A DNA stretch of 64,000 nucleotides from Promethearchaeota archaeon (GTDB lineage: Archaea > Asgardarchaeota > Lokiarchaeia > Sigyniarchaeales > SOKP01), in the NCBI GenBank assembly GCA_048940445.1, contig JBHLON010000001.1, positions 83,386-147,385 on the forward strand. The letters run 5' to 3'. Position numbers and translations under genes: made by a program. Positions 1 through 64,000 of the stretch are shown here, piece by piece (positions within the stretch are counted from its first letter, which is position 1; each line of letters opens with the position of its first letter). A model generated the notes under the pieces. The model did no database searches. It saw nothing but the letters and a program-made list of their open reading frames with translations, and was not told the DNA's origin.

Positions 1-8
1 CGACTGTA

Positions 9-2585
9 ATGGGATTTCAAGAATTTTTAGGAAGTAATCATCCCAAAAATTATTCAATAGATCGATACAGGTTCTATATTAATTATTATGACAATGATTC
101 TTCTAATATACCTCCTCAAGAAGTATATGTGAGTATTGTGGAGCTATCAAGGAATTTTACTATGTCTCAACTAAATGAAATGGATACTAATTATACCGAT
201 GGAGTTTTATTTGTTAGTGAATATGTTGAGCTAAAAAAGCCTCGAACCTATCATTATTTTTTTATTGGGAGTGACGGTTCTCATAGAGGGAGATATCCAG
301 AAGTTGATGAATTATTTATTTCAATAGAATATCCCTCTGACACTAAAAAATTCCCTTATAGTCATAGCTTTAACAACGGTTTAGACAATTGGATTTATAA
401 TGGTACTGGATGGGGATTATTATTCCAAAATAATTTTATTGATAATAGATCAGGAATCTATGCAAATAACTGGAGTTCAATGTATTTTGGGGCGTTTCAT
501 AATTACCCCTCAAACTATTCTTATCAACCAGATTTAATTACAAAACCTTACCCGAATGGAACTCTTTATAGTCCCTTATTCGATCTTACTCAAATAGACA
601 ATCAATCGACAATTCCATTTGCGAGGTTTGGTTTGAGGACTAGTATTAATTCTGGAGATTTTATAATATTGCAGATTAGCCTTAATTGGACGAATTGGAT
701 AACTTTGCGGATTTATACTAATGAAGAGACCGAATGGCATATTGAAAGTTTTAATTTAACCGAATATTTGGGATTTTTTATCCAATTTAGACTTATATCA
801 CTTTTAGATGACAATTTTGATCCTATTAATTATAAAGGTATCATTCTCGATTACTTTGAATTAACAAACTATACAAATTCATATAGTCCCCAAATCAATT
901 TTGATATTAATAGAGATATTTCTTCAACAAGTGGATCAAAATTTGATGCTTATAGTATTACATGTACTTATAGTGATAAAGACAATAATTATCCTGAATT
1001 TATCTATATCGAGCTTGATGGAACTAATTATTCTATGATAAACTTGATTGGAAAATGGGATGCAAATTCTAGCATTAAATTTACTAGATCCTTATTATTA
1101 GGAAATATAGATAATCGTACTTTTAGATTTCATACATCTGATGGACTACATTTGAATACTACTCCATGGTACAACGCAAATAACAATCTTTTTAATTTTA
1201 TTAACCCTGTGCCCAATCAATTTAATACTTATTATTATGAAAAGCAAATTGGATATAATTTTTCAAGCATGTCATTAGCCGAGTTCTATGTTTCAGGAAA
1301 ACCAAATCCAAAAGAAAATACTGCTTGGTTTGGTAGTGATAATACTTGGCACCCAGTTTACCGTCTTGGTCAATATTATCTTTACGGTGGTATTGGGGAA
1401 AGCTTTGGTAGTTCGTCTCAAGGTTATGGTCCTAATTGGAATGCTAAATTAATAACCTATCCACTATACTTGAATGGAGAATATGACACTTATTTAAAAT
1501 TTAATTTTGAAATCTCCTTACAAAATGAATATGGGATTTCGCAAGAAAATTTAGACAGTTGTATTGTTTCTCTATCTATCGATTATGGAGAAAATTGGAT
1601 TATATTGAAGAAGTATTTTTATGATAGTGAGACTTTGTCTGGAAATGAGTCATTAGATATTTCAGAATATGCAAATAAGGTTATTATGGTAATGTTTAGT
1701 TTAAAATCTAACGGTAATACTGTAGGGTTAGGATATGGATGGTTAATATCAGATATATATATAGGGTATGATAAAAATACAGATTTTATAAATCCAGATA
1801 TCTATTTTATTAAACCATTAGATCAAGAAATAATTAGCTCTATCTATCCCCTAATGGTATACATTTCTGATAATAACAAACTCGACAACTCAAGGATTTA
1901 TATCTATATTGATGGAAACTTAATAGATAGACAATTGTATAGTTTTGATATTAATACAGGAATTTTAGGATTTAACTGGGATACTACTTATTACTCTGAT
2001 GGAAGCCATCAAATAAAAGTAGTAGCTTTTGACGAGGAAGGCAATAAAGTTGAATCATCCATAGGTATATTCATACAAAATGGATTTTTCAATTGGAGAT
2101 CGTGGGGCCCATGGACATTAATTATTATAAGTATAATTATTATTAGTTTTATTTCCTACAAAATAGTTAAAAAGAGAGTTAGGATTAGAAAGAAAAGAAT
2201 TATAGATAGACAAAAATTAAAAATTGAACAATATGAAGTTGAGCAACTTTCGAAGATAAAACAAATTGATCTAGAGAAAGAAATTAAACTGCCCTTGACG
2301 TTACACTGCAAATATTGTAAATCATGGTTCGAATCAGACAAATTTGATTATATTTGTCCTATTTGCGAACATGATCAACTATATGTGGCATATTATTGTA
2401 CTAATTGTAATAATTGGTATTTTAAAGATGAACCTTCTGGGAATTATTATTGTAAAAATAAAGCGTGTCAAGGAATCAGATTGGTAAGGAGAGAAAGTGA
2501 GGAAGTAAAAGATTTATTAGCAAAAGAAGGGATTTTATTAAGAAAATTTAAACATAAAAAGAATAGATTTAGTATTTTGGATTGA
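9..2585 (+). CDS. Large sequon-rich surface protein with a single C-terminal TM helix and a cytoplasmic coiled-coil plus double zinc-ribbon tail; probably 5'-truncated by the window edge
   Basis: 858-aa ORF. The frame is open to nt 3 and there is no signal peptide after M9, so the true N-terminus probably lies left of the window. The protein is Asn/Tyr/Ser-rich with many N-x-S/T sequons. A single hydrophobic helix 'WTLIIISIIIISFISYKIV' is followed by 'KKRVRIRKKR' (positive-inside). The tail carries 'CKYCKSW...CPICEH' and 'CTNCNNW...CKNKACQG'. Confidence 0.6.
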   Translation: MGFQEFLGSNHPKNYSIDRYRFYINYYDNDSSNIPPQEVYVSIVELSRNFTMSQLNEMDTNYTDGVLFVSEYVELKKPRTYHYFFIGSDGSHRGRYPEVDELFISIEYPSDTKKFPYSHSFNNGLDNWIYNGTGWGLLFQNNFIDNRSGIYANNWSSMYFGAFHNYPSNYSYQPDLITKPYPNGTLYSPLFDLTQIDNQSTIPFARFGLRTSINSGDFIILQISLNWTNWITLRIYTNEETEWHIESFNLTEYLGFFIQFRLISLLDDNFDPINYKGIILDYFELTNYTNSYSPQINFDINRDISSTSGSKFDAYSITCTYSDKDNNYPEFIYIELDGTNYSMINLIGKWDANSSIKFTRSLLLGNIDNRTFRFHTSDGLHLNTTPWYNANNNLFNFINPVPNQFNTYYYEKQIGYNFSSMSLAEFYVSGKPNPKENTAWFGSDNTWHPVYRLGQYYLYGGIGESFGSSSQGYGPNWNAKLITYPLYLNGEYDTYLKFNFEISLQNEYGISQENLDSCIVSLSIDYGENWIILKKYFYDSETLSGNESLDISEYANKVIMVMFSLKSNGNTVGLGYGWLISDIYIGYDKNTDFINPDIYFIKPLDQEIISSIYPLMVYISDNNKLDNSRIYIYIDGNLIDRQLYSFDINTGILGFNWDTTYYSDGSHQIKVVAFDEEGNKVESSIGIFIQNGFFNWRSWGPWTLIIISIIIISFISYKIVKKRVRIRKKRIIDRQKLKIEQYEVEQLSKIKQIDLEKEIKLPLTLHCKYCKSWFESDKFDYICPICEHDQLYVAYYCTNCNNWYFKDEPSGNYYCKNKACQGIRLVRRESEEVKDLLAKEGILLRKFKHKKNRFSILD

Positions 2586-2608
2586 GTTTAGAATAAACAG
2601 GTGATTTC

Positions 2609-5572
2609 TTGGGAATAAAGAAGCTTCTATACATGGTTAAAAGTAGAATTAATTTAAAGTTCATTAAACATACTTGGTTAAGCTTAAAAAGAGACAAGAC
2701 CAAAGCGGTGTTTGCTATACTAGGAATTATGATTTCAATTACTCTTTTAACAGCAATAGGTATGGTAAACGATACGATGTCCTATAATTATATGCAGATA
2801 ATAACTAGCAGTACAGGAAATGCCGATATTATGATTTCAAAAAGAGTACAATCAGATATTAGTTATGATCCTTTCTTTGATGAAAATCTTATAGATAATG
2901 ACTTACAAAATATTGAAGGTGTTCAAGAATTCTTTCCTAGAATAATGATGTTTGTGAGAGTATCAGCTAATAACACAAATACAAATGCAACTTTAGAATT
3001 ATATGGTTTAGATTTTTTAAAGGAAGCATATAATGGTCATATGGGAAACTTAGCACTAGTTGATCAATACGGTCTAACAACTGGAAATCTATATTTAGAT
3101 GAACCAAAAGCAGGGGAATGTGTGATCTTATGGAAAGTCGCAGAATTATTAAACGTAACTACAGGCGATTATATTCATCTTGAATACATTCAAAATGAAA
3201 TTGATCTAGAAATTGTAGCAATTTGCAAGCAAGATCTTAAATTTTCGGAATTTGAAAACTCTTTGATACTAGTTAATATTCAGCAAGCACAATCAATTTT
3301 AGATAAACCAAATAGCATTAACTTCATTTATGGAACTTTAAAAAATCCTGAGTCTATATATGACATACGAGATGTAGCAGCCACACAAAGTAAATTAAGG
3401 GTAATTGGAACCAGAATTCAATTACGCTTAGATATCAATGAGTTTTCTGTTGCAATGCCGAAGTTAGAAGAAATTGGAGCGCAAGAATTTATGTTAATCG
3501 CAATGACAGTAATTTTTTGGTTTATCACACTTATTGGAATGTTGATAACTGGTATATTGATTAATTCAATATTATCCACTTCATCTGAAGAAAGACAAAG
3601 AGAATATGGAATTTTGAGAGTTGTTGGAGGGAAAAAGACATTTCCAATTAAAGTGGTGTTATTTGAAGGTGTTTTAATCGGAACAATTGGAGCAATTTTA
3701 GGGATAATAATTGGATTATTACTAACTCCACCAATAGTTAACTTTTTATTTGTTATGACTGGTTTTCGACTTCAAAATGTAGTATATATTATCCAACCTC
3801 AAACTGTACTTCTTGCTTTCGCTATAGGTGCTGGAGGAGCGACGGTTGTTGCATTATTACCCGCTTTTAAAACAGCTAAAATAAATTTAATTAAATCTAT
3901 TACTCCTTTTCGGGCAAAAGAAGAAGGATGGGAAGTTAAGAAGGAAGGGAGTATGAATGTCAAAAGCTTTCTTGTAGGAATCTCAATAGCAACAATTGGT
4001 ATGGTTGTATTTATACTTCTACCAAATATAGTGGTTACTGGTGAATTTATGTTAATTGCTGGTTTATTTATTGGTTTGCTTTGTGCAATTTTAATTGGTC
4101 TAGTATTCGCTTCCGTAGGTATTGTACCGCTAATTCAGCAAATTTTTTTAGGAATAATTAAACCATTTATACGCAAGTATGCTAACATAATTAGTATCTC
4201 ATTAAAACGCAATCGAAGACGAAATACTAGTACAATTGTTATGTTTGCAATTAGTTTTTCATTTATTTTCTTTATCACGAGCGTCACTCAGATGGAATCG
4301 GAAAATACATCTTTAAATTTGCAGTTTCAATATGGTTCAGACCTAGTTATTGTCAATCAAGGATTAGAAGGAGAGCCTAACGCTATAACATTAGAAATGG
4401 CAGAAGAAATAAAGGATCTTCAGGGGGTTGAAGATGTTGCTATTACTTTATTTAACATGTTTGATATTACCTCTGCTATATCACTCATCTACAGCTTTAG
4501 TGAAGGTGGTGGAATGTTTGATGAAGAGTCAATTAATGAAGCATTTCTTAATATCTTTGAGTTCTATAAGGAACAATCAGAAAGAAAGTACAAAGTAGTA
4601 GCTTCAGATATCCCTGAATTTGAACCTCTTGAAGTAGGCTTCATCGGAATTGAAGAAAACTTTATTAATTTGATTGATAAGGACCTAATTATCTGGAATA
4701 GTCCTGGGAGTGGGACAGAATATTCCTATAATCGACTTTTTAGTCATAATGATACTTGCGTCATTTCAGAAGCAATCGCAACAGTTCTTGGCATTAAAGA
4801 AGTAGGAGAAAAAATATTACTTTCGTTCTATGAAAATGAGACTAAGGAAGTCAGAAATCCTTTAATATTTACAGTTTGTGGAATATCTGGTGGAATTCCC
4901 GGTTTCTTTAACTTTAGAAGTTCTGTTTCAATGGCAGAAGGAGGGGGAGTAATGGTTTCTTTGGAGAATTATATTAGATTAATGGGTATAGAAAATCCGG
5001 GAAATCCTGAAATGACTGTAGACAAAATTTTTTTAAGTTTAATCGACAAATCAGAAGAAAGTATTGAACAAACAAAGGAAGATATTCAAGCTTCATACGA
5101 GAATAAAGCCTTTTTCATTGATGATGCTGTTTCGAAAATAAACTTTCTTAGTGATATGTACAAACGACAAAGTACTTTAATGGAAATTATTAATTGGTTT
5201 GCTATTGCAATAGCAATTTTTGGATTAATAAGCTCTATGTATGCTGTTATGCTCGAAAGAAAGTTTGAAATTGGAATTTTAAGATCGCTTGGTATGAAAG
5301 TTAAAAATGTAAGGAATTTATTTTTAATCGAGAGTATGATTTTAATGCTTTCAAGTGGAACTATGGGAACATTAATCGGAACCTTTTGTGCATATATGTT
5401 AGAATCTAATTTGGGATTAATAACAGAGATGCCAATTGTTTTTGATATTCCATTTGACATTTTATTTCGAGTTTACTTTATTTCAATAATTGTTGGCTTT
5501 ATAGGGATGTATATTATACTAATTCGGTTAAGTAGGCAAACAGTAATGGATATATTTAGACAAACCTTCTAA
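2609..5572 (+). CDS. FtsX/MacB-type ABC transporter permease (double FtsX domain)
   Basis: 987 aa. There are two TM blocks separated by large extracytoplasmic domains. Two copies of the FtsX-family loop motif are present: 'ERQREYGILRVVGG' and 'ERKFEIGILRSLGM'. The start is TTG, 4 nt after the SD-like AGGTGA (2599-2604). Confidence 0.85.
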   Translation: MGIKKLLYMVKSRINLKFIKHTWLSLKRDKTKAVFAILGIMISITLLTAIGMVNDTMSYNYMQIITSSTGNADIMISKRVQSDISYDPFFDENLIDNDLQNIEGVQEFFPRIMMFVRVSANNTNTNATLELYGLDFLKEAYNGHMGNLALVDQYGLTTGNLYLDEPKAGECVILWKVAELLNVTTGDYIHLEYIQNEIDLEIVAICKQDLKFSEFENSLILVNIQQAQSILDKPNSINFIYGTLKNPESIYDIRDVAATQSKLRVIGTRIQLRLDINEFSVAMPKLEEIGAQEFMLIAMTVIFWFITLIGMLITGILINSILSTSSEERQREYGILRVVGGKKTFPIKVVLFEGVLIGTIGAILGIIIGLLLTPPIVNFLFVMTGFRLQNVVYIIQPQTVLLAFAIGAGGATVVALLPAFKTAKINLIKSITPFRAKEEGWEVKKEGSMNVKSFLVGISIATIGMVVFILLPNIVVTGEFMLIAGLFIGLLCAILIGLVFASVGIVPLIQQIFLGIIKPFIRKYANIISISLKRNRRRNTSTIVMFAISFSFIFFITSVTQMESENTSLNLQFQYGSDLVIVNQGLEGEPNAITLEMAEEIKDLQGVEDVAITLFNMFDITSAISLIYSFSEGGGMFDEESINEAFLNIFEFYKEQSERKYKVVASDIPEFEPLEVGFIGIEENFINLIDKDLIIWNSPGSGTEYSYNRLFSHNDTCVISEAIATVLGIKEVGEKILLSFYENETKEVRNPLIFTVCGISGGIPGFFNFRSSVSMAEGGGVMVSLENYIRLMGIENPGNPEMTVDKIFLSLIDKSEESIEQTKEDIQASYENKAFFIDDAVSKINFLSDMYKRQSTLMEIINWFAIAIAIFGLISSMYAVMLERKFEIGILRSLGMKVKNVRNLFLIESMILMLSSGTMGTLIGTFCAYMLESNLGLITEMPIVFDIPFDILFRVYFISIIVGFIGMYIILIRLSRQTVMDIFRQTF

Positions 5573-5580
5573 TAGAGCAT

Positions 5581-6165
5581 TTATATACTTCCCAGGAATT
5601 CAATCATTTTTCTCCAAGCTATACCTCTATGAGAAATATGATTCTTTTCTTTAGTTGTTAGTTCAGCAAACGTTTTATTCTGAATTCCATCGGGAATAAA
5701 AATTGGATCGAATCCAAATCCACTAGCACCCTTTATTGACTCCGAAATTTTTCCATTTATCCTTCCCTCAAAAAAGTAGTCTTTACCTAGAGGTTTGAAA
5801 AATAATGCAATAACAGTTAAAAAATGAGCTTCAGTAAGTTCAAAGTTATCAATCAATCGCAAGATTCCTTGATTTCCAATCGTTTTAAAAACATAAGAAG
5901 AATAAACACCAGGGAACCCATTAAGAGGTTTATCAACAAAAAAGCCTGCATCCTCTATAAAACAAGAGCCTTTAACAGATAATTTTACGCTATTTAATTT
6001 AAAAGAGGCATTTTCTTTAATTGAATCTGCTTGAATTTCAGTAGTTTTAACCTTTAACTGTTTTAATACAAAGTTTAACTTCTCACTTTCAAACATTTTA
6101 GAGATTTCATTAAATTTATAATTATTTGTGGTGATAAAATAAATCAGTTTTTCTTCTTTTCCCAT
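5581..6165 (-). CDS. Non-canonical purine NTP pyrophosphatase (HAM1/RdgB/ITPase family)
   Basis: 194 aa. Family motifs 'GFGFDPIF' and 'ISHRG', plus the N-terminal 'FITTNNYKFNE'. Confidence 0.9.
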   Translation of the reverse strand: MGKEEKLIYFITTNNYKFNEISKMFESEKLNFVLKQLKVKTTEIQADSIKENASFKLNSVKLSVKGSCFIEDAGFFVDKPLNGFPGVYSSYVFKTIGNQGILRLIDNFELTEAHFLTVIALFFKPLGKDYFFEGRINGKISESIKGASGFGFDPIFIPDGIQNKTFAELTTKEKNHISHRGIAWRKMIEFLGSI

Positions 6166-6304
6166 AATTATTATAATTTGTTAGAATTTATTTAGGTATA
6201 GGACATATCTCACTTAAAATAAATTAAAATTCCAAAATTTTATTTTGATAAGTTCATTTAGATTTATATCTAGTTAATAGTTGACTGAATATATCTGTGA
6301 TATC

Positions 6305-6763
6305 ATGGCTAGAATGCATAGTAGGAAAAAAGGAAAATCTGGTTCCACAAGACCAGCAAGACTTGATCCCCCCCCATGGATTGAGTTATCAGGAGAAGAA
6401 GTAGAAAATGAAGTAGTGAAGTTAGCAAGAAGAGGATTTTCTCAATCTAGGATTGGTATTATGCTTCGAGATTCATATGGTGTTCCACTGGTAAAAGTCG
6501 TTACAGGCAAATCCATCAGCCAAATACTTGAAGAAAATCAAATTGAATCACCATTACCAGAAGATTTATCCAACTTAGTCAAAAAAGCATTAAGTATTAG
6601 GAAACATTTGGAAACTAATCATAAAGATTTGGAAGCTAAAAAAGGGCTTAATAGAACTGAGTCAAAAGTTTATAGATTGATTAGATATTATAAAAAGAAA
6701 GGATATCTCGAACCAGATTTTAAATATGATCCCGAAAAGATAAGAACAATAGTAATGAGGTAA
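6305..6763 (+). CDS. rps15: 30S ribosomal protein uS15 (S15/S13e)
   Basis: 'MARMHSRKKGKSGSTRP' is the typical archaeal/eukaryotic S15 N-terminus. The track ORF starts at TTG 6281, but the conserved N-terminus begins at ATG 6305. Confidence 0.95.
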   Translation: MARMHSRKKGKSGSTRPARLDPPPWIELSGEEVENEVVKLARRGFSQSRIGIMLRDSYGVPLVKVVTGKSISQILEENQIESPLPEDLSNLVKKALSIRKHLETNHKDLEAKKGLNRTESKVYRLIRYYKKKGYLEPDFKYDPEKIRTIVMR

Positions 6764-6769
6764 AATGTA

Positions 6770-7558
6770 TTGAGTCAGAAGACAAAAAAAAGAAAAGCTA
6801 AAGTCAAAAAAGTAACTTTCAAAGAAAAGAATTGGTATCCTGTAATTGCTCCCAAAAGTTTCAACTTTAGAGAAATTGGTGAGGTAATAGGATTACCAAA
6901 TAACTTAATCGGAAGAACTCTTGAGATATTGCTTTATGATATTACAGATGATTATTCTGATATTAGTCTAAAGTTAAGATTCAAGATATCGGAAGCGAAT
7001 TCTGAAAAAGGTGTTTGTAACAGCATATTTTGGGGACATCAATATACCAATGATTATGTACGTTCACTAATAGGAAGAGGAAGTTCTAAAGTTCAAGTAA
7101 TATTAAATTTGGTCACAAAGGATGAGTGGGGGTTTCGATTAACTGTGATATGTACAACAATAAGGAGAGCACGGAGTTCACAGCAGATTGTTATTAGAAA
7201 AATTATAATGGAAATTTTAAGAGAATTTGCCAAAAATCTTAATCATGAAAAATTCATTAATGGAATTATATATCACGAATTTGAAAATCAAATTAATAGA
7301 GTTGCTAAAACAATATATCCTTTATCCAATTGCTCGATAATTAAAAGTAAAATAATTTCTATACCTGAAGGAGGGGAAGATAAAGAGTACATATCTAAGG
7401 AAGAAGAATTTGATATCGTTGAAGTCGAGGTAAAACGTACTCGAAAAAGCGAAATAAGAAGAACTGAAAGGATTAATGTTGCCAAATTAGCAAAAAACAA
7501 AACAGCACCTGCAGAAACAAGCGAATCTGAAACTGAAAATTCAGAAACAGAGGAATAA
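6770..7558 (+). CDS. rps3ae: 30S ribosomal protein eS1 (S3Ae)
   Basis: 'KNWYPVIAPKSF' is the S3Ae signature region. There is an acidic C-terminal tail. The TTG start sits 8 nt after GAGGT (6757-6761), which overlaps the S15 stop. Confidence 0.95.
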   Translation: MSQKTKKRKAKVKKVTFKEKNWYPVIAPKSFNFREIGEVIGLPNNLIGRTLEILLYDITDDYSDISLKLRFKISEANSEKGVCNSIFWGHQYTNDYVRSLIGRGSSKVQVILNLVTKDEWGFRLTVICTTIRRARSSQQIVIRKIIMEILREFAKNLNHEKFINGIIYHEFENQINRVAKTIYPLSNCSIIKSKIISIPEGGEDKEYISKEEEFDIVEVEVKRTRKSEIRRTERINVAKLAKNKTAPAETSESETENSETEE

Positions 7559-7683
7559 CATTAAATATATCTAATTTGTTATAACAATTTTTGAACGAAT
7601 CATTCTATTTTTTAAGCATTAATTTTATTACTCTCAAAGTTTAATTATTTAATTGTAATCAATTATTTATTCAAGGTTTTCAG

Positions 7684-9414
7684 ATGTCAAATAAAGAGGG
7701 AAATCAGAATAATCCTTATTCATTTGATGATTATCTCTATGTAAGAAATAACTTTAATTATTATCGAGACGATCCATTTCTACAAGCTCTAGTGAAACAT
7801 TATTCTCCTAAAACAGAATATGACACCATTGATCGTGACCTTAACGCTCTCTCTGATTATGTCTCATATAAATGGAGAGATTTAGCTGATAAAGCGGCAG
7901 AACTTGAAAATCGATTGAAGGTTACTAAAATTAAGCATTATGATGCTCATAACCATCGAATAGATAGAATTGAACGCTGTTGGGAAACAGAGACTTTAGA
8001 ACGCGAAATTTTTAGCCTTGGACTTTGGGATCCAAATAGGAATTCTGCTTGGAGTCGCTTCATTAAAATGCTTTTGCTATATGAAAATGGAGAGTTTGGG
8101 GTTATGTGCCCTATTGCCTGTACTCATGGACTTATTTGGATTTTGCAGAAATATGAAAGTGAATTGTCTCCTGAAGCTCATGAGATACTCAATCATTTAA
8201 GAGAAGGAAAAAATGATGAATATGGAAAAGGAGCTCAATTTGTTAGTGAAATCCAAGGAGGTAGTGACGTACCAGCAAATCTTGTTGAAGCTGTATTTGA
8301 AGAGAAAAAAGGTGAAGATGGATTTTCAAATGTTTGGAGAATTTATGGGAAAAAGTTCTTCTGTTCAGCAGCTCATACAGATTATGCTCTTGTTACTGCT
8401 AAACCAAAAAATACCCCTTCCTCGACTCGAATAGCTGCGTTTGTAGTTCCATCATGGCTTCCAGATAATAAAAAGAGTGAAATAAGAAATTCTTATACTA
8501 TAGATCGATTAAAACCAAAATTGGGGACTGCTGAATTACCTACAGCAGAAATTACTTATAATGGAGCAGTTGCATATCCAATTGGTCCTCTCGAAAAGGG
8601 TTTAGCTGATGTAGTAGGTATTGTTCTTTCATTGTCTAGATTGCACGTAGCATTTGGTATGGCAGCAGGAGCCTTGAGAGTAGCAAGAGAAGCAATTTTA
8701 TATACTCAATTTCGAAGCGCGTTTGGAGTACCAATATCATCCTTTCCAATGCTAGTAAATCAAATCAATGAATTAAATCATTTTGCAAAAAGATCTGTTG
8801 CAGGTGTATTTAAAATTTTTTCAGAATTTATTCAATTTGGGGAAGAATTAATTAGCGGGATAAGAGATCTACAAAAAATTGAAAATATCGAAGAACGTAG
8901 GCGTAGATTCCGCTTAAGAGAATTGATTATGCTCCAAAAGATTGTAGTAGCAGATGAATCCCCTAAAATGATTAGAAGAGCAATCTCATTTTTTGGAGGT
9001 CATGGTGTAATAGAAGATTTTCTCTCGTTATCTCGATTTCATAGGGATTCTATGATTATGGAACTCTGGGAAGGTCCTAGATTAGTTTTACTTACTCAAA
9101 TTCATCGAGATTTTCAGAGGGTGAGAGATTGGTATTCACCGGATGAATTTGTTAGAGATCTATTAAAAGGAAGTAATACTGAGTTAATTGAAGATTATGC
9201 CAATAGATTTTCACGAATTATATCCCATGAAAGCTTATTAAGAAATGATGAGAGAACTCTGGAAGTGTGTCAGGAGTGGGAAGATTTTTCAACTAGGCTA
9301 TTCATCGCCTACCAAGAACAAGCTCTTACGGAGATAAATTACAAAGAAAAACCTTTTAAGTTTTCTAAATTATTGCGTCAATTTAAGGAAAGAGAAAAGT
9401 TAAAAGGATACTAA
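7684..9414 (+). CDS. Acyl-CoA dehydrogenase superfamily protein (AidB-like)
   Basis: 576 aa. It has the 'SEIQGGSDV' motif typical of AidB-like ACADs and a long helical C-terminal domain. The assignment is at family level only. Confidence 0.65.
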   Translation: MSNKEGNQNNPYSFDDYLYVRNNFNYYRDDPFLQALVKHYSPKTEYDTIDRDLNALSDYVSYKWRDLADKAAELENRLKVTKIKHYDAHNHRIDRIERCWETETLEREIFSLGLWDPNRNSAWSRFIKMLLLYENGEFGVMCPIACTHGLIWILQKYESELSPEAHEILNHLREGKNDEYGKGAQFVSEIQGGSDVPANLVEAVFEEKKGEDGFSNVWRIYGKKFFCSAAHTDYALVTAKPKNTPSSTRIAAFVVPSWLPDNKKSEIRNSYTIDRLKPKLGTAELPTAEITYNGAVAYPIGPLEKGLADVVGIVLSLSRLHVAFGMAAGALRVAREAILYTQFRSAFGVPISSFPMLVNQINELNHFAKRSVAGVFKIFSEFIQFGEELISGIRDLQKIENIEERRRRFRLRELIMLQKIVVADESPKMIRRAISFFGGHGVIEDFLSLSRFHRDSMIMELWEGPRLVLLTQIHRDFQRVRDWYSPDEFVRDLLKGSNTELIEDYANRFSRIISHESLLRNDERTLEVCQEWEDFSTRLFIAYQEQALTEINYKEKPFKFSKLLRQFKEREKLKGY

Positions 9415-9415
9415 T

Positions 9416-10726
9416 TTATTTTGTTTTTTCATTGTAGAAAGGATTTGTTTTTTTTATTAATTTTCCGTTAGAATCTTGATAAAAAAGTGTATTTGATAAC
9501 AAATTTTCATTTACAAGAGTATGAGCTCCTATAATAGTATCTTCTCCAATAATTTTTCCACACATTATACTTGAATTAATTCCAGTTTGAGAATTAGGAC
9601 CAATAATAGCCCCCAATTTTCTTCTACCTGAATCTATTAATTGATTATTAATTTTCATCTTGATATTTTTGTTGTCAAATCTTAAATTCGATATCTTTGT
9701 CCCAGCACCAAGATTTACCTTTTCACAAATTATTGAATCACCCACATAATTGAAATGAGGAATAGATGTATTCGAAAAGATTATTGAGTTTTTAATTTCT
9801 GACATACCAATATGACAAGAATCTCCAATCGATGAATACGGCCTTATAAATGCGTTTGGTCCTATTAAGCAATTAGTTCCAATAAAGCATGGTCCTTGTA
9901 TATATGTCCCTGAGCGTACCTTAGTTCCTTCTCCAATAAATACATTCTCTGAAATAAAGACATTTTTTTCTGCGTTACCTAAATTTTTTGCCTCTTGTGT
10001 GTCTAATACATGCTTATTAGCTTCTAAAAGCTGCCATGGTAATCCAATATCGTTCCAAAATAAATTTTGAAGATTATATCCATAAATTGTGCCTTTCATC
10101 TCATTGAGAAGAATTTTCATAGAATCAGTAAATTCATATTCTCCTCTAACTGATTTTTTCGTTTTTTCAATCGCTTCAAATATATTAGATTTAAATAAAT
10201 ATATTCCAGCATTCGCTAAATTACCGGCATGTAACTCTTGAGAAGGTTTTTCGATAATGCTTTTTACAAATCCTTTTGAATCAAGTGTAATTACTCCATA
10301 ATTTTGGGGGTCTCCCACTTCAACTAAGGAAATTATTCCATCACATTGAATTGATTTAAAATTTTGAATCAATTGACTAAAAAGATTTGAATCTACTAAG
10401 ATATCTCCATACATAAAAAGGAAGTCATCATTCTTCACAAATTCTCTGGCATAACTAGCAGCATGAGCAGTACCTAGATATACTTCTTGGGTCACATAAT
10501 TTATATCGATATTAAATTTATCCCTACTTTTTCCAAAATAATCTTTAATCATTTCTTCTTTATATCCTACAATTAGCAGGAGTTGGTCTATTCCTGAATC
10601 TATTAAACCCAAAATACTATGTTCTAATATAGGTTTTCCAGCTATAGGTATAAGAGGTTTTGGTCTTGTGGCAGTTATTGGTCTAAGTCTCTTTCCCTTT
10701 CCAGCTGCCAAAATAACAGCTTTCAT
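9416..10726 (-). CDS. Bifunctional sugar-1-phosphate nucleotidyltransferase / acetyltransferase (archaeal GlmU-like)
   Basis: The N-terminus 'MKAVILAAGKGKRLRPITATRPKPLIPIAGKPILEH' is an NTP-transferase signature. The C-terminal half consists of hexapeptide (left-handed beta-helix) repeats. Confidence 0.8.
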   Translation of the reverse strand: MKAVILAAGKGKRLRPITATRPKPLIPIAGKPILEHSILGLIDSGIDQLLLIVGYKEEMIKDYFGKSRDKFNIDINYVTQEVYLGTAHAASYAREFVKNDDFLFMYGDILVDSNLFSQLIQNFKSIQCDGIISLVEVGDPQNYGVITLDSKGFVKSIIEKPSQELHAGNLANAGIYLFKSNIFEAIEKTKKSVRGEYEFTDSMKILLNEMKGTIYGYNLQNLFWNDIGLPWQLLEANKHVLDTQEAKNLGNAEKNVFISENVFIGEGTKVRSGTYIQGPCFIGTNCLIGPNAFIRPYSSIGDSCHIGMSEIKNSIIFSNTSIPHFNYVGDSIICEKVNLGAGTKISNLRFDNKNIKMKINNQLIDSGRRKLGAIIGPNSQTGINSSIMCGKIIGEDTIIGAHTLVNENLLSNTLFYQDSNGKLIKKTNPFYNEKTK

Positions 10727-10757
10727 ACATATTATAAAAAGAGCATATTATTAGAAA

Positions 10758-11645
10758 TTAATGATCAAATTCATGAATAATTTCAGTTAAATAATTAATT
10801 AAGGAACGATAAGGTTTAAGATCTCCAGAAAATTCTTGTCTTAAAGCTTCTTCTTCAGAAATTTTATCCTTTAATTGAAGAAAAATATCTTTAATTCTAT
10901 TGAAATCTCCTGAAGCTACAAAATCAAGGGAATAACCATTAATATCTTCAAATAAAATTAACTTTTTATTTCCATTCTCCGCTAAATCATAAAATTGAAT
11001 TTCTTTAATATTCATATTTGCTCTAATTTGAGTATTCATTGCTATGGTAGCCAATCGAGCTGATAAATTTGAACTAAATAAATCAATATTTTCGTGAGTC
11101 ACTTCACGACGAAGATCATTTAAAAGAGTAGTATCATATAACTGAGAGATAATGGGCAATCCTTGAGCAGAGATACCGCAATAAATTATTTTATTTTCAA
11201 TTTGAGCATAAGAATTATCTAGCTTTTCATCTTCAAGAGGAAAACGGTACTTCTCCCATAAGTATGCTGTAATTAATTTTATAATCTTTGAAAACTCTGA
11301 TTTTTTTGAATACTCATTATATTTATTTGGATTATTGTAATTTGCGATTACCTTTTCATAAAACTCATTTAACATGTTGTCTGCAGCCTCAGAATTAGAT
11401 AAAAAATCACCAGTTATACAGTAAAACAGATTTTGGAAAGCATCATTGATTTCATGTTTAATAATCATACGTTCCCTTCCTTCCTTCCCCTCAAAAAAGA
11501 TATTTTTTAGACGCCAGACATTTTTGGGATTGATACTTCGAATTAATTTCTCTACAAAAAGTACAATTTCAAAAACTGGATATTTATATTCATTCGAAAT
11601 GTAGAGAATTTCATCATCTAAAATAATAGCAAATCCAGTAATCAT
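10758..11645 (-). CDS. Two-domain longin-like + roadblock/LC7-like protein
   Basis: 295 aa. The N-terminus 'MITGFAIILDDEILYISNE...LFYCITGDFLSNSEAADNMLNEFYEKV' follows the longin-domain pattern. The C-terminal half 'IIYCGISAQGLPIISQ...LILFEDINGYSLDFVASGDF' looks roadblock/MglB-like. This is a by-eye call. Confidence 0.5.
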   Translation of the reverse strand: MITGFAIILDDEILYISNEYKYPVFEIVLFVEKLIRSINPKNVWRLKNIFFEGKEGRERMIIKHEINDAFQNLFYCITGDFLSNSEAADNMLNEFYEKVIANYNNPNKYNEYSKKSEFSKIIKLITAYLWEKYRFPLEDEKLDNSYAQIENKIIYCGISAQGLPIISQLYDTTLLNDLRREVTHENIDLFSSNLSARLATIAMNTQIRANMNIKEIQFYDLAENGNKKLILFEDINGYSLDFVASGDFNRIKDIFLQLKDKISEEEALRQEFSGDLKPYRSLINYLTEIIHEFDH

Positions 11646-11903
11646 AAGAAAAATCTTAAAGTTTTAATTCTGCAATAATAATCGTATATCTACAGAAATT
11701 TAAAATTATTTAAATTTTTAATTTATTATGATATTGGGGTAACAAACGAACTAAAGATTATGTTTTATATATCTAATAGTGAAATTTTAAGGGGTTCTTC
11801 GAGGACTCTTATAACAATTAACTTTTAATAATTCATAATATAAATATAAAATAATTCATCTATTAGAGATGGTTTTAGTAGAGCTATTCTGTAGAATATA
11901 TCA

Positions 11904-12704
11904 ATGAAATTAACGAATTTAGAGGAAAAAAAGAAAATTCAAAAAGCGGCAGCGTTATTAATTGAATCAAAAGAAGCTATTGCCTTAACAGGCGCAGGGA
12001 TTTCTACAGAGTCAGGAATCCCAGATTTTAGAGGAGATGGCGGGATATGGGAAAAGTACAAGCCCGAGATTTATGGCAATATTCAAGCATTTTTAAAAAA
12101 TCCAGCAAAATTTTGGGAATTAGCTCAGAAGGTTGCTCCAAACTTACTAAAAGCAGAACCTAATCCGGGTCATTATGCTTTAGCAGAACTTGAAAAGATG
12201 GATATTATAAAGGCTGTGATTACTCAAAATATTGATGAACTTCACCAAAAATCAGGTTCTGTAATAGTATATGAAGTACATGGAAATATAAATCGATTTA
12301 ATTGCTTAGGTTGTAAATCATCTTACACTAAAGATCAAATAATGAGAAAGCTTAAGAAAGAAAAAAAAGGAGCGCCTTTATGTGATTATTGTGGAGCACC
12401 TTTAAAGCCTTCTGTCGTATTATTTGGGGAATCTTTACCGAATTTCGAAATATATCAATCACGAGCATTATCTAAAAAGGCAGATGTTATGTTAGTTGCA
12501 GGATCATCATTAGAAGTGGCTCCTGCGTGTGACTTACCTTTATACACATTAAGAGACGGAGGTAAATTAATTATTGTAAATGATCAACCTACACCTTTAG
12601 ATAAAAGAGCTGAAATTGTAATTCGAAATAAAACTGGAATCATTCTACCTTTAATTGTTGAGGAAGTAAAGAAAATAAAGCAAGAGAGAAAATTAAATAA
12701 TTGA
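11904..12704 (+). CDS. cobB: NAD-dependent protein deacylase (Sir2 family)
   Basis: 'GAGISTESGIPDFRG', 'TQNIDELH', and a zinc module 'CLGC...CDYCG'. Confidence 0.9.
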   Translation: MKLTNLEEKKKIQKAAALLIESKEAIALTGAGISTESGIPDFRGDGGIWEKYKPEIYGNIQAFLKNPAKFWELAQKVAPNLLKAEPNPGHYALAELEKMDIIKAVITQNIDELHQKSGSVIVYEVHGNINRFNCLGCKSSYTKDQIMRKLKKEKKGAPLCDYCGAPLKPSVVLFGESLPNFEIYQSRALSKKADVMLVAGSSLEVAPACDLPLYTLRDGGKLIIVNDQPTPLDKRAEIVIRNKTGIILPLIVEEVKKIKQERKLNN

Positions 12705-12736
12705 TTTTTAGTATTTATCTATAATTTTGGATTTAT

Positions 12737-14299
12737 TTGATGAATGAACGAAACATAATTAAGAAAGATTGGAGAAATATAGATGTATCTTTTGGTTTAA
12801 TATTTCCAAACCAATATGAATTAGGGTTATCCTCATACACAATTAGACTCCTTTATTATTTTATTAATTCTCATGAAAATTATGTTTGTGAAAGAATTTT
12901 TCTTCCAAAAAAAGTAAAATATCCTGCTTCTTTAGATTACTCTATTAAAGATATAAGAAGCATGGAGAGTAGTAGATCTCTAATCGATTTTGATATTCTA
13001 GGATTTTCTATTCATGATGAACATGATTTTAAGAATGTATTATGGATATTAGAAAAGGCAGGCATTCCAATCTATTCAAATGAACGAAAAAGAAGCTATC
13101 CTTTATTGATTGGTGGTGGCCATGTAGTAACTTCAAATCCCCTACTGTTAAATAAAATGTTTGATCTTTTTTTTATTGGAGATTGCGAACCAAATCTCAA
13201 TAATTTTTTAACCAAATTCCTTGAGTTTAAAGCTAAAAGGACTGATTTTAACACATTTCTAAAGGGATTATCATCTATAAGGGGAATTTATATCGCTAGC
13301 TTAAAGAATAATGCACATAGAGAGATTTTAGAGAATCTAGATAAATCACCTATTCCAATACTTCAATTGATTACTAAAAAGAAAGAGGAAAAGAAAGTAT
13401 TCGAAGAAAACTTTTTTCTTGAAATAAATAGAGGTTGTCCTTTTCAATGCAAATTCTGTATATCATCATATCACAATTCTCCATTTCGTAATAGAAGTTA
13501 TGAAAATATCTTAAAAACCATAGACGATGCAATTGAAAATTCTTATTTTGAAAAAATTTCTTTAATTGGCTCTTGTGTATCGTCTCATCCGAAATTTTTT
13601 GAAATTTGTGAATATATTGTGAATCATGGAAAGAAGTTAAGTATTCCATCAATTAGGATTGATCATATAACACCAAAATTAATTGAGATACTTGAAAAAG
13701 TCAACACAAAATCAATTACTATCGCACCAGAAACAGCTACTGAATCTTTGAGATTTTCATTAGATAAAAAAATTTCAAATACGAAAATATTAGAAATCCT
13801 TACCCTAATTAAGGATTCAAAAATCAGAAATATAAAATTTTATTTTTTAATTGGTTTGCCTGAAGAAACTGATGAAGATATTAACCAAATCATCGATTTA
13901 TTAAAAGATGTTTCTAACTTTGGATTTGAATTTAATTCACTTAAAGTTAATATTAATCCTTTTGTACCTAAATTTAATACTCCCTTTGAGAACAAAATAG
14001 ATTTCTATTTATCGCAAAATTTAAAGTTATTAATTAATAGGTTTCAAAAGATTGAACGCGGATTAAAAAAAATACCTGCAATCAAATTAAAATTTCAAAA
14101 TCCAAAAGAAATCGTAAAGAATGCTAGAATCCAAACTATCTTTTCTCTTGGAGATGAGGATATGTCTCAACTATTAATCAAATATTACTCTTATGGAGCC
14201 ACGCCTGGAGCATTTAGAAGATCTGAAAAAGAGCTTAAAATTACTCTAGACGATTATTTACTAAAAATAAAAGCCGGATATAAACCTTGGAATATTTAA
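12737..14299 (+). CDS. Radical SAM protein with an N-terminal B12-binding-like domain
   Basis: 520 aa. It has a CxxxCxxC cluster 'CPFQCKFC' and an N-terminal Rossmann-like segment 'LLIGGGHVVTSNP'. Confidence 0.75.
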   Translation: MMNERNIIKKDWRNIDVSFGLIFPNQYELGLSSYTIRLLYYFINSHENYVCERIFLPKKVKYPASLDYSIKDIRSMESSRSLIDFDILGFSIHDEHDFKNVLWILEKAGIPIYSNERKRSYPLLIGGGHVVTSNPLLLNKMFDLFFIGDCEPNLNNFLTKFLEFKAKRTDFNTFLKGLSSIRGIYIASLKNNAHREILENLDKSPIPILQLITKKKEEKKVFEENFFLEINRGCPFQCKFCISSYHNSPFRNRSYENILKTIDDAIENSYFEKISLIGSCVSSHPKFFEICEYIVNHGKKLSIPSIRIDHITPKLIEILEKVNTKSITIAPETATESLRFSLDKKISNTKILEILTLIKDSKIRNIKFYFLIGLPEETDEDINQIIDLLKDVSNFGFEFNSLKVNINPFVPKFNTPFENKIDFYLSQNLKLLINRFQKIERGLKKIPAIKLKFQNPKEIVKNARIQTIFSLGDEDMSQLLIKYYSYGATPGAFRRSEKELKITLDDYLLKIKAGYKPWNI

Positions 14300-14314
14300 A
14301 AAAAATAAAAAAAA

Positions 14315-14815
14315 TTATACTTTTTGAAAGGCTTTTTTTGTAGCTCCGCAAACAGGACATTTGTCGGGTGGTGCTCCTTCGTGAGTATAACCACATACTG
14401 AACAAATATACATCTCTTTAACCTTCAAATCTTTTCCTTCTTCAACTAATTTTAATGCTTTTTCGTATAATTTATGATGAATTTTTTCTACTTCATTAGC
14501 ATAATTAAATGACCTCTCCGCATCTTTAATTTTTTCTGCTTTGGCATAGTCGATAAATTGTGGATACATCTGAGTAAACTCATAAAATTCGCCGCTGATG
14601 GCTTCTTTTAAGTTTTCTTTTGTAGATTTAATACCACCAAGTGCTTTAAGGTGATTATGAGCGTGAACAGTTTCAGCAGCTGCAGCAGCCCTAAATAGAA
14701 GTGCCACGCCAGGAAATCCATCTAACTCTGCTTTCTTTGCAAAAGCTAAGTATTTTCTATTTGCTTGCGACTCACCAGCAAAAGCCTCTTTCAATCCATC
14801 TTGTGATTTTGTCAT
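14315..14815 (-). CDS. rbr: Rubrerythrin
   Basis: A ferritin-like diiron domain ('GESQANRKYLAFA', 'ETVHAHNH') plus a C-terminal rubredoxin 'CSVCGY...CPVCGA'. Confidence 0.95.
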   Translation of the reverse strand: MTKSQDGLKEAFAGESQANRKYLAFAKKAELDGFPGVALLFRAAAAAETVHAHNHLKALGGIKSTKENLKEAISGEFYEFTQMYPQFIDYAKAEKIKDAERSFNYANEVEKIHHKLYEKALKLVEEGKDLKVKEMYICSVCGYTHEGAPPDKCPVCGATKKAFQKV

Positions 14816-14941
14816 ATTAGATCTTCTAATATTAGTTAATTAATTTTAAGTTTAGTACTAATATAATTTTAATTTCATTTTTATAATTCATAAATTAATT
14901 AATAACTATTTAAAATTGTAAAAGAAATGAATATTAAAAAA

Positions 14942-15748
14942 TTAATTTAATAGTGCTCTAATTTTACTAACAATCTTATGTAAATAAAATTCAGCTATCC
15001 CAAATTTAGTTTTAGAATCAAATATCAAAATAATTAGATAATTTTCATTAAAGTATTCTGAAAAGATAAGCTCGTTGTCTTTGGAAGTATAAAACATTTT
15101 TAAAATAGAATTATTATAGATTTTAATCCTGAAATCTATTTCTTTCAATGCCTTTTTTAATGATCTTTTGTCTTTCGTAGTAGAATAAAGTATTTTTCCT
15201 CCATTAGTCAAAAAGATAATTTCACTAATTTCATCACTCAATTGAATAGTTTTTATATATTTGATCACTTTATCTTCTTTTTCTAAATTGTATTCCTTGC
15301 TTGAAATTTCTTTAATAACGTGTTTTATATCATCATCTAATTGGTTATCGTAAATGTATTCTAGCTCTGTTCTAATCTGATTTTTTTTAACATATTTCAT
15401 GAATTTTATATTTATACGGTTTATGATTCTCTTAAGTATAATCGAATTCTCGTTAATATCACATAATAGAGCATAAAAAAGTGTAGCTTTCTCAAAAATA
15501 ACAAGCTTTATTCCTCCACCCATTTCCAAATTTTTTATCTTGTTTCCAATTAATTCTTTTGTAAAAGACATAAGAGCTGTAAAATAAGAAGATATTAATT
15601 GTTCTTGTTCTAATCTAAAAACATCTGTAAAATTAATTCCATAAATGCAAATTCCTGACCTATTAAAGATAAGTAAATTATGAATACTATAAATTTCCGA
15701 TGATCTTTTAATTTTTGAGATAAATGGAGAGTTCTCCTGTATTGTCAT
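14942..15748 (-). CDS. Tandem longin (sybindin/TRAPP Bet5-like) + roadblock-like protein
   Basis: 268 aa. 'IHNLLIFNRSGICIYGINF...LISSYFTALMSFTKEL...IKLVIFEKATLFYALLCD' resembles the TRAPPC1/Bet5 and sigma-adaptin longin-fold N-termini. A second alpha/beta module is 'IIFLTNGGKILYST...YLIILIFDSKTKFG'. Confidence 0.5.
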   Translation of the reverse strand: MTIQENSPFISKIKRSSEIYSIHNLLIFNRSGICIYGINFTDVFRLEQEQLISSYFTALMSFTKELIGNKIKNLEMGGGIKLVIFEKATLFYALLCDINENSIILKRIINRINIKFMKYVKKNQIRTELEYIYDNQLDDDIKHVIKEISSKEYNLEKEDKVIKYIKTIQLSDEISEIIFLTNGGKILYSTTKDKRSLKKALKEIDFRIKIYNNSILKMFYTSKDNELIFSEYFNENYLIILIFDSKTKFGIAEFYLHKIVSKIRALLN

Positions 15749-16197
15749 ATCATTTCTTTAGTACTAAAATATAAAAAGCACTAACTTTTAGACACACCAA
15801 TTTTTAGATAGAGCTCGAATTAATTCTAATTAAAATATTAATGGTCCGACACTCAAATAAAAAAATGTTAGAAATTATAATAATGAAACCGTTTAGGGAA
15901 TTAAACTTCCATTAATTCATTTTTTAATAGTTTCCTTTAGACTCTACCAATAGATTTTAAAAGCTTTAAAATAAACTCATCTAGAACTCAATTAAATCAG
16001 ACTAATTAGCTATTTTACTGAAAAATTTGTAAATGTTTAAAATTTAATAGTATACCACGTAAAAGATTGATTTTTTTAAAGTAAGGCTAGACTGATAATA
16101 TTAACCTTCTATGATGGTTTTTCAACTAAGTTTAAATATAAGCTAAGAGAATTATATTTTAAATACAATTTATTTTAAAAACAATTTAGAATAATAA

Positions 16198-16204
16198 AAG
16201 GAGG
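16198..16204 (+). promoter_or_regulatory. Shine-Dalgarno (AAGGAGG) for the 65-aa histone-fold-like gene
   Basis: AAGGAGG lies 8 nt upstream of ATG 16213. Similar SD-like elements precede other starts in the window. Confidence 0.55.
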
Positions 16205-16212
16205 AATAAAAA

Positions 16213-16410
16213 ATGGCTAAAAAACCTGCACAAGATACTCTTTTCGTGAAAAGCAAAGTAAAGGAATACATCAAAGGTAAGGGCTGCAATACCGCATCAG
16301 AAGTCCTCGATGGAAAAAAATTGAATGCCATCTTACTTGATTTATTAGATAAGGCTGTCGAACGCGCTAAGGCAAATAATAGAAAGACTGTTCAAGAGAG
16401 AGATCTTTAA
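16213..16410 (+). CDS. Small histone-fold-like protein (DUF1931-like; alpha1-L1-alpha2-L2, no alpha3)
   Basis: 65 aa. 'KSKVKEYIKGKGCNTASEVLDGKKLNAILLDLLDKAVERAKANNRKTVQERDL' aligns by eye with archaeal histone 'IGRIIK...ARHAGRKTIKAEDI', but it ends right after the RKT-x-x-x-D loop. It has a strong SD. Confidence 0.6.
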   Translation: MAKKPAQDTLFVKSKVKEYIKGKGCNTASEVLDGKKLNAILLDLLDKAVERAKANNRKTVQERDL

Positions 16411-16513
16411 ACGGAATTGGTTGATTAAGTAATTTATTAAATCAAATTTTTTTTACTTACTTATTAAAAAAAAGAAAGAAATTTAATTTTTAAGTTTAAA
16501 TCAATATAATATC

Positions 16514-17857
16514 TCAGTTTTCCTCCAACATCTGCATTAGAATAGCTTCCATCATGATACCAGTTTGTACACCCACGGACATTGATTCCTCGTACTGAGT
16601 GTCATCCCATTCATCTTCTGGAATTATATAGCCTAATTCATCATTACCTAAACCAATTTGAAACTTATATGATGCAGTCATCGCTTCTCGTAGGCGAAAA
16701 CCTATACTTGGTAATACTTCTCCTGGCATTGTAATTATTTGAGCGTTTCCAATAGTAATAAGATTTACTTCTGTGGTTATAATCCCCAAACCTGGAGAAT
16801 CAACATACCAAGGTTGTTCTCTAGAAAGTATACCCATTTGTAAAGCACCAAAAAATTGCATATTTTCTAATGGGACTGAGAATGTTTCTTTTTCCACGTT
16901 AAAAGCGATTTTAGGTAGAGACTTTTTCACAGATCTATGGGGTTTCAGAGCATTAATTGTGGCTTTTGCGAGAGCATAACCTATTTCTTTTGCTTTTTCA
17001 AATGTATGTTCTTCTACATCTGGTGTAATCATCCCTCCTAAAGCTCCATTGAAGAAGATTGCAACACCACCAAATTTCTTTTCAACTTTATTACGTAAGT
17101 ACCCCACATAATCTGAAGATATGGCATAATTATCTGACCAAAGAACCTCTGGATGCCCTGCAAAATTAATTAATGTAGCTATTGTATGACCTCTCTTATC
17201 CTCTACTTTCATTAGGCTTAAGTCGGGATATACGCGTCCTGGATCTCGTGAATTTTTCATCAATCCCGGAACAGAGGCTGAAGCAAATCGAATTCTAGCC
17301 TTTTCCAAATTTTTATATGATTGACCAATACAATCCATAATTTGATTTTTTATATATCCCATATAAGCTAAATTGACGCCCCAATCTGGGATTGGAGCGG
17401 ACCAAAGTCCAAGAGTGTCAGGTCCAGAATGAGTATGAGTACATGCTATAATAATATTATTTGCATTGATACCGTATTCTGCCTCAACTTCTTTTCTTAC
17501 CTCATCTACTTGATCAATAAAATAACCAATTAAATCAAGAGCTACAAGTACTATCGATTTTCCTCCATAATTTAAGATTAAACACCGAACAAAAATATCA
17601 TCATGAACTGCCACTGCAGGACGATCTCCAATATCGCCAAATCCAGCAAGGAAAACAGGGTATCCATCTGGATATATAGGAACACCCTCCTCTGTAGTCA
17701 TCGGAGTTATTGGTAATGAAAATGCTCCAGCCATTAATTTCAATGTAGGTTTTTTACATGCTGTAGCTCCCACGGGAAAAGCAAAAATTGATAATCCCAT
17801 GATTAAGACGAGTGTAAATACTTTTACTTTCGTTTTATTCATTTTAAAGCACCTCAA
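16514..17857 (-). CDS. Secreted neutral/alkaline ceramidase-family hydrolase (N-terminal domain type)
   Basis: Signal peptide 'KVFTLVLIMGLSIFAFPVGATAC'. Motifs 'AGAFSLPITP', 'VHDDIFVRCLIL' and 'ACTHTHSGPD' are typical of the neutral ceramidase family. Confidence 0.6.
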   Translation of the reverse strand: MRCFKMNKTKVKVFTLVLIMGLSIFAFPVGATACKKPTLKLMAGAFSLPITPMTTEEGVPIYPDGYPVFLAGFGDIGDRPAVAVHDDIFVRCLILNYGGKSIVLVALDLIGYFIDQVDEVRKEVEAEYGINANNIIIACTHTHSGPDTLGLWSAPIPDWGVNLAYMGYIKNQIMDCIGQSYKNLEKARIRFASASVPGLMKNSRDPGRVYPDLSLMKVEDKRGHTIATLINFAGHPEVLWSDNYAISSDYVGYLRNKVEKKFGGVAIFFNGALGGMITPDVEEHTFEKAKEIGYALAKATINALKPHRSVKKSLPKIAFNVEKETFSVPLENMQFFGALQMGILSREQPWYVDSPGLGIITTEVNLITIGNAQIITMPGEVLPSIGFRLREAMTASYKFQIGLGNDELGYIIPEDEWDDTQYEESMSVGVQTGIMMEAILMQMLEEN

Positions 17858-18172
17858 TGATTAGAAGAAAAGTATTTTTCTTAAAATCATTTTAATTGAA
17901 ACTTAATTAGTTTTTCTTAGATTTCTATACAATCTATGATAATTAAAAGATATAAAAATCTTACCTATATGTCAAAAAATTAAAAATTTTATACTGTATT
18001 CTCATTTAAATTACACTTTTTATAATTTATAGTCATTACACACACAATTTATAGAATAAAAAATTCTAAAACAAATCGCCTTATCCGTTAACCCTACCCT
18101 TTTTAAGTAGAATTTTTTATTCTACATTCTCTCCTTTTCCTTGAATCTTTTAGAAAGAAGGATTAGATTATT

Positions 18173-18724
18173 TTAATCTTTTTTTAATTCTTTATCCACT
18201 ATAAAAAAACCTATTGATAAAACACTTCTCAATCTCTGTAAATCGTCCTTTAATTTTTTTACACGTTGATAGGGCCCTGAAACGGCTAAAATCTCTAAAC
18301 ATTTTTCATATTCTAAATGAACATGCAGAGTAGAAATAATAATATCATTAAAATGATGTTGAATATCAGTTTTTAAGATCTCATCAGTTTGGTAAGTACT
18401 AGCATAGATAGGTCGTGAACCAAAATCATGAGTATGATGTGATTCATCGTGGTCAATCACATGAGAATGATCATGTAAATCGTGATCTTTTTCATCATCT
18501 TGGTTAGTATTTTTTTGCTCAAAATGTTTGTGTATCATGACTATTGAAATACAACCAACTACATTTCCAGAAATTATAGGAATGTTTTCTTCGGCCACCA
18601 TCAAAGCTTTCATGGCTTTTCTAATAGCATCAGACCTAGATATATTGATAGCCTCTCTAAAGGTTTCAAATTCTTCATAAAGATCTCTAGGGAGAGAGAC
18701 TGTGAATCGTTTATATTCTTCCAT
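18173..18724 (-). CDS. nikR: NikR-type nickel-responsive regulator (ribbon-helix-helix + C-terminal metal-binding domain) with a His/Asp-rich insert
   Basis: RHH N-terminus 'KRFTVSLPRDLYEEFETFREAINISRSDAIRKAM'. His-rich 'HDLHDHSHVIDHDESHHTHDF'. C-terminus 'HVHLEYEKCLEILAVSG'. Confidence 0.75.
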   Translation of the reverse strand: MEEYKRFTVSLPRDLYEEFETFREAINISRSDAIRKAMKALMVAEENIPIISGNVVGCISIVMIHKHFEQKNTNQDDEKDHDLHDHSHVIDHDESHHTHDFGSRPIYASTYQTDEILKTDIQHHFNDIIISTLHVHLEYEKCLEILAVSGPYQRVKKLKDDLQRLRSVLSIGFFIVDKELKKD

Positions 18725-18757
18725 ATTTTATAAAATATTATAATTAGATTATGTAAT

Positions 18758-19492
18758 TTATTTCTTTATAACAATCGCAATTGGAACCGATGCTTCACGC
18801 CATTGTGCTATCTTACCTGAATATTCTAAGTCTAATTTTACACGTCCATGGTCTCCGAGGATAATCATTAAAGAGTTAGGTCTCAATTGCTTATAGTTGC
18901 TTAAAATCCATTTATCTGTGCGAAGTATCAACTTCTCAATCAAATCTTCAGGTGTTCTTTGCTTCAAAGCCTGTTGTTGTTTATGGAGATTTTCAAAATC
19001 TAGATAGTGCATTAAAGAAATATCAAAATTATTAATAGTTTTGGCACTCTCAATCCAAGTCGCCATATCTGTTTCTTTAGGAACTGAAAGTGTTCCAGCA
19101 GCATATCGTTCCACATCTTTTTTTCTACCAATTAAACATGACTTTTTTCCTTTTTCATTAAGATATCGTAATAGATGAAAATGGTTGGGTTCCATAGTAA
19201 AACCCCCATAAAATATTTGGTGAAGTACTCCTAATGTATATGGATTTTTAGTAGATAACAACAACATCATTTCAGATTGGCGTATCATAAATTCGGGTTT
19301 ATGATAAGTAATTTCAAAAAGACCAAAATTATCAATAATGTTAATACTAATTCTTTCAACACCGTGATAAGCCTCAATCATAGAATCTACAGGTTCTGGA
19401 ATGATATCAAGGGGGGGATCAATATCAAGTAATTTTAAAAAGGTAGCCGGTAATTGGTTTAAATAGCATTTAATTGTTTGAAGTTCACTCAT
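18758..19492 (-). CDS. Hypothetical protein, possibly alkaline-phosphatase-superfamily-like
   Basis: 244 aa. It has a C-terminal 'MIILGDHGR' (an xDHG motif of the AP/nucleotide pyrophosphatase superfamily). The N-terminal catalytic motifs are not clear. Confidence 0.3.
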   Translation of the reverse strand: MSELQTIKCYLNQLPATFLKLLDIDPPLDIIPEPVDSMIEAYHGVERISINIIDNFGLFEITYHKPEFMIRQSEMMLLLSTKNPYTLGVLHQIFYGGFTMEPNHFHLLRYLNEKGKKSCLIGRKKDVERYAAGTLSVPKETDMATWIESAKTINNFDISLMHYLDFENLHKQQQALKQRTPEDLIEKLILRTDKWILSNYKQLRPNSLMIILGDHGRVKLDLEYSGKIAQWREASVPIAIVIKK

Positions 19493-19654
19493 TCTATAGT
19501 CCTAAAATTATTAGTTTAATTTAATATTATTAGTTCTTAATTATTATAATAATTATCATAAAATAATTAGAATTTATTATTTTTAGTACGAAAATTTTAC
19601 ACCAATTCTCAATGAGAAAAGTATTATTAAATTTCTTGAAAAGTGAATAAATGA

Positions 19655-20950
19655 ATGAAAATATTATATATTGATACCTCTAATTCTGGAATTTCTGGAG
19701 ATATGTTCTTAGCTTCCTTATTAGATATAATACCTAATCCTAAGGAATTATTAGATGAGTTAAAACTAATAAAGAACTATGCTAAAGGAGTGAAAAAACT
19801 TGAAATTGCTTGGGAAAAAGTTAAAAGAACAGGAATTATGGTTAATCACCTTAAAGTGGAGATTGAAGAAAATAAAAATGAAAGATCATCTAAGAACCTA
19901 AAAGAATCCTTACAAGCATTTTTAGATGAAAGAAAGTATTCTGAATTAGCAAAAAAGTATGCTATTAAAGTTTTAGAATCATTATTTCAAGCAGAAGCAG
20001 AGGTTCATGATTCTTTAATAAAAGATATTCATCTGCATGAATTAAGTTCAGTAGACACATTAATTGATATTTTAGGAGTTTCAAAAGCTCTAGATATATT
20101 AGGATGTTTTAGCGAGAGTTTTGAGATATACTGTAGTAAAATTCCATTAGGAGCTGGCAAAATCAAGACTGCTCATGGAATATTAGCTATTCCAGCCCCT
20201 GCCACGATAAAAATATTAGAAAATTCCAAGTTAATAACTGAATCTGGTCCTATAGAGAGTGAATTAGTTACTCCAACTGGTGCAGCTTTATTAGTTAATC
20301 TGAACCCAAAATTCTTAAGATATTCTGATGAAATGGAACTTAAAAAGGTAGCATATAGCACAGGGGATAAAGAGTTTAAAAGATTCTCAAATATCTTAAG
20401 AATTTTCTATGGCAAAGGTCCTGATATTAACATTCAATCAAATCAAATTTCTTTGAAAAAATATGTAGAAGACATAACTGTTATAGAAACTGATGTCGAT
20501 GATGTGTCTGGAGAGCTACTGGGAAATTTAATTAAATGCTTGGAAAATAAACAAATTCTTGATATTCAAGTTATTCCAAGCATCACTAAAAAAAATAGAC
20601 CAAGTCACATTGTTAAAGTATTATGTCATCCTGAAAACAGATTTGAAATAATAAAAACTCTGATAGACGAATTAGGAACTCTTGGCGTAAGATTTAATAC
20701 TATAAAAAGGGTTTGTATAGATAGAAAGATAATTAATTCAGAATTGCAAATTCTTGATAAGATTTACCAAGTTTCCTTCAAGATAGCTTATTATGAAACT
20801 GAAAATAAAAAAAAAATTGTTAACATTAAACCAGAATATGATGATCTTAAAAAAATTAGTTCTGAAACAGGAATATCATTAAAAGAAATTCTTACTTATG
20901 CGCAAGAGAAGTTAAAAAGATTAGCAGATGAATTTGAAATTAAATTCTAA
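19655..20950 (+). CDS. larC: LarC-type nickel insertion protein (DUF111; nickel-pincer nucleotide cofactor biosynthesis)
   Basis: 'MKILYIDTSNSGISGDMFLASLLD' is the hallmark DUF111/LarC N-terminus. Also 'HLHELSSVDTLIDILG'. Confidence 0.85.
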   Translation: MKILYIDTSNSGISGDMFLASLLDIIPNPKELLDELKLIKNYAKGVKKLEIAWEKVKRTGIMVNHLKVEIEENKNERSSKNLKESLQAFLDERKYSELAKKYAIKVLESLFQAEAEVHDSLIKDIHLHELSSVDTLIDILGVSKALDILGCFSESFEIYCSKIPLGAGKIKTAHGILAIPAPATIKILENSKLITESGPIESELVTPTGAALLVNLNPKFLRYSDEMELKKVAYSTGDKEFKRFSNILRIFYGKGPDINIQSNQISLKKYVEDITVIETDVDDVSGELLGNLIKCLENKQILDIQVIPSITKKNRPSHIVKVLCHPENRFEIIKTLIDELGTLGVRFNTIKRVCIDRKIINSELQILDKIYQVSFKIAYYETENKKKIVNIKPEYDDLKKISSETGISLKEILTYAQEKLKRLADEFEIKF

Positions 20951-21003
20951 TCAATTAAAAAAAAGAAATTTAAATTGATTTTTTCTTTCATCTTTACTTT
21001 AAA

Positions 21004-21546
21004 CTAAAATTTATCAACATTAAATTTGTGTAGAAGATACTCGTCCTCTGTGATTTCCTTCGAAAATTCTTTCAATCGAGAAAGCTCCCTTCTAATATCT
21101 TTCTCTTTTCTTAGTTTACCTAATTCATGATATATTCCTGCAGCTTCATTGAAAGTTTTTATACATTCATCATAATTACCTGAGACTTCAAGATCCTCTG
21201 CTAAAAAGACGAGACTTTCTGCTATATCTAACTTTTTACCAAGTTTTTTCTGTATCTTTAATGATTGATATGAATATTTTAGACCTAATGGATATTGTTT
21301 AAATTTTGTATAAGTCCGTCCTAAAGCTCTGAGAACCATTGCCTCCTCGGTTTTAAGATTATTTTCTTGACAATACTTCAAAATATTATTCAAGAAATTG
21401 ATTAACTCCTCTTTCTGCACTGTTTTGGAGCGTTCTATATGATTAATAGCTTTTTCATAACTCTCAATAGTACTAAGTATATCGCCACTTTCAAAAAATT
21501 GTTTTGATTTTTCAAAATCTTCAATGGTTGCGACCATCGGTCTCAA
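21004..21546 (-). CDS. TPR-repeat protein
   Basis: 180 aa of repeated helical hairpins with TPR-like spacing ('EEAMVLRALGRTYTKFKQYPLGLKYSYQSLKI', 'AESLVFLAEDLEVSGNYDECIKTFNEA'). Confidence 0.6.
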   Translation of the reverse strand: MRPMVATIEDFEKSKQFFESGDILSTIESYEKAINHIERSKTVQKEELINFLNNILKYCQENNLKTEEAMVLRALGRTYTKFKQYPLGLKYSYQSLKIQKKLGKKLDIAESLVFLAEDLEVSGNYDECIKTFNEAAGIYHELGKLRKEKDIRRELSRLKEFSKEITEDEYLLHKFNVDKF

Positions 21547-21877
21547 CTCTAGTTACAAAATTTTTTTTCTGTAGATTTTATATAGAATTAGTTTCAATAT
21601 TATCTATATTGATTTACCTATTTATACTTTCCTATTATTTGAATGAATGTGTTTTACACCCGAAAACTACCTTTTTAGCTTGGTGATGTGAAAGTTAATA
21701 AAATATGGTTTAAATCTTAATAAGTTTATAATAAGGTTATATGTAATTTTGTTCAAATAATCGTTTATACAAATCCAACATTATGAAAAAAGAAATAAAA
21801 ATTAGATATAAAAATAATCTTTTTTTAATTAGGATTTAGGGACTGTATTTATAAGAAAAAAAAAAGAAAATTAATAT

Positions 21878-22540
21878 TTATATCAAACCAAGTGGAACGA
21901 AAATACATAATGCAACTATTCCAATGGCATAAATTATTCCAACTATCTTTATTTTATCCTTTAACTCAGGTTTATCATATACGTAAAACGCACCTACGAA
22001 GAAATAGAAGTATCCAATGAAGAAAATGGGAACTAATGAAATCCCCCACGTCCAATTCCACCAGGGATATTCCCAAATAAGATACCCTCCCAAATTTAGA
22101 AATATTTCCACGATTACACAAAATAAAGAGAAACCAACTGCCATAGCCCATCTATTTGGTATTCGTCCAAATAATTTTTCATCCTTATCTTTAGGAAGAA
22201 ATTTCGCAAATACGATTCCTGCGATAGAAAACATAAAAGCAATCTCAATATTCCATCCAACCAAAATAATATAGGCACTTGCTCCTGGAGTCGTCCAAAC
22301 TGCTGAATAATTTGAAAAAGCGAAAACAAGAGCATTCCAAATTTCATTGATTAAATCTAAGCCCAAAACTGTCAACCCTGCAAATATTGTACTCCAGTCC
22401 TTTGTTTCTCTTGCTTTTTTAATCTCTACACCATAGATGTATAAGACAATAGCAAGGAGAGGGATAATATACCAACCAAATTCAGGGTTAAGAACCCTTA
22501 ATTTTGACCATGCTTCTAATGAAGCAGGAGTCGGAACCAT
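21878..22540 (-). CDS. Polytopic membrane protein, unknown family
   Basis: 220 aa with multiple hydrophobic helices and a Trp-rich loop 'WEYPWWNWTWG'. It sits between larC and larB. Confidence 0.5.
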   Translation of the reverse strand: MVPTPASLEAWSKLRVLNPEFGWYIIPLLAIVLYIYGVEIKKARETKDWSTIFAGLTVLGLDLINEIWNALVFAFSNYSAVWTTPGASAYIILVGWNIEIAFMFSIAGIVFAKFLPKDKDEKLFGRIPNRWAMAVGFSLFCVIVEIFLNLGGYLIWEYPWWNWTWGISLVPIFFIGYFYFFVGAFYVYDKPELKDKIKIVGIIYAIGIVALCIFVPLGLI

Positions 22541-22637
22541 ATTAAATCAACCTTTTTTTAAATCTTTTTTGTAATAAATTGTTTATTGAATTCATTTAAG
22601 AAGTATTTATAGTTTTTTATGTGAGTCCTTGAAAAAA

Positions 22638-23423
22638 TTATTTGGCCATTTGATTTGCAATTAAAGCAGCAGAAGCTCCAGCTCCAAAACCATTATCAAT
22701 ATTCACTACTACTAAACCTGGAGAACAAGATTGTAACATGGTTGTTAGAGCTCCTAGGCCTTTCTCTCCTAGGCCATAACCACTTGACACTGGAACACCT
22801 ATAACTGGGACATCTACAAGAGCAGCAACCACACCAGGTAAGGTTCCCTCCATTCCAGCACAAACAATAATAATATGAACCCCTTTTTTTATCATATCAC
22901 TAAGAGGATTAAAAATACGATGGATTCCGGCGATGCCTAAATCATAACTGGTGATAACTTTACAACCCATTGATTCGGCGATTACTTTTGCTTCTTCGGC
23001 AATCGGAATATCCGAACTTCCAGCAGTAATTATTCCAATAATCCCACCTTCTTTTTGGAATTCAAATCCCTTTTCTTTAATAATTATTGTTTTAGCTAAT
23101 TCATTGAAATTTAACACGTATGTTTCATTATTATCGAACTTATTCTTGATAACTTCCTTTTGATCTTCTGTATATCTTGAGATTATAGCAAATCTTTTCT
23201 TTTTTAAGAATGTTTCAGTAATTTGTAAGATTAATTGAGGATTTTTGCTTTTAGCGTATATTACCTCAACTATTCCAGTTCGAGCTTTTCTATAAATATC
23301 TAGTTTAGCGCTATCTCCTACTTCCTCGATCAAATTGGCTTTTAATAGTTTCTCTGCTTCCTCTATAGAACATTCCTTATTCAGTAATTTTTTTAAGATT
23401 TCTCTCATATTTTCCATATACAT
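22638..23423 (-). CDS. larB: LarB-type (PurE-like) pyridinium-3,5-biscarboxylic acid mononucleotide synthase
   Basis: PurE-like core 'GIITAGSSDIPIAEEAKVIAESMGCKV' and 'IIVCAGMEGTLPGVVAALV', plus the N-terminal extension typical of LarB. Confidence 0.8.
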   Translation of the reverse strand: MYMENMREILKKLLNKECSIEEAEKLLKANLIEEVGDSAKLDIYRKARTGIVEVIYAKSKNPQLILQITETFLKKKRFAIISRYTEDQKEVIKNKFDNNETYVLNFNELAKTIIIKEKGFEFQKEGGIIGIITAGSSDIPIAEEAKVIAESMGCKVITSYDLGIAGIHRIFNPLSDMIKKGVHIIIVCAGMEGTLPGVVAALVDVPVIGVPVSSGYGLGEKGLGALTTMLQSCSPGLVVVNIDNGFGAGASAALIANQMAK

Positions 23424-23747
23424 TCACTATAAATTAATTATAACTTCTAATTATCTTTATCTATTATTTGTTCTGGATAAGGTTTATACTTTTTATCGAA
23501 TTTTGTAAAGAAATAGGATATATTTAGATTTCCTTAAGTAGATTTATCTTATGTCTTTTTCCAAAGGAAAAAAATTAAAAACCATACTAAAGATTTAAAA
23601 ATTAATAAATTAAGAAAATTAGGAAATTAATTTAATTACGAATTGGTAATAATTGAGAGATATTATCTTACTTTTTGAGAATCGTTTAAAAACATAAGGC
23701 TTAAATACATAGATTGTATTTCTTATAATGGTCAAAGAGGGTGACCT

Positions 23748-24641
23748 ATGAAAAAAAAAGAATTAAGTTTGCTAATTTTTATTGTTACTACGTTCCTACT
23801 GAGTTTTAATATGTTGATTCCTAACATTAATTGTAATCCTTTACCAGCACCAGAAGATCATTTTGTGGGAGGAATTGTCTCTAATAAAAGTATTTCTCTA
23901 AATCTACTTAATGCTGACGTACTTTTTAATATTGACTCTACAAATTTTTCCAATAATATTGGTATTGATTTCTCTGGAAATTATACTATTTTTAATCCTA
24001 ATGAAAAAACTAATATAACCTTATATGCCCCTTTCTCTTTAGAGACAGATGTTGTAAGTTCAAATTGTGTAGTTCAAGTAAATGAAACAATAGTTCCATT
24101 TAAAATAATTAACATATATGACCTTGATTATAATGTTTATTCATATATAGAGGATTATTTATCATCTTCAAGTTCTATTTGGGGTATAGCTTTAATTATA
24201 TGCAATTTAACAATCTCAGAGAATAGTACTAATACTATTAAATATCAATTTAGTGGTATTATAGAGAGAAGATCAAATGACTTTTCTATCAATTATGATT
24301 TAGGGACAGCAAGAGCTTGGGAAGGAGATTTAAATGAATTTGTTGAATTTAAAGTGATAGGAAAGATTCCTGACAGCTATAGAGAATATACAAATGGCAC
24401 TTCTGAAGATCGCTGTGAAATAACTGACATTGATAATGGTAAAGTATATACATGGGAATGGAATAATGAAAAAACAAATATATTACAAGTAGGAATAATT
24501 TATAGGGAAAGACTATTCAGTTTTGAATTTATAATCTTAATAATTATTCTCGTAGGTATTTCAGCTATAATAGCTATCCCAGTAACCATAATATTGATAA
24601 GAAGAAGGAGAAGAACTCAAAAGGAAATATATACTCACTAA
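23748..24641 (+). CDS. Secreted, sequon-rich protein with a C-terminal TM anchor
   Basis: Signal-like N-terminus 'LSLLIFIVTTFLLSFNMLIPNINC'. Many N-x-S/T sequons. C-terminal TM 'FIILIIILVGISAIIAIPVTIILI' followed by 'RRRRR'. SD-like GAGGGTGA lies upstream. Confidence 0.6.
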   Translation: MKKKELSLLIFIVTTFLLSFNMLIPNINCNPLPAPEDHFVGGIVSNKSISLNLLNADVLFNIDSTNFSNNIGIDFSGNYTIFNPNEKTNITLYAPFSLETDVVSSNCVVQVNETIVPFKIINIYDLDYNVYSYIEDYLSSSSSIWGIALIICNLTISENSTNTIKYQFSGIIERRSNDFSINYDLGTARAWEGDLNEFVEFKVIGKIPDSYREYTNGTSEDRCEITDIDNGKVYTWEWNNEKTNILQVGIIYRERLFSFEFIILIIILVGISAIIAIPVTIILIRRRRRTQKEIYTH

Positions 24642-24918
24642 GAATTAGCTTAAAATTGTGAAAGTTAGTATTAATTGGATAAAGATAGAAAGGAAAATAT
24701 CTAAAAAGTCTTATTGGATATATAAAATGAATATCCAACATTAGTTAATCCAGTTTGTAAGATATATCTTTTTAGAGGGATTTATGTTCTTATCCATAAT
24801 GCATGTGCTTCCTCAATCACATTGGCTTTAATTACTGCTCTGGTTTTTCAATAGAAAATGCTTTATTCAATAACTTCTTTAATATATTAGCACATTTTCA
24901 GGATTATCTTCCCACAAA

Positions 24919-25428
24919 TTAATTATCGTTATGTATTATATGTTCAGGATAAGGCTTAATATTTTTAAGGGAAGTGCGTAAAAATGATGGGTAAACCTCA
25001 AACTTTTCAAGATCAGTTATATTGAACCATCTAAAAATAAGTTTAAGTTCTCTTCCATAAAGTTCATCTTTTTCAAACCTTAATTGAGACTCTTTCCCAT
25101 AGAAGGTATCTTTCTCTATAACTTTTTTAGATTCTGGAGGAAATTCCATCAGATAGATAATAGATACTTCATGGTAATCTCGGTTTTCAAATTTAAAAAA
25201 ACTTTCTACGAAATATAAAGGTCTTATAATCTTTATGGCAATCCCGATTTCTTCTTTCATCTCTCTTCTAAGAGTTTCCTTAGAATTTTCCAATAATTCA
25301 CATCTTCCTCCAGGTAATGCCCAAAAGTCATCTTGTTCACTTCTGTGTAATAAAACTTTATTATTTAAAATAGCAACCCCCGCAATTCTAAATGCAAATC
25401 GTTTTTTTCTCTTTTCAAAAGTTATCAT
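24919..25428 (-). CDS. NUDIX hydrolase
   Basis: A complete Nudix box is present: 'GRCELLENSKETLRREMKEEIGI' (G-x5-E-x7-REUxEExGU). Confidence 0.9.
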   Translation of the reverse strand: MITFEKRKKRFAFRIAGVAILNNKVLLHRSEQDDFWALPGGRCELLENSKETLRREMKEEIGIAIKIIRPLYFVESFFKFENRDYHEVSIIYLMEFPPESKKVIEKDTFYGKESQLRFEKDELYGRELKLIFRWFNITDLEKFEVYPSFLRTSLKNIKPYPEHIIHNDN

Positions 25429-25617
25429 TTAATATATCTTAATGATTAATTCTAATTAAATGAAGTAAATAAGGCTGCTTATAAAAGATATACAAATTAA
25501 AATACGATTTTTAATTCGAATACAAAAAAAATATTAACTTATCAAGATTTTTTTGTTAGTAAATATTAAAATTATTTAAAATCTACTTTCAAATCCTAAA
25601 TAAAAGTGATAACTAAA

Positions 25618-26838
25618 ATGAAAATCGATTATACATCCTATAAAGATGTAGATTTAAGAGGAAAAAAAGTAATAATGCGCGTGGATATCAATTCGAATAT
25701 TGATGTAGAAAAAATGGAAATAAGAGACTCTCCTAGAATTCGTGCATTAGTTCCTGCTTTGGAAGAACTAAAAGAAAGCGCAGTAATATTAATGGCACAC
25801 CAATCACGCCCCGGTGAAAAAGATTTTATAAACTTAGATCTTCATGCAAAAGAAATTGAAAAAGAATTAGGACGGCCGGTGAAATTTGTACCCGACATTT
25901 TTGGTGAAAAAGCAGTTCAAGCAATTAAAGAGTTAAAACCAGGAGAAATCCTTCTTTTAAATAACGTCCGTATGTGGGAGGGGGAAATGGCAAAATATGA
26001 AAGCTTTAAAGATGCTGAAAACACTGAGATGATCAAGACTTTATACCCACTAGTTGATTATGTTATTGTAGATGCATTTGGAGCCGCTCACCGAGCACAT
26101 GTTTCTATTATAGGGTGGCCTAAAATGTTAGCTGGTCCAATTACTACTAATGAATTAAATGCATTAAAAAAAATAATGCATATCCCAGATAAACCCATGG
26201 CTATGCTAATTGGGGGTGCGAAGGCAATTGATAAATTTAAAGCGATGAGATATAATTTTGATAATGAGAAGCTTGATTACGCTCTCTGCTCTGGATTAAC
26301 TGCTATTTTAATTTTTGAAGCACTGGGTAAAAATATGGGTGCCCCAAATCATAAGATCATTGCTAAGGATTTAGAGGAAAATAAAAATATGATTAAGGAA
26401 ACCTATGCAAAGTATGAAGATAAAATTGTACTTCCTAAAGACTTAGTAATAGATGATAATGGCAAAAGAAAAGTAATTTCAATTGATGAGGCAGGTATAT
26501 ATAACACTACAACTGGAGATATAGGCCCTAAAACAGAAGTTGAATTTAAAGATATAATTATGAAATGCAAGACGATTGTAGCCAACGGACCTCCTGGAAT
26601 TTTCGAGCAAGAAGTTTTCAGAGAAGCTACCGATGAAATGGTTAAGACAATGGTCAAAGCAACTAAAGAAAATGGAGCACTAACAATAATCGGAGGCGGT
26701 GAAATGGGTGCTGCTGCTTCAATGGCAGGTTTAGCAGATGAAGTTTCTTTTATTTCCACTGCGGGAGGAGCAATGCTGGAAATCCTTTCAGGAAAAGATC
26801 TTCCCATGATTAAAGCTTTAAGAGAAAAGAAGGTCTAA
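25618..26838 (+). CDS. pgk: Phosphoglycerate kinase
   Basis: 'GKKVIMRVDINS', 'MAHQSRPG' and 'GGGEMGAA'. The track ORF starts at GTG 25606; ATG 25618 is an equally plausible start. Confidence 0.95.
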   Translation: MKIDYTSYKDVDLRGKKVIMRVDINSNIDVEKMEIRDSPRIRALVPALEELKESAVILMAHQSRPGEKDFINLDLHAKEIEKELGRPVKFVPDIFGEKAVQAIKELKPGEILLLNNVRMWEGEMAKYESFKDAENTEMIKTLYPLVDYVIVDAFGAAHRAHVSIIGWPKMLAGPITTNELNALKKIMHIPDKPMAMLIGGAKAIDKFKAMRYNFDNEKLDYALCSGLTAILIFEALGKNMGAPNHKIIAKDLEENKNMIKETYAKYEDKIVLPKDLVIDDNGKRKVISIDEAGIYNTTTGDIGPKTEVEFKDIIMKCKTIVANGPPGIFEQEVFREATDEMVKTMVKATKENGALTIIGGGEMGAAASMAGLADEVSFISTAGGAMLEILSGKDLPMIKALREKKV

Positions 26839-27018
26839 TTAAATCTAAATTTTATTTTTTAATTTTTTAAGTAATCTAAATGCTCTTTCACATTTATTAA
26901 ATCGAGTTATGAAGTTAGATTATTTAAGTAATTAATCCCGAGCTCCAACTTTATTCTTTGTGATAACTTTTATATATCAGTAAATCCAAATAGATTTATC
27001 CAATATTTGGTGATTTAA

Positions 27019-27651
27019 ATGAGTATAACGTTCGATTTCTTTTTACCGTTTGGATTTCTGTATTGGAGTTGGTTAACATGGATTCTTTTTATCATTTTCG
27101 TCCTTACATACTTATTCCTCATTTTAGGAAGTAGGGATTTAAAAAGGGACAATTTTGCATCTACAAAATTCTTGTTTGTCATTGGGATCTTACTTTTAGT
27201 TTGGTATATTCTAGTACAACTTTTTATTCCTTCAATGTCCGTTACTTCACCGACTCCAATGGAATTTATCATTTACATTATCTATACTTTGTTTCTAGGA
27301 TCCGGGATAATCTATCAAGTTTTACATATTATATTAGGAATTGGATTTATTAAAGTTGGAAGCAGTAATAGAGACCATGGTGGAACTGTCGCATTGGTTG
27401 GTGGTATTTTATATCTTATAGCATGGATACTTATTATGTTAAGTGACATATTTTTTTCGTTTATTCCAGTATATCTTTCTTCACTACTATTTAGCGTTAT
27501 TGGTTGGCTTATAATTATCACAAGCCTTGCAGCGGCAATTTTAATCTTTATCTTCAGTATCTTTACTAAGAGACCTTTGTTTATAGTATTTGGTGCTTTA
27601 TTCTTAGCGATTTACTCTTTCCAATTCTTATATTTAACTGGAATTATATGA
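27019..27651 (+). CDS. Polytopic membrane protein, unknown family
   Basis: 210 aa, almost entirely hydrophobic helices, with no recognisable motif. Confidence 0.5.
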   Translation: MSITFDFFLPFGFLYWSWLTWILFIIFVLTYLFLILGSRDLKRDNFASTKFLFVIGILLLVWYILVQLFIPSMSVTSPTPMEFIIYIIYTLFLGSGIIYQVLHIILGIGFIKVGSSNRDHGGTVALVGGILYLIAWILIMLSDIFFSFIPVYLSSLLFSVIGWLIIITSLAAAILIFIFSIFTKRPLFIVFGALFLAIYSFQFLYLTGII

Positions 27652-27670
27652 CATTAATCAATTTCTTTTT

Positions 27671-28042
27671 TTATTTCTTTATACTTAATTTTTCTCTGTT
27701 TTCCTCAGTATCTTCATAAATGTGCCACTCAGCGACTAAATCGTTTTCAATAGTTGCTGTCCATATTGCATGATCCTCTTCTAATGAATCTTCTGACCAT
27801 CTAGCATAACCGATTAATATCACTAAATTTTCTTGAGATTCCACCTGTGTAAAGGTATTTTTGTAAGTAGGGAAATTCTGGAAGAATTCTTTCCAACCAT
27901 TTATCATATCTCCAAAACAATCTCCATGGCGATCGATAAATACATGGTCCTTTGTCATGAGATTAGTAATCCCTTTTATATCTTGATTATTAATGCAATC
28001 ATTAAATAGTAATGCGATTAATTTTGGGTCCCTAGAGTTCAT
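27671..28042 (-). CDS. NTF2-fold / SnoaL-like small protein
   Basis: 123 aa. The pattern 'LFNDCINNQDIKGITNLMTKDHVFIDRHGD...' is typical of SnoaL/NTF2-like cone proteins. Confidence 0.45.
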   Translation of the reverse strand: MNSRDPKLIALLFNDCINNQDIKGITNLMTKDHVFIDRHGDCFGDMINGWKEFFQNFPTYKNTFTQVESQENLVILIGYARWSEDSLEEDHAIWTATIENDLVAEWHIYEDTEENREKLSIKK

Positions 28043-28176
28043 AAAACCACCTTAGAAAGAAGTATTCTAACGCCTTGTCTCTTTATTCAAAAACTAATAA
28101 AATATTTATTTTTTAATAAAATAAATTACATATTATTATTTTAAAAATATTATTAATGAAAATAGAAAACATTAAA

Positions 28177-28280
28177 GGGCCCATGGTCTAGAGAATTCGT
28201 TATATATAGAAGATTCGGAAATTTGGTATGACGTCCGCTTGACGTGCGGAAGGTCGGGAGTTCAAGTCTCCCTGGGCCCA
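28177..28280 (+). tRNA. tRNA-Val (anticodon GAC) with a ~31-nt intron in the D-loop
   Basis: Acceptor GGGCCCA/TGGGCCC. Anticodon arm TCCGC-TTGACGT-GCGGA. Variable loop AGGTC. T-arm GGGAG-TTCAAGT-CTCCC. Discriminator A. The D-arm GTCTAG...TTGGTATGAC is interrupted by AT-rich sequence. The gene is a GC-rich island in an AT-rich region. Confidence 0.8.
28192..28222 (+). other. Non-canonical (D-loop) tRNA intron of tRNA-Val
   Basis: Removing 'agaattcgttatatatagaagattcggaaat' restores a 73-nt cloverleaf. The exact boundaries are ambiguous by 1-2 nt. I did not verify a bulge-helix-bulge fold. Confidence 0.6.
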
Positions 28281-28316
28281 TTAACTTATCAAAAGTTAAG
28301 AGGAACACCAAAAGCT

Positions 28317-28796
28317 ATGCCAATAAGAATTCGTTGGAGATCAAAGGAAAATATCCCTTTTGCTTTAATGATTTTAGGAGGATGTGGTCTTTTCCAAGTA
28401 TTATTTATTTTTATTGCTCAATACTTATTAAGAGTTGGAAATTATATAATGATCATTTTAATCCCATTTGGAGCAATAATAGGGTTATACTTTGGAACTA
28501 CTATGGTTTTTGAAGCTTTTGCCCAAGAACAACGAAGAAGGAAATTAAAAAGGCAGTTTCAAAAATTAAGATTCGACTTTTCGATTATTCAAAGATTTTT
28601 AGACTTTCCTGTAGTTAAACCATTACTTATTATATTTATGATTTTCACTCCTTTGTTCTTTATTACATATTATGCAACTCTTTATTATTTGGGTAATATA
28701 ATTTCCTTTTTAGTTGCTGAAATTTTTTCGACTTTAATCTGTTTACTTATAGCAAATCTCGTTGAAAAGAAATATGGAAAAGTAAAAAGATACTAA
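28317..28796 (+). CDS. Small membrane protein, unknown family
   Basis: The track ORF (28239) begins inside the tRNA. The first ATG clear of the tRNA is 28317 ('MPIRIRWRSKE...'). There are four hydrophobic helices separated by a basic 'QEQRRRKLKRQFQKLR' loop. Confidence 0.5.
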   Translation: MPIRIRWRSKENIPFALMILGGCGLFQVLFIFIAQYLLRVGNYIMIILIPFGAIIGLYFGTTMVFEAFAQEQRRRKLKRQFQKLRFDFSIIQRFLDFPVVKPLLIIFMIFTPLFFITYYATLYYLGNIISFLVAEIFSTLICLLIANLVEKKYGKVKRY

Positions 28797-28929
28797 AAAA
28801 TCAATTAAATATTTTTTTTTGATCTCGTAATTATTAAGAAATCATAATAATTTAATACCAAAATAGTTATTATGTATATAACCATAATCGCAATAGGATA
28901 AATCTATAATTAAAAGTTCGATTTCTATC

Positions 28930-29772
28930 ATGGCTAAACTTCAAGTTCGATGCCCTTCTTGTTCAAAGAGTAATTTCATTGAGGTTTCAGATGAAGAAGT
29001 TAAAAAAGCGTCAAAAGGTCTTTTTGCTGTAAATGTTGCAGAAGGGATAGTATGTAACCATTCTTTTGTGGCTTATGTAGATAAAAATTTTACTGTAAGA
29101 GATGCTTTCATAGCCGATTTTCAAGTTGAACTTCCGAGTACTAATACTGAAAAAGTTGTTGAAGTAAAAAAAGATTTTTCTGATTTATTTGACATTGATT
29201 TGATTAAATTAAATATTACCGCCTCTTTATTAGGATATGTTCTAAGAGCTATGATATTTAAAAAGAAAATTGTACTAATTTCTAATCAACAATATATCTT
29301 TAATCAAGTTTCAAACTTTTTTCATTACATCACCGAAAATTCTTTTGGGATAGATCTTATCTTAATTGATGAGAATCAATATAACAAGGACTCATTTGGC
29401 GATCATTTCGCTTTTAAAGGTCGAGAAATTGTTACTGATTTTAACGGTAAGCTCGAATCCACAAAGATAAATGTTGAGAAAACTATAATTCAAAAATTCT
29501 TAAATGAATATGATCCTATGACAAGCTTAATCATACTAAAGAATGAAATTCAAAAAGCATTTCAGCTGTCTAAAACAATAGTAGAGATAATTAACAATTT
29601 AAAGAAAAATGAAAAAATCTATTCTAAAAAATTAATAATTGAATTAGAAAAAAGACATAATCTAAAAATAGTAATACCCTATTTAGAGTTTCTTTATGAA
29701 ATTGTAGAAAATTATTTTGACGTAAAAATCCCAAAATCGTCAGGTATTTCCAATTTCCTCGGGACCTTATAA
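28930..29772 (+). CDS. Zinc-ribbon protein with a C-terminal alpha/beta domain (weak DENN-core-like segment)
   Basis: 280 aa. 'RCPSCSKS...VCNHS' forms a CxxC...CxH site. The central 'LLGYVLRAMIFKKKIVLISNQQYIFNQVSNFFHYI' resembles the DENN-core 'aLLxErrIvlxSsxxxxLxxvxxal' pattern. No family is confirmed. Confidence 0.35.
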   Translation: MAKLQVRCPSCSKSNFIEVSDEEVKKASKGLFAVNVAEGIVCNHSFVAYVDKNFTVRDAFIADFQVELPSTNTEKVVEVKKDFSDLFDIDLIKLNITASLLGYVLRAMIFKKKIVLISNQQYIFNQVSNFFHYITENSFGIDLILIDENQYNKDSFGDHFAFKGREIVTDFNGKLESTKINVEKTIIQKFLNEYDPMTSLIILKNEIQKAFQLSKTIVEIINNLKKNEKIYSKKLIIELEKRHNLKIVIPYLEFLYEIVENYFDVKIPKSSGISNFLGTL

Positions 29773-29921
29773 ATTTAGATCAAAAAGCTAATATAATTAC
29801 TTTGAATACTTACCTAATAATATTAACTACTTATTCTGATCTAAATATAGGAAATATTAAATTAATTGATTATTATTAGACAATCATATTAATAGGATAA
29901 GGAAAACGTGTTATAAATAAG

Positions 29922-30782
29922 GTGATTGATAAAATGAATGATCTCATATTTTTTAGTTTGATTATGTTAATATTTTTGAGAGCTGTAGGATTAGGAGTTT
30001 CTGTGGAATTCTTTTATAACACGAGAGATCGGAAATTCATATCTTTCATTTTCTGCTGGATTTTTTGGATGATTGCGAACATCTTTCCAATATTAGCAGA
30101 TATTGTCTTAAATATGAGTTTAAAAGAAATTTTTCTTATAGTTAATATATTATTTTTTATTCTTGGAGTTATTTTTTACTTTTGGGGATTTTGGCAATAT
30201 TATCTAATAATATCATCAAGGATATTGATTGCTTTAATAATTATATCTATTATAACCCCTCTTTTATTGTATATTCTGATCGATTTCAATATTGCTATGA
30301 CATTTTCGACAATGATTATTATGCTTTTATTTCTGAGTGGATATATAATACCACCATTAAAAAAAAGGGAATTTGTAAAATATATGGGTAAAACAATAAG
30401 ATGGTATTATGCGGCAACAGTAACATTTGTTCTTTATTTTCCAATTTCAATTATAAGTTACACATTAGGATACAGATATGGCGTGTATTTCGCTGAGGAA
30501 CCCCTGATTATAATATTATACTATATTCCTAGCCTTGGTATTACGCTATTACTCATTGTTTTACTCGTTCACATCGAATACTCTATTTCCTCTCGTCATA
30601 AAAATGATTTGAAGGATAAATATTCTCATGATTTAGGGAATATAATGCAGGCAATTAGTTCTGCTTATGAACTTTATAGCTTAAAGCTTGAAAATATTAA
30701 AGGATCTGCCGAATTGGATAATATGTTAAAATCAAAGATTACTGAGGCCGGTAAACTAATTAAAGATATACGGGAATTATAA
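29922..30782 (+). CDS. Membrane protein ending in a HisKA-like (DHp) helix; no kinase ATPase domain
   Basis: 286 aa with about 6-7 TM helices. The C-terminus has 'KYSHDLGNIMQAISSAYEL' (an H-box like SHDLRNPL), and the ORF stops about 45 aa later without N/G1/G2 boxes. Confidence 0.55.
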   Translation: MIDKMNDLIFFSLIMLIFLRAVGLGVSVEFFYNTRDRKFISFIFCWIFWMIANIFPILADIVLNMSLKEIFLIVNILFFILGVIFYFWGFWQYYLIISSRILIALIIISIITPLLLYILIDFNIAMTFSTMIIMLLFLSGYIIPPLKKREFVKYMGKTIRWYYAATVTFVLYFPISIISYTLGYRYGVYFAEEPLIIILYYIPSLGITLLLIVLLVHIEYSISSRHKNDLKDKYSHDLGNIMQAISSAYELYSLKLENIKGSAELDNMLKSKITEAGKLIKDIREL

Positions 30783-30898
30783 ATCAAAATTATTATAATA
30801 ATAATTATTTCATAGTTTTCGTAAAATGTCTGTTTCACGAAAATTCATCTAATTAGGATAGCTTATTATAATACTTATATTAAATTAAGTATGTAAAA

Positions 30899-30989
30899 TG
30901 CGTCGTCCGGGATTTGAACCCGGGTCCCGCGCGTTCTGCTTTCAATTAGAAAATGGCAGGCGCGGATTCTACCACTATACTAACGACGC
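30899..30989 (-). tRNA. tRNA-Gly (anticodon GCC) with a canonical 37/38 intron (~20 nt)
   Basis: The reverse complement gives acceptor GCGTCGT/ACGACGC, D-arm GTAT-AGTGGTA-GAAT, and anticodon stem CGCGC/GCGCG with loop CTGCCA[intron]C. The T-arm is CCGGG-TTCAAAT-CCCGG and the discriminator is A. Intron 'GCAG' can pair with 'CTGC' of the anticodon loop. Confidence 0.85.
30934..30953 (-). other. Canonical-position intron of tRNA-Gly(GCC)
   Basis: 20 nt 'TTTTCTAATTGAAAGCAGAA' (tRNA-sense) lie between A37 and C38. Removing them yields a 71-nt tRNA. Confidence 0.7.
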
Positions 30990-31060
30990 TTTATTTAAGA
31001 TTTAAAAAACTGCTAAATTATACTAAAATAAATTAGTTTAAAGAAAAAAAACTTTTTTAA

Positions 31061-31924
31061 TTAATCTTTTAAATCAAATATTATTTCAACTGAACTGACA
31101 ATCCCCAACTTACGGGCAAATCTTCTAATATATTGAATCCTATGTTTTTTAATTACATCTGAGACAATCAAAGTTGGAATAAAAGGAAGGATCATAAAAA
31201 AAGGGAACGGAATGAAAATTGCCAATAAAATGGAAAATAAACTTGTAAAACTAGCCGTTTCTACTAAAAAGATAGTAATAAATTCAAAATAGGAGAATAT
31301 TACTGATACACCAGCGTAACCTTTTAGAAATTGCCCATACCATCTCCCTATAGAACGAACCTCAGGTGGATTAATTGTTTTATCTAATTTATTTCTATTA
31401 GAATAGATTATACCAGAATCACTTAAAAACCATGTAGTAGAGAAAAGTATTGTTGCAAGAAAAAAAGTTAGTACTAATAATACTACAAAGGTAGTAGCAT
31501 AATCTGCTTGAGTAGTCGGTATGCTCCCTCTTGAGAAGGTGACAATTTCAGGAGTAAGTAAAAATAATGAGAAATTAATAGCCATTAATGCAGAAAATAA
31601 ACCAGAAGAAAAATATTTAAATTTGGGAAATTCTGGTCTATTGAAAAGTCCATATTCCATTTTGGTTTTAAAGATTTTTTTATGGATATAAAGAAAAAAC
31701 GGTGAAAATCCATATCCACCAACAAATAAACCAATTAAAGAAGATACGGGTAATATGATTATAGAAAGTAATCCTGTTTCTAATCCCATATCAGAAATTG
31801 GAATTAATTTAGTTAAATCATCGGTTCTTCCAATAATTAAAGAAAAAGTAATAGAGATCCCAATCCAAAATAAGCAATAAAATAAAAAGAACAATAAAGC
31901 TCGTTTATATTTCCCAATTTTCAT
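31061..31924 (-). CDS. Polytopic membrane protein, unknown family, translationally coupled to the upstream small GTPase
   Basis: 287 aa with multiple TM helices. Its ATG (31922-31924) is 1 nt from the GTPase stop codon (31926-31928). Confidence 0.6.
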   Translation of the reverse strand: MKIGKYKRALLFFLFYCLFWIGISITFSLIIGRTDDLTKLIPISDMGLETGLLSIIILPVSSLIGLFVGGYGFSPFFLYIHKKIFKTKMEYGLFNRPEFPKFKYFSSGLFSALMAINFSLFLLTPEIVTFSRGSIPTTQADYATTFVVLLVLTFFLATILFSTTWFLSDSGIIYSNRNKLDKTINPPEVRSIGRWYGQFLKGYAGVSVIFSYFEFITIFLVETASFTSLFSILLAIFIPFPFFMILPFIPTLIVSDVIKKHRIQYIRRFARKLGIVSSVEIIFDLKD

Positions 31925-31925
31925 A

Positions 31926-32444
31926 TTATTTTACCATAATTCTACTAATTATATCAAATACTATATCTATATTTTCTCCAGTTTTGGAAGAACACTCTAA
32001 ATATTCTAAGAAATTATTTTCATTGGTAAAATTTTTAGCTTCTTCCTGGGAGATTGTTCTATTCTCCATAAGATCTAATTTACCACCAACTAAGACTTTA
32101 GGAACTTCTTGATTATGAGTTTGATTTGAATTATCAAACACCGTTAGCCAATCTGTTAAATTTTTAAAAGTATTATATCGGGTAAGATCATACATAAAGA
32201 TAGCCCCATGTGTGCCTACTAGAGTGCTAGATAATAAAAATCTGAACTTATCTTCACCTGCAAAATCCCATATATGAAGAGCAATCTTATTACCATTCAA
32301 ATGTAGTTTCTTTACATAAAAATCCATGCCTAATGTTAATTTGTATGACTCTTTAAAAACACCAGAAAGATATCGATGCGTTAGAGTAGTCTTTCCAACA
32401 GCAGAATCCCCTAAAATGCAGACCTTATACTGATTATCTTCCAT
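31926..32444 (-). CDS. Rab/Ras-like small GTPase (Asgard-type), no C-terminal lipidation motif
   Basis: G1 'GDSAVGKT'; switch I 'TLGMDF'; G3 'WDFAGED'; G4 'GGKLD'; G5 'CSSKTG'. 172 aa, ending '...RIMVK'. Confidence 0.85.
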   Translation of the reverse strand: MEDNQYKVCILGDSAVGKTTLTHRYLSGVFKESYKLTLGMDFYVKKLHLNGNKIALHIWDFAGEDKFRFLLSSTLVGTHGAIFMYDLTRYNTFKNLTDWLTVFDNSNQTHNQEVPKVLVGGKLDLMENRTISQEEAKNFTNENNFLEYLECSSKTGENIDIVFDIISRIMVK

Positions 32445-32703
32445 GTTTCAGATATGAGATTAAGTATTCGTTTTAATAGTTCGTAATTTCTTTACAATAT
32501 GATATAAAGCCTACAATTTAAGTATTAATTTATCAATAGATTTAAAAAGAAAAAATACATAGCAATTTTTTAAAAAATAGAGGAAACATTGATTCAATTA
32601 ATAGGAAAATTCAAATGAAACACGGGTAATATCATCAATCGTGTAATATTTTTATTAATCTAATAATATTATAAGAAAAAAGTCTATTTGTATTAATATT
32701 ATC

Positions 32704-33729
32704 CTACACAATTTTTGAGATTACTTGTTTAATAGGATTACTTTTAACAAAAGTTTCTAATTCATATGAACTATTAGGAAGTCCTTCACGAACACCAATT
32801 TCTTTACATTCTAGATAGGACATTGCTGTAGCCATTTTTGAAGCCTTTTGTAAATCAAAATTATTTAATTCTGAAATTAGGAGCCCGGAAAGGAACGCAT
32901 CTCCCGCACCAGTTGTATCTTCTACAGAACCTGGATAAACAGAACTATTAACAATATGATTACCATCAGAGATAATGGAGCCATTGGGTCCATCTGTTAT
33001 AGAAATTAATTTTATCCCCATATCTAAAAAATGATGGATCATATGGGTTGCATCCTTTTCATTTGTGAATTCTTCAGCTTCTTCTTTATTTAAAGAAACT
33101 ACATCAGAATTGGATATTAATTCTTTGGCCCATTTCGGGTTATTTTTAATTATTGACATGCTAGGAGCAGCAAAGATTCTGCCATTTTGGTCTATTGTGA
33201 GATCTATTGCTTTTTTAATAGCTTTACAGCCATTTTCAGAAGTTAAAGAAGTCCATGCAAACGCTTTTGCATTGTTAAAAATTTCATCTTTGATATTAGA
33301 AGCCTCCAATAAGTTATTAGCCCCTTTATAAGCAAGTATACTTCTATCTTTTCCCCATTCTGTCTTTAAGATCACTGAAAATGCTGTATTATCTTTCTCA
33401 GTCTGAATAATGTTAGACATATCGACTCCTCTATTTTTCATATCTTCTAGACATATATTTGCTGAAAAATCTTTACCCATAATACCAATATATGTGCTTT
33501 TTAATCCTAGCATAGCACAATTAGTTGCAATATTTGCTGCAGAACCCCCTGGGACAAATCTAACTTTTTCAACGTTAAGTTTTCGACTATATTCAATAGC
33601 AGTGTATTTTTTAACTATATCTTTATCTAATAATTCGAATCTAAGAATATCATTTACTTGAATCATGCAATCAAGGGTGCAACTTCCAATTGTAATTACA
33701 TCAAAATTACTGTTCATTTTATACCACAA
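32704..33729 (-). CDS. PfkB-family carbohydrate/nucleoside kinase
   Basis: 'GGSAANIA' and 'DTTGAGDAFLSG' signatures. ATG 33717 (MNSNF...) is an alternative start. Confidence 0.85.
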   Translation of the reverse strand: MWYKMNSNFDVITIGSCTLDCMIQVNDILRFELLDKDIVKKYTAIEYSRKLNVEKVRFVPGGSAANIATNCAMLGLKSTYIGIMGKDFSANICLEDMKNRGVDMSNIIQTEKDNTAFSVILKTEWGKDRSILAYKGANNLLEASNIKDEIFNNAKAFAWTSLTSENGCKAIKKAIDLTIDQNGRIFAAPSMSIIKNNPKWAKELISNSDVVSLNKEEAEEFTNEKDATHMIHHFLDMGIKLISITDGPNGSIISDGNHIVNSSVYPGSVEDTTGAGDAFLSGLLISELNNFDLQKASKMATAMSYLECKEIGVREGLPNSSYELETFVKSNPIKQVISKIV

Positions 33730-33817
33730 ATATTAAAAAGTTGAAATCGATGAATATGTTAAAAATAAAGCTTTAACTTAAATAGTTTTAGCTAATAAGA
33801 TAATTGTATTATTATTA

Positions 33818-33864
33818 AATGTTTAAAGAGCTTTCTAAATCAAGAATTAAAGCCTTTAAACATT
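33818..33864. repeat. 11-bp perfect inverted repeat (AATGTTTAAAG ... CTTTAAACATT) with a 25-nt spacer
   Basis: Read directly from the sequence. It is intergenic, between the MFS gene end and the PfkB kinase start. Confidence 0.6.
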
Positions 33865-34014
33865 AATTTTTGATTTTAAACTTAATTTTCATTAATTAGA
33901 TTCAAACTGTATTTTAACAGAAACTTTGAATTAGGAATTGAGTAAACCTACGTTTTTAAATATCTTAGACAAGAGAAGAAGTAATAAGTAAATTTCCGGA
34001 GATTATTTGGGCCT

Positions 34015-35196
34015 TTAATTTCTTTCCTCTTCTGGGGGTTTGATATTACGAAATATAAAATAAATTGCTATATCATACACAATTTTAATACTTCCACCAA
34101 AAACAAATGGTAAAATAAAATTTCCCGTATCAATTAATGATGTAGCTAATGGAGGACTGATAGATGAGGATACTGTTCGAACAGTATTAGTAATTGCTGC
34201 AGTTGATGCTCTATCTTCAGATTTAACTATTGCATTTACATAAGATTGCCTTGTGGGAACATCCATTTGTGAAATTGATTGCCGTAAGAGTAACAGTACT
34301 ACCGCAAATACCAATGTAGGGGCAAAAGGTACGGCTATTAAAAAGATATTAGAAGGAATGTGTGTGATAACCATCGTTTTTAATAGACCAACTCTTTTTG
34401 CTAAAATTGGTGCTAAAACTATAGAGATTGCCGTGATAATATCTGTAAGAGAGAAAATAATTGATAAAGATATTAATTGCACATTGAATCTTAAATAGAA
34501 CCATGTTGAAAGCAAGACTTTAACGATGAATCCTCCTCCAAACGCGTCAATTGAAAACAAAGAAGATAATTTTAAAACAATTTTTCTTGAATCGGAATGA
34601 AATATTATTTTTTCAGATTTAGCAAAAATTTCATCAATATTTTTGAAACTCAAATATATGATCATTTGAAATATACCGATAATTAAATATGCATAAAAAG
34701 CAAAACTTAAAGATAAGCCAACTTGTGGTAAAAAATCTGGTAGCCCACTGAATAGAGATCCTAACGACATGGACACGTAACCAACGAAATTGTAAAAGCT
34801 AAAAATATGAGTTCTTTTTGTGTCATCTACAGACCAAGAAATTATTGATTGTTCAATACTTTGAAAAGGTCCTGTTTCTGTTCCATGAGCACTCAATAAA
34901 CCGATAAGAGCCGCAACAATGATCATAGTTGAATTTAAGTTCCATAGGAATAGCGATGCAGAGACAACCATTAAGAATGAGAGAAACACCAATATCCAGC
35001 GTTGACCTATTCGTTTTATTACTAACGTTAATATGATATTAAAGGGGATATTTGATAAGATCATCAAAGAAACAATAATACCTACAAAAGTCAGGTTATA
35101 ACCTTGACCAAGTAAATATAACGGTAAAATGATACTCATAAGTGAACTTCCAAATACTCTTATAAATTTTACTACCATTAATTTTTGAATTAGCAT
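34015..35196 (-). CDS. MFS transporter
   Basis: 393 aa with a 12-TM-like layout and a central loop, which is typical MFS organisation. Confidence 0.7.
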   Translation of the reverse strand: MLIQKLMVVKFIRVFGSSLMSIILPLYLLGQGYNLTFVGIIVSLMILSNIPFNIILTLVIKRIGQRWILVFLSFLMVVSASLFLWNLNSTMIIVAALIGLLSAHGTETGPFQSIEQSIISWSVDDTKRTHIFSFYNFVGYVSMSLGSLFSGLPDFLPQVGLSLSFAFYAYLIIGIFQMIIYLSFKNIDEIFAKSEKIIFHSDSRKIVLKLSSLFSIDAFGGGFIVKVLLSTWFYLRFNVQLISLSIIFSLTDIITAISIVLAPILAKRVGLLKTMVITHIPSNIFLIAVPFAPTLVFAVVLLLLRQSISQMDVPTRQSYVNAIVKSEDRASTAAITNTVRTVSSSISPPLATSLIDTGNFILPFVFGGSIKIVYDIAIYFIFRNIKPPEEERN

Positions 35197-35321
35197 AATA
35201 AAATTACTAAAAGTAGAATTAACTAAAAAATCATATTATTTTGAAAATCTATTTAATAAAGGAGAACTGAAAGCTAAATAAATTTAGTTTCAATATAAAA
35301 TTTTTTAGGAAAAGGTAAATT

Positions 35322-35948
35322 TTAATCTCTCGATTTTAATTTATTGAGTTCTTCTTCTAATTCCTTAATCTTACCATCGGGTTCTACAGAGGGTAATGCT
35401 CCCCCTACTTCAGCTCCAATTTCTGCATCTATTTCACCTAAAACATCCTTAACATCAGTATCAGTAACTGCAGTATCAATCATTAAATCATTTATTCCAT
35501 CAGTAGTTATTTCTTCCGTAACATTAAAGTCTTCGATATCTACTCCAATTTGAGTCATAAGTTCGGTAATTTGTGGAATTGATAATGAATTTTTTAGCGC
35601 ACCAAGACTCATTGCTATTCCTCTCATAATTTCAGCAACATCTTTTACAGCACTAGCTTGTTCCAACTTAAAGACCATACCTTCAAGGTTTGTCCTGAAT
35701 AGGTCTATTGCTCTTGCTTGTTTCTTAACTTGTAAGTAGTTACGAGCGTGAAATTCCGAACCCTGCATATCACCAGCTTTTCGAAGATTGACAGCTTTGT
35801 CCCTTGCAAGTTTTGCTGACATCTCCATTTTTTTTGTTTGCCTCATTAATCGTTTGTTAAAAACTTTTAATTTTACGGTCGCAGATCGTACAGTATCCTT
35901 TTTACGACCTCCGGATAACCAACCCGAAAGATCTTTCAAAAATCCCAT
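35322..35948 (-). CDS. ESCRT-III (Snf7/CHMP family; Vps2/24/46-like)
   Basis: 208 aa. The N-terminal half is a basic helical hairpin ('KLKVFNKRLMRQTKKMEMSAKLARDKAVNLRKAG...'). The C-terminal half is acidic. The terminal 'IKELEEELNKLKSR' has MIM1-like Leu spacing. The gene is divergent from vps4. Confidence 0.85.
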   Translation of the reverse strand: MGFLKDLSGWLSGGRKKDTVRSATVKLKVFNKRLMRQTKKMEMSAKLARDKAVNLRKAGDMQGSEFHARNYLQVKKQARAIDLFRTNLEGMVFKLEQASAVKDVAEIMRGIAMSLGALKNSLSIPQITELMTQIGVDIEDFNVTEEITTDGINDLMIDTAVTDTDVKDVLGEIDAEIGAEVGGALPSVEPDGKIKELEEELNKLKSRD

Positions 35949-36163
35949 TTTTCATCAACTTTTAGTTAATTTATATAATATAAAAAAATTCGAGATTATA
36001 TAATTTTTTGTAGACCAATAATTAAGATGATAAATCTCGAGGAGACATCATACCAAAAAGAAAATTTGTATTAACTTTTTTTAATGTTTAATAAAAGTGA
36101 AGATTGGTATTAGATTAATTTAAATAACAATTGAAATATTATAAAATAAAATAAGCTAAAAAT

Positions 36164-36180
36164 AAGAGGTTTTAATTATC
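36164..36180 (+). promoter_or_regulatory. Shine-Dalgarno (AAGAGGT) plus in-frame near-cognate start candidates ATT (36175) / ATC (36178) for vps4
   Basis: GAGGT at 36166-36170 immediately follows the in-frame stop TAA (36163-36165). ATT and ATC lie 4 and 7 nt downstream, in the Vps4 frame. Confidence 0.45.
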
Positions 36181-37395
36181 TCATCAGTAGACTCAAAACT
36201 ATATCAATATGCAGTCCAAGAAGCTCAAGCTGCTGTAAATTTAGATGAAAAAGGTCATTTACACCAAGCAATGAATAAGTACTTTAGAGCAGCAGAAATA
36301 CTTATTCAATTTATTAAGTATAATAAAAATCCAATTATGATCAGAAAGTGTAAAGATCAAATTGAACAATACATGACTAGGGCTCAAGTTCTTAAAGAGC
36401 ATCTAAGTGGTCCAAGAGCTAGGAGGCCACATCCAAAGGCAACTCCTAGTGAACCACATGAAGGAGAACCAAATGCAGAGGAAGGAAGTCTATCAGCTGA
36501 GGAGCAGGAACTCATGGACTCTATTTCAGACACAATCTTAACAGAATCCCCTAATGTTAAGTGGAACGAAATCGCAGGTCTAAGCGATTGTAAGCAAGCA
36601 GTAAGAGAAGCTATTGTATTACCAATCATGAAACCGGATTTATTTACAGGTGCAAGAAAACCATGGTCGGGAATATTGTTATTTGGACCTCCTGGATGCG
36701 GAAAAACATTATTAGCAAAAGCGGCTGCCACGGAATGTAAAGCGACATTTTTTAGTGTCTCATCAGCAGATTTATTAAGCAAATGGTTAGGTGAAAGTGA
36801 AAAATTAATCTCATCGCTTTTTAAGTTAGCCCGAACAAGAGCACCAAGCCTAATTTTTATGGACGAAATTGATTCCGTAACCACGACTAGAGGTAGTGGA
36901 CATGAAGGAGGAGGAGAGAGAAGAGTCAAAACTCAGTTATTACAAGAAATTCAAGGCGTTAAATCAACTCATGATAAGCCAATGCTTGTGCTGGGAGCTA
37001 CAAACCGACCTTGGGATATTGATATAGCAATGTTAAGCAGATTTGAAAAGAAAGTATACGTGCCACTTCCAGATCAACCAGCAAGAGCAGGTATTTTTAA
37101 GATTCATACTTCAGGAGTTAATTCTGCCTTAACAGAAGAAGATTATATTGAATTAGCAGTTCGTACTGAGTCTTATTCTGGTAGAGACATATCAAATATT
37201 TGCCGTGAAGTCATTATGATTCCTGTAAGAGAATTAGATATGGGTGGGTTACTGGAAGATCCGGAAAAAGAAGTTGTTGTGAGAGATATAAACCTAAAAG
37301 ATTTTTTAAAGACTATAAAGAAAGTAAAGCCAATGATGACTAAGGCTGAATTGAAGAAATATCAAGTATGGGCAGAGGAATTCGGAGAATTTTAG
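36178..37395 (+). CDS. vps4: Vps4 AAA+ ATPase (MIT domain + AAA + Vps4 C-terminal helix)
   Basis: Walker A 'GPPGCGKT', Walker B 'LIFMDEID', 'ATNRPWDID' and 'LSRFEKKVYVPLP'. The MIT helices 'LYQYAVQEAQAAVNLDEKG / HLHQAMNKYFRAAEILIQFIKY / IMIRKCKDQIEQYMTRAQVLKEHL' start upstream of the first ATG (36271, the conservative start). The proposed start is ATC 36178 or ATT 36175. Confidence 0.9.
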   Translation: MSSVDSKLYQYAVQEAQAAVNLDEKGHLHQAMNKYFRAAEILIQFIKYNKNPIMIRKCKDQIEQYMTRAQVLKEHLSGPRARRPHPKATPSEPHEGEPNAEEGSLSAEEQELMDSISDTILTESPNVKWNEIAGLSDCKQAVREAIVLPIMKPDLFTGARKPWSGILLFGPPGCGKTLLAKAAATECKATFFSVSSADLLSKWLGESEKLISSLFKLARTRAPSLIFMDEIDSVTTTRGSGHEGGGERRVKTQLLQEIQGVKSTHDKPMLVLGATNRPWDIDIAMLSRFEKKVYVPLPDQPARAGIFKIHTSGVNSALTEEDYIELAVRTESYSGRDISNICREVIMIPVRELDMGGLLEDPEKEVVVRDINLKDFLKTIKKVKPMMTKAELKKYQVWAEEFGEF

Positions 37396-37396
37396 G

Positions 37397-38281
37397 ATGG
37401 AGAAACAAAGAGAAAAACCAAAAGAAATTCCAAAAAAAGTTGAAGAAAAAGCAACAATAGATCTAGATGAATTAAGAAAGGAGTTAGCACGATTAAAAGA
37501 ACTGAAGAAACAAAGAGAGTCAGAGAAGCCTCCGGAAGACATTGTTAAGGAAGAAGAAGTTATTGAAAAACCAATTTCAGAAAACATTGGAACTCGGTTA
37601 GATAGAATTGAGGATTTCTTGACAAGTAAACTTGGTGATGTAGATTTAGAAGCATATAAGCAACATTCTGCTCAAATAGAAAAAGAACTTAAAAGCATAG
37701 AACAAGAATTAGTAGGTGAAGAAGGTGTTATAGCTAAAGAGATCTCTACCTACGAATTACTACTCAATGATTATCCTTGGCTTGAAGAAAAAAGATATGT
37801 ATTCATGTATTCTATCCCTAATAAAAAAAATAATCTTAAAGATTTCGAATCATGGAAGAATGAATGGTCAAAGGTACTTTTTGATTATGCAAGATATGCA
37901 ATTCTTCACATTTTATATTTAAGAAAATTAGAATCGGAGAAGCCATTCTCTAAATTTGAAAACAGAAATACAGCTTTAGAAATAATTGCGCAGGAATTAG
38001 TCGATAGAAACCAGGCAGAATGGCTTACAAAAAGCAAAGAGAAATTAAGAATATATTGGAAAACTCTTGACAATTGGGCAGAGGAAATTTATGAATGGGC
38101 CATGGAAATATCACCTCTAGAACCCATTTTGATATTTGAAATAAGAGAATCTAATAGAGCTTTCAGTACATTACCAAAAGAGGATTTGCTTGAAATTTTC
38201 AAAAGACTTGAGAAAAATGAACGTGGAAGGATTATTAAGTCAGAGGATGGCCAAATATCTTTCAAAATAAAGGTAGAATAG
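37397..38281 (+). CDS. vps25: ESCRT-II Vps25-like protein with a ~110-aa charged N-terminal extension
   Basis: 'NQAEWLTKSKEKLRIYWKTLDNWAEEIYEWA' compares with human VPS25 'GNLEWLDKSKSSFLIMWRRPEEWGKLIYQWV' (recalled from memory). The C-terminus '...RIIKSEDGQISFKIK' compares with '...AEIITVSDGRGVKFF'. The ATG is 1 nt after the vps4 stop. Confidence 0.8.
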   Translation: MEKQREKPKEIPKKVEEKATIDLDELRKELARLKELKKQRESEKPPEDIVKEEEVIEKPISENIGTRLDRIEDFLTSKLGDVDLEAYKQHSAQIEKELKSIEQELVGEEGVIAKEISTYELLLNDYPWLEEKRYVFMYSIPNKKNNLKDFESWKNEWSKVLFDYARYAILHILYLRKLESEKPFSKFENRNTALEIIAQELVDRNQAEWLTKSKEKLRIYWKTLDNWAEEIYEWAMEISPLEPILIFEIRESNRAFSTLPKEDLLEIFKRLEKNERGRIIKSEDGQISFKIKVE

Positions 38282-38285
38282 ATTT

Positions 38286-39014
38286 TTATATCGAGGGAAA
38301 ATACCATTGCTTCCCCTTTAAAAGGGACTCTCTATATTTTGCAATACCACTTTGCTCAAGAGAATGCAAAGTCTCTAATGCTCGATCCTGAGCCCAATTT
38401 AACCCCACACATACATCCTCTAAAGACAGAAAACCCTTATCTTTAGCAATTTCTAAAACTTTTACTTGATCACTAGTATATTGTACTGGAAAGAATCTAA
38501 TCATTATAGTGCCTGAATCCAATTCAATTAAATCATCAATTACTTGATTTTTCTTTAGTATCTTCAATGCTTTATTTAAGTCTTTAATATCAACGTTTCC
38601 TTTTAAAATTCCGGTATTTATCATGTCAAAAACTTCTGAAATAGGAATTATTCCGGCTCCAATTTCTTCTTTTTGCATAAGAACTCTTTGATATGCTAAC
38701 ATACCTAACTTCTCATGATCTACCTTTGAAGACCTTTTTAAAACATCATGTTCATTAATTTGCTCGGTGATGATTTTAGAAGTAGGAATTTTATATTCTT
38801 TTTGTAAATATTTTACTTCATCCTTTAATTCTGGTGTTAAAGCTAAAACAACTCCATGTTTCTTAGCTAATTCTCTTAATCTTTCCTTTGTAAACTTTTC
38901 TGTTTCTGCTTTAGCTTGAATGTCTTTTATTCTAAGCTCTGCTGCCTTTTTCTTGATCGCTTCTTTTAAGTCAATTTCATCTTCTATTTTTCGAATACCC
39001 ATCCTGCCTAACAC
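38286..39014 (-). CDS. ESCRT-II Vps22/36-like (EAP30 domain) protein
   Basis: The N-terminal 'GRMGIRKIEDE...' helix, then tandem winged helices ending 'LNWAQDRALETLHSLEQSGIAKYRE...KQWYFPS'. This matches the SNF8/EAP30 C-terminal pattern. Confidence 0.8.
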   Translation of the reverse strand: MLGRMGIRKIEDEIDLKEAIKKKAAELRIKDIQAKAETEKFTKERLRELAKKHGVVLALTPELKDEVKYLQKEYKIPTSKIITEQINEHDVLKRSSKVDHEKLGMLAYQRVLMQKEEIGAGIIPISEVFDMINTGILKGNVDIKDLNKALKILKKNQVIDDLIELDSGTIMIRFFPVQYTSDQVKVLEIAKDKGFLSLEDVCVGLNWAQDRALETLHSLEQSGIAKYRESLLKGKQWYFPSI

Positions 39015-39080
39015 TATTTTTTAATATCTTACTTGATTAATATTAATAAATCTACTTATTTCTTTTGATTTTTCTCTGTT

Positions 39081-39656
39081 ATGAATATTTCAAAAAAAGT
39101 TAGACGAGTTAATAACTTTGAAAAAAAAATTATAACTAATACTTTTAATCAAATTTCACCAAAATTCAATGAATTGTTAGAAGAAGATAAATTTTCTATG
39201 TATATAACCTTAAATAAAGAACCTGAAAAACAGCAAATTTCAATTTACTTAATTCACAGAAAATTAAATTATTTAGAGCAATTGATTAATTTTGCTGATA
39301 TACACTCATTTGGTCTTTATTTTGGTTTCATAAAAAAAGGAAAATTCTTTTTAAGCTTAGAAGGAGCTGATTTTCTGTATAAAGGAAACTTTATTTCTAA
39401 AAAAGATGAACTCATAGTTAATAAAGAAGGAGAGAAGGCTATTCTTTATGGAAATAACGTACTAAAGAAAATGATATTACATTTTCCCCTAGAAGCAAAA
39501 AGTGAAAGTCTAATAATGATTTTAAACGAATTAGAAGAATTAATAGGTATTGGGTTTACTAAGATTAAAGGTGATGATTTCAACAAATATTTTCCAGAGG
39601 ATCTGATTACAGTAAATTTAATCGATAAAGGGTATTACCTAAGAAGAGAAAATTAA
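39081..39656 (+). CDS. NIP7-like ribosome biogenesis protein (UPF0113, C-terminal PUA domain)
   Basis: 'HSFGLYFGFIKKGKFFLSLEGADFL' and 'EKAILYGNNVLKKMI' follow the NIP7 pattern. A Nop2/Sun methyltransferase gene is adjacent. Confidence 0.65.
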   Translation: MNISKKVRRVNNFEKKIITNTFNQISPKFNELLEEDKFSMYITLNKEPEKQQISIYLIHRKLNYLEQLINFADIHSFGLYFGFIKKGKFFLSLEGADFLYKGNFISKKDELIVNKEGEKAILYGNNVLKKMILHFPLEAKSESLIMILNELEELIGIGFTKIKGDDFNKYFPEDLITVNLIDKGYYLRREN

Positions 39657-39659
39657 TTA

Positions 39660-40646
39660 TTAAGTTATTCTTTTAATCAAGCAAAAAAAGAATCCAATTG
39701 TATTATGAAGATGAGGATATAGCCTCTGAGAATATTTAAGGTCATCCAAAAGGTGTTTTTTATAATAAGATGTTAATCCTTGCATTCCATAATTTTTATT
39801 AATTTTTTGAATTTTAAATTTAGACTGATTTCTCAAAACCTTGTCTATTACTAATTCATTCTCTTCAGGACTTATAGAACAAGTACTATATAATAATAAG
39901 CCCTCTTGCTTTAATGAATGGAGTCCAGCATTTAATAATTCTTTCTGGACTTTAGCCAATTTTTCTAAGTCATGCATAGTTCTACTCTTTTTTCTACTTG
40001 AATCCTCTCTTATTAAACCCTCACCGGTACAAGGAGCGTCCAATAATATTTTATCAGCTTTAATGTTTAATTCTAATAAATTTCTTGCATCATTTTTTAA
40101 AATAATTGAATTGTTAATTCCCATTCTGCGTATATTCATTTCTAAAGACGAAATTCTCTTAGAATTTTTTTCAATTAGAATAAGAGTTCCTTGATTATTC
40201 ATAATTTGAGCTAAATGGGTTGATTTGCCTCCAGGAGCAGCGCACATATCTATTACAATTTCATTTATTTTGGGATTGAGAATCATTGGCGGAAGCATAG
40301 AGGCGGTATTTTGTAAATAATAATAACCTTGTAAATACTCATGAGTAGAACCAAGATTAAATTTAGTTTTTAAAACCTCGAATCCATAGGGAATCCATTT
40401 TATATTTTTTAACTTTAAACCTTTCTTTGTTAATCTGTATTTTAAGTTCTCTGTAGTTATCCTTAATGTATTAACTCTCAAAGATGGAATCAATGGTATT
40501 TCATTTGCTTCTAATAGCTTTATAGTATCTTCCAAACCTAAAATTTGGATATATCTCTCAATCATATAGGGGAGATAACCAAACTTTTGGGCAAGTTCTT
40601 CGCTTCTTTTTAGGGGATTAGATATTTTACTGTCAACTCGATCCAT
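39660..40646 (-). CDS. RNA cytosine-C5 methyltransferase (NOL1/NOP2/Sun family)
   Basis: SAM motif 'VIDMCAAPGGKSTHL', catalytic 'LLDAPCTGEG' and 'LLYSTCS'. Confidence 0.9.
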   Translation of the reverse strand: MDRVDSKISNPLKRSEELAQKFGYLPYMIERYIQILGLEDTIKLLEANEIPLIPSLRVNTLRITTENLKYRLTKKGLKLKNIKWIPYGFEVLKTKFNLGSTHEYLQGYYYLQNTASMLPPMILNPKINEIVIDMCAAPGGKSTHLAQIMNNQGTLILIEKNSKRISSLEMNIRRMGINNSIILKNDARNLLELNIKADKILLDAPCTGEGLIREDSSRKKSRTMHDLEKLAKVQKELLNAGLHSLKQEGLLLYSTCSISPEENELVIDKVLRNQSKFKIQKINKNYGMQGLTSYYKKHLLDDLKYSQRLYPHLHNTIGFFFCLIKRIT

Positions 40647-40700
40647 TCTATTAATACTTAATAAAAAATAATGAATTATATTTGTTATTAGTAAAGTAAG

Positions 40701-41309
40701 TTGAAGGATATGATTGAAGTCGAAATAAAAGTAGCTATTTCTAATCCAAAGTTGATATTAACAAAAGTAAAAGAACTAAATGGAAAATATATTATGTCGT
40801 TGAATCATGAAGATACATACTATAATATGCCAAATGGTTTAAGAAATTTCAAAGAAACCGATGAAGCACTCCGAATAAGGAAAGTTATCGAATTTAATAA
40901 ATATAAAGCTGATAAATCTTACTTGATCAAGGGTTATATCACTTATAAAGGACAAAAAATCGACCAAACAACCAAAACTCGTGAAGAAATAGAGATTGAA
41001 ATAGATGATTTCAAAAGTATGAAAAGTATGTTATTACATCTTGGATTTAAAGAAATAATTACTGTAAAGAAAGAAAGGGAATTATATGAATTTTGGTTTA
41101 AAAATAACAAAATTGAATTATTACTGGATTTTTTACCCCTTCTAAATCAAAATTTCATAGAAACTGAAATAATAATAAATGATAAGAAAAATATCAATAA
41201 AACTAAAGAGATTATGTTCGACTTTCTTAAACTATTTGGAGTAACTGAAAAGGAATCAATAAGAGAATCTTATTTAGAGTTAATAACAAAAAAGCTGCAT
41301 ATTCTATAA
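40701..41309 (+). CDS. CYTH-domain protein (triphosphate tunnel metalloenzyme / CyaB-like)
   Basis: ExExK signature 'IEVEIKV' at the N-terminus, 'EALRIRK', and 'EIEIEID'. The TTG 40701 or ATG 40710 start is uncertain. Confidence 0.75.
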   Translation: MKDMIEVEIKVAISNPKLILTKVKELNGKYIMSLNHEDTYYNMPNGLRNFKETDEALRIRKVIEFNKYKADKSYLIKGYITYKGQKIDQTTKTREEIEIEIDDFKSMKSMLLHLGFKEIITVKKERELYEFWFKNNKIELLLDFLPLLNQNFIETEIIINDKKNINKTKEIMFDFLKLFGVTEKESIRESYLELITKKLHIL

Positions 41310-41342
41310 TAAAGATTTTTAAGTAGAAAGATGAATGCTTGC

Positions 41343-41519
41343 TTAATTTGATAGCAATTCAGCGAACTTTTGGATCTCCATTTCTAATTCTTTTTTAATG
41401 ATACATAGATTATAGTTTTCATAAACGATTTTGGCAGCATCAGTTTGAATTAATTTTGCCTTCTTAGAAATTTTATTTACAAAATCTAAAAATTGATAAT
41501 AATCGGCATTATTCTCCAT
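41343..41519 (-). CDS. Possible small helical protein (58 aa), below the ORF-track threshold
   Basis: My manual translation is 'MENNADYYQFLDFVNKISKKAKLIQTDAAKIVYENYNLCIIKKELEMEIQKFAELLSN*'. It has no obvious SD. It is the only ORF in a 537-nt gap. Confidence 0.25.
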   Translation of the reverse strand: MENNADYYQFLDFVNKISKKAKLIQTDAAKIVYENYNLCIIKKELEMEIQKFAELLSN

Positions 41520-41846
41520 TTCTACATTCGTCTCATACTTTTATATTTTCTTAATTCATTATGGTTTAATGTTAATTAATAGATCATCAATAACACTTAA
41601 TAACAATCTGGAGTCCAATTATTAAGAAATCATAAGTTTAATTGCTAAGCACCTACGTGATTAAGACTTATTCTAATAAAGAGTGTGGGAATAAGCACCC
41701 ATTTCTTCTTAAAGTTATCTCCAATATTTTTAATGAGTTTTTTTTACATTTTAACTATTAATTGGATATAGACTTTCTCTTAAACAAACAAGCTTCAAAT
41801 AATTGACATCATTAAATAATAAAGAATTATGAGATTTAATGATCAA

Positions 41847-43361
41847 TTAGATAATTATTGTAATCTCATCAACAATTTGTTCTTTCTTTTTGGGTTTTAT
41901 ATCTGTTTTAATATCTTGTAATTGAATTTTAGTTTGAGAAAATTTATTTCCTCTATTTAATCTATTAAATGTATTCTTTTTTTCATTTGAAAATGTTTTA
42001 AAATTGAATCCCATGAGGTTCTCTGCTTCCTTGTTTTTAAATTTCATTAGCCAATTGAAATCATCTAAATATAGAACTATCTCATCTAATAATGTAATCT
42101 TTTCCAATTCAGTTGTAAAATACGTATCTCTGACCTTAATTGGAATGGGTCTGCCCCACTCTTGAAGTTCGTCTATTAGTAATAAGAAAAAAGCTAATGG
42201 ATGTTTATCAAATGTATATTCTTTTAGTTGTGCTTTAAAATTGTGGATCGCCATTGCTTTTGCCACTAAAATATAGCCTGAATATTCATCATTATTTTTA
42301 ATTTCATCAGGTGTCCCCAAGCTATTCAATAAAGAAAGAGCAGAAATTACACCATGGTCTAGGTTTATTGGATTTGTATATTCATATTCTGGATGACCTT
42401 TTTCTCCTTTAAGGTAAATTTGCGGTTCTTTAGGAATTAAACTTGGATGATCAATTCCCGTTCCGATTCTTATGAGTGACCGTGCTTCCTTTGAGAGCCC
42501 TTCTTCAATTATTTTTAAGTAAGCTTCTTGAGATCCTTTCCATGATAATCCAATTTCAAGAGGTATAAATTCAAGATCCAGAGTAGGATAACATTTTAGC
42601 AATTGATTTACTAATGAATAATTAATAGCTGTCGTCATTTTACTTAATGGGTAGCCAATATCATGGATTAACCCTGCAATCCACCAAAATTTATCTTTAA
42701 TTACATTCTTTTCTAATTCAGTCAAATCTGCAATAACACCAGCTAACTCGCCTTGCCCTAAATCTTGCTCTAAAAGAAAATCTCCTAAAACTGCTACTCG
42801 AAGCGCATGCTCTGTATGATCTCTATAATATTTTTTAACACTAGTACTATATAAGAATGCTTCTAGGTCTGGTAAAGCACGAAGTAAATATAATATTCCT
42901 TCTGAATCAATTCCACGTTCTTTTGATACATCATAAAGAGCAGATGATAGATTTTTTTGCTTTCCCATTAAAAAGTCAAGATCAAGCTCAGTTTCTAACT
43001 GACTCTTAATTTCCTTATGAACTGAGCTCACAATTTTATTTGCTAAATCTGTACCAAATCCTAAAGCTTTTCTCTCTAAGAATCCTATATTACCCAATTC
43101 TTTTTGAATATTAGGTAATTCTCTTCGGAGAATTGCTAAATTACGATCAATATCTTTAAGAGAAGCTATGTCTCCATTTTGTTTTACTTTTTCAAGACTC
43201 TTAGGTGTTATTTCTTTTACACTTTTTTGGACTGTATCAATTACATTATTTAACCAATCAGTAAAGCTTGAGCTTTGAGAAGAAATTCGATCTAAAACCC
43301 ATTTATCGTTAATGATGTGTTCGCTCAAATTTAACACCAGTATTATTTCAATAAGCAACAA
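41847..43361 (-). CDS. HD-domain phosphohydrolase with a long helical N-terminal extension
   Basis: 'RDHTEHALRVA', 'GLIHDIGYP' and 'LLLIDELQEWGRP'. The N-terminal ~170 aa are coiled-coil-like. The start is uncertain (TTG 43361, with GTG and TTG alternatives a few codons in). Confidence 0.7.
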   Translation of the reverse strand: MLLIEIILVLNLSEHIINDKWVLDRISSQSSSFTDWLNNVIDTVQKSVKEITPKSLEKVKQNGDIASLKDIDRNLAILRRELPNIQKELGNIGFLERKALGFGTDLANKIVSSVHKEIKSQLETELDLDFLMGKQKNLSSALYDVSKERGIDSEGILYLLRALPDLEAFLYSTSVKKYYRDHTEHALRVAVLGDFLLEQDLGQGELAGVIADLTELEKNVIKDKFWWIAGLIHDIGYPLSKMTTAINYSLVNQLLKCYPTLDLEFIPLEIGLSWKGSQEAYLKIIEEGLSKEARSLIRIGTGIDHPSLIPKEPQIYLKGEKGHPEYEYTNPINLDHGVISALSLLNSLGTPDEIKNNDEYSGYILVAKAMAIHNFKAQLKEYTFDKHPLAFFLLLIDELQEWGRPIPIKVRDTYFTTELEKITLLDEIVLYLDDFNWLMKFKNKEAENLMGFNFKTFSNEKKNTFNRLNRGNKFSQTKIQLQDIKTDIKPKKKEQIVDEITIII

Positions 43362-43402
43362 TAGTAAGCATTAAATTTTATCTTTTCTCTATTACATTAA
43401 AA

Positions 43403-43708
43403 ATGAAATATGTGGTATTGATGGAGGATATAAAAAAAAATGCTCTTGTTATTTACGAAGCAATTTTTGAAAGAAAAAAAAAAGTGATTATTGATGAAAT
43501 TGAATATCCTATCGAAAAATTCTCAAGCGGTGTTAAATATTTAGATTATTTTGGTTATCGTTATATTCAACAAAACTGGAAAAAAAAGTCAGAATGGGGT
43601 AAAAAAGCTCGCGAAGGACATAAAATTATGTGGATCATTAAAGGAAGACGTTATATAGCTAGAATTATGGATGGAGAATATACAGATTTGTTAAAAAAAG
43701 AAAATTGA
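43403..43708 (+). CDS. Hypothetical small basic protein
   Basis: 101 aa, divergent from the HD gene. It contains 'YRYIQQNWKKKSEWGKKAREGHKIMWI' and has no confident family. Confidence 0.4.
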   Translation: MKYVVLMEDIKKNALVIYEAIFERKKKVIIDEIEYPIEKFSSGVKYLDYFGYRYIQQNWKKKSEWGKKAREGHKIMWIIKGRRYIARIMDGEYTDLLKKEN

Positions 43709-43772
43709 GAAAAGTTGCTTACAATTTCTTTTAATTTATAACGTATAATTATATAATTTGAAGTATCAAAAT

Positions 43773-45119
43773 CTATATTTTCAGCGATTTCAAGGATTTA
43801 ATTGATTCGGGAATATTTTTTATTACATTTCCAGTAAGATCTAAAATTTTGAGATTTTGTAAATTAATTATATGTTCAGGAACACTATTAAGGTTTCCTT
43901 GATCCGTTTTCAGATAAAAGTATTCTAACTTTTCTAAATTACCTATAGAGGCTGGAATTTCACCGATTTTATTATAATTCAAATTTAAAATCTGTAAGTT
44001 GGTTAATTCTCCAATACAATTAGGAATAAATCTAATATTTTGGTTTACCATACATAACTCTACTAATAACTTTAAATTGCAAATCTCTTTCGGGAAAATT
44101 CCAATAGGAGAAAGCTCTGAAGATATATAAAGAGTGTGTATATTACCATTATTATTAATTTTATAATAAAATAATAATGAATGAGAAGCAGAGCTATCTA
44201 ATTCTAATCTAATAAAAGCTTGACCAGTTAGAATCTCCAATAATCCTAATATCGAAGCCTCTTTAAAATTTACTCCATCTTTAACATATTTTTTAGTAAA
44301 ATAATCTTTTGAGGCTACTTTCAATACCCAATTCGGAATGCTTTCAATCTGATTGTTATTTAATATAAGATTTTTAAGATTAGACAAATAACCAGAATCA
44401 TCTGGTATGGATTCAATTTTACTACGTTTAATTACTAAATTCTCTAATTTAGAGAGGGTGTGAAGAGAATTTGGTATTTTTGCAAGATTTTCTAATACCA
44501 ATCCCGTGATACATCCATCTTTTGTCGATTTTATCCTCCCTAAACCTTTAAATCCTATTTCAGAATTCTCCTTAAATAATTTTTTTCTTTCAATTTCAGA
44601 TATTTTAAATTTATTTGAAAATTCACTAAAGGTCTTGATGAATTTTTCATAATCAAGAAAATCTAATTCTAATATAAATCTAGAATCTGCTTTTCTTAGA
44701 TTGTAAATCATTTCTAATTTTTTTAGAATTTTTTCTTTAAAGATTTGAAGTTTTGAATCTTGAGATTCATCTATAAAATCCAACATTTTTTTATAAAATA
44801 AAATAGATTTTTCATTGTTAACTAACCAATTTAATGCATTTTTAGTTTGATCAAGATTATTTTTAAGAGCAAATTTTGCGGCACTAAATCTTACTAAAGG
44901 TGATTCATCAGTGATTATACATTTTTCGACGATTTTAACAACTTTTTCATTAAAAAATGATAATTTTTCGATTAGGTTAATTGCTTGAACCCTAATTTCT
45001 TCCTTATCACTTTCATTGATAAACGATTCAAGATTCTTTAGGGCTTCAATTTTATTAACTTTATTCTTTATAAAATCTTCATAAATTCTATCTGGATCAA
45101 AATTTTTATCCATCTTCAA
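43773..45119 (-). CDS. HEAT-like + leucine-rich-repeat (LRR) protein
   Basis: N-terminal HEAT/PBS-lyase-like repeats ('DESPLVRFSAAKFALKN'). C-terminal LRRs include 'LSNLKNLILNNNQIESIPNWV', 'LTNLQILNLNYNKIGEIPASIGNLEKLEYF' and 'LQNLKILDLTGNVIKNIPESI'. Confidence 0.8.
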   Translation of the reverse strand: MKMDKNFDPDRIYEDFIKNKVNKIEALKNLESFINESDKEEIRVQAINLIEKLSFFNEKVVKIVEKCIITDESPLVRFSAAKFALKNNLDQTKNALNWLVNNEKSILFYKKMLDFIDESQDSKLQIFKEKILKKLEMIYNLRKADSRFILELDFLDYEKFIKTFSEFSNKFKISEIERKKLFKENSEIGFKGLGRIKSTKDGCITGLVLENLAKIPNSLHTLSKLENLVIKRSKIESIPDDSGYLSNLKNLILNNNQIESIPNWVLKVASKDYFTKKYVKDGVNFKEASILGLLEILTGQAFIRLELDSSASHSLLFYYKINNNGNIHTLYISSELSPIGIFPKEICNLKLLVELCMVNQNIRFIPNCIGELTNLQILNLNYNKIGEIPASIGNLEKLEYFYLKTDQGNLNSVPEHIINLQNLKILDLTGNVIKNIPESIKSLKSLKI

Positions 45120-45138
45120 AAAATCGTAAATTATTTAG

Positions 45139-46275
45139 TTAAATTAAACTTTCCTTTACCACTTCATGGTGACAAAAGTTAATTGATTGCATTTCCTTAG
45201 TATATAGCCTAATATCTTTTAAAACTTTAACATAAGAAGCTAGTATAACTAAATTCTCATTTTGTCCCTTTAATTGAACATTTTCTTCAAGAAGACAATT
45301 ATCAGAAATTATTGACTTTTCAATCTTAACTTTTTTTGAGATATAAGATTCATTGTATATTAATGTTTCTTTGATTTGGGTTTCTTTATCTATATAAACA
45401 TTATCACCGATAATTACATTCGGACCTATAACACAATTTCCTCTAATAATAACTTTTTTTCCTATTACACAGGGATGAATGATTTTAGTAGTTGGATCAA
45501 TATCAACAGAATCATCAATTAATGATTTCCTTTTTTCATTTAGATTATGTAAAATATCGTTCATTAACAAGATACTTCCTTGATATAAATCATATGGCTT
45601 TCCAATATCTTTCCATATACCTGTAATAGGAAAGTGAAATAATTTATTCTCAGCAGCTAATTTATGAAATATGTCTCTCTCCATTGAAAGTTTTTTATTT
45701 GGTTCAATGTAGGAGAATATTTCTGGTTCTAAAATATAGAGCCCTGCATTGATAGGTATTGGAGTATATTTACCGTTAGGAGGAAAATACTCTTCTTTTT
45801 CAAGAAACTTTTTAAGCTGATTAGTTTCTGGATTAATTATCAGAACTCCATAAGGAGAGGGATCATCGACGATTTTGCTAGCTATTGTACCTCTTGCTTG
45901 AGATTTTTCATGAAATTCAAGCATATCTTTAAAATTAAAATTTAAAATGATATCTCCATTTAACATAAAGAAATTCTCATCTTTCAGATAAGATTCCGCT
46001 AACTTGATTGCCCCTGCTGTTCCCATAGGATATTTTTCATTTGTGTAATGAATTTTTACTCCAAACTTACTTCCATCTTTAAAGTAATTTTGTACTACTT
46101 CAGACATTACACTTACAGCCAATATTATTTCTTTAACACCTGCGGATTTCAAGAGTAAAATCTGTCTTTCAATAACAGGTTTATTAACAATAGGTATCAA
46201 GGATTTAGGAATAGTGCAAGTTAAAGGTCGTAACCTTGTTCCCCAACCACCAGATAAAATTATCCCTTTAGTCAT
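45139..46275 (-). CDS. Sugar-1-phosphate nucleotidyltransferase with a C-terminal hexapeptide-repeat domain
   Basis: 'GIILSGGWGTRLRPLTCTIPKSLIPIVNKPVIE', with LbH-like repeats in the C-terminal third. Confidence 0.8.
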   Translation of the reverse strand: MTKGIILSGGWGTRLRPLTCTIPKSLIPIVNKPVIERQILLLKSAGVKEIILAVSVMSEVVQNYFKDGSKFGVKIHYTNEKYPMGTAGAIKLAESYLKDENFFMLNGDIILNFNFKDMLEFHEKSQARGTIASKIVDDPSPYGVLIINPETNQLKKFLEKEEYFPPNGKYTPIPINAGLYILEPEIFSYIEPNKKLSMERDIFHKLAAENKLFHFPITGIWKDIGKPYDLYQGSILLMNDILHNLNEKRKSLIDDSVDIDPTTKIIHPCVIGKKVIIRGNCVIGPNVIIGDNVYIDKETQIKETLIYNESYISKKVKIEKSIISDNCLLEENVQLKGQNENLVILASYVKVLKDIRLYTKEMQSINFCHHEVVKESLI

Positions 46276-46412
46276 TTCATAAGTCCTTTATATGAGTACT
46301 TGTATGTAATTAATATTTTCTAAAAAAAATTTAGGTTTCTGACGATAAATCTTCTGGTTCATTTAATAATAGAAAAATGAATATGTAACTTAAATTAATG
46401 ATCTATTTCTTA

Positions 46413-47666
46413 TTATTTATCATATACATGTTCATATTTAACAGACGACACGTTTGTAACTAAAAGTGTAGTAGTCACTACAACAACAATTAAGTAGGCA
46501 AAGGATAAATAAAGAGGGATAATCCCTATTAACGCTGCTAAAGTACCAGCCACCAAACTCCCTAGAGGTATTACAAACCATGCTAATGAAACAACGATGG
46601 ACATTACTTTTCCTTGTTTTTCTGCTGGAACATGTAATTGGATGATCGTTAGAAAATTTGTATTAATCAAGGGAGTCATTGCGGCACGTATCATCCCACC
46701 AATACCTATCATCGCAAAAAAACCAATTGGAGAAAGTGCAGATATAACATAACCTACAGCTGAAATCAGAATACAACTTGTGATTACTAATACTCTATTT
46801 TTATAGTCTTTTTTAATTGTCGCTATCACTGCCCCCACGATCATACCTATTTGCATTAACCCTACAATAAATGCATAAGAATATTGATTTCCATGATGAA
46901 CATCTCCCACAAATACCGGCAATAATGTACCAAAAGGTACACCTAAAAAGTTTACAACTGAGATAAGTATTAATAAAATTACAAGTCCTGGAACCTTCCT
47001 AAGTCCTCTAGTTCCTTGCCTAAAGTCTCTAAAAAAAGAAAACTTTTTCGCTTTAAAGTTGTTCTGCTTAACTTTTGGAATCCTAATCAATATCAGGGGT
47101 ATTAAAGCAATAAAAAAAGTTATAACATCCGCCCATAAGATGGTTGCAATTGGAAAAAACCCATAAAGTACCGCTCCAACAGCAGGTCCAGCAATTTGAA
47201 CGAGTCCGTTAAAACCATAATCAATAGCATTCATTCTACTCAAATATTTTTTAGGAATCATTATTGGAATTATAGCTTTTACAGTTGGAAAATGAAATGC
47301 TTGACAAACTCCACGAAGACTATTAATAAGAATTACAATCGTTACATTTTCCATCCCAGACATAAAGATCAGTATTAAGCAGAACGTAATAAAAGCTTGC
47401 ATAGAATCTGCAATCGCTATAACATATTTTCGATTCCATTTATCAATGAAAACCCCAGCAATAGGACTCAAAACAATTAATGGCAACATATTTAAGAAAT
47501 TTGCAAAACCTAGTAAAAAACTTGCCAAATTTACATCAGGCGTGATTTCCCTAATCCACCAAACTATTACAAAACCTACTACAGAGGACCCAAGTAACGA
47601 AAATAATTGACCACCCCAAAAAAAAATGTAACTCTTAAAAGTATTACCTGTTGCTATAGAATGCAT
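46413..47666 (-). CDS. MFS transporter
   Basis: 417 aa with a 12-TM-like pattern. 'DKWNRKYV' after TM2 is an MFS-like D-R/K-x-G-R-K-type loop. Confidence 0.7.
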   Translation of the reverse strand: MHSIATGNTFKSYIFFWGGQLFSLLGSSVVGFVIVWWIREITPDVNLASFLLGFANFLNMLPLIVLSPIAGVFIDKWNRKYVIAIADSMQAFITFCLILIFMSGMENVTIVILINSLRGVCQAFHFPTVKAIIPIMIPKKYLSRMNAIDYGFNGLVQIAGPAVGAVLYGFFPIATILWADVITFFIALIPLILIRIPKVKQNNFKAKKFSFFRDFRQGTRGLRKVPGLVILLILISVVNFLGVPFGTLLPVFVGDVHHGNQYSYAFIVGLMQIGMIVGAVIATIKKDYKNRVLVITSCILISAVGYVISALSPIGFFAMIGIGGMIRAAMTPLINTNFLTIIQLHVPAEKQGKVMSIVVSLAWFVIPLGSLVAGTLAALIGIIPLYLSFAYLIVVVVTTTLLVTNVSSVKYEHVYDK

Positions 47667-47776
47667 ATTCTATGATTTTGATAAATAAAAATTCTTAATA
47701 AAATAAAAAATAAAGTTTTGTATTTGTAGTTTTTGTGCTTGAAGTTAAATTGAACTAGTTGTTTCTTAATTGAAAC

Positions 47777-49558
47777 TTATTTTTTATATAATGGATCCGC
47801 TTCTTGAAGTAGCCTTCTTTGAACTTTTCCCATTACACTTTTAGGAATTTCGTCAATAAATTCTATATATTTAGGTATTTTCCAGTGTGTCATATTTTCT
47901 TCTGCCCATTTTAGGAGATCTTGTTCAGAGATTTTTCCAATATAACCTGATTTTAATGCAATCCATGCTTTGGTTATTTCTCCAACTTTTCCCTCAGGAT
48001 CCGGTAATCCAGCAACTGCAGCTTCAGAGACAGCCTCGTGCTTCATAAGCATTGTTTCTATTTCAGTGGGAAATACAGAATGACCAGCAACTTTAATTAG
48101 TTGCTTTTTTCTATCCATTAATGTAATAGTTCCATCTTCTCGCATATATCCAATATCACCTGTTCTTAACCAAATTCTACCATCCCATTGTTGTAAAGTC
48201 TGTTTAGTTTCTTCTGGCTGATTCAAGTATTCTTTCATTACCTGAGGACCATAAATACATACTTCTCCTGTATAATGTTCTCCATATTTCGAACCAGGGA
48301 GTCCATCAGCTATAGGTCCATTATTTAATGTTGGTGCATTTGCATCAAAAATACTCCAATCTGTTCCTGGTAAAGGCATACCAATTGTTCCTATTGGAGA
48401 TTCTCCGAATAGGTTACCAGCACTAACAATGGGGCTTGCTTCTGATAACCCATACCCTTCTACAATTCTTCCTCCGGTCTTTTTCTCAAATGCATCCCTT
48501 ATAGGAGCATGAAGTGGACCAGCTCCAGAGACATTTAGTTTCATTTTTCCCATCAAATGAGAGAATTTATTTAAATATGGATAATCTGTTATTCGTTTAA
48601 ATAGTATCTCTGCTGCAGCATAAGCAAGACCTTGAGGGGCTGGTAATTTATCTATAGTTTTAAGTAAATCTTCTGTAGAAGGGGGTCTAGCAAAAAGCAT
48701 CATCCATCCTCCAAGACCAATTGCTACATGCATTACAGCAGTCATAGCAAAGGAATGAAATAAGGGTAAAACACCTATATCTCCTATACCCGGCTGTTCT
48801 CCTCCAAAAATTTCAACTACTTGTCTAACATTAGATACTAAATTGAAATGAGTTAAAACTGTAGCTTTGGGTACCCCAGTAGTTCCACCCGTCATTATAT
48901 AAGTTGCAGTATGAGTCGAGGGATCAAAACTAACTTGTGGAACATTTGAGGGTGTATTTAAAAGATCCAAAAATTTATGTGAGGGAATAAAATCAACTTT
49001 TCCAGAAGGTAATTTTCCTAACATTTTTCCTAAAATCTTTTTAAGACCCTTAAATCCAGATGCTAAGTCAATAATATTGGTATATATAACTAATTCAACG
49101 TCTGTCTTTTCAATGATAGGTGCCGCTAGATCTTTATATAATGAATCTAAAACAATTAATACTTTTGCTTTAGTTAATTCGAGATGATGACGTACTTCTA
49201 GAGGTTTATACGTAGGATTTATCCCAGTAGAAATTACTCCCAACTTAGCACATGCGTAGAAAGCAATAATATATTGAAAACAATTCGGTAACAACAATGC
49301 TACTACGTCATTTTTAGTTATACCTAAATTGTGAAGAGCTGTTGCAAAAGAATCAATGTAATTTCCTGCTTCATCATAAGTCATCCAAGTATCTAAGAAC
49401 CACATTACATTATAGTCAGAATATTTCTTCCTTTGTCTTTCAAAAAATTCTCCAAGGCTAATATTTTCGAAATCAGTATTAAAAGGGACTCCTTCAGGCC
49501 ACCAACTATGAAACCAACTCTTTTCCTCGTTAATATGAAATTTTTTCATAAATAACAC
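47777..49558 (-). CDS. Long-chain/medium-chain fatty acid-CoA ligase (AMP-dependent synthetase family)
   Basis: 'TGGTTGVPKATVLTH', 'EGYGLSE', 'TGDIGYMREDG' and C-terminal 'GKVQRR'. Confidence 0.9.
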   Translation of the reverse strand: MLFMKKFHINEEKSWFHSWWPEGVPFNTDFENISLGEFFERQRKKYSDYNVMWFLDTWMTYDEAGNYIDSFATALHNLGITKNDVVALLLPNCFQYIIAFYACAKLGVISTGINPTYKPLEVRHHLELTKAKVLIVLDSLYKDLAAPIIEKTDVELVIYTNIIDLASGFKGLKKILGKMLGKLPSGKVDFIPSHKFLDLLNTPSNVPQVSFDPSTHTATYIMTGGTTGVPKATVLTHFNLVSNVRQVVEIFGGEQPGIGDIGVLPLFHSFAMTAVMHVAIGLGGWMMLFARPPSTEDLLKTIDKLPAPQGLAYAAAEILFKRITDYPYLNKFSHLMGKMKLNVSGAGPLHAPIRDAFEKKTGGRIVEGYGLSEASPIVSAGNLFGESPIGTIGMPLPGTDWSIFDANAPTLNNGPIADGLPGSKYGEHYTGEVCIYGPQVMKEYLNQPEETKQTLQQWDGRIWLRTGDIGYMREDGTITLMDRKKQLIKVAGHSVFPTEIETMLMKHEAVSEAAVAGLPDPEGKVGEITKAWIALKSGYIGKISEQDLLKWAEENMTHWKIPKYIEFIDEIPKSVMGKVQRRLLQEADPLYKK

Positions 49559-49676
49559 CCCTCTTACAAATTCTTTATATCAAAAATTAATTTTATAGTA
49601 CAAATAATATTTTTAAGAGAGTTTAATATAAAAAGTTTATAAGTATTAATCAAAATTTCTATAAAATGAAGTGGTT

Positions 49677-50783
49677 TTAAATATCATCTGTCACTTTCTT
49701 TGAAAAGTAAAATACTCCTGGTTCAATCCCTCTTCTTTCAGCTATTTTATAGAATAATAGTTGAATAATAATTATTTCTAATATTGGTGCTAAGTGGTTA
49801 TCCATAACATTATGTTTATAGACTAGCACTTTAGGATTATTGTGTATTGCTTCAAGTTCTTCATTAAAGTTTTGATTTGTTATATGCAGAAGTTTTTTGC
49901 ATTTCCATTTGTTTATAAGGTGCTCCAAAAATGTTTTACTCAACAGTAGATTTTTCTCATCAGCAGTGATTAAGATTATTATTGTATTGTCATTAAGGCA
50001 TTCAATCCCTCCATGACGGAATATTGATATTGAAGTAGCTTCAGAATAGATTTTTGTTATCTCCTTACAGTTTAAAGCTGCTTGATGAGCTGTAACCATT
50101 GAGGATCCCCGTGAGATAATTTCAATAAAGTTCATATCATATCCAACAAAATTCACTAAATTATTCCAAATTTTATTGATTAAATCATTTAGAAGGATAG
50201 TAATCTCTTCAATTAAGAGATCGATATGTTCATGCTCTTTTCCATTTATGAAGAATTCACCAGTTATTGTTTTTGCCATTACATAGAGTAATAATAAAGT
50301 ACAAACATAGCTTTTCGAGGTCACAGAAGTTTCCTCATCAAAATTCATTAAAATTTGTAATTCTGTCATTGAAGCAAGATAACTATTAGGATTATTTGTA
50401 ATGCCTATAGTGAGAGGTGTATCCTCAATTGAGTTAATTTTTCTTAATAACTCTCTAATTTCACCTGATTCTCCAGATTGAGAGATAATCACGATTCCAG
50501 TGTTCTTAAATATGTCTTGCTTTCTTTCTGGGAATAGATTAAAGAGAAATTCTCCAGAGTCTCTAATTTCTGTTGTTATTCCATATTGATTTAAAATATA
50601 GTAAGGTAAATAGGTACTGATAAAACTACTACCCATACCAGTGAAAATTAACTTGGTTATACCCCCTTTTTTAATAAAGTCCTTCACGATCAAAAATTGA
50701 GCCTTCCCTTCGTTTAAGACATAATTTAAAGTATCTCTTAACGCTTGAGGTTGAGATTTAATCTCTGCTAAAAACTGATTCAT
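49677..50783 (-). CDS. Double SIS-domain sugar-phosphate isomerase/deaminase (GlmS C-terminal / AgaS-like)
   Basis: 'FTGMGSSF' and 'IIISQSGESGE' in the first SIS domain, followed by a second SIS-like half. There is no glutaminase domain. Confidence 0.75.
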   Translation of the reverse strand: MNQFLAEIKSQPQALRDTLNYVLNEGKAQFLIVKDFIKKGGITKLIFTGMGSSFISTYLPYYILNQYGITTEIRDSGEFLFNLFPERKQDIFKNTGIVIISQSGESGEIRELLRKINSIEDTPLTIGITNNPNSYLASMTELQILMNFDEETSVTSKSYVCTLLLLYVMAKTITGEFFINGKEHEHIDLLIEEITILLNDLINKIWNNLVNFVGYDMNFIEIISRGSSMVTAHQAALNCKEITKIYSEATSISIFRHGGIECLNDNTIIILITADEKNLLLSKTFLEHLINKWKCKKLLHITNQNFNEELEAIHNNPKVLVYKHNVMDNHLAPILEIIIIQLLFYKIAERRGIEPGVFYFSKKVTDDI

Positions 50784-50860
50784 AAATAATAATAAAAAAA
50801 AATATAAAATAAAATTAATTTAAAGAACTCAAATAGAAAACTTTATTGAGTTAATAGTTT

Positions 50861-51220
50861 ATGATTTGTAGACACGGTCTTGAAATAATTAATTGTCCGG
50901 TTTGTCGAATATCCATTAATACACGACCATTAAATGATTTAAAACCAGATCTAATTACTAAAAATTTAATTAAACCAATGAGTCCTGTCTTTAAGCAACA
51001 CTTTAAAAATAATAATGATAAGCTAAATTTTGGTATTTCAAAGACTAAATTTACTCATACTGTTCCATTACCTAAAATGATGGGCCAAATACCCAATTTT
51101 GAAAACAGATTATTTCTTGAAAAACTCAAAGAAATAAATGTTAAGAAATTTAATAAATATGGAGTTTCAAAGAACATTCCTTTTTCAAAAAAGGAATTTA
51201 ATCTTGAAAATATAGAGTAA
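50861..51220 (+). CDS. Hypothetical small protein with an N-terminal CxxxxxxxxCPVC zinc knuckle
   Basis: 119 aa, 'MICRHGLEIINCPVCR'. The rest is Lys/Asn-rich and low in complexity. Confidence 0.35.
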   Translation: MICRHGLEIINCPVCRISINTRPLNDLKPDLITKNLIKPMSPVFKQHFKNNNDKLNFGISKTKFTHTVPLPKMMGQIPNFENRLFLEKLKEINVKKFNKYGVSKNIPFSKKEFNLENIE

Positions 51221-51327
51221 TTTTCATTTTATATTAATTAGACTTAAGTATTAATTTTTCACTTATTTAAATTATCATTACATCTAATAATTATAACTCA
51301 ATTTAAATTAATAGAAGGTGGTATATT

Positions 51328-51975
51328 TTGGATTATCAAATGGAAATTTTTTGGTTAGATCATGCTGCTTTTAAGATTAATATGTTTAATGGTAAAATTA
51401 TCTATTTAGACCCTTATAAAATCAAGGAAGCAAAAGAAAAAGCAGACATAATAGTGACGTCGCATACACATAGCGATCACTTTTCCAAAGCAGATATTAA
51501 GAAAGTATGGCAGGATAGCACAATTTTAATTGGACCTGAAAGTATTGCAAGCAGTTTAGAGAAGTATAACGGAAAAGCTCTCAGAATTGGAGATATCGTT
51601 GATTATAAAGATTTTAAAATAGAATTAGTTCCCGCATATACAATTAAAAAAGCCACCCATCCTAAGAGTAATCGATGGTCAGGAACAATTATTGAGGCTG
51701 GGGGAAAAAGTGTATATCATGCTGGAGATACGGAAAGAATCCCAGAAATGAAAGAATTAGCTAAAAGAAATATAACAGTTGCATTACTACCATGTGGAGG
51801 TACATATACTATGGATTTTGAAGAATCCACTGATGCTGCGATGGATATCCAGCCTGAAATTGTCGTTCCAATGCACACGTGGGGAGCTAATTTAAATCAA
51901 TACAAGGAAATTATGAATAAAAAAGACCCAAACATTAAGGTCGAGATTTTAGAGAATAGATCCCTAAAGATTTAG
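51328..51975 (+). CDS. Metallo-beta-lactamase-fold hydrolase (UPF0173-like)
   Basis: 'IIVTSHTHSDH', 'YHAGDT' and 'VPMH'. The TTG start lies 6 nt after AAGGTGG (51315-51321). Confidence 0.8.
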   Translation: MDYQMEIFWLDHAAFKINMFNGKIIYLDPYKIKEAKEKADIIVTSHTHSDHFSKADIKKVWQDSTILIGPESIASSLEKYNGKALRIGDIVDYKDFKIELVPAYTIKKATHPKSNRWSGTIIEAGGKSVYHAGDTERIPEMKELAKRNITVALLPCGGTYTMDFEESTDAAMDIQPEIVVPMHTWGANLNQYKEIMNKKDPNIKVEILENRSLKI

Positions 51976-52122
51976 ACTTATTTATCTTTTTTACTTCTTT
52001 CTTTTTTTACTCCTATGCAAAATATTAAATAATACTTGAATATAATATTACACATTCAATTTATTAGGTGATCCAATATAGAAACAACAAGAGTATTAGA
52101 TTTAATATTTAAAATCCTTTTA

Positions 52123-52854
52123 TTGTCAATTGGGATTATCTTTGATATATTTATAATGTTATTTTGCAATGATTATACATATTTGGGCAGAGTATTATTT
52201 TCCACGGGTATATTTATTGGGCCTACTTGCACTATTTTTGGAATTTCTTTCTTATTGCCTAGTAAGCACTCTGTTAGGATCTATTGGGTTATTATTGGAT
52301 GTTTGATTGGTGCAGGTTCGATATATTTGGGTACTTACTTCTTAGTTAATTCATTTTTCAAAATACCTCAATATGCTTACTCTATCTTACCTTATCTTTT
52401 GTACATTATACCATATATTCTTCTAGTAGGGGGAACACTTTTAATTATAGGTGCTCCATTAAATTTTGCAAGAAATTCGAAGAAGATAAGGAAATTGGAC
52501 TCATTGTCTCAAGCAGATTTAGTTAATTTGTTCAGCTGTCCCAAATGTGGAACAATTGGTGCTATTTACTTTGTAAAGCCTGTTAAAGATCAACTTTTAG
52601 TAAAACAAAAATGTCCCTATCATGGAGGAAGACTTTTTAAACTCCCAATAAGATTAAAAGATGATTCAATTTCCCACTTCCAGGATGCTATATTTCGTTG
52701 TCTTAAATGTGGACAAAGGGCTACATCTTTTCACGTAAAATATTCATTACCTTGGGCTTTAATTACAGTAGATTGCCCAACCCATGGATTGAAAACCTAT
52801 AAAATATGGTACACTGTCTACAGTGAAATTTCTGAAGGGATAATTGAGCGTTAG
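52123..52854 (+). CDS. Membrane protein with a cytoplasmic duplicated zinc-ribbon module
   Basis: There are four N-terminal TM helices. These are followed by 'CPKCG-x21-CPYHG' and 'CLKCG-x21-CPTHG', which look like an internal duplication. Confidence 0.5.
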   Translation: MSIGIIFDIFIMLFCNDYTYLGRVLFSTGIFIGPTCTIFGISFLLPSKHSVRIYWVIIGCLIGAGSIYLGTYFLVNSFFKIPQYAYSILPYLLYIIPYILLVGGTLLIIGAPLNFARNSKKIRKLDSLSQADLVNLFSCPKCGTIGAIYFVKPVKDQLLVKQKCPYHGGRLFKLPIRLKDDSISHFQDAIFRCLKCGQRATSFHVKYSLPWALITVDCPTHGLKTYKIWYTVYSEISEGIIER

Positions 52855-52916
52855 AAAACTTTTTTATTGCTCTTAGTACAATAAATTAAAGAAATATTCT
52901 AGACAATAATTTTAAT

Positions 52917-53672
52917 CTACTTTACTAACTGTTTTAACATGACAAATTCAGCTTTTTTAGATAGAGTTTCCCTTATAAAACTTTTAAATCGATATAAGAA
53001 CATATCTCCCGTATTAATCCATCTATCAGGTCTAAAAAGAGCGTTTTTCAAAATATCTGAAAGTTCGATTTGATTAAACAATAATGATCTCATCTCTATT
53101 GCCTCCCAAGGGTGCACGTATAATACTAATAACTCTTTTTTATATATCCACTTACGTAAAGGAGAATAACTCAAGGGTAATCTAAAAATTATATTTAAAT
53201 TTGGATGGAATTCTTGAATTTCTCCATTAATTCCATGAGAATTTTTTAGTATATGGATTGAATTATGATTTATTGAAGAATCATATTTAAATCCCTGATT
53301 CTTTAAAATAATAAATAAATAATTTGGAACCTTTAAATAAGGAGCTCTAAAACCTATAATTTCTGAACTTTGAGAGACTTTTTCAAGAATCTTTTTGTTT
53401 TGAGTTATTATTTCTTCACATTCTTCAAAATCCAACTTGGTTAGTCTCTCGTGATTTAAACCATGACACGCAATCTCATGTCCTTGACGAATAATTAACT
53501 TTATATATTTTGGCAAACGATTAGCGATATTTCCAGTACAAAAGAAAGTTCCTTTAATATTGAAATCATCTAAAATCTTAAGTATTTTTACCAAACCGAA
53601 TTCTATCCCAAAAGATGTATCCAAAACATTAGGTATATCCCGTTCAATATCAAAAGTTAAAGCAATTTTCAT
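52917..53672 (-). CDS. Polysaccharide deacetylase (CE4 / NodB-fold)
   Basis: 'ALTFDIERD', 'ACHGLNHE' and 'FRAPYL' correspond to NodB motifs 1-3. Confidence 0.8.
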   Translation of the reverse strand: MKIALTFDIERDIPNVLDTSFGIEFGLVKILKILDDFNIKGTFFCTGNIANRLPKYIKLIIRQGHEIACHGLNHERLTKLDFEECEEIITQNKKILEKVSQSSEIIGFRAPYLKVPNYLFIILKNQGFKYDSSINHNSIHILKNSHGINGEIQEFHPNLNIIFRLPLSYSPLRKWIYKKELLVLYVHPWEAIEMRSLLFNQIELSDILKNALFRPDRWINTGDMFLYRFKSFIRETLSKKAEFVMLKQLVK

Positions 53673-53723
53673 TATTGTAATCTTTTATAGTAATTTTAGC
53701 TTAAATTATTCTGTTTATTTAAA

Positions 53724-54491
53724 TTATTCAATTTTCTTAGCTAAATCATGATAAATGTCTTTATTGGAATAATATTGGTGAACTCGTCTAAGGCTTCGTT
53801 TTACAGTTAAATTACGACCACTAGTTAATACAGAAATGAACGTCAATGTTTTAATTTTTCCTTTCTTCAATTTACGAATTAAATATATCAGAGAATCCGA
53901 AAAAACTTTATCAATTCCTAAAGAATATGGTGGTTGTTTAAATCCACCCGATTTAAAGAAAACATCTCTTCTAACAATCATATTAGTTCCAGATAATTCA
54001 GGATATCCAAATAAACTTTTACAAAAATAGTATAAATGGCTCCCGAGATTTTGAAAAAAGTATTTAGTTATTGTGTATTTTGGGGTTCCGATATTAAATG
54101 AAAAGGCAATCCCGTCATAATATTTTATCCGAGCACTGCAAGCAAAAAGATTTTTATTTTTGTTAAAGATATGATATATTTTTTGTAAAAAGTAGGGGCC
54201 TATTAGTGTATCAGCATCTAAAAACAACAAGATATCTCCAGATGTTTTCTGTGCAGCATAATTTAACTGATGAGTCTTTCCTTTTTTAGGTGATACAAAT
54301 ACTTTTGCAAAATTTTTAGCAATTAAAACTGTTTTATCAGTACTTTGTCCATCACTTACGATAATTTCATAAGGAAAATTACAAATTTGTTTTTCAACAG
54401 CTAACAAAGTTTCTTTTATTAATTTTTCCTCATTATAAGCCGGGATCACTACTGATATTTTGGGATTATGCAACTGGTTAATTGCCTTCAT
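53724..54491 (-). CDS. Family 2 glycosyltransferase
   Basis: 'ISVVIPAYNEE' and 'LFLDADT' (DxD). Confidence 0.85.
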   Translation of the reverse strand: MKAINQLHNPKISVVIPAYNEEKLIKETLLAVEKQICNFPYEIIVSDGQSTDKTVLIAKNFAKVFVSPKKGKTHQLNYAAQKTSGDILLFLDADTLIGPYFLQKIYHIFNKNKNLFACSARIKYYDGIAFSFNIGTPKYTITKYFFQNLGSHLYYFCKSLFGYPELSGTNMIVRRDVFFKSGGFKQPPYSLGIDKVFSDSLIYLIRKLKKGKIKTLTFISVLTSGRNLTVKRSLRRVHQYYSNKDIYHDLAKKIE

Positions 54492-54594
54492 TTTATTTTA
54501 TATAAAGTAGAATGATTATTATACTTTAATTCATTCATTTGAGAATATATGATTTTGCAATATTTAATATGAATTTAATTTTAAAATTTGAGTA

Positions 54595-55689
54595 GTGACA
54601 AAAATGAAAAAAGCATTTATAATACCCTTTCTTTTTCTTATCTTTAGTTCTACACTTCTCATTTTATTCATATTGTCACGTTTGTTTTTCTCAATTCCTT
54701 GGATTAACATCCTATATGACTTTATAAGACCTTGGATGGCTCTGATTTTTTACAAATATAATATATATATCTATGGTGGAATTGTAATCTGTTTTGTTGC
54801 TTTATTACCTTTATTTGTTTTAGGATATAATATAGCAAAGTCTAATCAATTACTTGGTTCAATTATATATATTTTTAGTTTATTGGGTTATGTAGTAATT
54901 ATCTTATTAGCTTCCTTATTCACATATTTCAGTATTCTATTCAATGAACAACTAACAATCAATACTAGATTAATGCTATTTCTCCTTTTTTTACCAGTAA
55001 ATTTTACGATAACTCTAATTCTTTTTTTAGTAAACATCGATTTCTACCTTTTTTTAAAGGATTTGATGAAGGCTAGAAAAGTTTGGAAACATAAAAAACC
55101 TGAGTTTGAGGTCGTCGAGAAAGGTAAAATGACTTATATTAACATTGAAACCGATGAATTTATTTTTACTCCTGTACCAATGTTAATAATCGCAAAACAT
55201 CTTCAGCAAAAGCGATATTCTATTGCTTGGTTTGTAAAGGGAGCATTTAATCATTTATTTTCACTTGTTATTTCATACTTAATTGGGTGGCCGACAGCCA
55301 GAAATATGTTATTTCGCTTCTTAGGAATGAAAATAGGTAAAAATTGCCATATTTCGCAAAAAGCTATACCTGATCCCTTATTACCAGATTTAATTGAATT
55401 TGAAGACGGGAGTGGGTGTGGGATTGGTGTAAAGTTGTTGACTCATAATGCAATGAATATTAAACATGGAAGCTTCAGTTTTGGACCTATCAAAGTCTGT
55501 AAAAATGCGAGAATAGGAGCATATTCTATTATTCTCCCCGGTGTCACAATTGGTGAAGGATCTATTATAGGGGCTCATTCTGTTGTTGCAGAAGATATTC
55601 CACCATATAGCATCGCATTGGGATCTCCAGCGAAGGTTATCAGGGAATTAACAGAAGCCGAAAGAGAGGAAGTAAATAAGAACTATTGA
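54595..55689 (+). CDS. Membrane-anchored hexapeptide-repeat O-acetyltransferase
   Basis: The N-terminal ~160 aa are TM helices. The C-terminus has LbH repeats 'VCKNARIGAYSIILPGVTIGEGSIIGAHSVVAEDIPPYSIALGSPAKVI'. Confidence 0.8.
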   Translation: MTKMKKAFIIPFLFLIFSSTLLILFILSRLFFSIPWINILYDFIRPWMALIFYKYNIYIYGGIVICFVALLPLFVLGYNIAKSNQLLGSIIYIFSLLGYVVIILLASLFTYFSILFNEQLTINTRLMLFLLFLPVNFTITLILFLVNIDFYLFLKDLMKARKVWKHKKPEFEVVEKGKMTYINIETDEFIFTPVPMLIIAKHLQQKRYSIAWFVKGAFNHLFSLVISYLIGWPTARNMLFRFLGMKIGKNCHISQKAIPDPLLPDLIEFEDGSGCGIGVKLLTHNAMNIKHGSFSFGPIKVCKNARIGAYSIILPGVTIGEGSIIGAHSVVAEDIPPYSIALGSPAKVIRELTEAEREEVNKNY

Positions 55690-55690
55690 A

Positions 55691-56473
55691 TTATTTCTCA
55701 ATAAACTTTTCAATTAATTCATTTATCTCTTTATGATTGTCAACCATGACTCTATGCGTTCCATTATCAATAACAATCATTTCTGAATTCGGGATTAAAT
55801 CCTTTAAATTATTAAGCATTGATTTGTCAATAATTTTGTCTTTATTTCCGTAGATTATAAGAGTTGATTGATGAACTATTAAGTTTTTATTATATAAATG
55901 ATATTTTCTTGTCATATTTTTAAATGTACTTAAAACTATTGATTTGGGTAATTTTAGGGCATTTAAGTACAGTTTTTTAAACTCAGTATTATCATTTGTA
56001 TTCGAAACTATTTGGTGAACAATAGATTTTAAAAATTTTTTATAGAGGATTTTAAAAATTAAATTTACCAAAAAGAGTATTATTTTATCTTTATAAGATG
56101 ACGTGAATGAAGCACTTGTACTAATTAAAATTAATTTTTTTACTAAATCCTTATTTTTTATGGCAATATTTAATGCAATCATTCCCCCTAAAGAATGGCC
56201 TACTAGTATAACTTCATTATATCCTATAATTTTAAGAAATTCTAAAATTTGATTTGAAAAGAACTCTATAGAGTATTTGGTATTTGGTTTACTTGATTTA
56301 CCAAAACCGGGTAAATCTAATATAATAATATGTCTTTTGGAATTAAAATAGCATATTTGATAAATCCATTCATTTGAACTTCCTAACCAACCATGTATAA
56401 ATAAAATGGGAATACCTTGAATAGTATTTTCAGAATAAAAAATTTTTAAATTAGTAATACTAACAAATGGCAT
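55691..56473 (-). CDS. Alpha/beta-fold hydrolase
   Basis: 'ILFIHGW' and the nucleophile elbow 'VGHSLGG'. Confidence 0.8.
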   Translation of the reverse strand: MPFVSITNLKIFYSENTIQGIPILFIHGWLGSSNEWIYQICYFNSKRHIIILDLPGFGKSSKPNTKYSIEFFSNQILEFLKIIGYNEVILVGHSLGGMIALNIAIKNKDLVKKLILISTSASFTSSYKDKIILFLVNLIFKILYKKFLKSIVHQIVSNTNDNTEFKKLYLNALKLPKSIVLSTFKNMTRKYHLYNKNLIVHQSTLIIYGNKDKIIDKSMLNNLKDLIPNSEMIVIDNGTHRVMVDNHKEINELIEKFIEK

Positions 56474-56486
56474 TATTGTTTAACTT

Positions 56487-57518
56487 TTATTTTAATATAT
56501 TTTGATAGATAAAATTTCTAATAGGATGTTTAACAAAATTAGAAGGATTCCAATAACAAGGTTTAAAACAGTTGCAGTAATCAAATTTAAACGCTTTGAC
56601 TGTTTTGACTCGTTTCTTATGATGTAATGTAATAAAATCATTAAATTGAATATTAGTATTTACATCTTCACAGAGCATTACGGAACCATCATTATCTATT
56701 GAGTAATATAAATCTCCAGCATCGCAATTCCAATAGCTTCCTTTTTGATACCATTTATTCATGTAATAATAATAGATATTCGGGGAGAAAATTTGGATAC
56801 CTAATCTTTTGAGATTTTGAATTGTTTTCCTTAATCTCTCCATTTGTTCTTTCTTTAACAATAAATCAGGACAATAATTTCTATATTGATATTCTTCAGA
56901 GGGCTTTAATGATGAGTGAACAGGATCTATTGAAAATCGACAATCTATTTTTGAATTGATAATTTTTATTAGAGGAATAAGCCTTTGTATATTCTTTTTA
57001 GTAGGTACAATATGAATGCAATAATCAATATTATCAGGATACTTCCTTTTTATGTTATGAAGTAATTCAAATAATTCTGGACGATATCTTTTCGGACTAA
57101 AACTTGTTTCTCTTAAATCATCAATACTAATTCCTAAAAGGAAGTAACCATATGACGCAAATTCTTCAAGTAAAGGTTCAGATAATAAAGTACCATTAGT
57201 AACTACATGAGTGAATGTATTTAAATTTATACAATATTTCAAAAGTTCCCCTAAGTCTGATCTAAGGGTGGGTTCTCCTCCATATATTGTAATAAACCTG
57301 CATCCTTGATTATAAATTTGATTTATTATTCTCTTCCATTGATTTAACGATATATCTGCTTTTTGATTTCTTTTTGAAGCAGCACAATAATTACAATCAA
57401 GGTTACACTTCCTAGTAAAAAATAGGCTAACGAATACAGGTCCTTTTATTATTCTAAAAATTCTCTTTAAATAACTGACTCCAACTTTTCTTAAAATGGT
57501 GTTTTTTTTATTTGTCAT
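56487..57518 (-). CDS. Radical SAM enzyme with a C-terminal Cys-rich (SPASM/twitch-like) extension
   Basis: 'CNLDCNYC' cluster and 'ITIYGGEPTL'. C-terminal cysteines: 'WNCDAG...MLCED...DYCNCFKPC'. Confidence 0.75.
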   Translation of the reverse strand: MTNKKNTILRKVGVSYLKRIFRIIKGPVFVSLFFTRKCNLDCNYCAASKRNQKADISLNQWKRIINQIYNQGCRFITIYGGEPTLRSDLGELLKYCINLNTFTHVVTNGTLLSEPLLEEFASYGYFLLGISIDDLRETSFSPKRYRPELFELLHNIKRKYPDNIDYCIHIVPTKKNIQRLIPLIKIINSKIDCRFSIDPVHSSLKPSEEYQYRNYCPDLLLKKEQMERLRKTIQNLKRLGIQIFSPNIYYYYMNKWYQKGSYWNCDAGDLYYSIDNDGSVMLCEDVNTNIQFNDFITLHHKKRVKTVKAFKFDYCNCFKPCYWNPSNFVKHPIRNFIYQNILK

Positions 57519-57573
57519 CTTTAAATTTTCTTAATCGAATGATTAAAATAAGTAAATATACTAAAAAATATTA

Positions 57574-58563
57574 ATGACTCAAGTTTTGCAACCAGTGTCC
57601 ATTGTTGTTCCTATAAAAAATAGGGGTAATTTTCTTCCCAGTTTAATTAAAAATCTCCAAGATTTAAATTATCCAAAATATGAGATCATTATTGTTGATG
57701 ATGGATCAACAGATAATACAAAAGATTTATTAAAAAAGTCTCAGATCAAATCAATTTTACTAACAAAATCGGTTGGATCTGCGGAAGCAAGAAATCTAGG
57801 GATTAGGCAAGCAAAATACAAAGTTATCGCTCTTACAGACTCAGATTGTTTTGTATCAAGAAATTGGTTAAGAAACTTAGTTCCATTTTTAAATAAGTAT
57901 GATATAGTTGGGGGTAAGGTCTTATTTTGCGATAAATCTGAACGAAAATTAAATCCATTTAGTCAAAATGATGAGGTAATCATACGTAAAGATTCAAATA
58001 TTAATTTTCTTAATACAAGTAATATGTTATTAAAAAAAGATGTTTGGAACTTAGCAGGTGGATTCCTAAGTTATAGAATTGAAGATTTAGAATTTTCCTG
58101 GAGATCTATAAAAAAAGGATTTAAATTAATCTACGTTCCAAAGGGCTTAGTAATTCATTATGGAAAAAGAAATCCTCTTCAAAATATTAAAAAATATTTT
58201 CATTATGGGAAAGCTTATTCAGAAATTGTATCAATCCATAAGATGGAATTTATATTTAAATCAGAGCCTATTTTTAATTCTAAATCAATTAGAGACTATA
58301 TTCCAATAATAATCTATTCAAATGTCGTATTCTTAGTGTTTTTTATAAGTGGTTTTTTCCTTTTTAATAAGATATTTGGATTTTCATTTTTAAACGTTGC
58401 ATCCTTTCTTTTTGTTTATTTATTTTTTCGATTCATAATAAAAGTTGATGTAATTTACAAATTATATAAATTTAGTATCACATTTAGCATAATATTATAT
58501 ACTCTAATCTATATGCTAAAAAATAAGAAAAAAAGAAGACAGTTTAATAAAGCCAATCAATAA
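57574..58563 (+). CDS. Family 2 glycosyltransferase with C-terminal TM helices
   Basis: 'VSIVVPIKNR', 'IIIVDDGSTDNT' and 'ALTDSDC'. The C-terminal ~90 aa are hydrophobic. Confidence 0.85.
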   Translation: MTQVLQPVSIVVPIKNRGNFLPSLIKNLQDLNYPKYEIIIVDDGSTDNTKDLLKKSQIKSILLTKSVGSAEARNLGIRQAKYKVIALTDSDCFVSRNWLRNLVPFLNKYDIVGGKVLFCDKSERKLNPFSQNDEVIIRKDSNINFLNTSNMLLKKDVWNLAGGFLSYRIEDLEFSWRSIKKGFKLIYVPKGLVIHYGKRNPLQNIKKYFHYGKAYSEIVSIHKMEFIFKSEPIFNSKSIRDYIPIIIYSNVVFLVFFISGFFLFNKIFGFSFLNVASFLFVYLFFRFIIKVDVIYKLYKFSITFSIILYTLIYMLKNKKKRRQFNKANQ

Positions 58564-59854
58564 TAGAGGAACAACTTTTACCTTGTACGTTTTTTAATCG
58601 TCCAATGATTCTAAAAGTGGCACCTTCATACCCACATTCTGGACAATTCTTTTTTGAAATAAGTTCTACAATATCATCGACTAGAACCGCTTGATTAATG
58701 CTTCCATTCACACCATATGGCGTAATTACTTCTAGAAGGCCCTCCATTCCATCATTAACTGGTTCTAGACTTTCTATATCTCTTACTATAATCCTAGATG
58801 TATCTGGACAATGTAATATGAAATCTTGATATTTTTCAGACCAATGCCCTCCAAAAAGTGTAGGTCCTTCAGTGAATGCATAAATATCAGCTATATCCTT
58901 TGGCTTGATATTAAAAACCTTTTCATAATTTTGAATAAACCTAAGTTTATCAACAGCATTTAATTTTGCCTCCCCTTTAACTCCATCCCATCCTCCTCCA
59001 CCACAACCAACGAAGGACATACCATCAAGATCATAAAAAATATTTTCCTTCAATAATCTATTCTCAAACATATTATTCATTAATAGAGGACTCCCACCAA
59101 ATAATAATTTGCATACTTCAGTATTTTTCCATTGATTTGTTTTCACAATTTTTTTTATTATTTTTAACATTCTGCTTACATCTACGATGAAACCACCTTT
59201 CATTGAAAGAGTTGACAGAATCGCCCAGATTGTTTTTAAAAATTTGGCTTTTACCATATATTCCTCAAAACCATAGTATTCCCATGGTTTATTCATACAC
59301 GCCGTAAAGTAGCGTGTCTTTTTAACATATTCAAACCCTTTAACATTTTTTCTTGCCATCATTGCCATTAAGAAACGTCCAGGTGCAAAGTTAAAGATAA
59401 CGCTCTTCTTATTTTCTGTTCTTAAATCTTTCCACCTGAAAAATTCATTAAATACTTTAATTGAATTATATTGGATTTGATCGAAATCTTCTAGTGTACG
59501 AGGGACTATAGAAGGATCTCCTGAAGTAGAAGAAGAACATGAAAAAAGAACTATATCATCTAGAGGTACTTTTAGCAGGTTTAGAGTTCGGTTCTCACTT
59601 TTTTTATATAAATCTGAAGGGATATAGGGAATATTATCCAGATTATTACTATTTATTTCATCAGGAATGGAAAAGTCGAACTTTTTACACAGATCTTCTC
59701 GATAATACCTACAGTTACTATAAGAGAATTTTATTTGTTCTAAAACATCATTATAAAATGTCTTATCCGAATATTGATGCAATTCTGAATCAAAATATTT
59801 TCTCTTCAGTTCTTTGGGTAAATAATCATGTACTTTATATTTCAAGAAAATCAC
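58544..59854 (-). CDS. LuxE-like acyl-protein synthetase / adenylate-forming enzyme
   Basis: The N-terminal 'IPYIPSDLYKK' then 'FSCSSSTSGDPSIV' resemble the LuxE/PaaK-type 'SSGTTGxPS' region. There is a C-terminal 'CPECGYEG' zinc knuckle. Assignment is at family level only. Confidence 0.45.
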   Translation of the reverse strand: MIFLKYKVHDYLPKELKRKYFDSELHQYSDKTFYNDVLEQIKFSYSNCRYYREDLCKKFDFSIPDEINSNNLDNIPYIPSDLYKKSENRTLNLLKVPLDDIVLFSCSSSTSGDPSIVPRTLEDFDQIQYNSIKVFNEFFRWKDLRTENKKSVIFNFAPGRFLMAMMARKNVKGFEYVKKTRYFTACMNKPWEYYGFEEYMVKAKFLKTIWAILSTLSMKGGFIVDVSRMLKIIKKIVKTNQWKNTEVCKLLFGGSPLLMNNMFENRLLKENIFYDLDGMSFVGCGGGGWDGVKGEAKLNAVDKLRFIQNYEKVFNIKPKDIADIYAFTEGPTLFGGHWSEKYQDFILHCPDTSRIIVRDIESLEPVNDGMEGLLEVITPYGVNGSINQAVLVDDIVELISKKNCPECGYEGATFRIIGRLKNVQGKSCSSIIDWLY

Positions 59855-59963
59855 ATTATATAAAAAAACCAGTCTAGTTGGTTTTTTAATTGATTATAAT
59901 AATTTTAGTCTATTTTTATATATATTCCCTCTTAACTAAAATAAAAAGAAAAAAGAAAAAGTT

Positions 59964-61316
59964 TTATTTTGTAGATAAAGCTATTATTTCAGCTTCTTGT
60001 TTTTCAAATAACATAGGAGTTTTTTCCCAACTTAATTCCTTTGGAAGTTTAAATTGACGTAAAAACATGTATAAATGAATATAACCACTAATTAGAAAGA
60101 CTAGCAAAACACTGTAATGTTTATCGCCATACTTTCTAATAGCATTGAATAGATAGCCAAACATAAAAAGTAGACAAGAAGTACTCCAAATTAGTAAATA
60201 ATATTCCCCAATTAGAAAGAAAAGGACCATAAATCCAATGACTATAGGAATCCAAGTATCTATATTCCCTATTAACATCATTGTCATATTTCTCGCGATA
60301 ATTAAAGATTTGCCATTTTTATGCTCGCTTTTCATTGCCATCAACTGAGGCATATCAAAAATAAACCCTGCAAGCCATCTTGTACGTTGTTGAGTTAATA
60401 TTTCCCATGTACTTGGTACATATTCGTAAATTTTAGCTTTAGGAGAAAAGAGTATTTTAACTCCGTCTAAGTTTAAAAGTACAGATAAATAAAGATCTTC
60501 AGTCATAGAATCTTCATTAAAACCTCCATATTTCCTTAAAAATTTAGTTCTAACAGCAAAATTTCTTCCGAATGAATAAGCTGAAGACCCCAACCGATTT
60601 TTAATTTCAAAAAGCAAACCTCCACCCGAAACCATAGCATAATCAAGAAGAATTCCTCGGGTTAAATTATTTTCTTTCCAATTTTTAACTAACACTGGTC
60701 CTATAACCGCATTATTGTTATCATTTTGAAATGGTGAAATCAAATCTTTTAGGGTATCTGGTTCTAAAATACAGCCTGAGTCATAAAGTAGAACGATATC
60801 GTGTTTGACATATTTTAAACCATAATTCAAAGCTGGAGGTTTACCCTTCTTTGCTAAGCTATCTGATAACACCTCAATATCTATCATATTGTATGTCATA
60901 GCAAACTTTTGACAAAACTCTGTTGTATCGTCTGTAGAACCACTTGTGATTATGATTATTTGGATATTTTCTTTTGGATAATTTGAATTAACAATAGATG
61001 TTAATGTTCTTTCCAGAAGGATTCGCTCACTTTTAGAGGCAATCATTATGCTTATTTTTGGATAATAAGTTGTTTTAGTCTTATAACCACTTCCAAATGA
61101 GGCTAAAAAGTGAATTCCATAATAAAGAAGCAAGCCCCATATCATTACAAGCCCTATTAAAGGAAATATAAACCACCAATAAGTTAAAGGATCAGTAAAG
61201 AAGGCATTAATAGAATCTCTTACGCCTGAAGTCCAGAAAGATGGAAAGTATATATGGAAAATAACATATAAAACTACCAAAAAGAACCCATATAATATGA
61301 TTTTTGACATTTTCAT
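59964..61316 (-). CDS. Processive family 2 glycosyltransferase (cellulose/chitin/PNAG-synthase-like; TED and QxxRW motifs)
   Basis: N- and C-terminal TM bundles flank a GT2 core with 'ISIMIASKSE', 'LLYDSGC', 'MTEDLYLS' and 'QQRTRWLAG'. Confidence 0.85.
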   Translation of the reverse strand: MKMSKIILYGFFLVVLYVIFHIYFPSFWTSGVRDSINAFFTDPLTYWWFIFPLIGLVMIWGLLLYYGIHFLASFGSGYKTKTTYYPKISIMIASKSERILLERTLTSIVNSNYPKENIQIIIITSGSTDDTTEFCQKFAMTYNMIDIEVLSDSLAKKGKPPALNYGLKYVKHDIVLLYDSGCILEPDTLKDLISPFQNDNNNAVIGPVLVKNWKENNLTRGILLDYAMVSGGGLLFEIKNRLGSSAYSFGRNFAVRTKFLRKYGGFNEDSMTEDLYLSVLLNLDGVKILFSPKAKIYEYVPSTWEILTQQRTRWLAGFIFDMPQLMAMKSEHKNGKSLIIARNMTMMLIGNIDTWIPIVIGFMVLFFLIGEYYLLIWSTSCLLFMFGYLFNAIRKYGDKHYSVLLVFLISGYIHLYMFLRQFKLPKELSWEKTPMLFEKQEAEIIALSTK

Positions 61317-61337
61317 TGAGAATCACGTTTTTATTTT

Positions 61338-62288
61338 TTATTTTAATACTCCATTTTTTTTATCCATTTCCTTTAATCCTTTATAGATGTATCGCCCAAA
61401 TGGTATTACTGATATGACCATAATTATAAATAAACTAATTTGAAAAATAAACATTGTCCATGTAGTTATCCATGTATGAACCGATGCCCATATTGTTGTA
61501 CTAGAGGGATTGATTAAATATGTAATCAACATAGTTAGACTTGAGACTCCATACATTGCAAAAAATGTAGCAGTTACCAAAAATCGAGTAATTCTTTCAC
61601 CTATAAAGGGCTTTGTTTCCTTCATTCCTAAACCTTCATGTCTCGCTCTCATATATTCATAAATAAAAATAAGGAATATATTTGTCCATACTATCCATCT
61701 AAAATTAAGACCATAAGCATTTATAATCATATAATTGGCGGGAATTAAGCATACAAACATAAGTATATCACAAATTCGATCAATTACATTATCTAACCAA
61801 GCACCTCGTTTTGATTTAATGTTTAGTAAACGAGCTATAGCCCCATCAATTCCATCAATAATACCCGTAAAAAGTACCAATATTGCCAAAGGAAGAAACC
61901 ATGCACCATAAAAAGGTTGTTCAGAGAATAAGTTAACACCAGGTAAAGTCCCGTCCCCAAGCATAACAACACAATAAAAGATTAGGAAGGATAAAATTAA
62001 ATTCATAAAAGAAACTTTATTTGGAGTTAATCCCCACCTTATGAAGATCTTTGCCCCTCTATATGTTATTGGCATATAAATCTTTCCAGAAGGGTCTTTT
62101 TTCATTTTGGTAAAATAATCTTCTAACTTGTGAGCTGATCCATGATCTCTAATCCAATCTTTAATGAAGTCATCTAAACTCATAAATTCTTGATTTGGTT
62201 TCCTATTAGGAATTCCACTAATTAAAATAATTATAAGTAACAATATCAAAATTAATGGAAATATTACTTCGAAAATAATTTCTGTCAT
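61338..62288 (-). CDS. CDP-alcohol phosphatidyltransferase family protein
   Basis: 'DGIDGAIARLLNIKSKRGAWLDNVIDRICD' matches D-x2-DG-x2-AR-x8-G-x3-D-x3-D. The protein is polytopic. It lies 21 nt upstream of the processive GT2, on the same strand. Confidence 0.85.
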   Translation of the reverse strand: MTEIIFEVIFPLILILLLIIILISGIPNRKPNQEFMSLDDFIKDWIRDHGSAHKLEDYFTKMKKDPSGKIYMPITYRGAKIFIRWGLTPNKVSFMNLILSFLIFYCVVMLGDGTLPGVNLFSEQPFYGAWFLPLAILVLFTGIIDGIDGAIARLLNIKSKRGAWLDNVIDRICDILMFVCLIPANYMIINAYGLNFRWIVWTNIFLIFIYEYMRARHEGLGMKETKPFIGERITRFLVTATFFAMYGVSSLTMLITYLINPSSTTIWASVHTWITTWTMFIFQISLFIIMVISVIPFGRYIYKGLKEMDKKNGVLK

Positions 62289-62511
62289 CTAATACACCTA
62301 TATTAACTAATTTATTTGTTTAAGCAATAAATTTTGATTTGGTAATTAAAGTTAGAGTTTTCAATATATATAAATTTAGTGCAAATCCCTTTTTGTTCTA
62401 AAATAATTATTTTATCTTATCTATCTTATTTATTAGAATTCTAAATTACTTTAAATATAATACACAGTATTAAATAATCACAGATTCATAAAAAATTAAA
62501 CAATAGATAAG

Positions 62512-64000
62512 ATGATTAAAACTGGAAATTGATGATAATCTAAAAAATAATACTTCTGTTGCTTATATATCAATGGAAATAGGTTTAGATTCTAATATCC
62601 CAACTTATAGTGGTGGTTTAGGAGTACTATCAGGAGATACAGTAAGATCTGCTGCTGATTTAGAGATCCCAATGGTAGCAGTTTGCCTATGTTACAGTTC
62701 AGGATACTTTTTTCAATTATTTAATGAAGCTGGTGAACAAAAGGAAAAAGAAGTCGAATGGAATTTTTTCTATGAATTTGATAAAGTTGAGAAACCCATT
62801 TCTGTTAAAATTGAGAATCGAGAAGTTAGGGTCTCTGCATGGCTTTACAAAGTCATTGGTCAATCAGGTCATGTTTTACCTGTCTATCTTCTTACAACTG
62901 ATGTTGAGGGAAATGAACCATGGATGAAAAAGATGACAGGATCTCTATACGATTCAACTTCGCGATGGAATCGCATTGTCCAAGAAATAATCCTTGGAAT
63001 TGGTGGTGTTCGCCTCCTAAACTCCCTAGGATATGAAAATATTAAAACTTATCATCTTAATGAGGGTCATGGAAGTTTTGCTTCAATTGAATTATATAAT
63101 ATGTATAAAGGGGACATTGAAAAGATTAAGTCAAGTGTTGTTTTTACTACTCATACACCTGTAGCTGCTGGACATGATAGATTTGATCAAAGTTTGGTAA
63201 CTAAAGTTTTTGAAAATAGAATTCCTGAACGAATTCGAAAGTTTGGTGAGGATAATGGGCAATTTAATATGACATTTTTGGGGATGAACCTCTCAAGATA
63301 TCGGAATGCAGTTTCAAGAAAACATGTTGAAATAACTAAACAAATGTTCCCAAAATATGAAATTGACTATATTACAAATGGAATTCATTTACCCTTCTGG
63401 GTATCAAAACCATTTAGAAAAATGTTTGATAGAAAGTTTCCTAATTGGAAGGCAAACCCATCTTTACTGCAAAATGCAATCGAGTTAGATGATCTAGATG
63501 TTTTCGATGCTCACATTAAAAATAAATTCAATCTTATTAGCTATCAAAAGGGCCATTCATGGAATTTATTAGATGAAGAATTAATAACAATCGGTTTTGC
63601 AAAAAGATTTGCTACTTATAAAAGAGGTACTTTAATTTTCCATGATATTGATAGATTAGGAAAAATCTGTAAGGGAAGTGTACAATTTATATTTGCAGGT
63701 AAGGCTCACCCTAAAGATGAAATGGGGAAGGATTATATCAAGAAAGTTTATGAATCAGGCAACTATTTGTATGATAACTATGGAGTTAAAGTCGTTTTAA
63801 TGGAGAATTATAATATGGATTTAGCACATATGTTAGTTTCAGGGTGTGATGTTTGGTTAAATACTCCTGAAAGATATCGTGAAGCAAGCGGTACTAGTGG
63901 CATGAAAGCAGCATTAAATGGTGTATTAAATTTCAGTATTCAAGATGGATGGTGGTTAGAAGGTTATAAAAAAAATGCTTTATCAGGATGGGCTATTGGG
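62512..64000 (+). CDS. glgP: Alpha-glucan (glycogen/maltodextrin) phosphorylase, 3'-truncated by the window edge
   Basis: I translated this manually; it is not in the ORF track because there is no stop in the window. Motifs: 'VAYISMEIGLDSNIPTYSGGLGVLSGD', 'HLNEGHGSF', 'FTTHTPVAAGHD' and the PLP-lysine region 'EASGTSGMKAALNG'. Confidence 0.9.

Follow-up and report, generated by a model that had tools for sequence, protein, structure and literature searches.

A two-domain gene in a conserved block

The stretch of Promethearchaeota DNA analyzed here (64,000 nucleotides, hereafter the window) carries a complete minus-strand open reading frame whose 268-residue product contains the peptides quoted in the original prediction and is identical to the NCBI protein ACFFBH_00430 from a Promethearchaeota metagenome-assembled genome (Table 1). 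Homologs form 123 clusters with lengths of ~266-271 aa, and at least 97 Asgard genomes at species level encode the protein at a steady length of ~268 aa, the majority of them being Promethearchaeota (Lokiarchaeota). A search of NCBIfam with the protein returned no match. The AF2 model, of medium quality (pLDDT 73, pTM 0.53), presents a short N-terminal extension followed by two α/β domains, termed D1 and D2. The extension contains a conserved basic motif, S11-K12-I13-K14-R15, in which K12, I13, K14 and R15 are retained in 45, 43, 47 and 48 of 51 members, respectively, and it is absent from remote relatives, which begin at approximately residue 20. This basic peptide may bind a membrane or a partner protein.

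Table 1 Features of the 268-aa gene and of the neighboring 295-aa gene, in window coordinates.
Feature	Positions	Strand	Remarks
Complete ORF, longin–roadblock two-domain protein	14942..15748	(-)	ATG start; 268 aa + stop
N-terminal extension, residues 1-20, predicted disordered	15689..15748	(-)	AF2 pLDDT ~37
D1, canonical longin domain, residues 21-151	15296..15688	(-)	AF2 model; Pfam; PDB profile matches
β1-loop-β2 motif IHNLLIFNRSGICIY, residues 22-36	15641..15685	(-)	Resembles TRAPPC1/Bet5/Trs23 N-termini
α1 helix region EQEQLISSYFTALMSFTKELIG, residues 47-68, highly conserved	15545..15610	(-)	Aligns to α1 of Bet5 and of Mon1 LD1
D2, Roadblock/LC7-type domain, residues 152-268	14945..15295	(-)	AF2; D2 profile against PDB; Foldseek
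Most conserved D2 motif EIDFRIKIYNNSILKMFYTSK, residues 203-223	15080..15142	(-)	End of α1, loop, β3
Candidate partner, 295 aa, ββαβββαα + αββαβββα(+α)	10758..11645	(-)	AF2 pLDDT 89.5, pTM 0.88

The gene belongs to a syntenic block that comprises genes for Ham1, S15, S3Ae, an NTP-transferase, a 295-aa protein, SIR2, a radical SAM protein, rubrerythrin and the 268-aa protein. The original prediction had described the latter as the second of two tandem proteins; the implied first one is the 295-aa protein, whose AF2 model likewise has two modules. In 52 of 57 loci the 295-aa gene follows the 268-aa gene downstream, and the two share a strand. Because the entire block is syntenic, this linkage need not be functional.

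The longin domain

In the AF2 model, D1 has the topology ββαβββαα (E22-28, E34-39, H52-66, E71-76, E80-87, E90-97, H102-122, H135-151), and its five-stranded antiparallel sheet, arranged as ββαβββα(α) with no helix preceding the first strand, is that of the longin superfamily. H23, G32 and C34 are invariant in the β1-loop-β2 motif, as are L51, S53, A58 and F62 in the α1 region. By analogy with the literature on Mon1-Ccz1 and TRAPP, the α1 region would be expected to provide the dimer and GTPase-contact face.

How specific is the resemblance of this N-terminus to TRAPPC1/Bet5, on which the original prediction was based? A profile of the 268-aa family matched a single PDB sequence, TRAPPC1 (2j3t_C), in which TVHNLYLFDRNGVCLHYSEW aligns with 'nihnlfifnksGiCiyklnl' at E=1, a value that is not significant alone. 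The TRAPPC1 motif is genuine, and a broader profile, built from the N-domain superfamily and used both for the PDB search and for the consensus scored against Pfam, makes the similarity significant over the whole domain, in the register suggested by the original prediction. The top match is Bet5 (7ea3_D), with E=1.4e-5 and 28.4 bits across positions 2-102 of the 113 in the profile, and further sybindins are matched at 9.3e-5 (Bet5, 3cue_C), 4.4e-4 (Trs23) and 5e-3 (TRAPPC1). The same profile matches the first longin domain (LD1) of Mon1 at E=1.8e-4 and AP-3/AP-2 sigma chains at 6e-4 to 9e-3, the sigma matches being restricted to the C-terminal half of the domain, as well as AP mu and, partially, a VAMP7-like longin and SRX; dynein roadblock is reached at merely 0.22.

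Scoring against Pfam places the superfamily consensus above the cut-offs of Fuz_longin_1 (39.4 bits, the best; gathering cut-off 26.1 bits), Longin (31.9 bits), Sybindin (PF04099; 27.7 bits, gathering cut-off 25 bits) and Clat_adaptor_s (22.7 bits). The window protein alone remains below threshold at 16.5 bits for Fuz_longin_1 and 14.3 bits for Sybindin. Among 51 members, 19 match Fuz_longin_1 and 37 match Sybindin, the latter with a best E of 7.2e-5. Three of ten orthologs tested reach the Fuz_longin_1 cut-off (28.5, 26.9 and 26.2 bits; profile positions 2-101 of 125), none of the members tested singly reaches that of Sybindin (21.2 bits being the best among those listed), and Fuz_longin_1 outscores Sybindin in each tested member that matches both, with the exception of P0117. 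These comparisons show that D1 is a canonical longin whose nearest relatives are eukaryotic GEF-type longins, namely LD1 of Mon1/Fuzzy/HPS1 and the TRAPP subunits Bet5 and Trs23. The sybindin-type assignment was partly right, in that D1 is a longin with significant sybindin affinity, but too narrow in scope, since Fuz_longin_1 scores higher than Sybindin.

One hypothesis is that D1 is a Bet5/TRAPPC1 homolog that operates in a GEF complex resembling TRAPP, alongside proteins of the Bet3/V4R type. The sybindin matches described above favor it, as do the 'HNLxIFxxxGxC' β1-loop-β2 and the α1 plus β3-β5 register that D1 shares with TRAPPC1/Bet5 and TRAPPC4/Trs23 (PF04099; 2j3t, 3cue, 7ea3), and a modeled longin of MK-D1 was closest to TRAPPC1 (Tran et al. 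2024). In addition, distant paralogs of the 268-aa protein occur in a recurring operon with a Robl_LC7 gene and a MetOD1/V4R-superfamily gene, whose product is assigned by a Pfam MetOD1 match at or above the cut-off, a V4R match at E=1e-3 and the account of Galperin et al.; a PDB sequence search with this product gave no match. However, a search of the window and of 80 orthologous loci revealed no V4R/MetOD1/Bet3-like gene, and among the loci covered a neighbor of the Bet3/V4R type that the original prediction envisaged accompanies distant paralogs alone. The failure of single members to reach the Sybindin cut-off and their higher Fuz_longin_1 scores also argue against this assignment, and in Foldseek searches with the whole model TRAPPC1 falls below tri-longin (TLD) chains, sigma-adaptins and roadblocks. 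Moreover, known sybindins are single-domain (or PDZ-inserted) and sit among Bet3-type subunits, whereas D1 is joined to a roadblock domain, a fusion that is not known from sybindins. A TRAPP-type function for the 268-aa protein is accordingly regarded as quite unlikely.

The β1–β2 loop bears on a different proposal, in which the protein would be a GAP longin of the FLCN/SMCR8/NPRL2 type with an arginine finger in this loop. Some Asgard longins form a class that combines a GP motif with an arginine finger (PMC12290439), and the window protein has R30. However, the loop reads N-x-S-G, where x is position 30, with K (33), R (13), E (3), N (1) and S (1) as the residues seen among the 51 members; the loop contains neither Pro nor a GP motif, and Pfam searches gave no match to the FLCN or NPRL2 families. 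Because position 30 is variable, there is no invariant arginine finger, which effectively refutes this proposal and leaves it a negligible probability.

The roadblock domain

The second α/β module that the original prediction placed in the C-terminal half is real. Its topology in the AF2 model is αββαβββα (H155-167, E174-181, E186-189, H194-211, E218-223, E226-233, E237-244, H249-267), and a D2 superfamily profile matches MK-D1 Roadblock3 (9jue_D) at 2.4e-6, MglB over its full length at 1.2e-3 to 2.2e-3 and dynein roadblock at 8e-3. Foldseek retrieves Thor and MK-D1 roadblocks, MglB (~1e-4) and LAMTOR (7f8m, 9jue, 6h5b, 5y3a), with TM-scores of ~0.6-0.7 normalized on the target. Pfam Robl_LC7 is matched in merely 2 of 51 members, and neither Pfam nor PDB profile searches revealed a specific sequence affinity of D2 for Fuz_longin_2 or for LD2 of tri-longin proteins. 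D2 is thereby shown to be an ordinary prokaryotic-type roadblock of the MglB and Asgard-roadblock kind. Matches confined to roadblock and MglB proteins, the outcome named in the original prediction as telling against it, are thus seen for D2 and not for D1, which matches eukaryote-type longins.

In fold and profile similarity D2 resembles characterized Roadblock/LC7 proteins (MglB, MK-D1 Roadblock3 9jue, Thor-RB 7f8m, LAMTOR2/3, dynein LC7). These are stand-alone homo- or heterodimers of ~100-160 aa, whereas D2 is fused to a longin, of which fusion it makes up the C-terminal half, and, unlike them, carries a family-specific invariant 'DFRxKIxNNxI'. Within the most conserved motif, F206, R207, K209, I210, N212, N213, I215, F219 and Y220 are invariant, and loop 212-216 has low pLDDT in the AF2 model. 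This motif is a candidate dimer or partner interface. Homology to DDRGK was considered and set aside: Pfam matches to that family occur in 21 of 51 members (best 3.1e-5) and fall on the linker helices and the roadblock β1–β2 hairpin LLTDRGKVIYSS, and they are tentatively read as a local analogy between this helix-hairpin and the winged helix of DDRGK rather than as common descent.

Does the roadblock domain carry the function, with the longin as an accessory? An MglB-like regulator, in which a roadblock dimer acts on an MglA/Arf-like GTPase as its GAP (or GEF), on the model of bacterial MglA–MglB, would fit the full-length MglB profile matches and the Foldseek matches of D2. It would also fit the locus of the most divergent ortholog (L003), in which the gene directly upstream, 100 nt away on the same strand, encodes an Arf-family GTPase whose switch region, 'ATLYFD', is MglA-like. 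However, L003 is the single exception: no GTPase was detected within ±8 kb of the 268-aa gene in 80 orthologous loci by phmmer and a P-loop/NKxD regular expression, and no MglA-like GTPase gene of the kind that pairs with MglB was found in these loci. In the window, the nearest GTPase gene is 16 kb away. A remote relative (L009) has a Gtr1/RagA GTPase gene directly upstream. Furthermore, the longin domain is conserved as strongly as the roadblock domain within the family, which disfavors a merely accessory role for the longin. For these reasons an MglB-like function is considered improbable.

Tri-longin proteins, the 295-aa neighbor and a candidate GTPase platform

Subunits of tri-longin Rab-GEFs consist by definition of a longin (LD1), a roadblock (LD2) and a lamtor (LD3) domain, the last of which is completed by helix αX, contributed by the linker between LD1 and LD2. 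The longin→roadblock order of the 268-aa protein is collinear with LD1–LD2: its first domain is a canonical longin that matches Fuz_longin_1, and a domain of roadblock topology follows directly (residues 155-267). Searching Foldseek with the whole model places Mon1/MON1A first (4e-7 to 1e-5 over ~265-290 columns, with the identities of the Mon1 chains checked), ahead of Fuzzy-Inturned and BLOC-3 (HPS1/4) chains, which are followed by single-domain longins and roadblocks. The profile and structure comparisons proposed at the outset gave a consensus above the Sybindin, Longin and Clat_adaptor_s cut-offs and best whole-protein structures that are Mon1, Fuzzy and HPS1/4 rather than TRAPPC1. TM-scores to Mon1 are low (0.27-0.36, rmsd ~15 Å), and the likeness is therefore one of domain order and fold, with no rigid-body match. 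Moreover, any longin plus roadblock tandem would align collinearly with LD1–LD2, so the top rank of tri-longin chains is partly an effect of length.

An alternative hypothesis is that the 268-aa protein is an LD1+LD2-only relative of Mon1/Fuzzy/HPS1 (Pfam Fuz_longin_1-3; PDB 8c7g, 9lol, 7qla, 9rs9, 8zwc) and an ancestor or sister of the tri-longin GEFs, which would pair LD1 to LD1 with the 295-aa protein as its Ccz1/Inturned/HPS4-type partner and promote nucleotide exchange on a Rab-like GTPase by remodeling switch I. In addition to the Foldseek ranking, the shared LD1+LD2 topology (ββαβββαα + αββαβββα), Fuz_longin_1 as best Pfam family and the significant sequence match to Mon1 LD1 are consistent with this hypothesis, and the LD1 pair alone is catalytically sufficient for tri-longin GEF activity. 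The window also encodes, at 31926..32444 and 16 kb from the 268-aa gene, a Rab-like GTPase in which F30…Y34-K35 has a spacing equal to that of F33…Y37-K38 in Ypt7. Tri-longin subunits are obligate heterodimers of proteins longer than 400 aa that act as GEFs on Rabs with a Y-K/R motif in switch I; here a second protein of similar topology is encoded nearby, and any heterodimer or GEF activity is putative, by analogy.

However, several observations weigh against this hypothesis. With ~270 aa and two domains, the 268-aa protein ends after D2, at residue 268, and lacks LD3 and helix αX. Nor is a third longin or roadblock domain recognizable in longer relatives (290-437 aa), which combine an N-terminal longin with unrecognized or unrelated C-terminal parts (prenyltransferase, TrmB+C1). 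Bet5 at least equals Mon1 in the PDB profile search, D2 has neither a Fuz_longin_2 match nor a specific sequence likeness to LD2, the Foldseek rank is partly a length effect, and the 80 orthologous loci show no linkage to a GTPase. The reading of the 268-aa protein as an ancestral or sister form of tri-longin GEF subunits is therefore considered unlikely.

What is the evidence that the 295-aa protein is a partner? Its gene is syntenic, and its model shares the same topology. Its best Foldseek matches are also tri-longin GEF chains, albeit weak ones (a putative tri-longin chain, 7q3e_B, at 1.5e-4, the only such match below 1e-3, and Mon1 at 3.9e-3), and PAS/LOV domains are matched at low probability. 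Searches of Pfam and PDB sequences with the 295-aa family returned nothing meaningful and no Intu_longin signal. In mirror-tree analysis, the 268-aa and 295-aa proteins gave the highest correlation of 10 gene pairs (r=0.917, partial r=0.62), values that carry no valid p-value and that could also be caused by similar evolutionary rates. BLASTP and hhalign (probability 0.8%) detected no sequence likeness between the two proteins; direct paralogy is therefore rejected, and the genes are not recent duplicates. Together, synteny, topology and covariation suggest the 295-aa protein as the most plausible dimer partner.

Since a longin is joined to a roadblock domain, the 268-aa protein probably serves as a platform on which a small GTPase docks and is regulated. 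We favor, with moderate confidence, a soluble member of the Asgard longin/roadblock expansion whose two domains provide such a platform. In the wider superfamily, the Arf-family and Gtr1/RagA GTPase genes upstream of L003 and L009 and the roadblock genes that share operons with paralogs speak for a GTPase link; the negative search of ±8 kb in the 80 orthologous loci and the 16-kb distance in the window speak against it. By analogy with characterized longin and roadblock proteins, the 268-aa protein would most likely dimerize via the α1/β3 edges of its domains, and the dimer would present a flat platform for a Ras-superfamily small GTPase, whose nucleotide state or location it may control; a GEF-like role appears preferable to that of a GAP. 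Together, the 268-aa and 295-aa proteins might associate into a heterodimer with pseudo-symmetry, similar to the LD1–LD2 layers of Mon1–Ccz1. A bolder proposal is that this pair is a Mon1–Ccz1-like heterodimer, a two-layer 'di-longin' ancestor of tri-longin Rab-GEFs, that activates an Asgard Rab-like GTPase with a switch-I F…Y-K such as that of the window's Rab-like gene, and that the paralogous operon (roadblock, V4R/Bet3-like and Longin–Roadblock) is a TRAPP-like module. We judge this proposal improbable; if true, longin GEFs would have diverged into TRAPP and Mon1 types before eukaryogenesis.

Must such a protein act on a GTPase at all? The profilin/PAS-like α/β fold could instead serve a structural, scaffolding or ligand-sensing purpose, as an adaptor-small-chain-like coat component, an SRX-like module or a SNARE-like regulator. 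The partial matches of D1 to AP sigma/mu, VAMP7-like longin and SRX, the PAS/LOV matches of the 295-aa model, and the housekeeping neighbors with no GTPase linkage are compatible with such a purpose. However, the AP sigma matches span the C-terminal half of D1 alone, those to PAS/LOV are of low probability, and the characterized close relatives (Bet5/Trs23, Mon1 LD1, MglB and LAMTOR) are all GTPase platforms. A function unrelated to GTPases is thus very doubtful, and regulation of a small GTPase remains the preferred reading.

The original prediction had seen in an archaeal tandem version a clue to the origin of TRAPP and adaptor small subunits. The 268-aa protein falls in a class of Asgard proteins that has already been catalogued; it shares organisms and superfamily with the reported Asgard longin/roadblock eukaryotic signature proteins (Klinger 2016; Liu et al.; Tran et al. 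2024), a literature that describes many longin, sybindin and roadblock families and domain fusions with GTPases. Two earlier reports weaken its novelty: Liu et al. catalogued Asgard 'longins, sybindin and profilins', with 130 asCOGs in the Roadblock/LC7 superfamily, and Tran et al. (2024) modeled an MK-D1 longin that is TRAPPC1-like. Literature searches on tri-longin/Mon1/Ccz1 in Asgard archaea and on roadblock-longin proteins yielded no account of the 268-aa ortholog group, its collinearity with LD1–LD2 or the 295-aa counterpart. The Lokiarchaeote 'Roadblock-Longin protein' in PDB 8yqg differs in having the reverse domain order and is not matched by the 268-aa family profiles.

In eukaryotes, regulators of Rab, Rag and Arf (TRAPP, Mon1–Ccz1, Ragulator, GATOR1 and FLCN) are built around longin and roadblock platforms. 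Asgard archaea are rich in such domains, of which almost none has been linked to a partner or traced to a particular descendant in eukaryotes. Should the 268-aa protein prove to be a generic longin/roadblock scaffold, it would add one more annotated family to a long list. The group is conserved and easily expressed, shares its domain order with the catalytic LD1–LD2 portion of tri-longin GEFs and comes with a syntenic candidate partner, and the 268-aa/295-aa pair offers a concrete test case for the question of whether heterodimeric longin GEFs arose before eukaryotes.

Domain identity of the 268-aa protein

The original prediction had proposed a 268-aa open reading frame on the reverse strand of this AT-rich window (G+C ~29%), and it was recovered with its exact coordinates and quoted peptide strings (14942..15748). 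The encoded sequence exactly matches that of a hypothetical protein from a metagenome-assembled genome of Promethearchaeota, a phylum in the Asgard kingdom Promethearchaeati (NCBI taxonomy). The window also encodes an Asgard ESCRT cluster, which places its source among Loki-type Asgard archaea. The protein family has 123 clusters at the 90% identity level, with lengths of 266-271 aa in nearly all of them, and is present in at least 97 species-representative genomes; in a 51-member alignment the mean column identity is 63% and conservation reaches into the N-terminal 20 residues. The open reading frame is a real gene under selection, and its start is correct. One orthologue contig (DATKTW010000149.1, locus L043) is labelled 'Candidatus Nanopelagicaceae bacterium' but almost certainly comes from an Asgard archaeon and was mis-binned.

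The N-terminal half had been predicted to be TRAPP Bet5/sybindin-like on the strength of its resemblance to a TRAPPC1/Bet5 motif. For the window protein alone, Pfam returns Fuz_longin_1 (E=0.0098) and Sybindin (E=0.043), both under cut-off, and phmmer against the PDB gave no match. Among the 51 members, matches were to Sybindin (37/51), Fuz_longin_1 (19/51), MAPKK1_Int (7/51), Robl_LC7 (2/51) and Longin (2/51). In ten members examined singly, Fuz_longin_1 spans residues 24-127 (profile positions 2-101 of 125) and reaches its gathering cut-off of 26.1 bits in three (28.5, 26.9 and 26.2 bits), and the Sybindin cut-off of 25 bits is reached in none (maximum 21.2 bits). The family profile has a single PDB match, to TRAPPC1, at E=1 and across the 20 residues of the β1-β2 motif, such that the motif resemblance is real but not significant by itself. 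Scanning 1.84 billion representative proteins with HMMER brought out a large superfamily, with 310 matches at E≤1e-3, whose named members are all Asgard, and an N-domain profile built from a diverse 45-sequence alignment drawn from it matches PDB sequences significantly across the whole domain: yeast Bet5 (1.4e-5 and 9.3e-5), Drosophila Mon1 LD1 (1.8e-4), Trs23 (4.4e-4), AP-3 σ (5.7e-4), MON1A (2e-3), AP-3 μ (4.5e-3), TRAPPC1 (5e-3) and AP-2 σ (8.5e-3), with dynein roadblock reaching only 0.22. Here LD1, LD2 and LD3 denote the three domains of tri-longin Rab-GEF subunits such as Mon1, Fuzzy and HPS1. Because of these matches, and because the N-domain consensus clears the Pfam cut-offs for Fuz_longin_1 (39.4 bits), Longin (31.9), Sybindin (27.7) and Clat_adaptor_s (22.7), domain 1 is assigned as a bona fide eukaryote-type longin. 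By the same comparisons it is nearest to longins of the GEF type, among which Mon1/Fuzzy LD1 and Bet5 are about equally close. The predicted reading is partly supported: the N-terminus does resemble longins and sybindin, with Mon1/Fuzzy LD1 no further away than the latter.

The second module, predicted to be roadblock/longin-like, is borne out as a roadblock. A C-domain profile of 34 sequences matches MK-D1 Roadblock3 over its full length (9jue_D, 2.4e-6), MglB (1.2e-3 to 2.2e-3) and dynein roadblock light chains (from 8e-3), and no signal for tri-longin LD2 or Pfam Fuz_longin_2 was found in this domain against the PDB and Pfam. Judged from its profile, domain 2 is an ordinary roadblock. The two domain profiles are marginally related (hhalign probability 49%), as expected for a longin and a roadblock. 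Pfam DDRGK also matches 21/51 family members (best E=3.1e-5) across residues ~132-215, which cover the linker helices and the roadblock β1-β2 hairpin 'LLTDRGKVIYSS'; these matches probably represent a local helix-hairpin analogy with the DDRGK winged helix.

Longin and roadblock proteins of this kind are already known, and Asgard genomes encode dozens of them. Lokiarchaeum is reported to have ~41 longin domains and ~38 roadblock domains, the asCOGs that Liu et al. place in the Roadblock/LC7 superfamily number 130, 'including longins, sybindin and profilins', an MK-D1 longin modelled earlier was most similar to TRAPPC1, FLCN/SMCR8-type Asgard longins have been described (PMC12290439), and PDB entry 8yqg is a Lokiarchaeote 'Roadblock-Longin protein'. 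Our literature search found no paper describing the present orthologue group and none tying Asgard proteins to tri-longin GEFs. Because similar families are catalogued and no paper was found describing this one, the well-delimited 268-aa group is a new group of a known kind.

Predicted structure and the tri-longin comparison

An AlphaFold2 model made from the family alignment is of medium confidence (pLDDT 73.4, pTM 0.53). Its order of secondary-structure elements, ββαβββαα in domain 1 and αββαβββα in domain 2, is that of a canonical longin and a canonical roadblock by the definitions given in structure papers on Mon1-Ccz1 and CPLANE. Conservation within the family peaks at α1 and β3 of each domain, in the stretches 'EQEQLISSYFTALMSFTKELIG' and 'DFRxKIxNNSILKxFYTSK'.

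Features of the 268-aa protein, the window and related loci
Feature	Position	Strand	Remark
268-aa Longin-Roadblock gene	14942..15748	-	ATG start; ORF reading of window
N-terminal peptide	residues 1-20		disordered in AlphaFold2 model; conserved S-K-I-K-R motif
Domain 1 strands	22-28, 34-39, 71-76, 80-87, 90-97		AlphaFold2
Domain 1 helices	52-66, 102-122, 135-151		AlphaFold2
Domain 2 helices	155-167, 194-211, 249-267		AlphaFold2
Domain 2 strands	174-181, 186-189, 218-223, 226-233, 237-244		AlphaFold2
295-aa protein ('first' tandem protein)	10758..11645	-	own family
65-aa ORF	16213-16410	+	weak DUF1931/histone-fold similarity
NikR-like regulator	18173-18724	-	
244-aa protein	18758-19492	-	function unassigned
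LarC-type nickel-insertion protein	19655-20950	+	
287-aa multi-pass membrane protein	31061-31924	-	directly after Rab-like GTPase gene; no Pfam match
Rab-like small GTPase, 172 aa	31926-32444	-	Pfam Ras, 151 bits
Snf7/ESCRT-III	35322-35948	-	Asgard ESCRT gene cluster (35322-39014)
Vps4	36271-37395	+	Asgard ESCRT gene cluster
ESCRT-II Vps25-like	37397-38281	+	Asgard ESCRT gene cluster
EAP30/Vps22-36-like	38286-39014	-	Asgard ESCRT gene cluster
Arf-family, MglA-like GTPase, 227 aa	L003:9216-9899	same as Longin-Roadblock relative	
Gtr1/RagA-type GTPase, 314 aa	L009:4896-5840	same as Longin-Roadblock relative	
Robl_LC7 - MetOD1/V4R - Longin-Roadblock operon	L008:4740-6768; L091:1489-3783; L093:185-2280		

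When the model is searched against the PDB with Foldseek, tri-longin Rab-GEF subunits rank first, a ranking that is partly trivial in that two domains are aligned instead of one. Drosophila and human Mon1 score 4e-7 and further Mon1 chains extend to 1e-5, in alignments of ~265-290 columns (8c7g_C, 8jbe_C, 9l0d_A and 9lol_B were confirmed as Mon1 by sequence search), followed by Fuzzy-Inturned and BLOC-3 chains (~3e-5 to 6e-5), σ-adaptins (6e-5), Thor roadblock (8e-5), ζ-COP, MglB and TRAPPII chain 7e8t_E (~1e-4), and TRAPPC1 (2.4e-4). TM-scores to Mon1 are low (0.27-0.36, rmsd ~15 Å), and the likeness is one of fold and domain order, not of rigid-body arrangement.

How might such a protein act? 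Tri-longin subunits consist of a canonical longin (LD1), a roadblock (LD2) and a lamtor-type domain (LD3), and their heterodimers make LD1-LD1 and LD3-LD3 contacts, in which the LD1 pair forms the active site (Mon1-Ccz1 and CPLANE structure papers). That pair is by itself sufficient for exchange activity. The 268-aa protein is collinear with LD1-LD2 but, unlike tri-longin subunits, is without LD3, and no third recognisable domain was found in its longer relatives. All characterised close relatives of both domains (Bet5/Trs23, Mon1-Ccz1 LD1, MglB and LAMTORs) are dimeric small-GTPase platforms. Because of this, and because conservation maps to α1 and β3, we favour the view that the 268-aa protein would be a dimeric GTPase-regulatory platform, with α1 and β3 of its domains serving as dimer and GTPase-binding faces as in those relatives, and a longin pair as the putative GTPase-binding site. 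A GEF-like role appears more likely than a GAP role, since the nearest longins are GEF subunits and neither the conserved arginine nor the GP motif that marks FLCN/NPRL2-type GAP longins (as defined in PMC12290439) is present in the β1-β2 loop, for which reason an FLCN/NPRL2-type assignment was rejected. The hypothesis of a proto-tri-longin heterodimeric GEF is attractive and, at present, weakly supported.

The locus and the 295-aa neighbour

The immediate neighbours of the gene in the window are housekeeping genes: rubrerythrin lies downstream, radical SAM and SIR2 genes lie between the two tandem genes, and a ceramidase-like gene and the 65-aa histone-fold-like ORF lie upstream. In relatives the recurring block consists of Ham1, S15, S3Ae, NTP-transferase, the 295-aa gene, SIR2, radical SAM, rubrerythrin and the 268-aa gene, often joined by a GHMP kinase. 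The 65-aa ORF is conserved close to the Longin-Roadblock gene, upstream of it, in loci L001, L003 and L006, and the NikR-like/244-aa/LarC-type block (18173-20950) is conserved beside the locus in relatives. None of 80 species-level loci holds a small GTPase within ±8 kb of the orthologue, and none holds a V4R-like gene; this locus shows no TRAPP context.

The 295-aa protein belongs to an Asgard-only family of 326 clusters that gave no informative match to Pfam or PDB sequences and does not resemble the 268-aa family at the profile level. Its AlphaFold2 model is confident (pLDDT 89.5, pTM 0.88), and its arrangement, ββαβββαα + αββαβββα(+α), is like that of the 268-aa protein. Foldseek matches are weak, with tri-longin complexes at the head (a putative such chain, 7q3e_B, 1.5e-4; Mon1, 3.9e-3; BLOC-3, 7e-3) and low-probability PAS/LOV matches thereafter. 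Of the 80 loci fetched, 57 had enough sequence, and in 52 of these a gene of the 295-aa family follows downstream in the same orientation, at a median gap of 3.3 kb. Because the whole block is syntenic, this linkage is not in itself evidence of functional coupling. In a mirror-tree analysis of five linked genes over 55 loci, the 268/295 pair gave the highest correlation of the ten pairs (r=0.917, a value with no valid significance estimate, against 0.65-0.84 for the other nine) and the highest partial correlation (0.62 versus ≤0.43), which is suggestive.

The window also encodes a Rab-like GTPase with an unusual 'WDFAGED', in which Glu replaces the catalytic Gln, and 'GGKLD' replacing NKxD. 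Its switch I reads F30…Y34-K35-x-T-x-G-x-D-F, with the same spacing as Ypt7 F33/Y37/K38, residues exploited by tri-longin GEFs.

Relatives outside the strict orthologue group

The GTPase and operon neighbours of relatives hint at function. In L003, which carries the most divergent orthologue (44% identity), an Arf-family GTPase gene lies 100 nt upstream of it in the same orientation, and a remote relative (L009) has a Gtr1/RagA GTPase directly upstream, also on the same strand; both loci hold more Ras/Arf GTPases within 6-10 kb. Three distant paralogues occur in the same kind of operon, made up of Robl_LC7, a MetOD1/V4R-superfamily protein (150-161 aa, conserved CPF…C.YT.GL…C), a small unassigned protein (127-150 aa, in 2/3 operons) and the Longin-Roadblock gene, the final two genes overlapping in L091. 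MetOD1 scores 31.5 bits, over its cut-off, and is related to V4R (Galperin et al.). The operon is old, because its three Longin-Roadblock proteins share only 23-26% identity, and it is possibly a TRAPP-like module of Bet3-type and longin proteins. Two other contexts held nothing relevant.

Two remote relatives carry this N-terminal longin in fusion proteins: in P0388 (437 aa) it is fused to a TrmB-like winged helix and a C1 zinc finger, and in P0387 (425 aa) to a prenyltransferase α-α toroid domain. Rab prenylation occurs in eukaryotes, and in view of this the P0387 fusion is intriguing.

Follow-up and report, generated by a model that had tools for sequence, protein, structure and literature searches.

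A RasL GTPase gene paired with the gene of an uncharacterised polytopic membrane protein in a Lokiarchaeia-type Asgard archaeon: a possible GTPase-regulated transporter-like module

Asgard genomes contain genes for dozens of Ras/Rab-like GTPases, and we know of no regulated targets for these proteins and of no route by which they reach membranes without lipid anchors. What, then, is the role of such a GTPase when its gene lies a single base from that of a polytopic membrane protein? This question is raised by a locus in the window, which is the whole stretch of 64,000 nucleotides analysed here. The initial annotation saw in the membrane protein (MEMB below) a dedicated partner that tethers a Rab-like switch to membranes without prenylation or GDI. 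Genome layout seldom pairs a given Asgard GTPase with a partner (PMC10933270). The features of the locus are the following.

28930..29772, + strand: 280-aa Zn-ribbon protein, convergent neighbour, with C8, C11, C42 and H44 invariant
30899..30989, - strand: intron-containing tRNA directly downstream of MEMB (Rfam tRNA, 48 bits)
31044..31051, - strand: T8 run, candidate archaeal terminator, 10 nt past the MEMB stop codon
31061..31924, - strand: MEMB, 287-aa polytopic protein with 6 predicted TM helices (family search, AF2, conservation by segment)
31925..31925, - strand: single-base spacer between the GTPase TAA and the MEMB ATG (sequence)
31926..32444, - strand: RasL ('Rab-like') small GTPase, 172 aa (motifs, Pfam, synteny, tree)
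32502..32508, - strand: candidate archaeal TATA box TTTATAT, about 60 nt upstream of the GTPase ATG, in a genome of 29% GC
32704..33729, - strand: PfkB-family carbohydrate kinase (Pfam PfkB, 4e-43)
34015..35196, - strand: MFS transporter between Snf7 and PfkB (Pfam)
35322..35948, - strand: ESCRT-III (Snf7-family) gene, first in the co-directional string Snf7-(MFS)-PfkB-GTPase-MEMB
36271..37395, + strand: Vps4 AAA ATPase, divergent from Snf7 (Pfam)
37397-38281, + strand, and 38286-39014, - strand: ESCRT-II genes after Vps4 (profile matches)

The GTPase and MEMB are real genes and not chance ORFs, given that 11 residues of MEMB are invariant across its 80-119 homolog clusters; the start codons of both genes match the N-termini of their homologs. 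The reported arrangement, a GTPase gene ending 1 nt from the ATG of a 287-aa multi-TM protein, was confirmed: the GTPase ORF (32444..31926) ends in a TAA stop codon at 31928-31926, base 31925 is the sole spacer, and the MEMB ORF (31924..31061) lies in a different frame. The candidate TATA box, together with T-runs after the PfkB stop codon, suggests that the pair possibly has its own promoter in this genome, and the T8 run would close the unit; the promoter/terminator scan used bacterial models and is uninformative for an archaeal host. Co-translation and stoichiometric production had been deduced from the tight spacing, which is 1 nt in the window and 2 nt in L010/L011. However, other orthologous loci have gaps of 12 nt (L013) or about 80-120 nt (the remaining loci of the type named A1, in which the GTPase gene is directly upstream of MEMB), and therefore translational coupling and stoichiometry are not a general feature of the pair.

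The GTPase matches Pfam Ras (PF00071; E 1.8e-44; 151.6 bits, cut-off 21.6) and the NCBIfam model TIGR00231 small_GTP (82.9 bits, cut-off 42.5), and its nearest solved structure in a PDB search is the 'Thorarchaeota Rab' 7EZB (E 2.8e-34). All the motifs described for it are present (GDSAVGKT at 12-19, TLGMDF at 37-42, WDFAGED at 59-65, GGKLD at 120-124 and CSSKTG at 151-156), and alignment to Thor-Rab and Rab14 gives a complete G1 P-loop GxxxxGK[ST], switch-I Thr37 and the G3 residues D60-F-A-G63. The peculiarities are present as well. The catalytic Gln that follows G3 (Ras Q61) is absent, its position being taken by Glu64; G4 is GKLD, with Lys and Asp kept and Gly in place of Asn; and the C-terminus (...IISRIMVK) contains no Cys, so that the prenylatable C-terminal Cys motif of strict-sense eukaryotic Rabs is missing.

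These deviations do not mark a special switch, as comparison with the 121 closest homologs shows. WDFAGE is found in every one of them; the G4 Asn position is occupied by Ser in 103, Gly in nine, Ala in eight and Asn in only one (P0082, 86% identity, GNKLD); and 120 of the 121 have no Cys within the last five residues. The deviant G3 and G4 motifs and the missing Cys are thus traits of the whole GTPase clade, and the variation of the G4 residue among near-orthologs indicates that it is under weak constraint. In Ras, Q61E raises the intrinsic GTPase activity (PMC2987813, PMC10515638), and by analogy the Glu would allow an active hydrolase, perhaps one that needs no GAP. A 'dead or altered switch' was rejected on these grounds: the Glu is clade-wide, the Ras mutant hydrolyses faster and G4 varies between near-orthologs. 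All archaeal Rab-likes were already known to be without a lipid anchor and to have a short C-terminus without a prenylatable Cys (PMC4915359, PMC10933270), and a published analysis reports no Asgard sequences that are specifically sister to eukaryotic Rabs (bioRxiv 2024.02.28.582541). The GTPase resembles the Asgard RasL/archaeal Rab-likes (Klinger 2016; Surkont & Pereira-Leal 2016; Tran 2024) in its Ras-family G domain and Cys-less short C-terminus. Its sub-clade differs from Thor-Rab, which has WDLAGQ and NKVD, by Glu for Gln and by Ser/Gly/Ala for the G4 Asn, and it differs from other RasL proteins in that its gene stands beside that of a polytopic membrane protein, whereas the parent orthogroup stands beside MFS transporters.

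That orthogroup reveals the origin of the gene. All five close homologs sampled are in MFS-MFS-(flavodoxin)-GTPase-Beta_elim_lyase loci, and the A1 GTPases are monophyletic and nested inside this orthogroup; the window GTPase arose within its lineage by duplication of a broadly conserved RasL GTPase from MFS–flavodoxin–GTPase–β-lyase loci. Its orthologs are directly upstream of MEMB in nine fetched loci (L001, L010-L017) in addition to the window, and the insertion between PfkB and MEMB occurs in this single sub-lineage only. The MFS gene of the window was considered as kin of the MFS genes beside the parent GTPases (L090-L092) and rejected, as no BLASTP similarity was found.

The description of MEMB as a membrane protein of no recognisable family holds. 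It has no match in Pfam even at E <= 5 and none in NCBIfam at E <= 0.01, the PDB profile search gave 0 matches, and the AF2 model (pLDDT 87, pTM 0.86) has no fold match in PDB by Foldseek; a known transporter family (MFS, DMT, SWEET, ECF-S and others) was looked for with all of these searches and none was found. No precomputed Pfam domain is present on any of 119 homolog clusters. The family was found as those 119 clusters by one search and as 521 representatives at 50% identity by a second one; it is confined to MAGs, and its named members are almost all labelled Asgard. Judged by sequence, it is an uncharacterised and apparently Asgard-restricted family. The positive-inside rule predicts six TM helices with both termini in the cytoplasm. 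On this predicted topology there are conserved basic cytoplasmic segments at 81-105, 168-202 and 258-287, and the cytoplasmic segments include the motifs WFLxDSGIxYSN and RSIGxWYxxxLKGYAG; conservation is highest in the cytoplasmic loops and TM2-4 and lowest in the outer loops. Conserved intramembrane polar residues are few, N117 and S162 being the main ones, and an hhalign comparison of the N- and C-terminal halves found no internal repeat (probability 0.3%). No MEMB-GTPase fusion was found in the family: a Pfam domain is absent from the two longest members among the matches listed, P0362 (463 aa) and P0251 (375 aa), and likewise from three further long proteins.

Which genes accompany MEMB was counted at 82 non-redundant loci. 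The gene directly upstream on the same strand is PfkB in 19 loci (gap 21-146 nt), a GTPase in 11 (two events), His_Phos_1 in eight, a small TM protein in five and an alkaline-phosphatase-superfamily phosphodiesterase in three; some loci also adjoin GH38, sulfatase or BadF-type ATPase genes. PfkB is the commonest and most conserved upstream partner of MEMB in clade A, where PfkB followed by MEMB at 21-45 nt is kept down to 32% MEMB identity. In the window the inserted GTPase separates the two, and in sister lineages PfkB directly precedes MEMB with no GTPase between. No GTPase is found within 3.5 kb in about 70% of MEMB loci. The synteny of GTPase and MEMB is thus upheld as a tight pair in the window and the nine fetched loci, but it belongs to one sub-lineage, and most MEMB paralogs are without a GTPase.

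On the other hand, GTPases are not spread evenly around MEMB. Within 3.5 kb of MEMB there are 5.7 GTPase genes per 100 kb, against 0.53 farther out in the same loci, a difference of about 10-fold. With related loci collapsed, this enrichment gives P = 0.002-0.02 against the local background, and significance is lost against an assumed background of about 2% GTPase genes. Three GTPase clades joined MEMB loci independently: the A1 GTPases; the A2 GTPases, which lie between Snf7 and PfkB in one co-directional string (Snf7, GTPase, PfkB, MEMB) with gaps of 34-150 nt; and the B-type GTPases, found on one side of MEMB or on both, at distances of 12 nt and 181-279 nt. The B-type loci L032 and L039 show the arrangement GTPase-MEMB-GTPase, which is independent of A1.

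Two readings of the pair have to be weighed against these counts. If MEMB were an integral-membrane receptor dedicated to holding the Rab-like switch at the membrane in place of prenylation/GDI, one could point to the same-strand adjacency in the window and its nine orthologous loci, to the independent sandwich in L032 and L039, to the fact that MEMB is the sole gene common to all three GTPase contexts, and to the conserved basic cytoplasmic face of the predicted topology. The proposal that archaeal Rab-likes are located at membranes via protein-protein interaction (PMC4915359) also agrees with it. However, the ancestral and commonest partner of MEMB is PfkB and not a GTPase, the sister lineage A3 and the deep lineage A4 lack any GTPase, the parent orthogroup of the GTPase has MFS and lyase genes and no MEMB beside it, and MEMB paralogs stand beside phosphatases, sulfatases and a glycosidase. 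We consider this receptor improbable. The initial interpretation is partly supported: the local enrichment and the joining of three clades speak for it, the primacy of PfkB and the GTPase-free A3 and A4 against it.

The adjacency could instead be incidental, a duplicated GTPase having landed in a PfkB-MEMB operon where it is co-transcribed with MEMB and has no specific functional or physical link to it; the GTPase may then act on PfkB, on ESCRT-III or elsewhere. The confinement of the insertion to one sub-lineage and GTPase-MEMB gaps that range from 1 to about 117 nt agree with such an event, as do the loss of significance under a high background, the many GTPase paralogs per Asgard genome and the location of most ESP genes outside conserved neighbourhoods (PMC10933270). 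Yet three GTPase clades reached MEMB loci, twice directly adjacent on the same strand, their local density is raised 10-fold, and the A1 order was kept while identity fell to 61% in the GTPase and to 72% in MEMB. An incidental neighbour is a serious alternative, although on balance a rather unlikely one.

The surroundings of clade A add a second theme. The window contains Snf7, Vps4, Vps25-like and EAP30 genes, and clade-A MEMB is 1.1-6.7 kb from Snf7 in at least 21 loci, two to four genes from both Snf7 and Vps4, a proximity through which the receptor reading may be linked to ESCRT-III/Vps4 remodelling. Wherever a clade-A locus has sufficient flanking sequence it shows the order Vps4, Snf7 ... 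PfkB-MEMB, even where MEMB identity is as low as 32%. The Snf7-MEMB interval accepts unrelated insertions, namely MFS in the window, MGMT in L002 and TrmO in L008, which suits an incidental arrival of the GTPase as well; the MFS gene at this site is found in the window only among the clade-A loci examined, with no MFS match in the fetched loci. MEMB has no homology to a known ESCRT subunit in Pfam or the PDB profile search, and neither of two published ESCRT neighbourhood analyses lists these genes or the place of MEMB beside Lokiarchaeial ESCRT genes, an absence that also speaks against the receptor.

Could MEMB and PfkB be Lokiarchaeial ESCRT accessories, for example a membrane adaptor and a head-group or small-molecule kinase marking the membrane, with GTPases recruited as regulators? 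The constancy of the clade-A order and the co-directional A2 string would fit. However, the clade B and C paralogs have no ESCRT genes nearby and are in catabolic-looking operons, unrelated genes have repeatedly been inserted between Snf7 and PfkB, the PfkB protein matches only generic sugar kinases and reaches no equivalog cut-off, and the pattern could be synteny inherited within one class; such accessories seem very improbable. Scarcely less doubtful is a wider proposal, in which the MEMB family would be a prenylation-independent receptor/effector platform for non-lipidated RasL GTPases, wired in clade A into the ESCRT-III/Vps4 locus, with the GTPase switch controlling where or when ESCRT remodelling or cargo/nutrient handling occurs. 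If true, membrane identity specified by GTPases would have a forerunner in prokaryotes.

On the other side of MEMB, the Zn-ribbon neighbour is kept with clade-A MEMB whether the GTPase is present or not. It has no relative in Pfam and 0 matches in the PDB profile search, and its single-sequence AF2 model (pLDDT 42) is too low to use. A role as GTPase regulator was considered and rejected, RasGEF_N at E = 0.026 in only 2 of 16 orthologs being at chance level. The intron-containing tRNA between the two genes was missed by ARAGORN and found by Rfam.

Starting from the observed gene anatomy, family membership, motif distribution, synteny and duplication origin of the GTPase, we infer a transporter function for MEMB, a physical contact between GTPase and MEMB and a direction of regulation. 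The reading that we favour, tentatively and at somewhat less than even confidence, is that MEMB is a novel transporter-like protein of sugar/phospho-sugar operons, which a RasL GTPase binds or regulates. The transporter part is suggested by the paralogs, whose genes are habitually directly downstream of those for sugar or sugar-phosphate enzymes: PfkB kinase, histidine phosphatase, and alkaline-phosphatase-type phosphodiesterase or sulfatase with GH38 mannosidase. PfkB, the RasL GTPase and MEMB would form a three-gene module downstream of the ESCRT-III gene, in which MEMB would serve as solute transporter, or as transporter-like membrane subunit, for a substrate derived from carbohydrate. Its basic cytoplasmic face may be the docking site for a soluble partner encoded upstream; the duplicate GTPase, once inserted between PfkB and MEMB, would bind this face in a nucleotide-dependent manner and gate or report transport, and its membrane location would be a by-product of that binding. 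Because MEMB neighbours sugar enzymes and the parent GTPases accompany MFS and β-eliminating lyase genes, transport or metabolism is preferred to a dedicated Rab tether; likewise, as the pairing is limited to one sub-lineage and PfkB is the older and steadier partner, the module looks more like a GTPase-regulated transporter than a dedicated Rab anchor. Two aspects weigh against the transporter. First, MEMB has no transporter homology or fold match, no internal repeat and few intramembrane polar residues; second, guilt by association fits a 'transporter' and a 'membrane dock for soluble enzymes' alike. The model also leaves the invariable clade-A ESCRT adjacency unexplained.

Known systems offer partial parallels. 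In FeoB, which serves as a model of transport gated by a GTPase, the G domain is joined in one chain to a polytopic Fe2+ permease; there the G protein is immediately N-terminal to, and here immediately upstream of, a polytopic membrane protein. However, the genes are separate here and the G domain belongs to the Ras type and not to the FeoB/TEES type; the pair has no profile match to FeoB domains, and in sequence and fold MEMB resembles neither the membrane domain of FeoB nor any PDB entry. The Rag GTPases, which act with SLC38A9 and Ragulator in eukaryotic lysosomal nutrient sensing, are non-lipidated and are held at the membrane by protein partners. The likeness that we propose is a small GTPase without lipid combined with a transporter-like polytopic protein in a nutrient or catabolism context, but the window GTPase is a RasL and not a Rag/Gtr protein with roadblock, MEMB is unrelated to SLC38 (APC-fold), and the MEMB locus has no roadblock or longin gene. 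Among the few reported conserved neighbourhoods with an Asgard Rab-like GTPase is an operon of a LAMTOR1-like roadblock protein, a Rab-like GTPase and a DENN protein, conserved in most Asgard (Liu et al., bioRxiv 2020.10.19.343400). It differs in having soluble regulators where the present locus has MEMB and a sugar kinase, and in its breadth, the present arrangement being limited to one sub-lineage.

What do these genes tell about the Asgard GTPases? The window locus and the GTPase-MEMB-GTPase loci provide a concrete case, open to test, in which a RasL GTPase is paired with a specific polytopic membrane protein. MEMB itself is a sizeable family with a confident predicted structure, no solved match and a fixed adjacency to Lokiarchaeial ESCRT genes. 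A large RasL sub-clade, that of the WDFAGE type, is habitually beside transporters and catabolic enzymes and not beside trafficking machinery. If this pattern holds, the expected role of many Asgard 'Rab-likes' would move from vesicle traffic to nutrient transport and sensing.

The GTPase gene and the gene of the polytopic membrane protein (hereafter MEMB) lie on the minus strand, and a tRNA gene follows them:

32444..31926, minus strand: ORF of the 172-aa RasL ("Rab-like") GTPase
31924..31061, minus strand: ORF of the 287-aa MEMB
30899-30989, minus strand: intron-containing tRNA gene, 91 nt, directly downstream of MEMB (Rfam, 48 bits)

As initially annotated, the two ORFs are 1 nt apart (the single base 31925), and their frames differ. 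The GC content of the window is 29%, and the neighbours of the pair are a PfkB kinase, an MFS transporter, Snf7 (ESCRT-III), Vps4, a Vps25-like ESCRT-II subunit and EAP30, which identifies the source as a Lokiarchaeia-type Asgard archaeon. T-runs 3' of the PfkB stop, TTTATAT about 60 nt 5' of the GTPase ATG and a T8 run after the MEMB stop are read in the sequence as putative signals. ARAGORN reported zero tRNAs in 27000-37000 and so missed the intron-containing gene; a sub-threshold tRNA-like match lies at 28217-28280 (+) (25 bits, gathering score 29, E = 0.004), overlapped by short ORFs whose translations resemble tRNA-gene read-through. Between the tRNA and a Zn-ribbon gene is a second polytopic membrane ORF (29922-30782, +; 286 aa, GTG start) with a long helical cytosolic C-terminal tail, which is without family match and, in a phmmer scan, had no match in any fetched locus.

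The GTPase belongs to the Ras family (Pfam Ras, 1.8e-44; small_GTP, 2e-23), its nearest solved relative is the 'Thorarchaeota Rab' 7EZB (2.8e-34), and every motif quoted in the initial annotation is in its place. Such proteins are currently classified as Asgard 'RasL', not true Rabs (bioRxiv 2024.02.28.582541). The altered catalytic motifs are present, but this gene shares them with its relatives: when the window protein is counted together with its 120 best homologs (n = 121), WDFAGE, which puts Glu where Ras has Q61, occurs in 121/121, and the G4 Asn is replaced in 120 (Ser 103, Gly 9, Ala 8), being kept in one homolog only (86% identical). The lack of a Cys near the C-terminus is likewise real and common to 120/121, and all archaeal Rab-like proteins have already been described without prenylation sites (PMC4915359, PMC10933270). 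Since intrinsic GTPase activity is raised in Ras Q61E (PMC2987813, PMC10515638), the Glu would more likely be the mark of a self-sufficient hydrolase than of a disabled switch.

MEMB was described as having no recognisable family, and this holds for every resource searched. Neither Pfam nor NCBIfam matched it, even at permissive thresholds, and none of its homolog clusters (80 by single-sequence search, 119 by profile search) carries a Pfam domain. Its profile returned nothing from PDB sequences, and its confident AlphaFold2 model (pLDDT 87, pTM 0.86) had no Foldseek match in the PDB (best E 3.2, TM-score at most 0.31). Judged by its homologs, MEMB is a member of a genuine family, with 521 representatives at 50% identity in an exhaustive profile search. 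A 24-sequence alignment has 11 invariant residues and the strong motifs WFLxDSGIxYSN and RSIGxWYxxxLKGYAG. The positive-inside rule predicts six TM helices and places both termini in the cytoplasm; the three conserved hydrophilic segments (81-105, 168-202 and 258-287) would each be basic and face the cytoplasm, and conservation is lowest in the outer loops. An internal repeat was looked for and none was found. Where the organism is named, homologs are almost all labelled Asgard (Promethearchaeota), with other archaeal labels on a few MAGs of the genome loci. The NCBI labels of L010-L089 (Thorarchaeota, Hodarchaeota, Hermodarchaeota, Odinarchaeota, even Bathyarchaeia) are inconsistent, differently labelled loci being 70-85% identical to and fully syntenic with Lokiarchaeia-type loci; as a guide to taxonomic spread they look unreliable.

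Synteny was compared across 89 fetched loci, with ORFs called by a simple in-house procedure and labelled with the window's own proteins. The MEMB tree (neighbour-joining only, as for the GTPases) forms three clades. Clade A holds the ESCRT-linked orthologs. In A1 (window, L001, L010-L017; 72-93% identity) the order is Vps4/Snf7, PfkB, GTPase, MEMB; in A2 (51-53%) Snf7, a different GTPase, PfkB, MEMB; in A3 (52-54%) and A4 (32-33%) Snf7 is followed by PfkB and MEMB, and the GTPase is absent. PfkB and MEMB lie 21-45 nt apart in both A2 and A3, and 34-146 nt apart in A4. The adjacency to ESCRT genes is invariable in clade A, and the two published ESCRT neighbourhood studies searched make no mention of the PfkB/MEMB genes. 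The adjacency would fit an ESCRT accessory role for PfkB-MEMB, but this role is very improbable; since unrelated genes have been inserted more than once at the Snf7-PfkB junction, the adjacency could be a matter of inherited synteny. The MFS gene at that junction (34015-35196, -) is found in the window and absent from 28/28 other clade-A loci, and has no similarity to the MFS genes of L090-L092. A convergent gene (28930-29772, +) for a 280-aa protein is kept beside clade-A MEMB in at least 16 loci, with or without the GTPase; its N-terminal Zn ribbon has C8, C11, C42 and H44 invariant, no Pfam or PDB relatives were found, a weak RasGEF_N hint occurs in only 2/16 orthologs, and its single-sequence AF2 pLDDT is 42.

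Clade B (31-43% identity) has no ESCRT linkage. Its typical operon comprises an AMP-binding ligase, three tandem 4-TM paralogs (~211 aa), a wHTH regulator (HTH_34), a histidine phosphatase or a GTPase, and MEMB, often then a second GTPase, and is kept in L039 (4332-11662, CP070831.1), L032, L058, L054, L056, L047 and L043. In L032 and L039 a GTPase replaces the histidine phosphatase and another lies 3' of MEMB, the two being mutual closest relatives. In clade C an alkaline-phosphatase-superfamily phosphodiesterase or sulfatase is directly upstream. One sub-clade also has a GH38 mannosidase downstream, and one locus a BadF-type ATPase upstream.

Among 82 non-redundant loci, the gene immediately 5' of MEMB on its strand is PfkB in 19, a GTPase in 11 (nine A1, two B), a histidine phosphatase in eight, a small TM protein in five and a phosphodiesterase in three; 24 have none within 300 nt. 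No GTPase lies nearby in about 70% of the MEMB loci, the nearest GTPase-free sister clade among them, which counts against a more-than-chance association. That the co-location is incidental is possible, if rather unlikely. The density of GTPase genes is 5.7 per 100 kb up to 3.5 kb from MEMB and 0.53 per 100 kb farther out in the same loci, and with related loci collapsed the enrichment has P = 0.002-0.02 against local background. Should GTPases account for about 2% of genes, the enrichment loses significance. A qualitative argument carries more weight: GTPases of three clades have come into MEMB loci independently of one another, in two cases directly next to MEMB, the sole gene common to all three contexts.

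The GTPases of A1, which share 61-78% identity with that of the window, are monophyletic and nested within a large orthogroup, of which 5/5 sampled members (L090-L094, GTPase at 4001-4550 in each) lie in MFS-MFS-(flavodoxin)-GTPase-Beta_elim_lyase (β-eliminating lyase) loci. This context suggests a link to amino-acid or aromatic uptake and catabolism. Given this nesting, the window GTPase is a lineage-specific copy of a transporter-/catabolism-associated GTPase that came to lie between PfkB and MEMB by insertion. Beside the parent orthogroup, the B-type GTPases split into two sister clades, one of the upstream and one of the downstream copies. The GTPases of A2 are distantly related (33-38% identity; WDIG[AG]QE, canonical NKxD within GNKxD); they lie ~150 nt 3' of the ESCRT-III gene and ~120 nt 5' of PfkB-MEMB on a single strand (L002 1922-5885; also L018, L020, L021, L026, L028, L030), and no mention of them was found in the published ESCRT studies searched.

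Co-translation and stoichiometric production had been proposed from the 1-nt gap. However, spacing of 1-2 nt is confined to the window and L010/L011, L013 has 12 nt and the remaining A1 loci ~80-120 nt; therefore, strict translational coupling is not a conserved property of the pair. The observation of the initial annotation is confirmed and its interpretation only partly supported: that MEMB is a dedicated Rab tether would suit an adjacent GTPase without C-terminal Cys, and is improbable in view of the many GTPase-free loci. The best-supported reading, a tentative one, is that MEMB would be a novel transporter-like protein serving sugar or phospho-sugar operons, that its cytoplasmic face may form a docking surface, and that the RasL GTPase, whose ancestor was transporter-associated, may bind or regulate it. 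Small GTPases coupled to polytopic membrane proteins are a known theme, of which the pair is a variant that rests on an uncharacterised membrane-protein family. The interest of the locus is moderate and lies mainly in offering a concrete, testable GTPase-partner pair in Asgard archaea.

Follow-up and report, generated by a model that had tools for sequence, protein, structure and literature searches.

The window analysed here, a stretch of 64,000 nucleotides (64 kb), comes from a Promethearchaeota MAG and carries at positions 35322-39014 a block of four ESCRT genes. This block is almost certainly orthologous to the ESCRT core locus of Lokiarchaeum GC14_75 (Lokiarch_37450-37480), where the locus was first reported, and it encodes ESCRT-II together with the late-acting part of an ESCRT pathway whose genes are scattered. 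The block is already known, having been published from the first Lokiarchaeum genome with the same neighbouring genes. For this reason, and because the partners supposedly missing from it seem to be encoded elsewhere in the genome, the finding is an ordinary one. The source, a Loki-type Asgard, agrees with the lineage that the original prediction had read from the block.

The block and its counterpart in Lokiarchaeum

A check of the open reading frames at 35322-39014 recovered the four genes with the coordinates and orientations first described. These are an ESCRT-III gene, assigned below to the A type (35322..35948, minus strand; 208 aa, MFX1495989.1), vps4 (36178..37395, plus strand), vps25 (37397..38281, plus strand; 294 aa, ACFFBH_00555) and the gene for a Vps22-like EAP30 protein (38286..39002, minus strand; 238 aa, ACFFBH_00560). 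In a profile search each product scored above the curated Pfam cut-offs (Snf7 27.3, MIT 30, Vps4_C 21.3, ESCRT-II/Vps25 27 and EAP30 26.8 bits), which bears out the identities proposed for them. Pfam likewise confirms the flanks, an MFS transporter and a NIP7-like gene. On the ESCRT-III side lie MFS, PfkB and Ras GTPase genes, and on the other NIP7/UPF0113 (39081-39656, plus strand), an RsmB/F methyltransferase (39660-40646, minus strand) and a CYTH protein (40701-41309, plus strand). This conserved NIP7-RsmB-CYTH flank (39081..41309) is outside the ESCRT module and can be used as a set of synteny markers.

The published order in GC14_75 is ESCRT-III / Vps4 / Vps25 / Vps22 / NIP7 / RsmB / CYTH (Makarova 2024, Table S2), and the accession numbers of its Vps4 (KKK42121.1) and Vps2/24/46 protein (KKK42122.1) are adjacent (PMC7240154). 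The window has the same content, order and relative orientation (Lokiarch_37450 Vps22, 37460 Vps25, 37470 Vps4, 37480 Vps2/24/46-like) and the same three flanking genes, NIP7, RsmB and CyaB/CYTH, on one side. Identities by tblastn are 66.8% for Vps22 (from 39002), 49.7% for Vps25 over its full length, 67.9% for Vps4 (residues 1-405, beginning at 36178) and 69% for ESCRT-III. The two loci also share a Vps25 with an N-terminal extension of ~125 aa and an A-type ESCRT-III with a MIM1-like tail. The window lineage nevertheless differs from GC14_75 at the genus or family level, Vps25 being only 50% identical. The vps4-vps25 spacer is 1 nt in the window and about 21 nt in GC14_75, whose vps4 has a canonical start, whereas that of the window is predicted to be ATC or ATT.

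The same four-gene core occurs on six related contigs (L003-L008), which belong to four or more other assemblies. NIP7, RsmB and CYTH follow it in the same order in L003, L005 and L007, and two extra genes stand between NIP7 and RsmB in L005, L006 and L007; the shorter contigs stop early, L004 within RsmB, L006 before RsmB and L008 within Vps22. The description of the module as unusually minimal is not supported: it is collinear with the GC14_75 locus, its core recurs on all six contigs, and its partners (a B-type ESCRT-III and a steadiness-box protein) are found on another contig, very probably of the same MAG.

Probable partners encoded outside the window

Searches of the 64 kb with Pfam (~60 ORFs), phmmer and tblastn (queries: Lokiarchaeum, Thor, Odin and Heimdall ESCRT and ubiquitin proteins) detected no second Snf7 gene, no Vps28, Vps23/UEV or steadiness-box gene, and no ubiquitin, E1, E2, RING or JAB gene, so that the absence of ESCRT-I and ubiquitin genes noted near the block extends to the whole window. 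In Lokiarchaeota, ESCRT and ubiquitin genes lie in separate regions (PMC9192718).

Another contig (L010) encodes a B-type ESCRT-III (Vps20/32/60; P0222, MFX1498361.1), which scores 314 bits to Lokiarch_16760. Beside it is a 704-aa Zn-ribbon/coiled-coil/PH/steadiness-box (SB) protein that matches the Thor SB protein (3e-32) and, weakly, Vps23_core, and is a likely ESCRT-I component; the pairing recurs in L091, L092 and GC14_75. We infer that L010 very probably belongs to the window MAG, from the proximity of its accessions to those of the window genes (MFX1495989-93), a shared sequencing run (Logan run SRR34261206 holds both P0222 and the window Snf7 gene), similar GC (28.4%, against 29.4% for the window) and the neighbouring L35Ae gene, whose orthologues of at least 90% identity have accession numbers no more than about 2,600 away from those of proteins tagged to the four closest MAGs of the window. 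The claims that there is only one ESCRT-III paralogue and no steadiness-box gene therefore hold for the 64 kb but, very probably, not for the MAG.

It could be argued that the pathway is truly reduced, canonical ESCRT-I (Vps28, Vps23-UEV) and ubiquitin coupling having been lost in the organism or its sub-lineage, with the Zn-ribbon/PH/SB protein as the sole upstream component, if there is any. The lack of ESCRT-I and ubiquitin genes in the 64 kb speaks for this reading, which we consider unlikely. The matches listed, and a motif-based scan of species representatives, yielded no Vps28, Vps23-UEV or ubiquitin for the window MAG, which may nevertheless encode them. The 120 matches listed, of 184, include no ACFFBH-tagged Vps28, and none of the 80 Vps28 loci in species-representative genomes is on JBHLOY, JBHLNU, NJBI, JAUWAA or SDMY, assemblies that carry the exact block, though not all of them may be in the scanned collection. 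Absence from the window is, however, expected, since in GC14_75, whose block is identical, other contigs encode Vps28 (Lokiarch_10170), Vps23 (Lokiarch_16100) and a ubiquitin cluster, and Vps28 stands alone in 80/80 of the Promethearchaeota loci examined. Vps28 also diverges fast (in one MAG the B-type ESCRT-III is ~81% identical to that of GC14_75 and Vps28 only 41%), and therefore both the matches and the scan can miss this clade. In addition, Loki_b31, with the same synteny, carries an E2-like protein; Vps28 (ACFFFB_27190) occurs in a MAG whose Vps25 shares 86% identity with that of the window, albeit on a short and possibly mis-binned contig; and the SB protein itself is encoded on what is likely a contig of the same MAG.

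Affinities of the four proteins

The ESCRT-III protein matches Pfam Snf7 with 60.6 bits (2e-16). Its N-terminal half is basic (pI 10.6) and its C-terminal half acidic (pI 4.05), and its terminal helix, IKELEEELNKLK, matches four of the six MIM1 consensus positions, in keeping with the acidic tail and MIM1-like helix first reported; Asgard Vps2/24/46 proteins carry MIM1-like helices (PMC7240154). Against Thor and Heimdall ESCRT-IIIA the protein scores 60-61 bits, against CHMP2A 43, against CHMP1B 32 and against B-type proteins 19-26; in the PDB it is matched best by CHMP2A (3e-10) and CHMP1B (5e-7), the solved CdvB chain reaching 2.7e-3. Based on these scores and PDB matches, the protein is assigned by sequence to the late-acting A type (Vps2/24/46, i.e. 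CHMP1-3 or the Vps24 family). The view that the module leaves the nucleation of ESCRT-III unexplained is not supported either: its resident protein is of a type other than the one that ESCRT-II would nucleate, and the B-type paralogue and the SB protein are encoded elsewhere, very probably in the same MAG.

Read from the ATC at 36178, Vps4 matches Pfam MIT (40.8 bits, profile positions 2-66 of 66), AAA (136.8), AAA_lid_3 (36.9) and Vps4_C (34.3), and is the divergently transcribed MIT+AAA protein that had been predicted. It matches yeast Vps4 (1.2e-96) and contains the motifs GPPGCGKT (Walker A), LIFMDE (Walker B), KWLGE (pore loop) and GERRVK. From the first canonical ATG, at 36271, the MIT score is just 20.8 bits (cut-off 30) and MIT helix 1 is lost, although AAA (137 bits), AAA_lid_3 (37) and Vps4_C (34.5) still match, and the frame is open upstream to 36166. 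Because a complete MIT domain needs it, the predicted start is non-canonical, either ATC 36178 (405 aa) or ATT 36175 (406 aa). The codon aligned to it is ATG in L007 and TTG in L005, AAGAGG stands just upstream (36164-36169), and the alignment of the ~75 nt upstream shows one base different from L003/L004. The AT-rich divergent region of 229 nt (35949..36177) between the ESCRT-III gene and vps4 presumably holds both promoters. With the last base of the vps4 stop codon at 37395 and the vps25 ATG at 37397, the 1-nt spacing originally given is upheld; because of this spacer, the two genes are probably co-transcribed and translationally coupled.

Vps25 matches Pfam ESCRT-II/Vps25 with 42.2 bits (1.2e-10, residues 151-250) and, in the PDB, 9uyv_A (1.3e-47, residues 101-292), Odin Vps25 (7pb9, 8e-26) and human Vps25 (1.4e-6). 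A helical N-terminal extension of ~125 aa precedes its tandem winged-helix core, made up of a conserved helix at residues 23-43, a linker that is acidic and variable (44-63) and a further helical segment, again conserved (64-125), the helix positions coming from a low-confidence AF2 model and the conservation from the alignment. The convergent fourth gene, whose stop codon is separated from that of vps25 by 4 nt, has an open frame at 38286-39014 and matches Pfam EAP30 (39.4 bits, 6e-10; residues 2-220 counted from ATG 39002). Its product is a Vps22-type protein, as it matches yeast Vps22 (8e-9) and human SNF8 (3.5e-7), and Vps36 only at 0.42. Orthologues begin MGIRKIEDE, which corresponds to ATG 39002, and relatives are called at 238 aa, making this the most likely start; the upstream GTG 39014 is probably unused.

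The best solved relatives of the window proteins are CHMP2A/CHMP1B, yeast Vps4 and Vps22/SNF8, and their affinity is with eukaryotes, not Cdv, as originally proposed. It is highly improbable that the block is a Cdv-type cell-division module, with CdvB/CdvC-like ESCRT-III and Vps4 and two winged-helix proteins that are unrelated regulators: CdvC is the top NCBIfam match of Vps4 (7.7e-83) and CdvB the sole one of ESCRT-III, but the library has no Asgard or eukaryotic model for either, both matches are far under the equivalog cut-offs (278 vs 650 and 18.5 vs 370 bits), CdvA is absent, for the MIT domain yeast Vps4 (1.4e-6) is a closer match than Sulfolobus CdvC (7e-4 and 0.04), and the ESCRT-III is closer to CHMP2A and CHMP1B than to the CdvB chain. 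Further, the two winged-helix proteins score above the cut-offs for ESCRT-II and EAP30 and find matches in solved structures of Vps25 and Vps22, and in published trees the 68-69% identical GC14_75 orthologues group with eukaryotes, Asgard Vps4 with eukaryotic Vps4 (PMC7240154).

Proposed pathway and comparison with known systems

By orthology with other Asgard proteins on which work has been published, a Vps22 homodimer with Vps25 arms would form ESCRT-II; Loki Vps22 self-associates, and among ESCRT-II genes it is Vps25 whose linkage to ESCRT-III and Vps4 is tightest (PMC9192718). Vps25 would then engage the B-type ESCRT-III (Vps20/32/60-like) encoded on the other contig, whose polymer would recruit the A-type protein of the window, A-type ESCRT-III being recruited by B-type (PMC11804906), and the MIT domain of Vps4 would bind the C-terminal MIM1-like helix of the A-type protein, leading to disassembly of the polymer. 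Upstream input would probably come from steadiness-box proteins encoded elsewhere, the SB protein beside the B-type gene being a candidate; another possible contact is a hairpin resembling a steadiness box that has been described in the N-terminal extension of Vps25. The sequence file of the published yeast two-hybrid work labels the Loki A and B proteins the other way round from those of Thor and Heimdall, and for this reason it is ambiguous which Loki ESCRT-III bound Vps25.

The second Lokiarchaeal ESCRT locus has the arrangement L35Ae / Znr_CC_PH_SB (asCOG cog.011556) / (MetE) / Vps20-family ESCRT-III / DHQS. L010, which is outside the window, has the order DHQS, B-type ESCRT-III, 704-aa Zn-ribbon/SB protein and L35Ae, like GC14_75, L091 and L092, and differs from that locus elsewhere in having no intervening MetE. 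The Thorarchaeota AB_25 cluster (ThorAB25_08990-09030: SB, ESCRT-IIIA, Vps4, Vps25, Vps22) shares the core ESCRT-IIIA, Vps4, Vps25 and Vps22, with consecutive locus tags, but has the Zn-ribbon/SB protein in the main cluster, beside ESCRT-IIIA, whereas in the window lineage it is beside ESCRT-IIIB on another contig.

With the eukaryotic system (yeast Vps22-Vps36-Vps25x2, Vps20/Snf7/Vps24/Vps2 and Vps4) the window shares the EAP30, ESCRT-II winged-helix, Snf7 and MIT-AAA-Vps4_C families, the MIM1-type tail of the A-type subunit and, with the B-type gene of L010, the division of ESCRT-III into A and B types. Unlike the eukaryotic set, the ESCRT-III paralogues of the window organism appear to be only two, and its Vps25 has the long helical N-terminal extension. 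Its Vps4 is 405 aa long, against 437 aa in yeast, and a preprint reports that an insertion of human VPS4 is missing from the MK-D1 homologue. Finally, in place of the eukaryotic Vps22/Vps36 pair the window encodes a single EAP30 protein, nearer to Vps22 and without a GLUE/PH domain, and the published Loki data suggest that self-association of Vps22 replaces that pair.

The ESCRT proteins encoded in the block

The original prediction of four ESCRT genes in the window holds: the ORFs lie at the predicted positions, and each protein passes the curated Pfam cut-off of its family (Snf7, AAA/Vps4_C, ESCRT-II and EAP30), with profile matches far beyond chance. The ESCRT-III gene (35322-35948, minus strand) matches Snf7 (PF03357) along residues 24-188 with 60.6 bits (cut-off 27.3). 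Its product shows the charge distribution of the Snf7 family, a basic core at the N-terminus (residues 1-110, pI 10.6, 25 K+R vs 11 D+E) being followed by the foreseen acidic tail, which is the expected autoinhibitory region (residues 111-208, pI 4.05, 7 K+R vs 23 D+E). Among A-type references (Vps2/24/46, that is, CHMP1-3) the protein scored 302 bits with Lokiarch_37480, 60-61 with the Thor and Heimdall ESCRT-IIIA proteins, 43 with CHMP2A and 32 with CHMP1B, versus only 19-26 bits with three B-type references (Vps20/32/60). The ranking of PDB matches also favours the A type, and on these scores the ESCRT-III of the window is an A-type protein. The predicted MIM1-like terminal helix is also present, in the C-terminal peptide DGKIKELEEELNKLKSRD. 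Compared with the consensus (D/E)xxLxxRLxxL(K/R), the C-terminus IKELEEELNKLK keeps four of the six positions (three Leu and the terminal Lys) and deviates at the others, with Glu for Arg and Ile for the leading acidic residue; by sequence it is a putative MIM1 helix. Comparably degenerate MIM1 helices have been reported in Asgard Vps2/24/46 proteins (PMC7240154).

The EAP30 protein (38286-39014, minus strand) matches EAP30 (PF04157) along nearly its whole length with about 39.4-39.6 bits (cut-off 26.8). It matches yeast Vps22 (8e-9) and human SNF8 (3.5e-7), versus 0.42 for Vps36, and has no space for a GLUE/PH domain, which together argue that it is Vps22-like. The most likely start is the ATG at 39002, giving a protein of 238 aa like its orthologues. 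The Vps25 gene (37397-38281, plus strand) matches ESCRT-II/Vps25 (PF05871) with 42.2 bits (cut-off 27), and its product is identical to MFX1495991.1 (ACFFBH_00555), from a 211-kb contig of a Promethearchaeota MAG. Both winged-helix proteins score above the Pfam thresholds for ESCRT-II and EAP30 and have solved Vps25 and Vps22 structures among their matches, which speaks against generic regulators. Vps4 and ESCRT-III in turn fall far below the NCBIfam equivalog cut-offs of the Cdv proteins, with 278.4 vs 650 for CdvC and 18.5 vs 370 for CdvB, respectively. On both points where the prediction could have been refuted, the outcome thus favours ESCRT.

The start of vps4 and the N-terminal extension of Vps25

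The vps4 gene (plus strand) ends at 37395, separated from the vps25 ATG at 37397 by the single nucleotide that had been predicted. Its product carries MIT, AAA (137 bits), AAA_lid_3 (37 bits) and Vps4_C (34.3-34.5 bits, cut-off 21.3) domains according to Pfam. There is a single AAA cassette, with Walker A (GPPGCGKT at 170), a KWxGE pore loop 1 (KWLGE at 202) and Walker B (LIFMDE at 225), together with the Vps4_C helix. A three-helix MIT domain is obtained only if the protein starts at ATC 36178 or ATT 36175. With ATC 36178 as start, the domain (PF04212) reaches 40.8 bits against a cut-off of 30, and positions 2-66 of the 66-position profile are covered; with ATG 36271, the earliest canonical codon, it scores 20.8 bits, below the cut-off, and retains helices 2 and 3 only. 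The frame is open back to 36166 and its upstream part encodes MIT helix 1, with no ATG, GTG or TTG in this open stretch. Read from 36178, the protein aligns with Lokiarch_37470, the Vps4 of Lokiarchaeum GC14_75, along residues 1-405, and its MIT domain matches that of yeast Vps4 (1.4e-6, residues 13-81) in all three helices. Where related contigs align at the start codon, L007 has ATG and L005 has TTG; ATC preceded by ATT is found in the window, L003 and L004. AAGAGG precedes the ATT (36175) and the ATC (36178) in the region 36164-36273, and in the first 30 codons downstream of the start many of the differences from L003 are synonymous. Given the MIT score, the full-length alignments, the aligned start codons and the synonymous differences, vps4 most likely starts at a non-canonical codon. 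Gene callers restricted to canonical starts cut Vps4 back to Met32, as seen in a Logan gene call. ORFs on the opposite strand inside vps4, vps25 and the ESCRT-III gene (e.g. 36384-36929, minus strand) were rejected as shadows of these well-supported genes.

Vps25 matches the solved chains 9uyv_A (1.3e-47), Odin Vps25 (7pb9, 7.9e-26), human Vps25 (1.4e-6) and yeast Vps25 (6e-3), and from such matches we infer a tandem winged-helix fold at residues 101-292. For an AF2 model of the full-length protein, 18 close homologues were aligned; the model resolved the winged-helix core poorly (mean pLDDT 50.6) and was for this reason used solely to place the helices of the N-terminal extension. This extension recurs in several hundred homologues of Vps25 that are 290-300 aa long. 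It comprises a conserved helix (23-43), a linker that is acidic and variable, and a conserved helical stretch (64-125) in which IEDFLTS is invariant, the helices being those of the low-confidence model. A search profile made from residues 1-128 retrieved only generic coiled-coil noise from the PDB (best E 0.027), and its comparison with a Vps28 profile by hhalign gave a probability of 0.1%. Makarova et al. reported that residues 67-121 of a Loki Vps25 match the CdvA coiled-coil/steadiness-box model in HHpred with probability 89. This published hairpin link was not reproduced here, and a more sensitive method is needed. In the MK-D1 homologue the extension has been called unstructured in a preprint.

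The search for ESCRT and ubiquitin components outside the block

A search with Lokiarch_16760, the B-type ESCRT-III of GC14_75, retrieved a protein of 216 aa on another contig (P0222, MFX1498361.1) that is 73% identical to the query and scores 314 bits in direct comparison. Four lines, short of proof, tie this contig to the MAG of the window, to which it very probably belongs. Its accession is about 2,370 above those of the window genes (MFX1495989-93); it occurs in the Logan run SRR34261206, as does the Snf7 gene of the window at 100% identity; the G+C of its contig is 28.4%, that of the window 29%; and the L35Ae protein beside it has orthologues, at least 90% identical, with accession numbers no more than about 2,600 away from proteins tagged to each of the four MAGs nearest to the window, a link deduced from accession numbering without locus tags.

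Convergent with the B-type gene is a gene for a 704-aa protein annotated as a 'B-box zinc finger protein' (MFX1498360.1, L010 1584-3698, minus strand). This protein matches the Thorarchaeota steadiness-box protein ThorAB25_08990 along 381 residues (BLASTP, 3e-32), and residues 625-671 give a weak match to Vps23_core that is below the cut-off (E 0.02). It has a long middle region of low complexity, rich in Q, N, Y and P. Full-length orthologues, 44-49% identical, adjoin the B-type gene at two further loci (L091 and L092), and at the corresponding position GC14_75 has Znr_CC_PH_SB (cog.011556), an ESCRT-I component according to a proposal by Makarova et al.

By orthology with described systems, Vps22 and Vps25 would form ESCRT-II, Loki Vps22 being known to self-associate (PMC9192718), and Vps25 would engage the B-type ESCRT-III. 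The B-type polymer would then recruit the A-type subunit encoded in the window (PMC11804906); Loki CHMP1-3 does not polymerise alone in vitro. Finally, the MIT domain of Vps4 would bind the MIM1-like tail and the polymer would be disassembled (PMC7240154). Hatano et al. found Vps25 to be the tightest link of ESCRT-III and Vps4 (PMC9192718). In their Supplementary Data 1 (2022), Lokiarch_37480 is listed as 'ESCRT3B' and Lokiarch_16760 as 'ESCRT3A', whereas by sequence they are A and B, respectively; these Loki labels are the reverse of the Thor and Heimdall entries in the same file and of Souza et al. 2025. Because of the reversed labels, the partner in the reported 'Vps25-ESCRT-IIIB' two-hybrid interaction is ambiguous between the two Loki ESCRT-IIIs.

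No ESCRT-I or ubiquitin genes were detected in the 64-kb window, where neither human ubiquitin (phmmer) nor Loki and Heimdall ubiquitin (tblastn) found a match. Two small conserved ORFs considered as steadiness-box candidates (43403-43708, 95-101 aa; 41343-41519, 58 aa) gave no Pfam signal at E values up to 10. For Vps28, no protein with the ACFFBH tag of the window's MAG was found among the matches listed (120 of 184), and none of 80 Vps28 loci from a scan of genome contigs with two exact peptide motifs was on an assembly known to carry the block, in a collection that may not hold those assemblies. In the 80 Promethearchaeota genomes with Vps28, no other ESCRT or ubiquitin gene lies within 8 kb of it. 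In one MAG the B-type ESCRT-III is about 81% identical to its GC14_75 counterpart and Vps28 just 41%, pointing to fast divergence of Vps28. Fast divergence, the listing of 120 of 184 matches, the two-motif scan and the uncertain content of the collection make these searches weak evidence of absence.

A further reading takes up these results and, as a separate point, the start of vps4. Canonical Vps28 and Vps23-UEV may be missing from the Loki sub-lineage to which the window belongs (Vps25 at least 68% identical). Its only link from ESCRT-II to membranes or cargo might then be the Zn-ribbon/PH/steadiness-box protein together with a steadiness-box-like hairpin in the Vps25 extension. The non-AUG (ATC/ATT) start, which the two closest assemblies also have, might for its part lower the synthesis of Vps4 relative to the downstream vps25. 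We regard this reading as improbable. Loki_b31 (L005) encodes an E2-like protein, which speaks against absence, and a MAG with Vps25 86% identical to that of the window carries Vps28, on a 2.5-kb contig that is possibly mis-binned.

The orthologous locus of Lokiarchaeum GC14_75

Hatano et al. 2022 list Lokiarch_37450, 37460, 37470 and 37480 in their sequence file as Vps22, Vps25, Vps4 and ESCRT-III of GC14_75. Compared with the window over their full length (tblastn), these proteins are 67%, 50%, 68% and 69% identical, respectively. Table S2 of Makarova et al. 2024 gives the gene order in GC14_75 as CyaB/CYTH, RsmB, NIP7, EAP30/Vps22, Vps25, Vps4 and Vps24-family ESCRT-III, collinear with window 35322-41309, flank included, so that the window has the Lokiarchaeal core locus. 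The MFS transporter and NIP7-like gene predicted to flank the block are both present, the latter encoding a NIP7/UPF0113 protein. The four-gene core is also found on six related contigs (L003, L004, L005, L006, L007 and L008), with NIP7, RsmB and CYTH behind it on every contig that extends far enough.

Three of these contigs have two additional genes between NIP7 and RsmB (L005 12728-15132, L006 12524-14799, L007 12446-14480), a pair that is absent in the window, L003 and GC14_75. One encodes a protein of 433-440 aa without Pfam match, the other a protein of 236-351 aa that matches HTH_HVO_0163_N below the Pfam cut-off (E 3e-6 to 3.5e-5). At a distance of about 3 kb from the block, the gene for a Ras-family GTPase (31926-32444, minus strand, Ras 1.8e-44) is followed after 1 nt by that for a 287-aa multi-pass membrane protein without Pfam match (31061-31924, minus strand), and this pair is kept in L003 and L004. 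ACFFBH_00510 (28930-29772, plus strand) is a gene conserved in L003, L005 and L007 at 4-8 kb from the block. Its 280-aa product carries a zinc ribbon at the N-terminus and matches nothing in Pfam significantly, and no similarity to the Thor Zn-ribbon/steadiness-box protein was detected. A leucine-rich-repeat protein is encoded at 43773-45119 (minus strand); in L003, a 788-aa Roc/Ras-LRR (ROCO-like) gene is added beside the orthologue (region 16417-18783). A 447-aa protein (16514-17857, minus strand) matches the neutral/alkaline ceramidase N-terminal domain (PF04734, 4.5e-16). The ORFs at 14942-15748 and 10758-11645 (both minus strand) have no significant Pfam match, the former with a weak hint of a longin domain (Fuz_longin_1, E 0.0098). 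Finally, an Rfam tRNA match at 30899-30989 (minus strand, 48 bits) spans 91 nt against a model of 71 positions and may be an intron-containing archaeal tRNA; ARAGORN found no tRNA in the whole window.

The proposal that the module is unusually minimal is not supported, as GC14_75 and its relatives have the same block and the B-type ESCRT-III and steadiness-box protein are encoded on another contig, very probably of the same MAG. In GC14_75, Vps2/24/46 (KKK42122.1) is numbered next to Vps4 (KKK42121.1) (PMC7240154), and Vps20/32/60 (KKK44605.1 = Lokiarch_16760 = PDB 9fn1_U) is encoded elsewhere, so that a nucleating paralogue missing from the block is the rule in the Lokiarchaeal lineage and no oddity. 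Vps28 (Lokiarch_10170), Vps23 (Lokiarch_16100) and a ubiquitin/E1/E2/JAB/RING cluster are likewise on other contigs of GC14_75, and Hatano et al. describe the ESCRT genes of Lokiarchaeota as lying apart from the ubiquitin genes (PMC9192718). As a lineage marker the block served well, correctly flagging the contig as Asgard (Loki-type).

The ESCRT system is central to models of eukaryogenesis. The probable non-canonical start of vps4, common to the two closest assemblies, is a new, if minor, observation. For GC14_75 and its relatives, publications already cover the gene set, its order and neighbours, the extension of Vps25 and the dispersal of the B-type, ESCRT-I and ubiquitin genes; the window holds one more orthologous copy of a locus that has been known since 2015 and was studied closely in 2020-2025.
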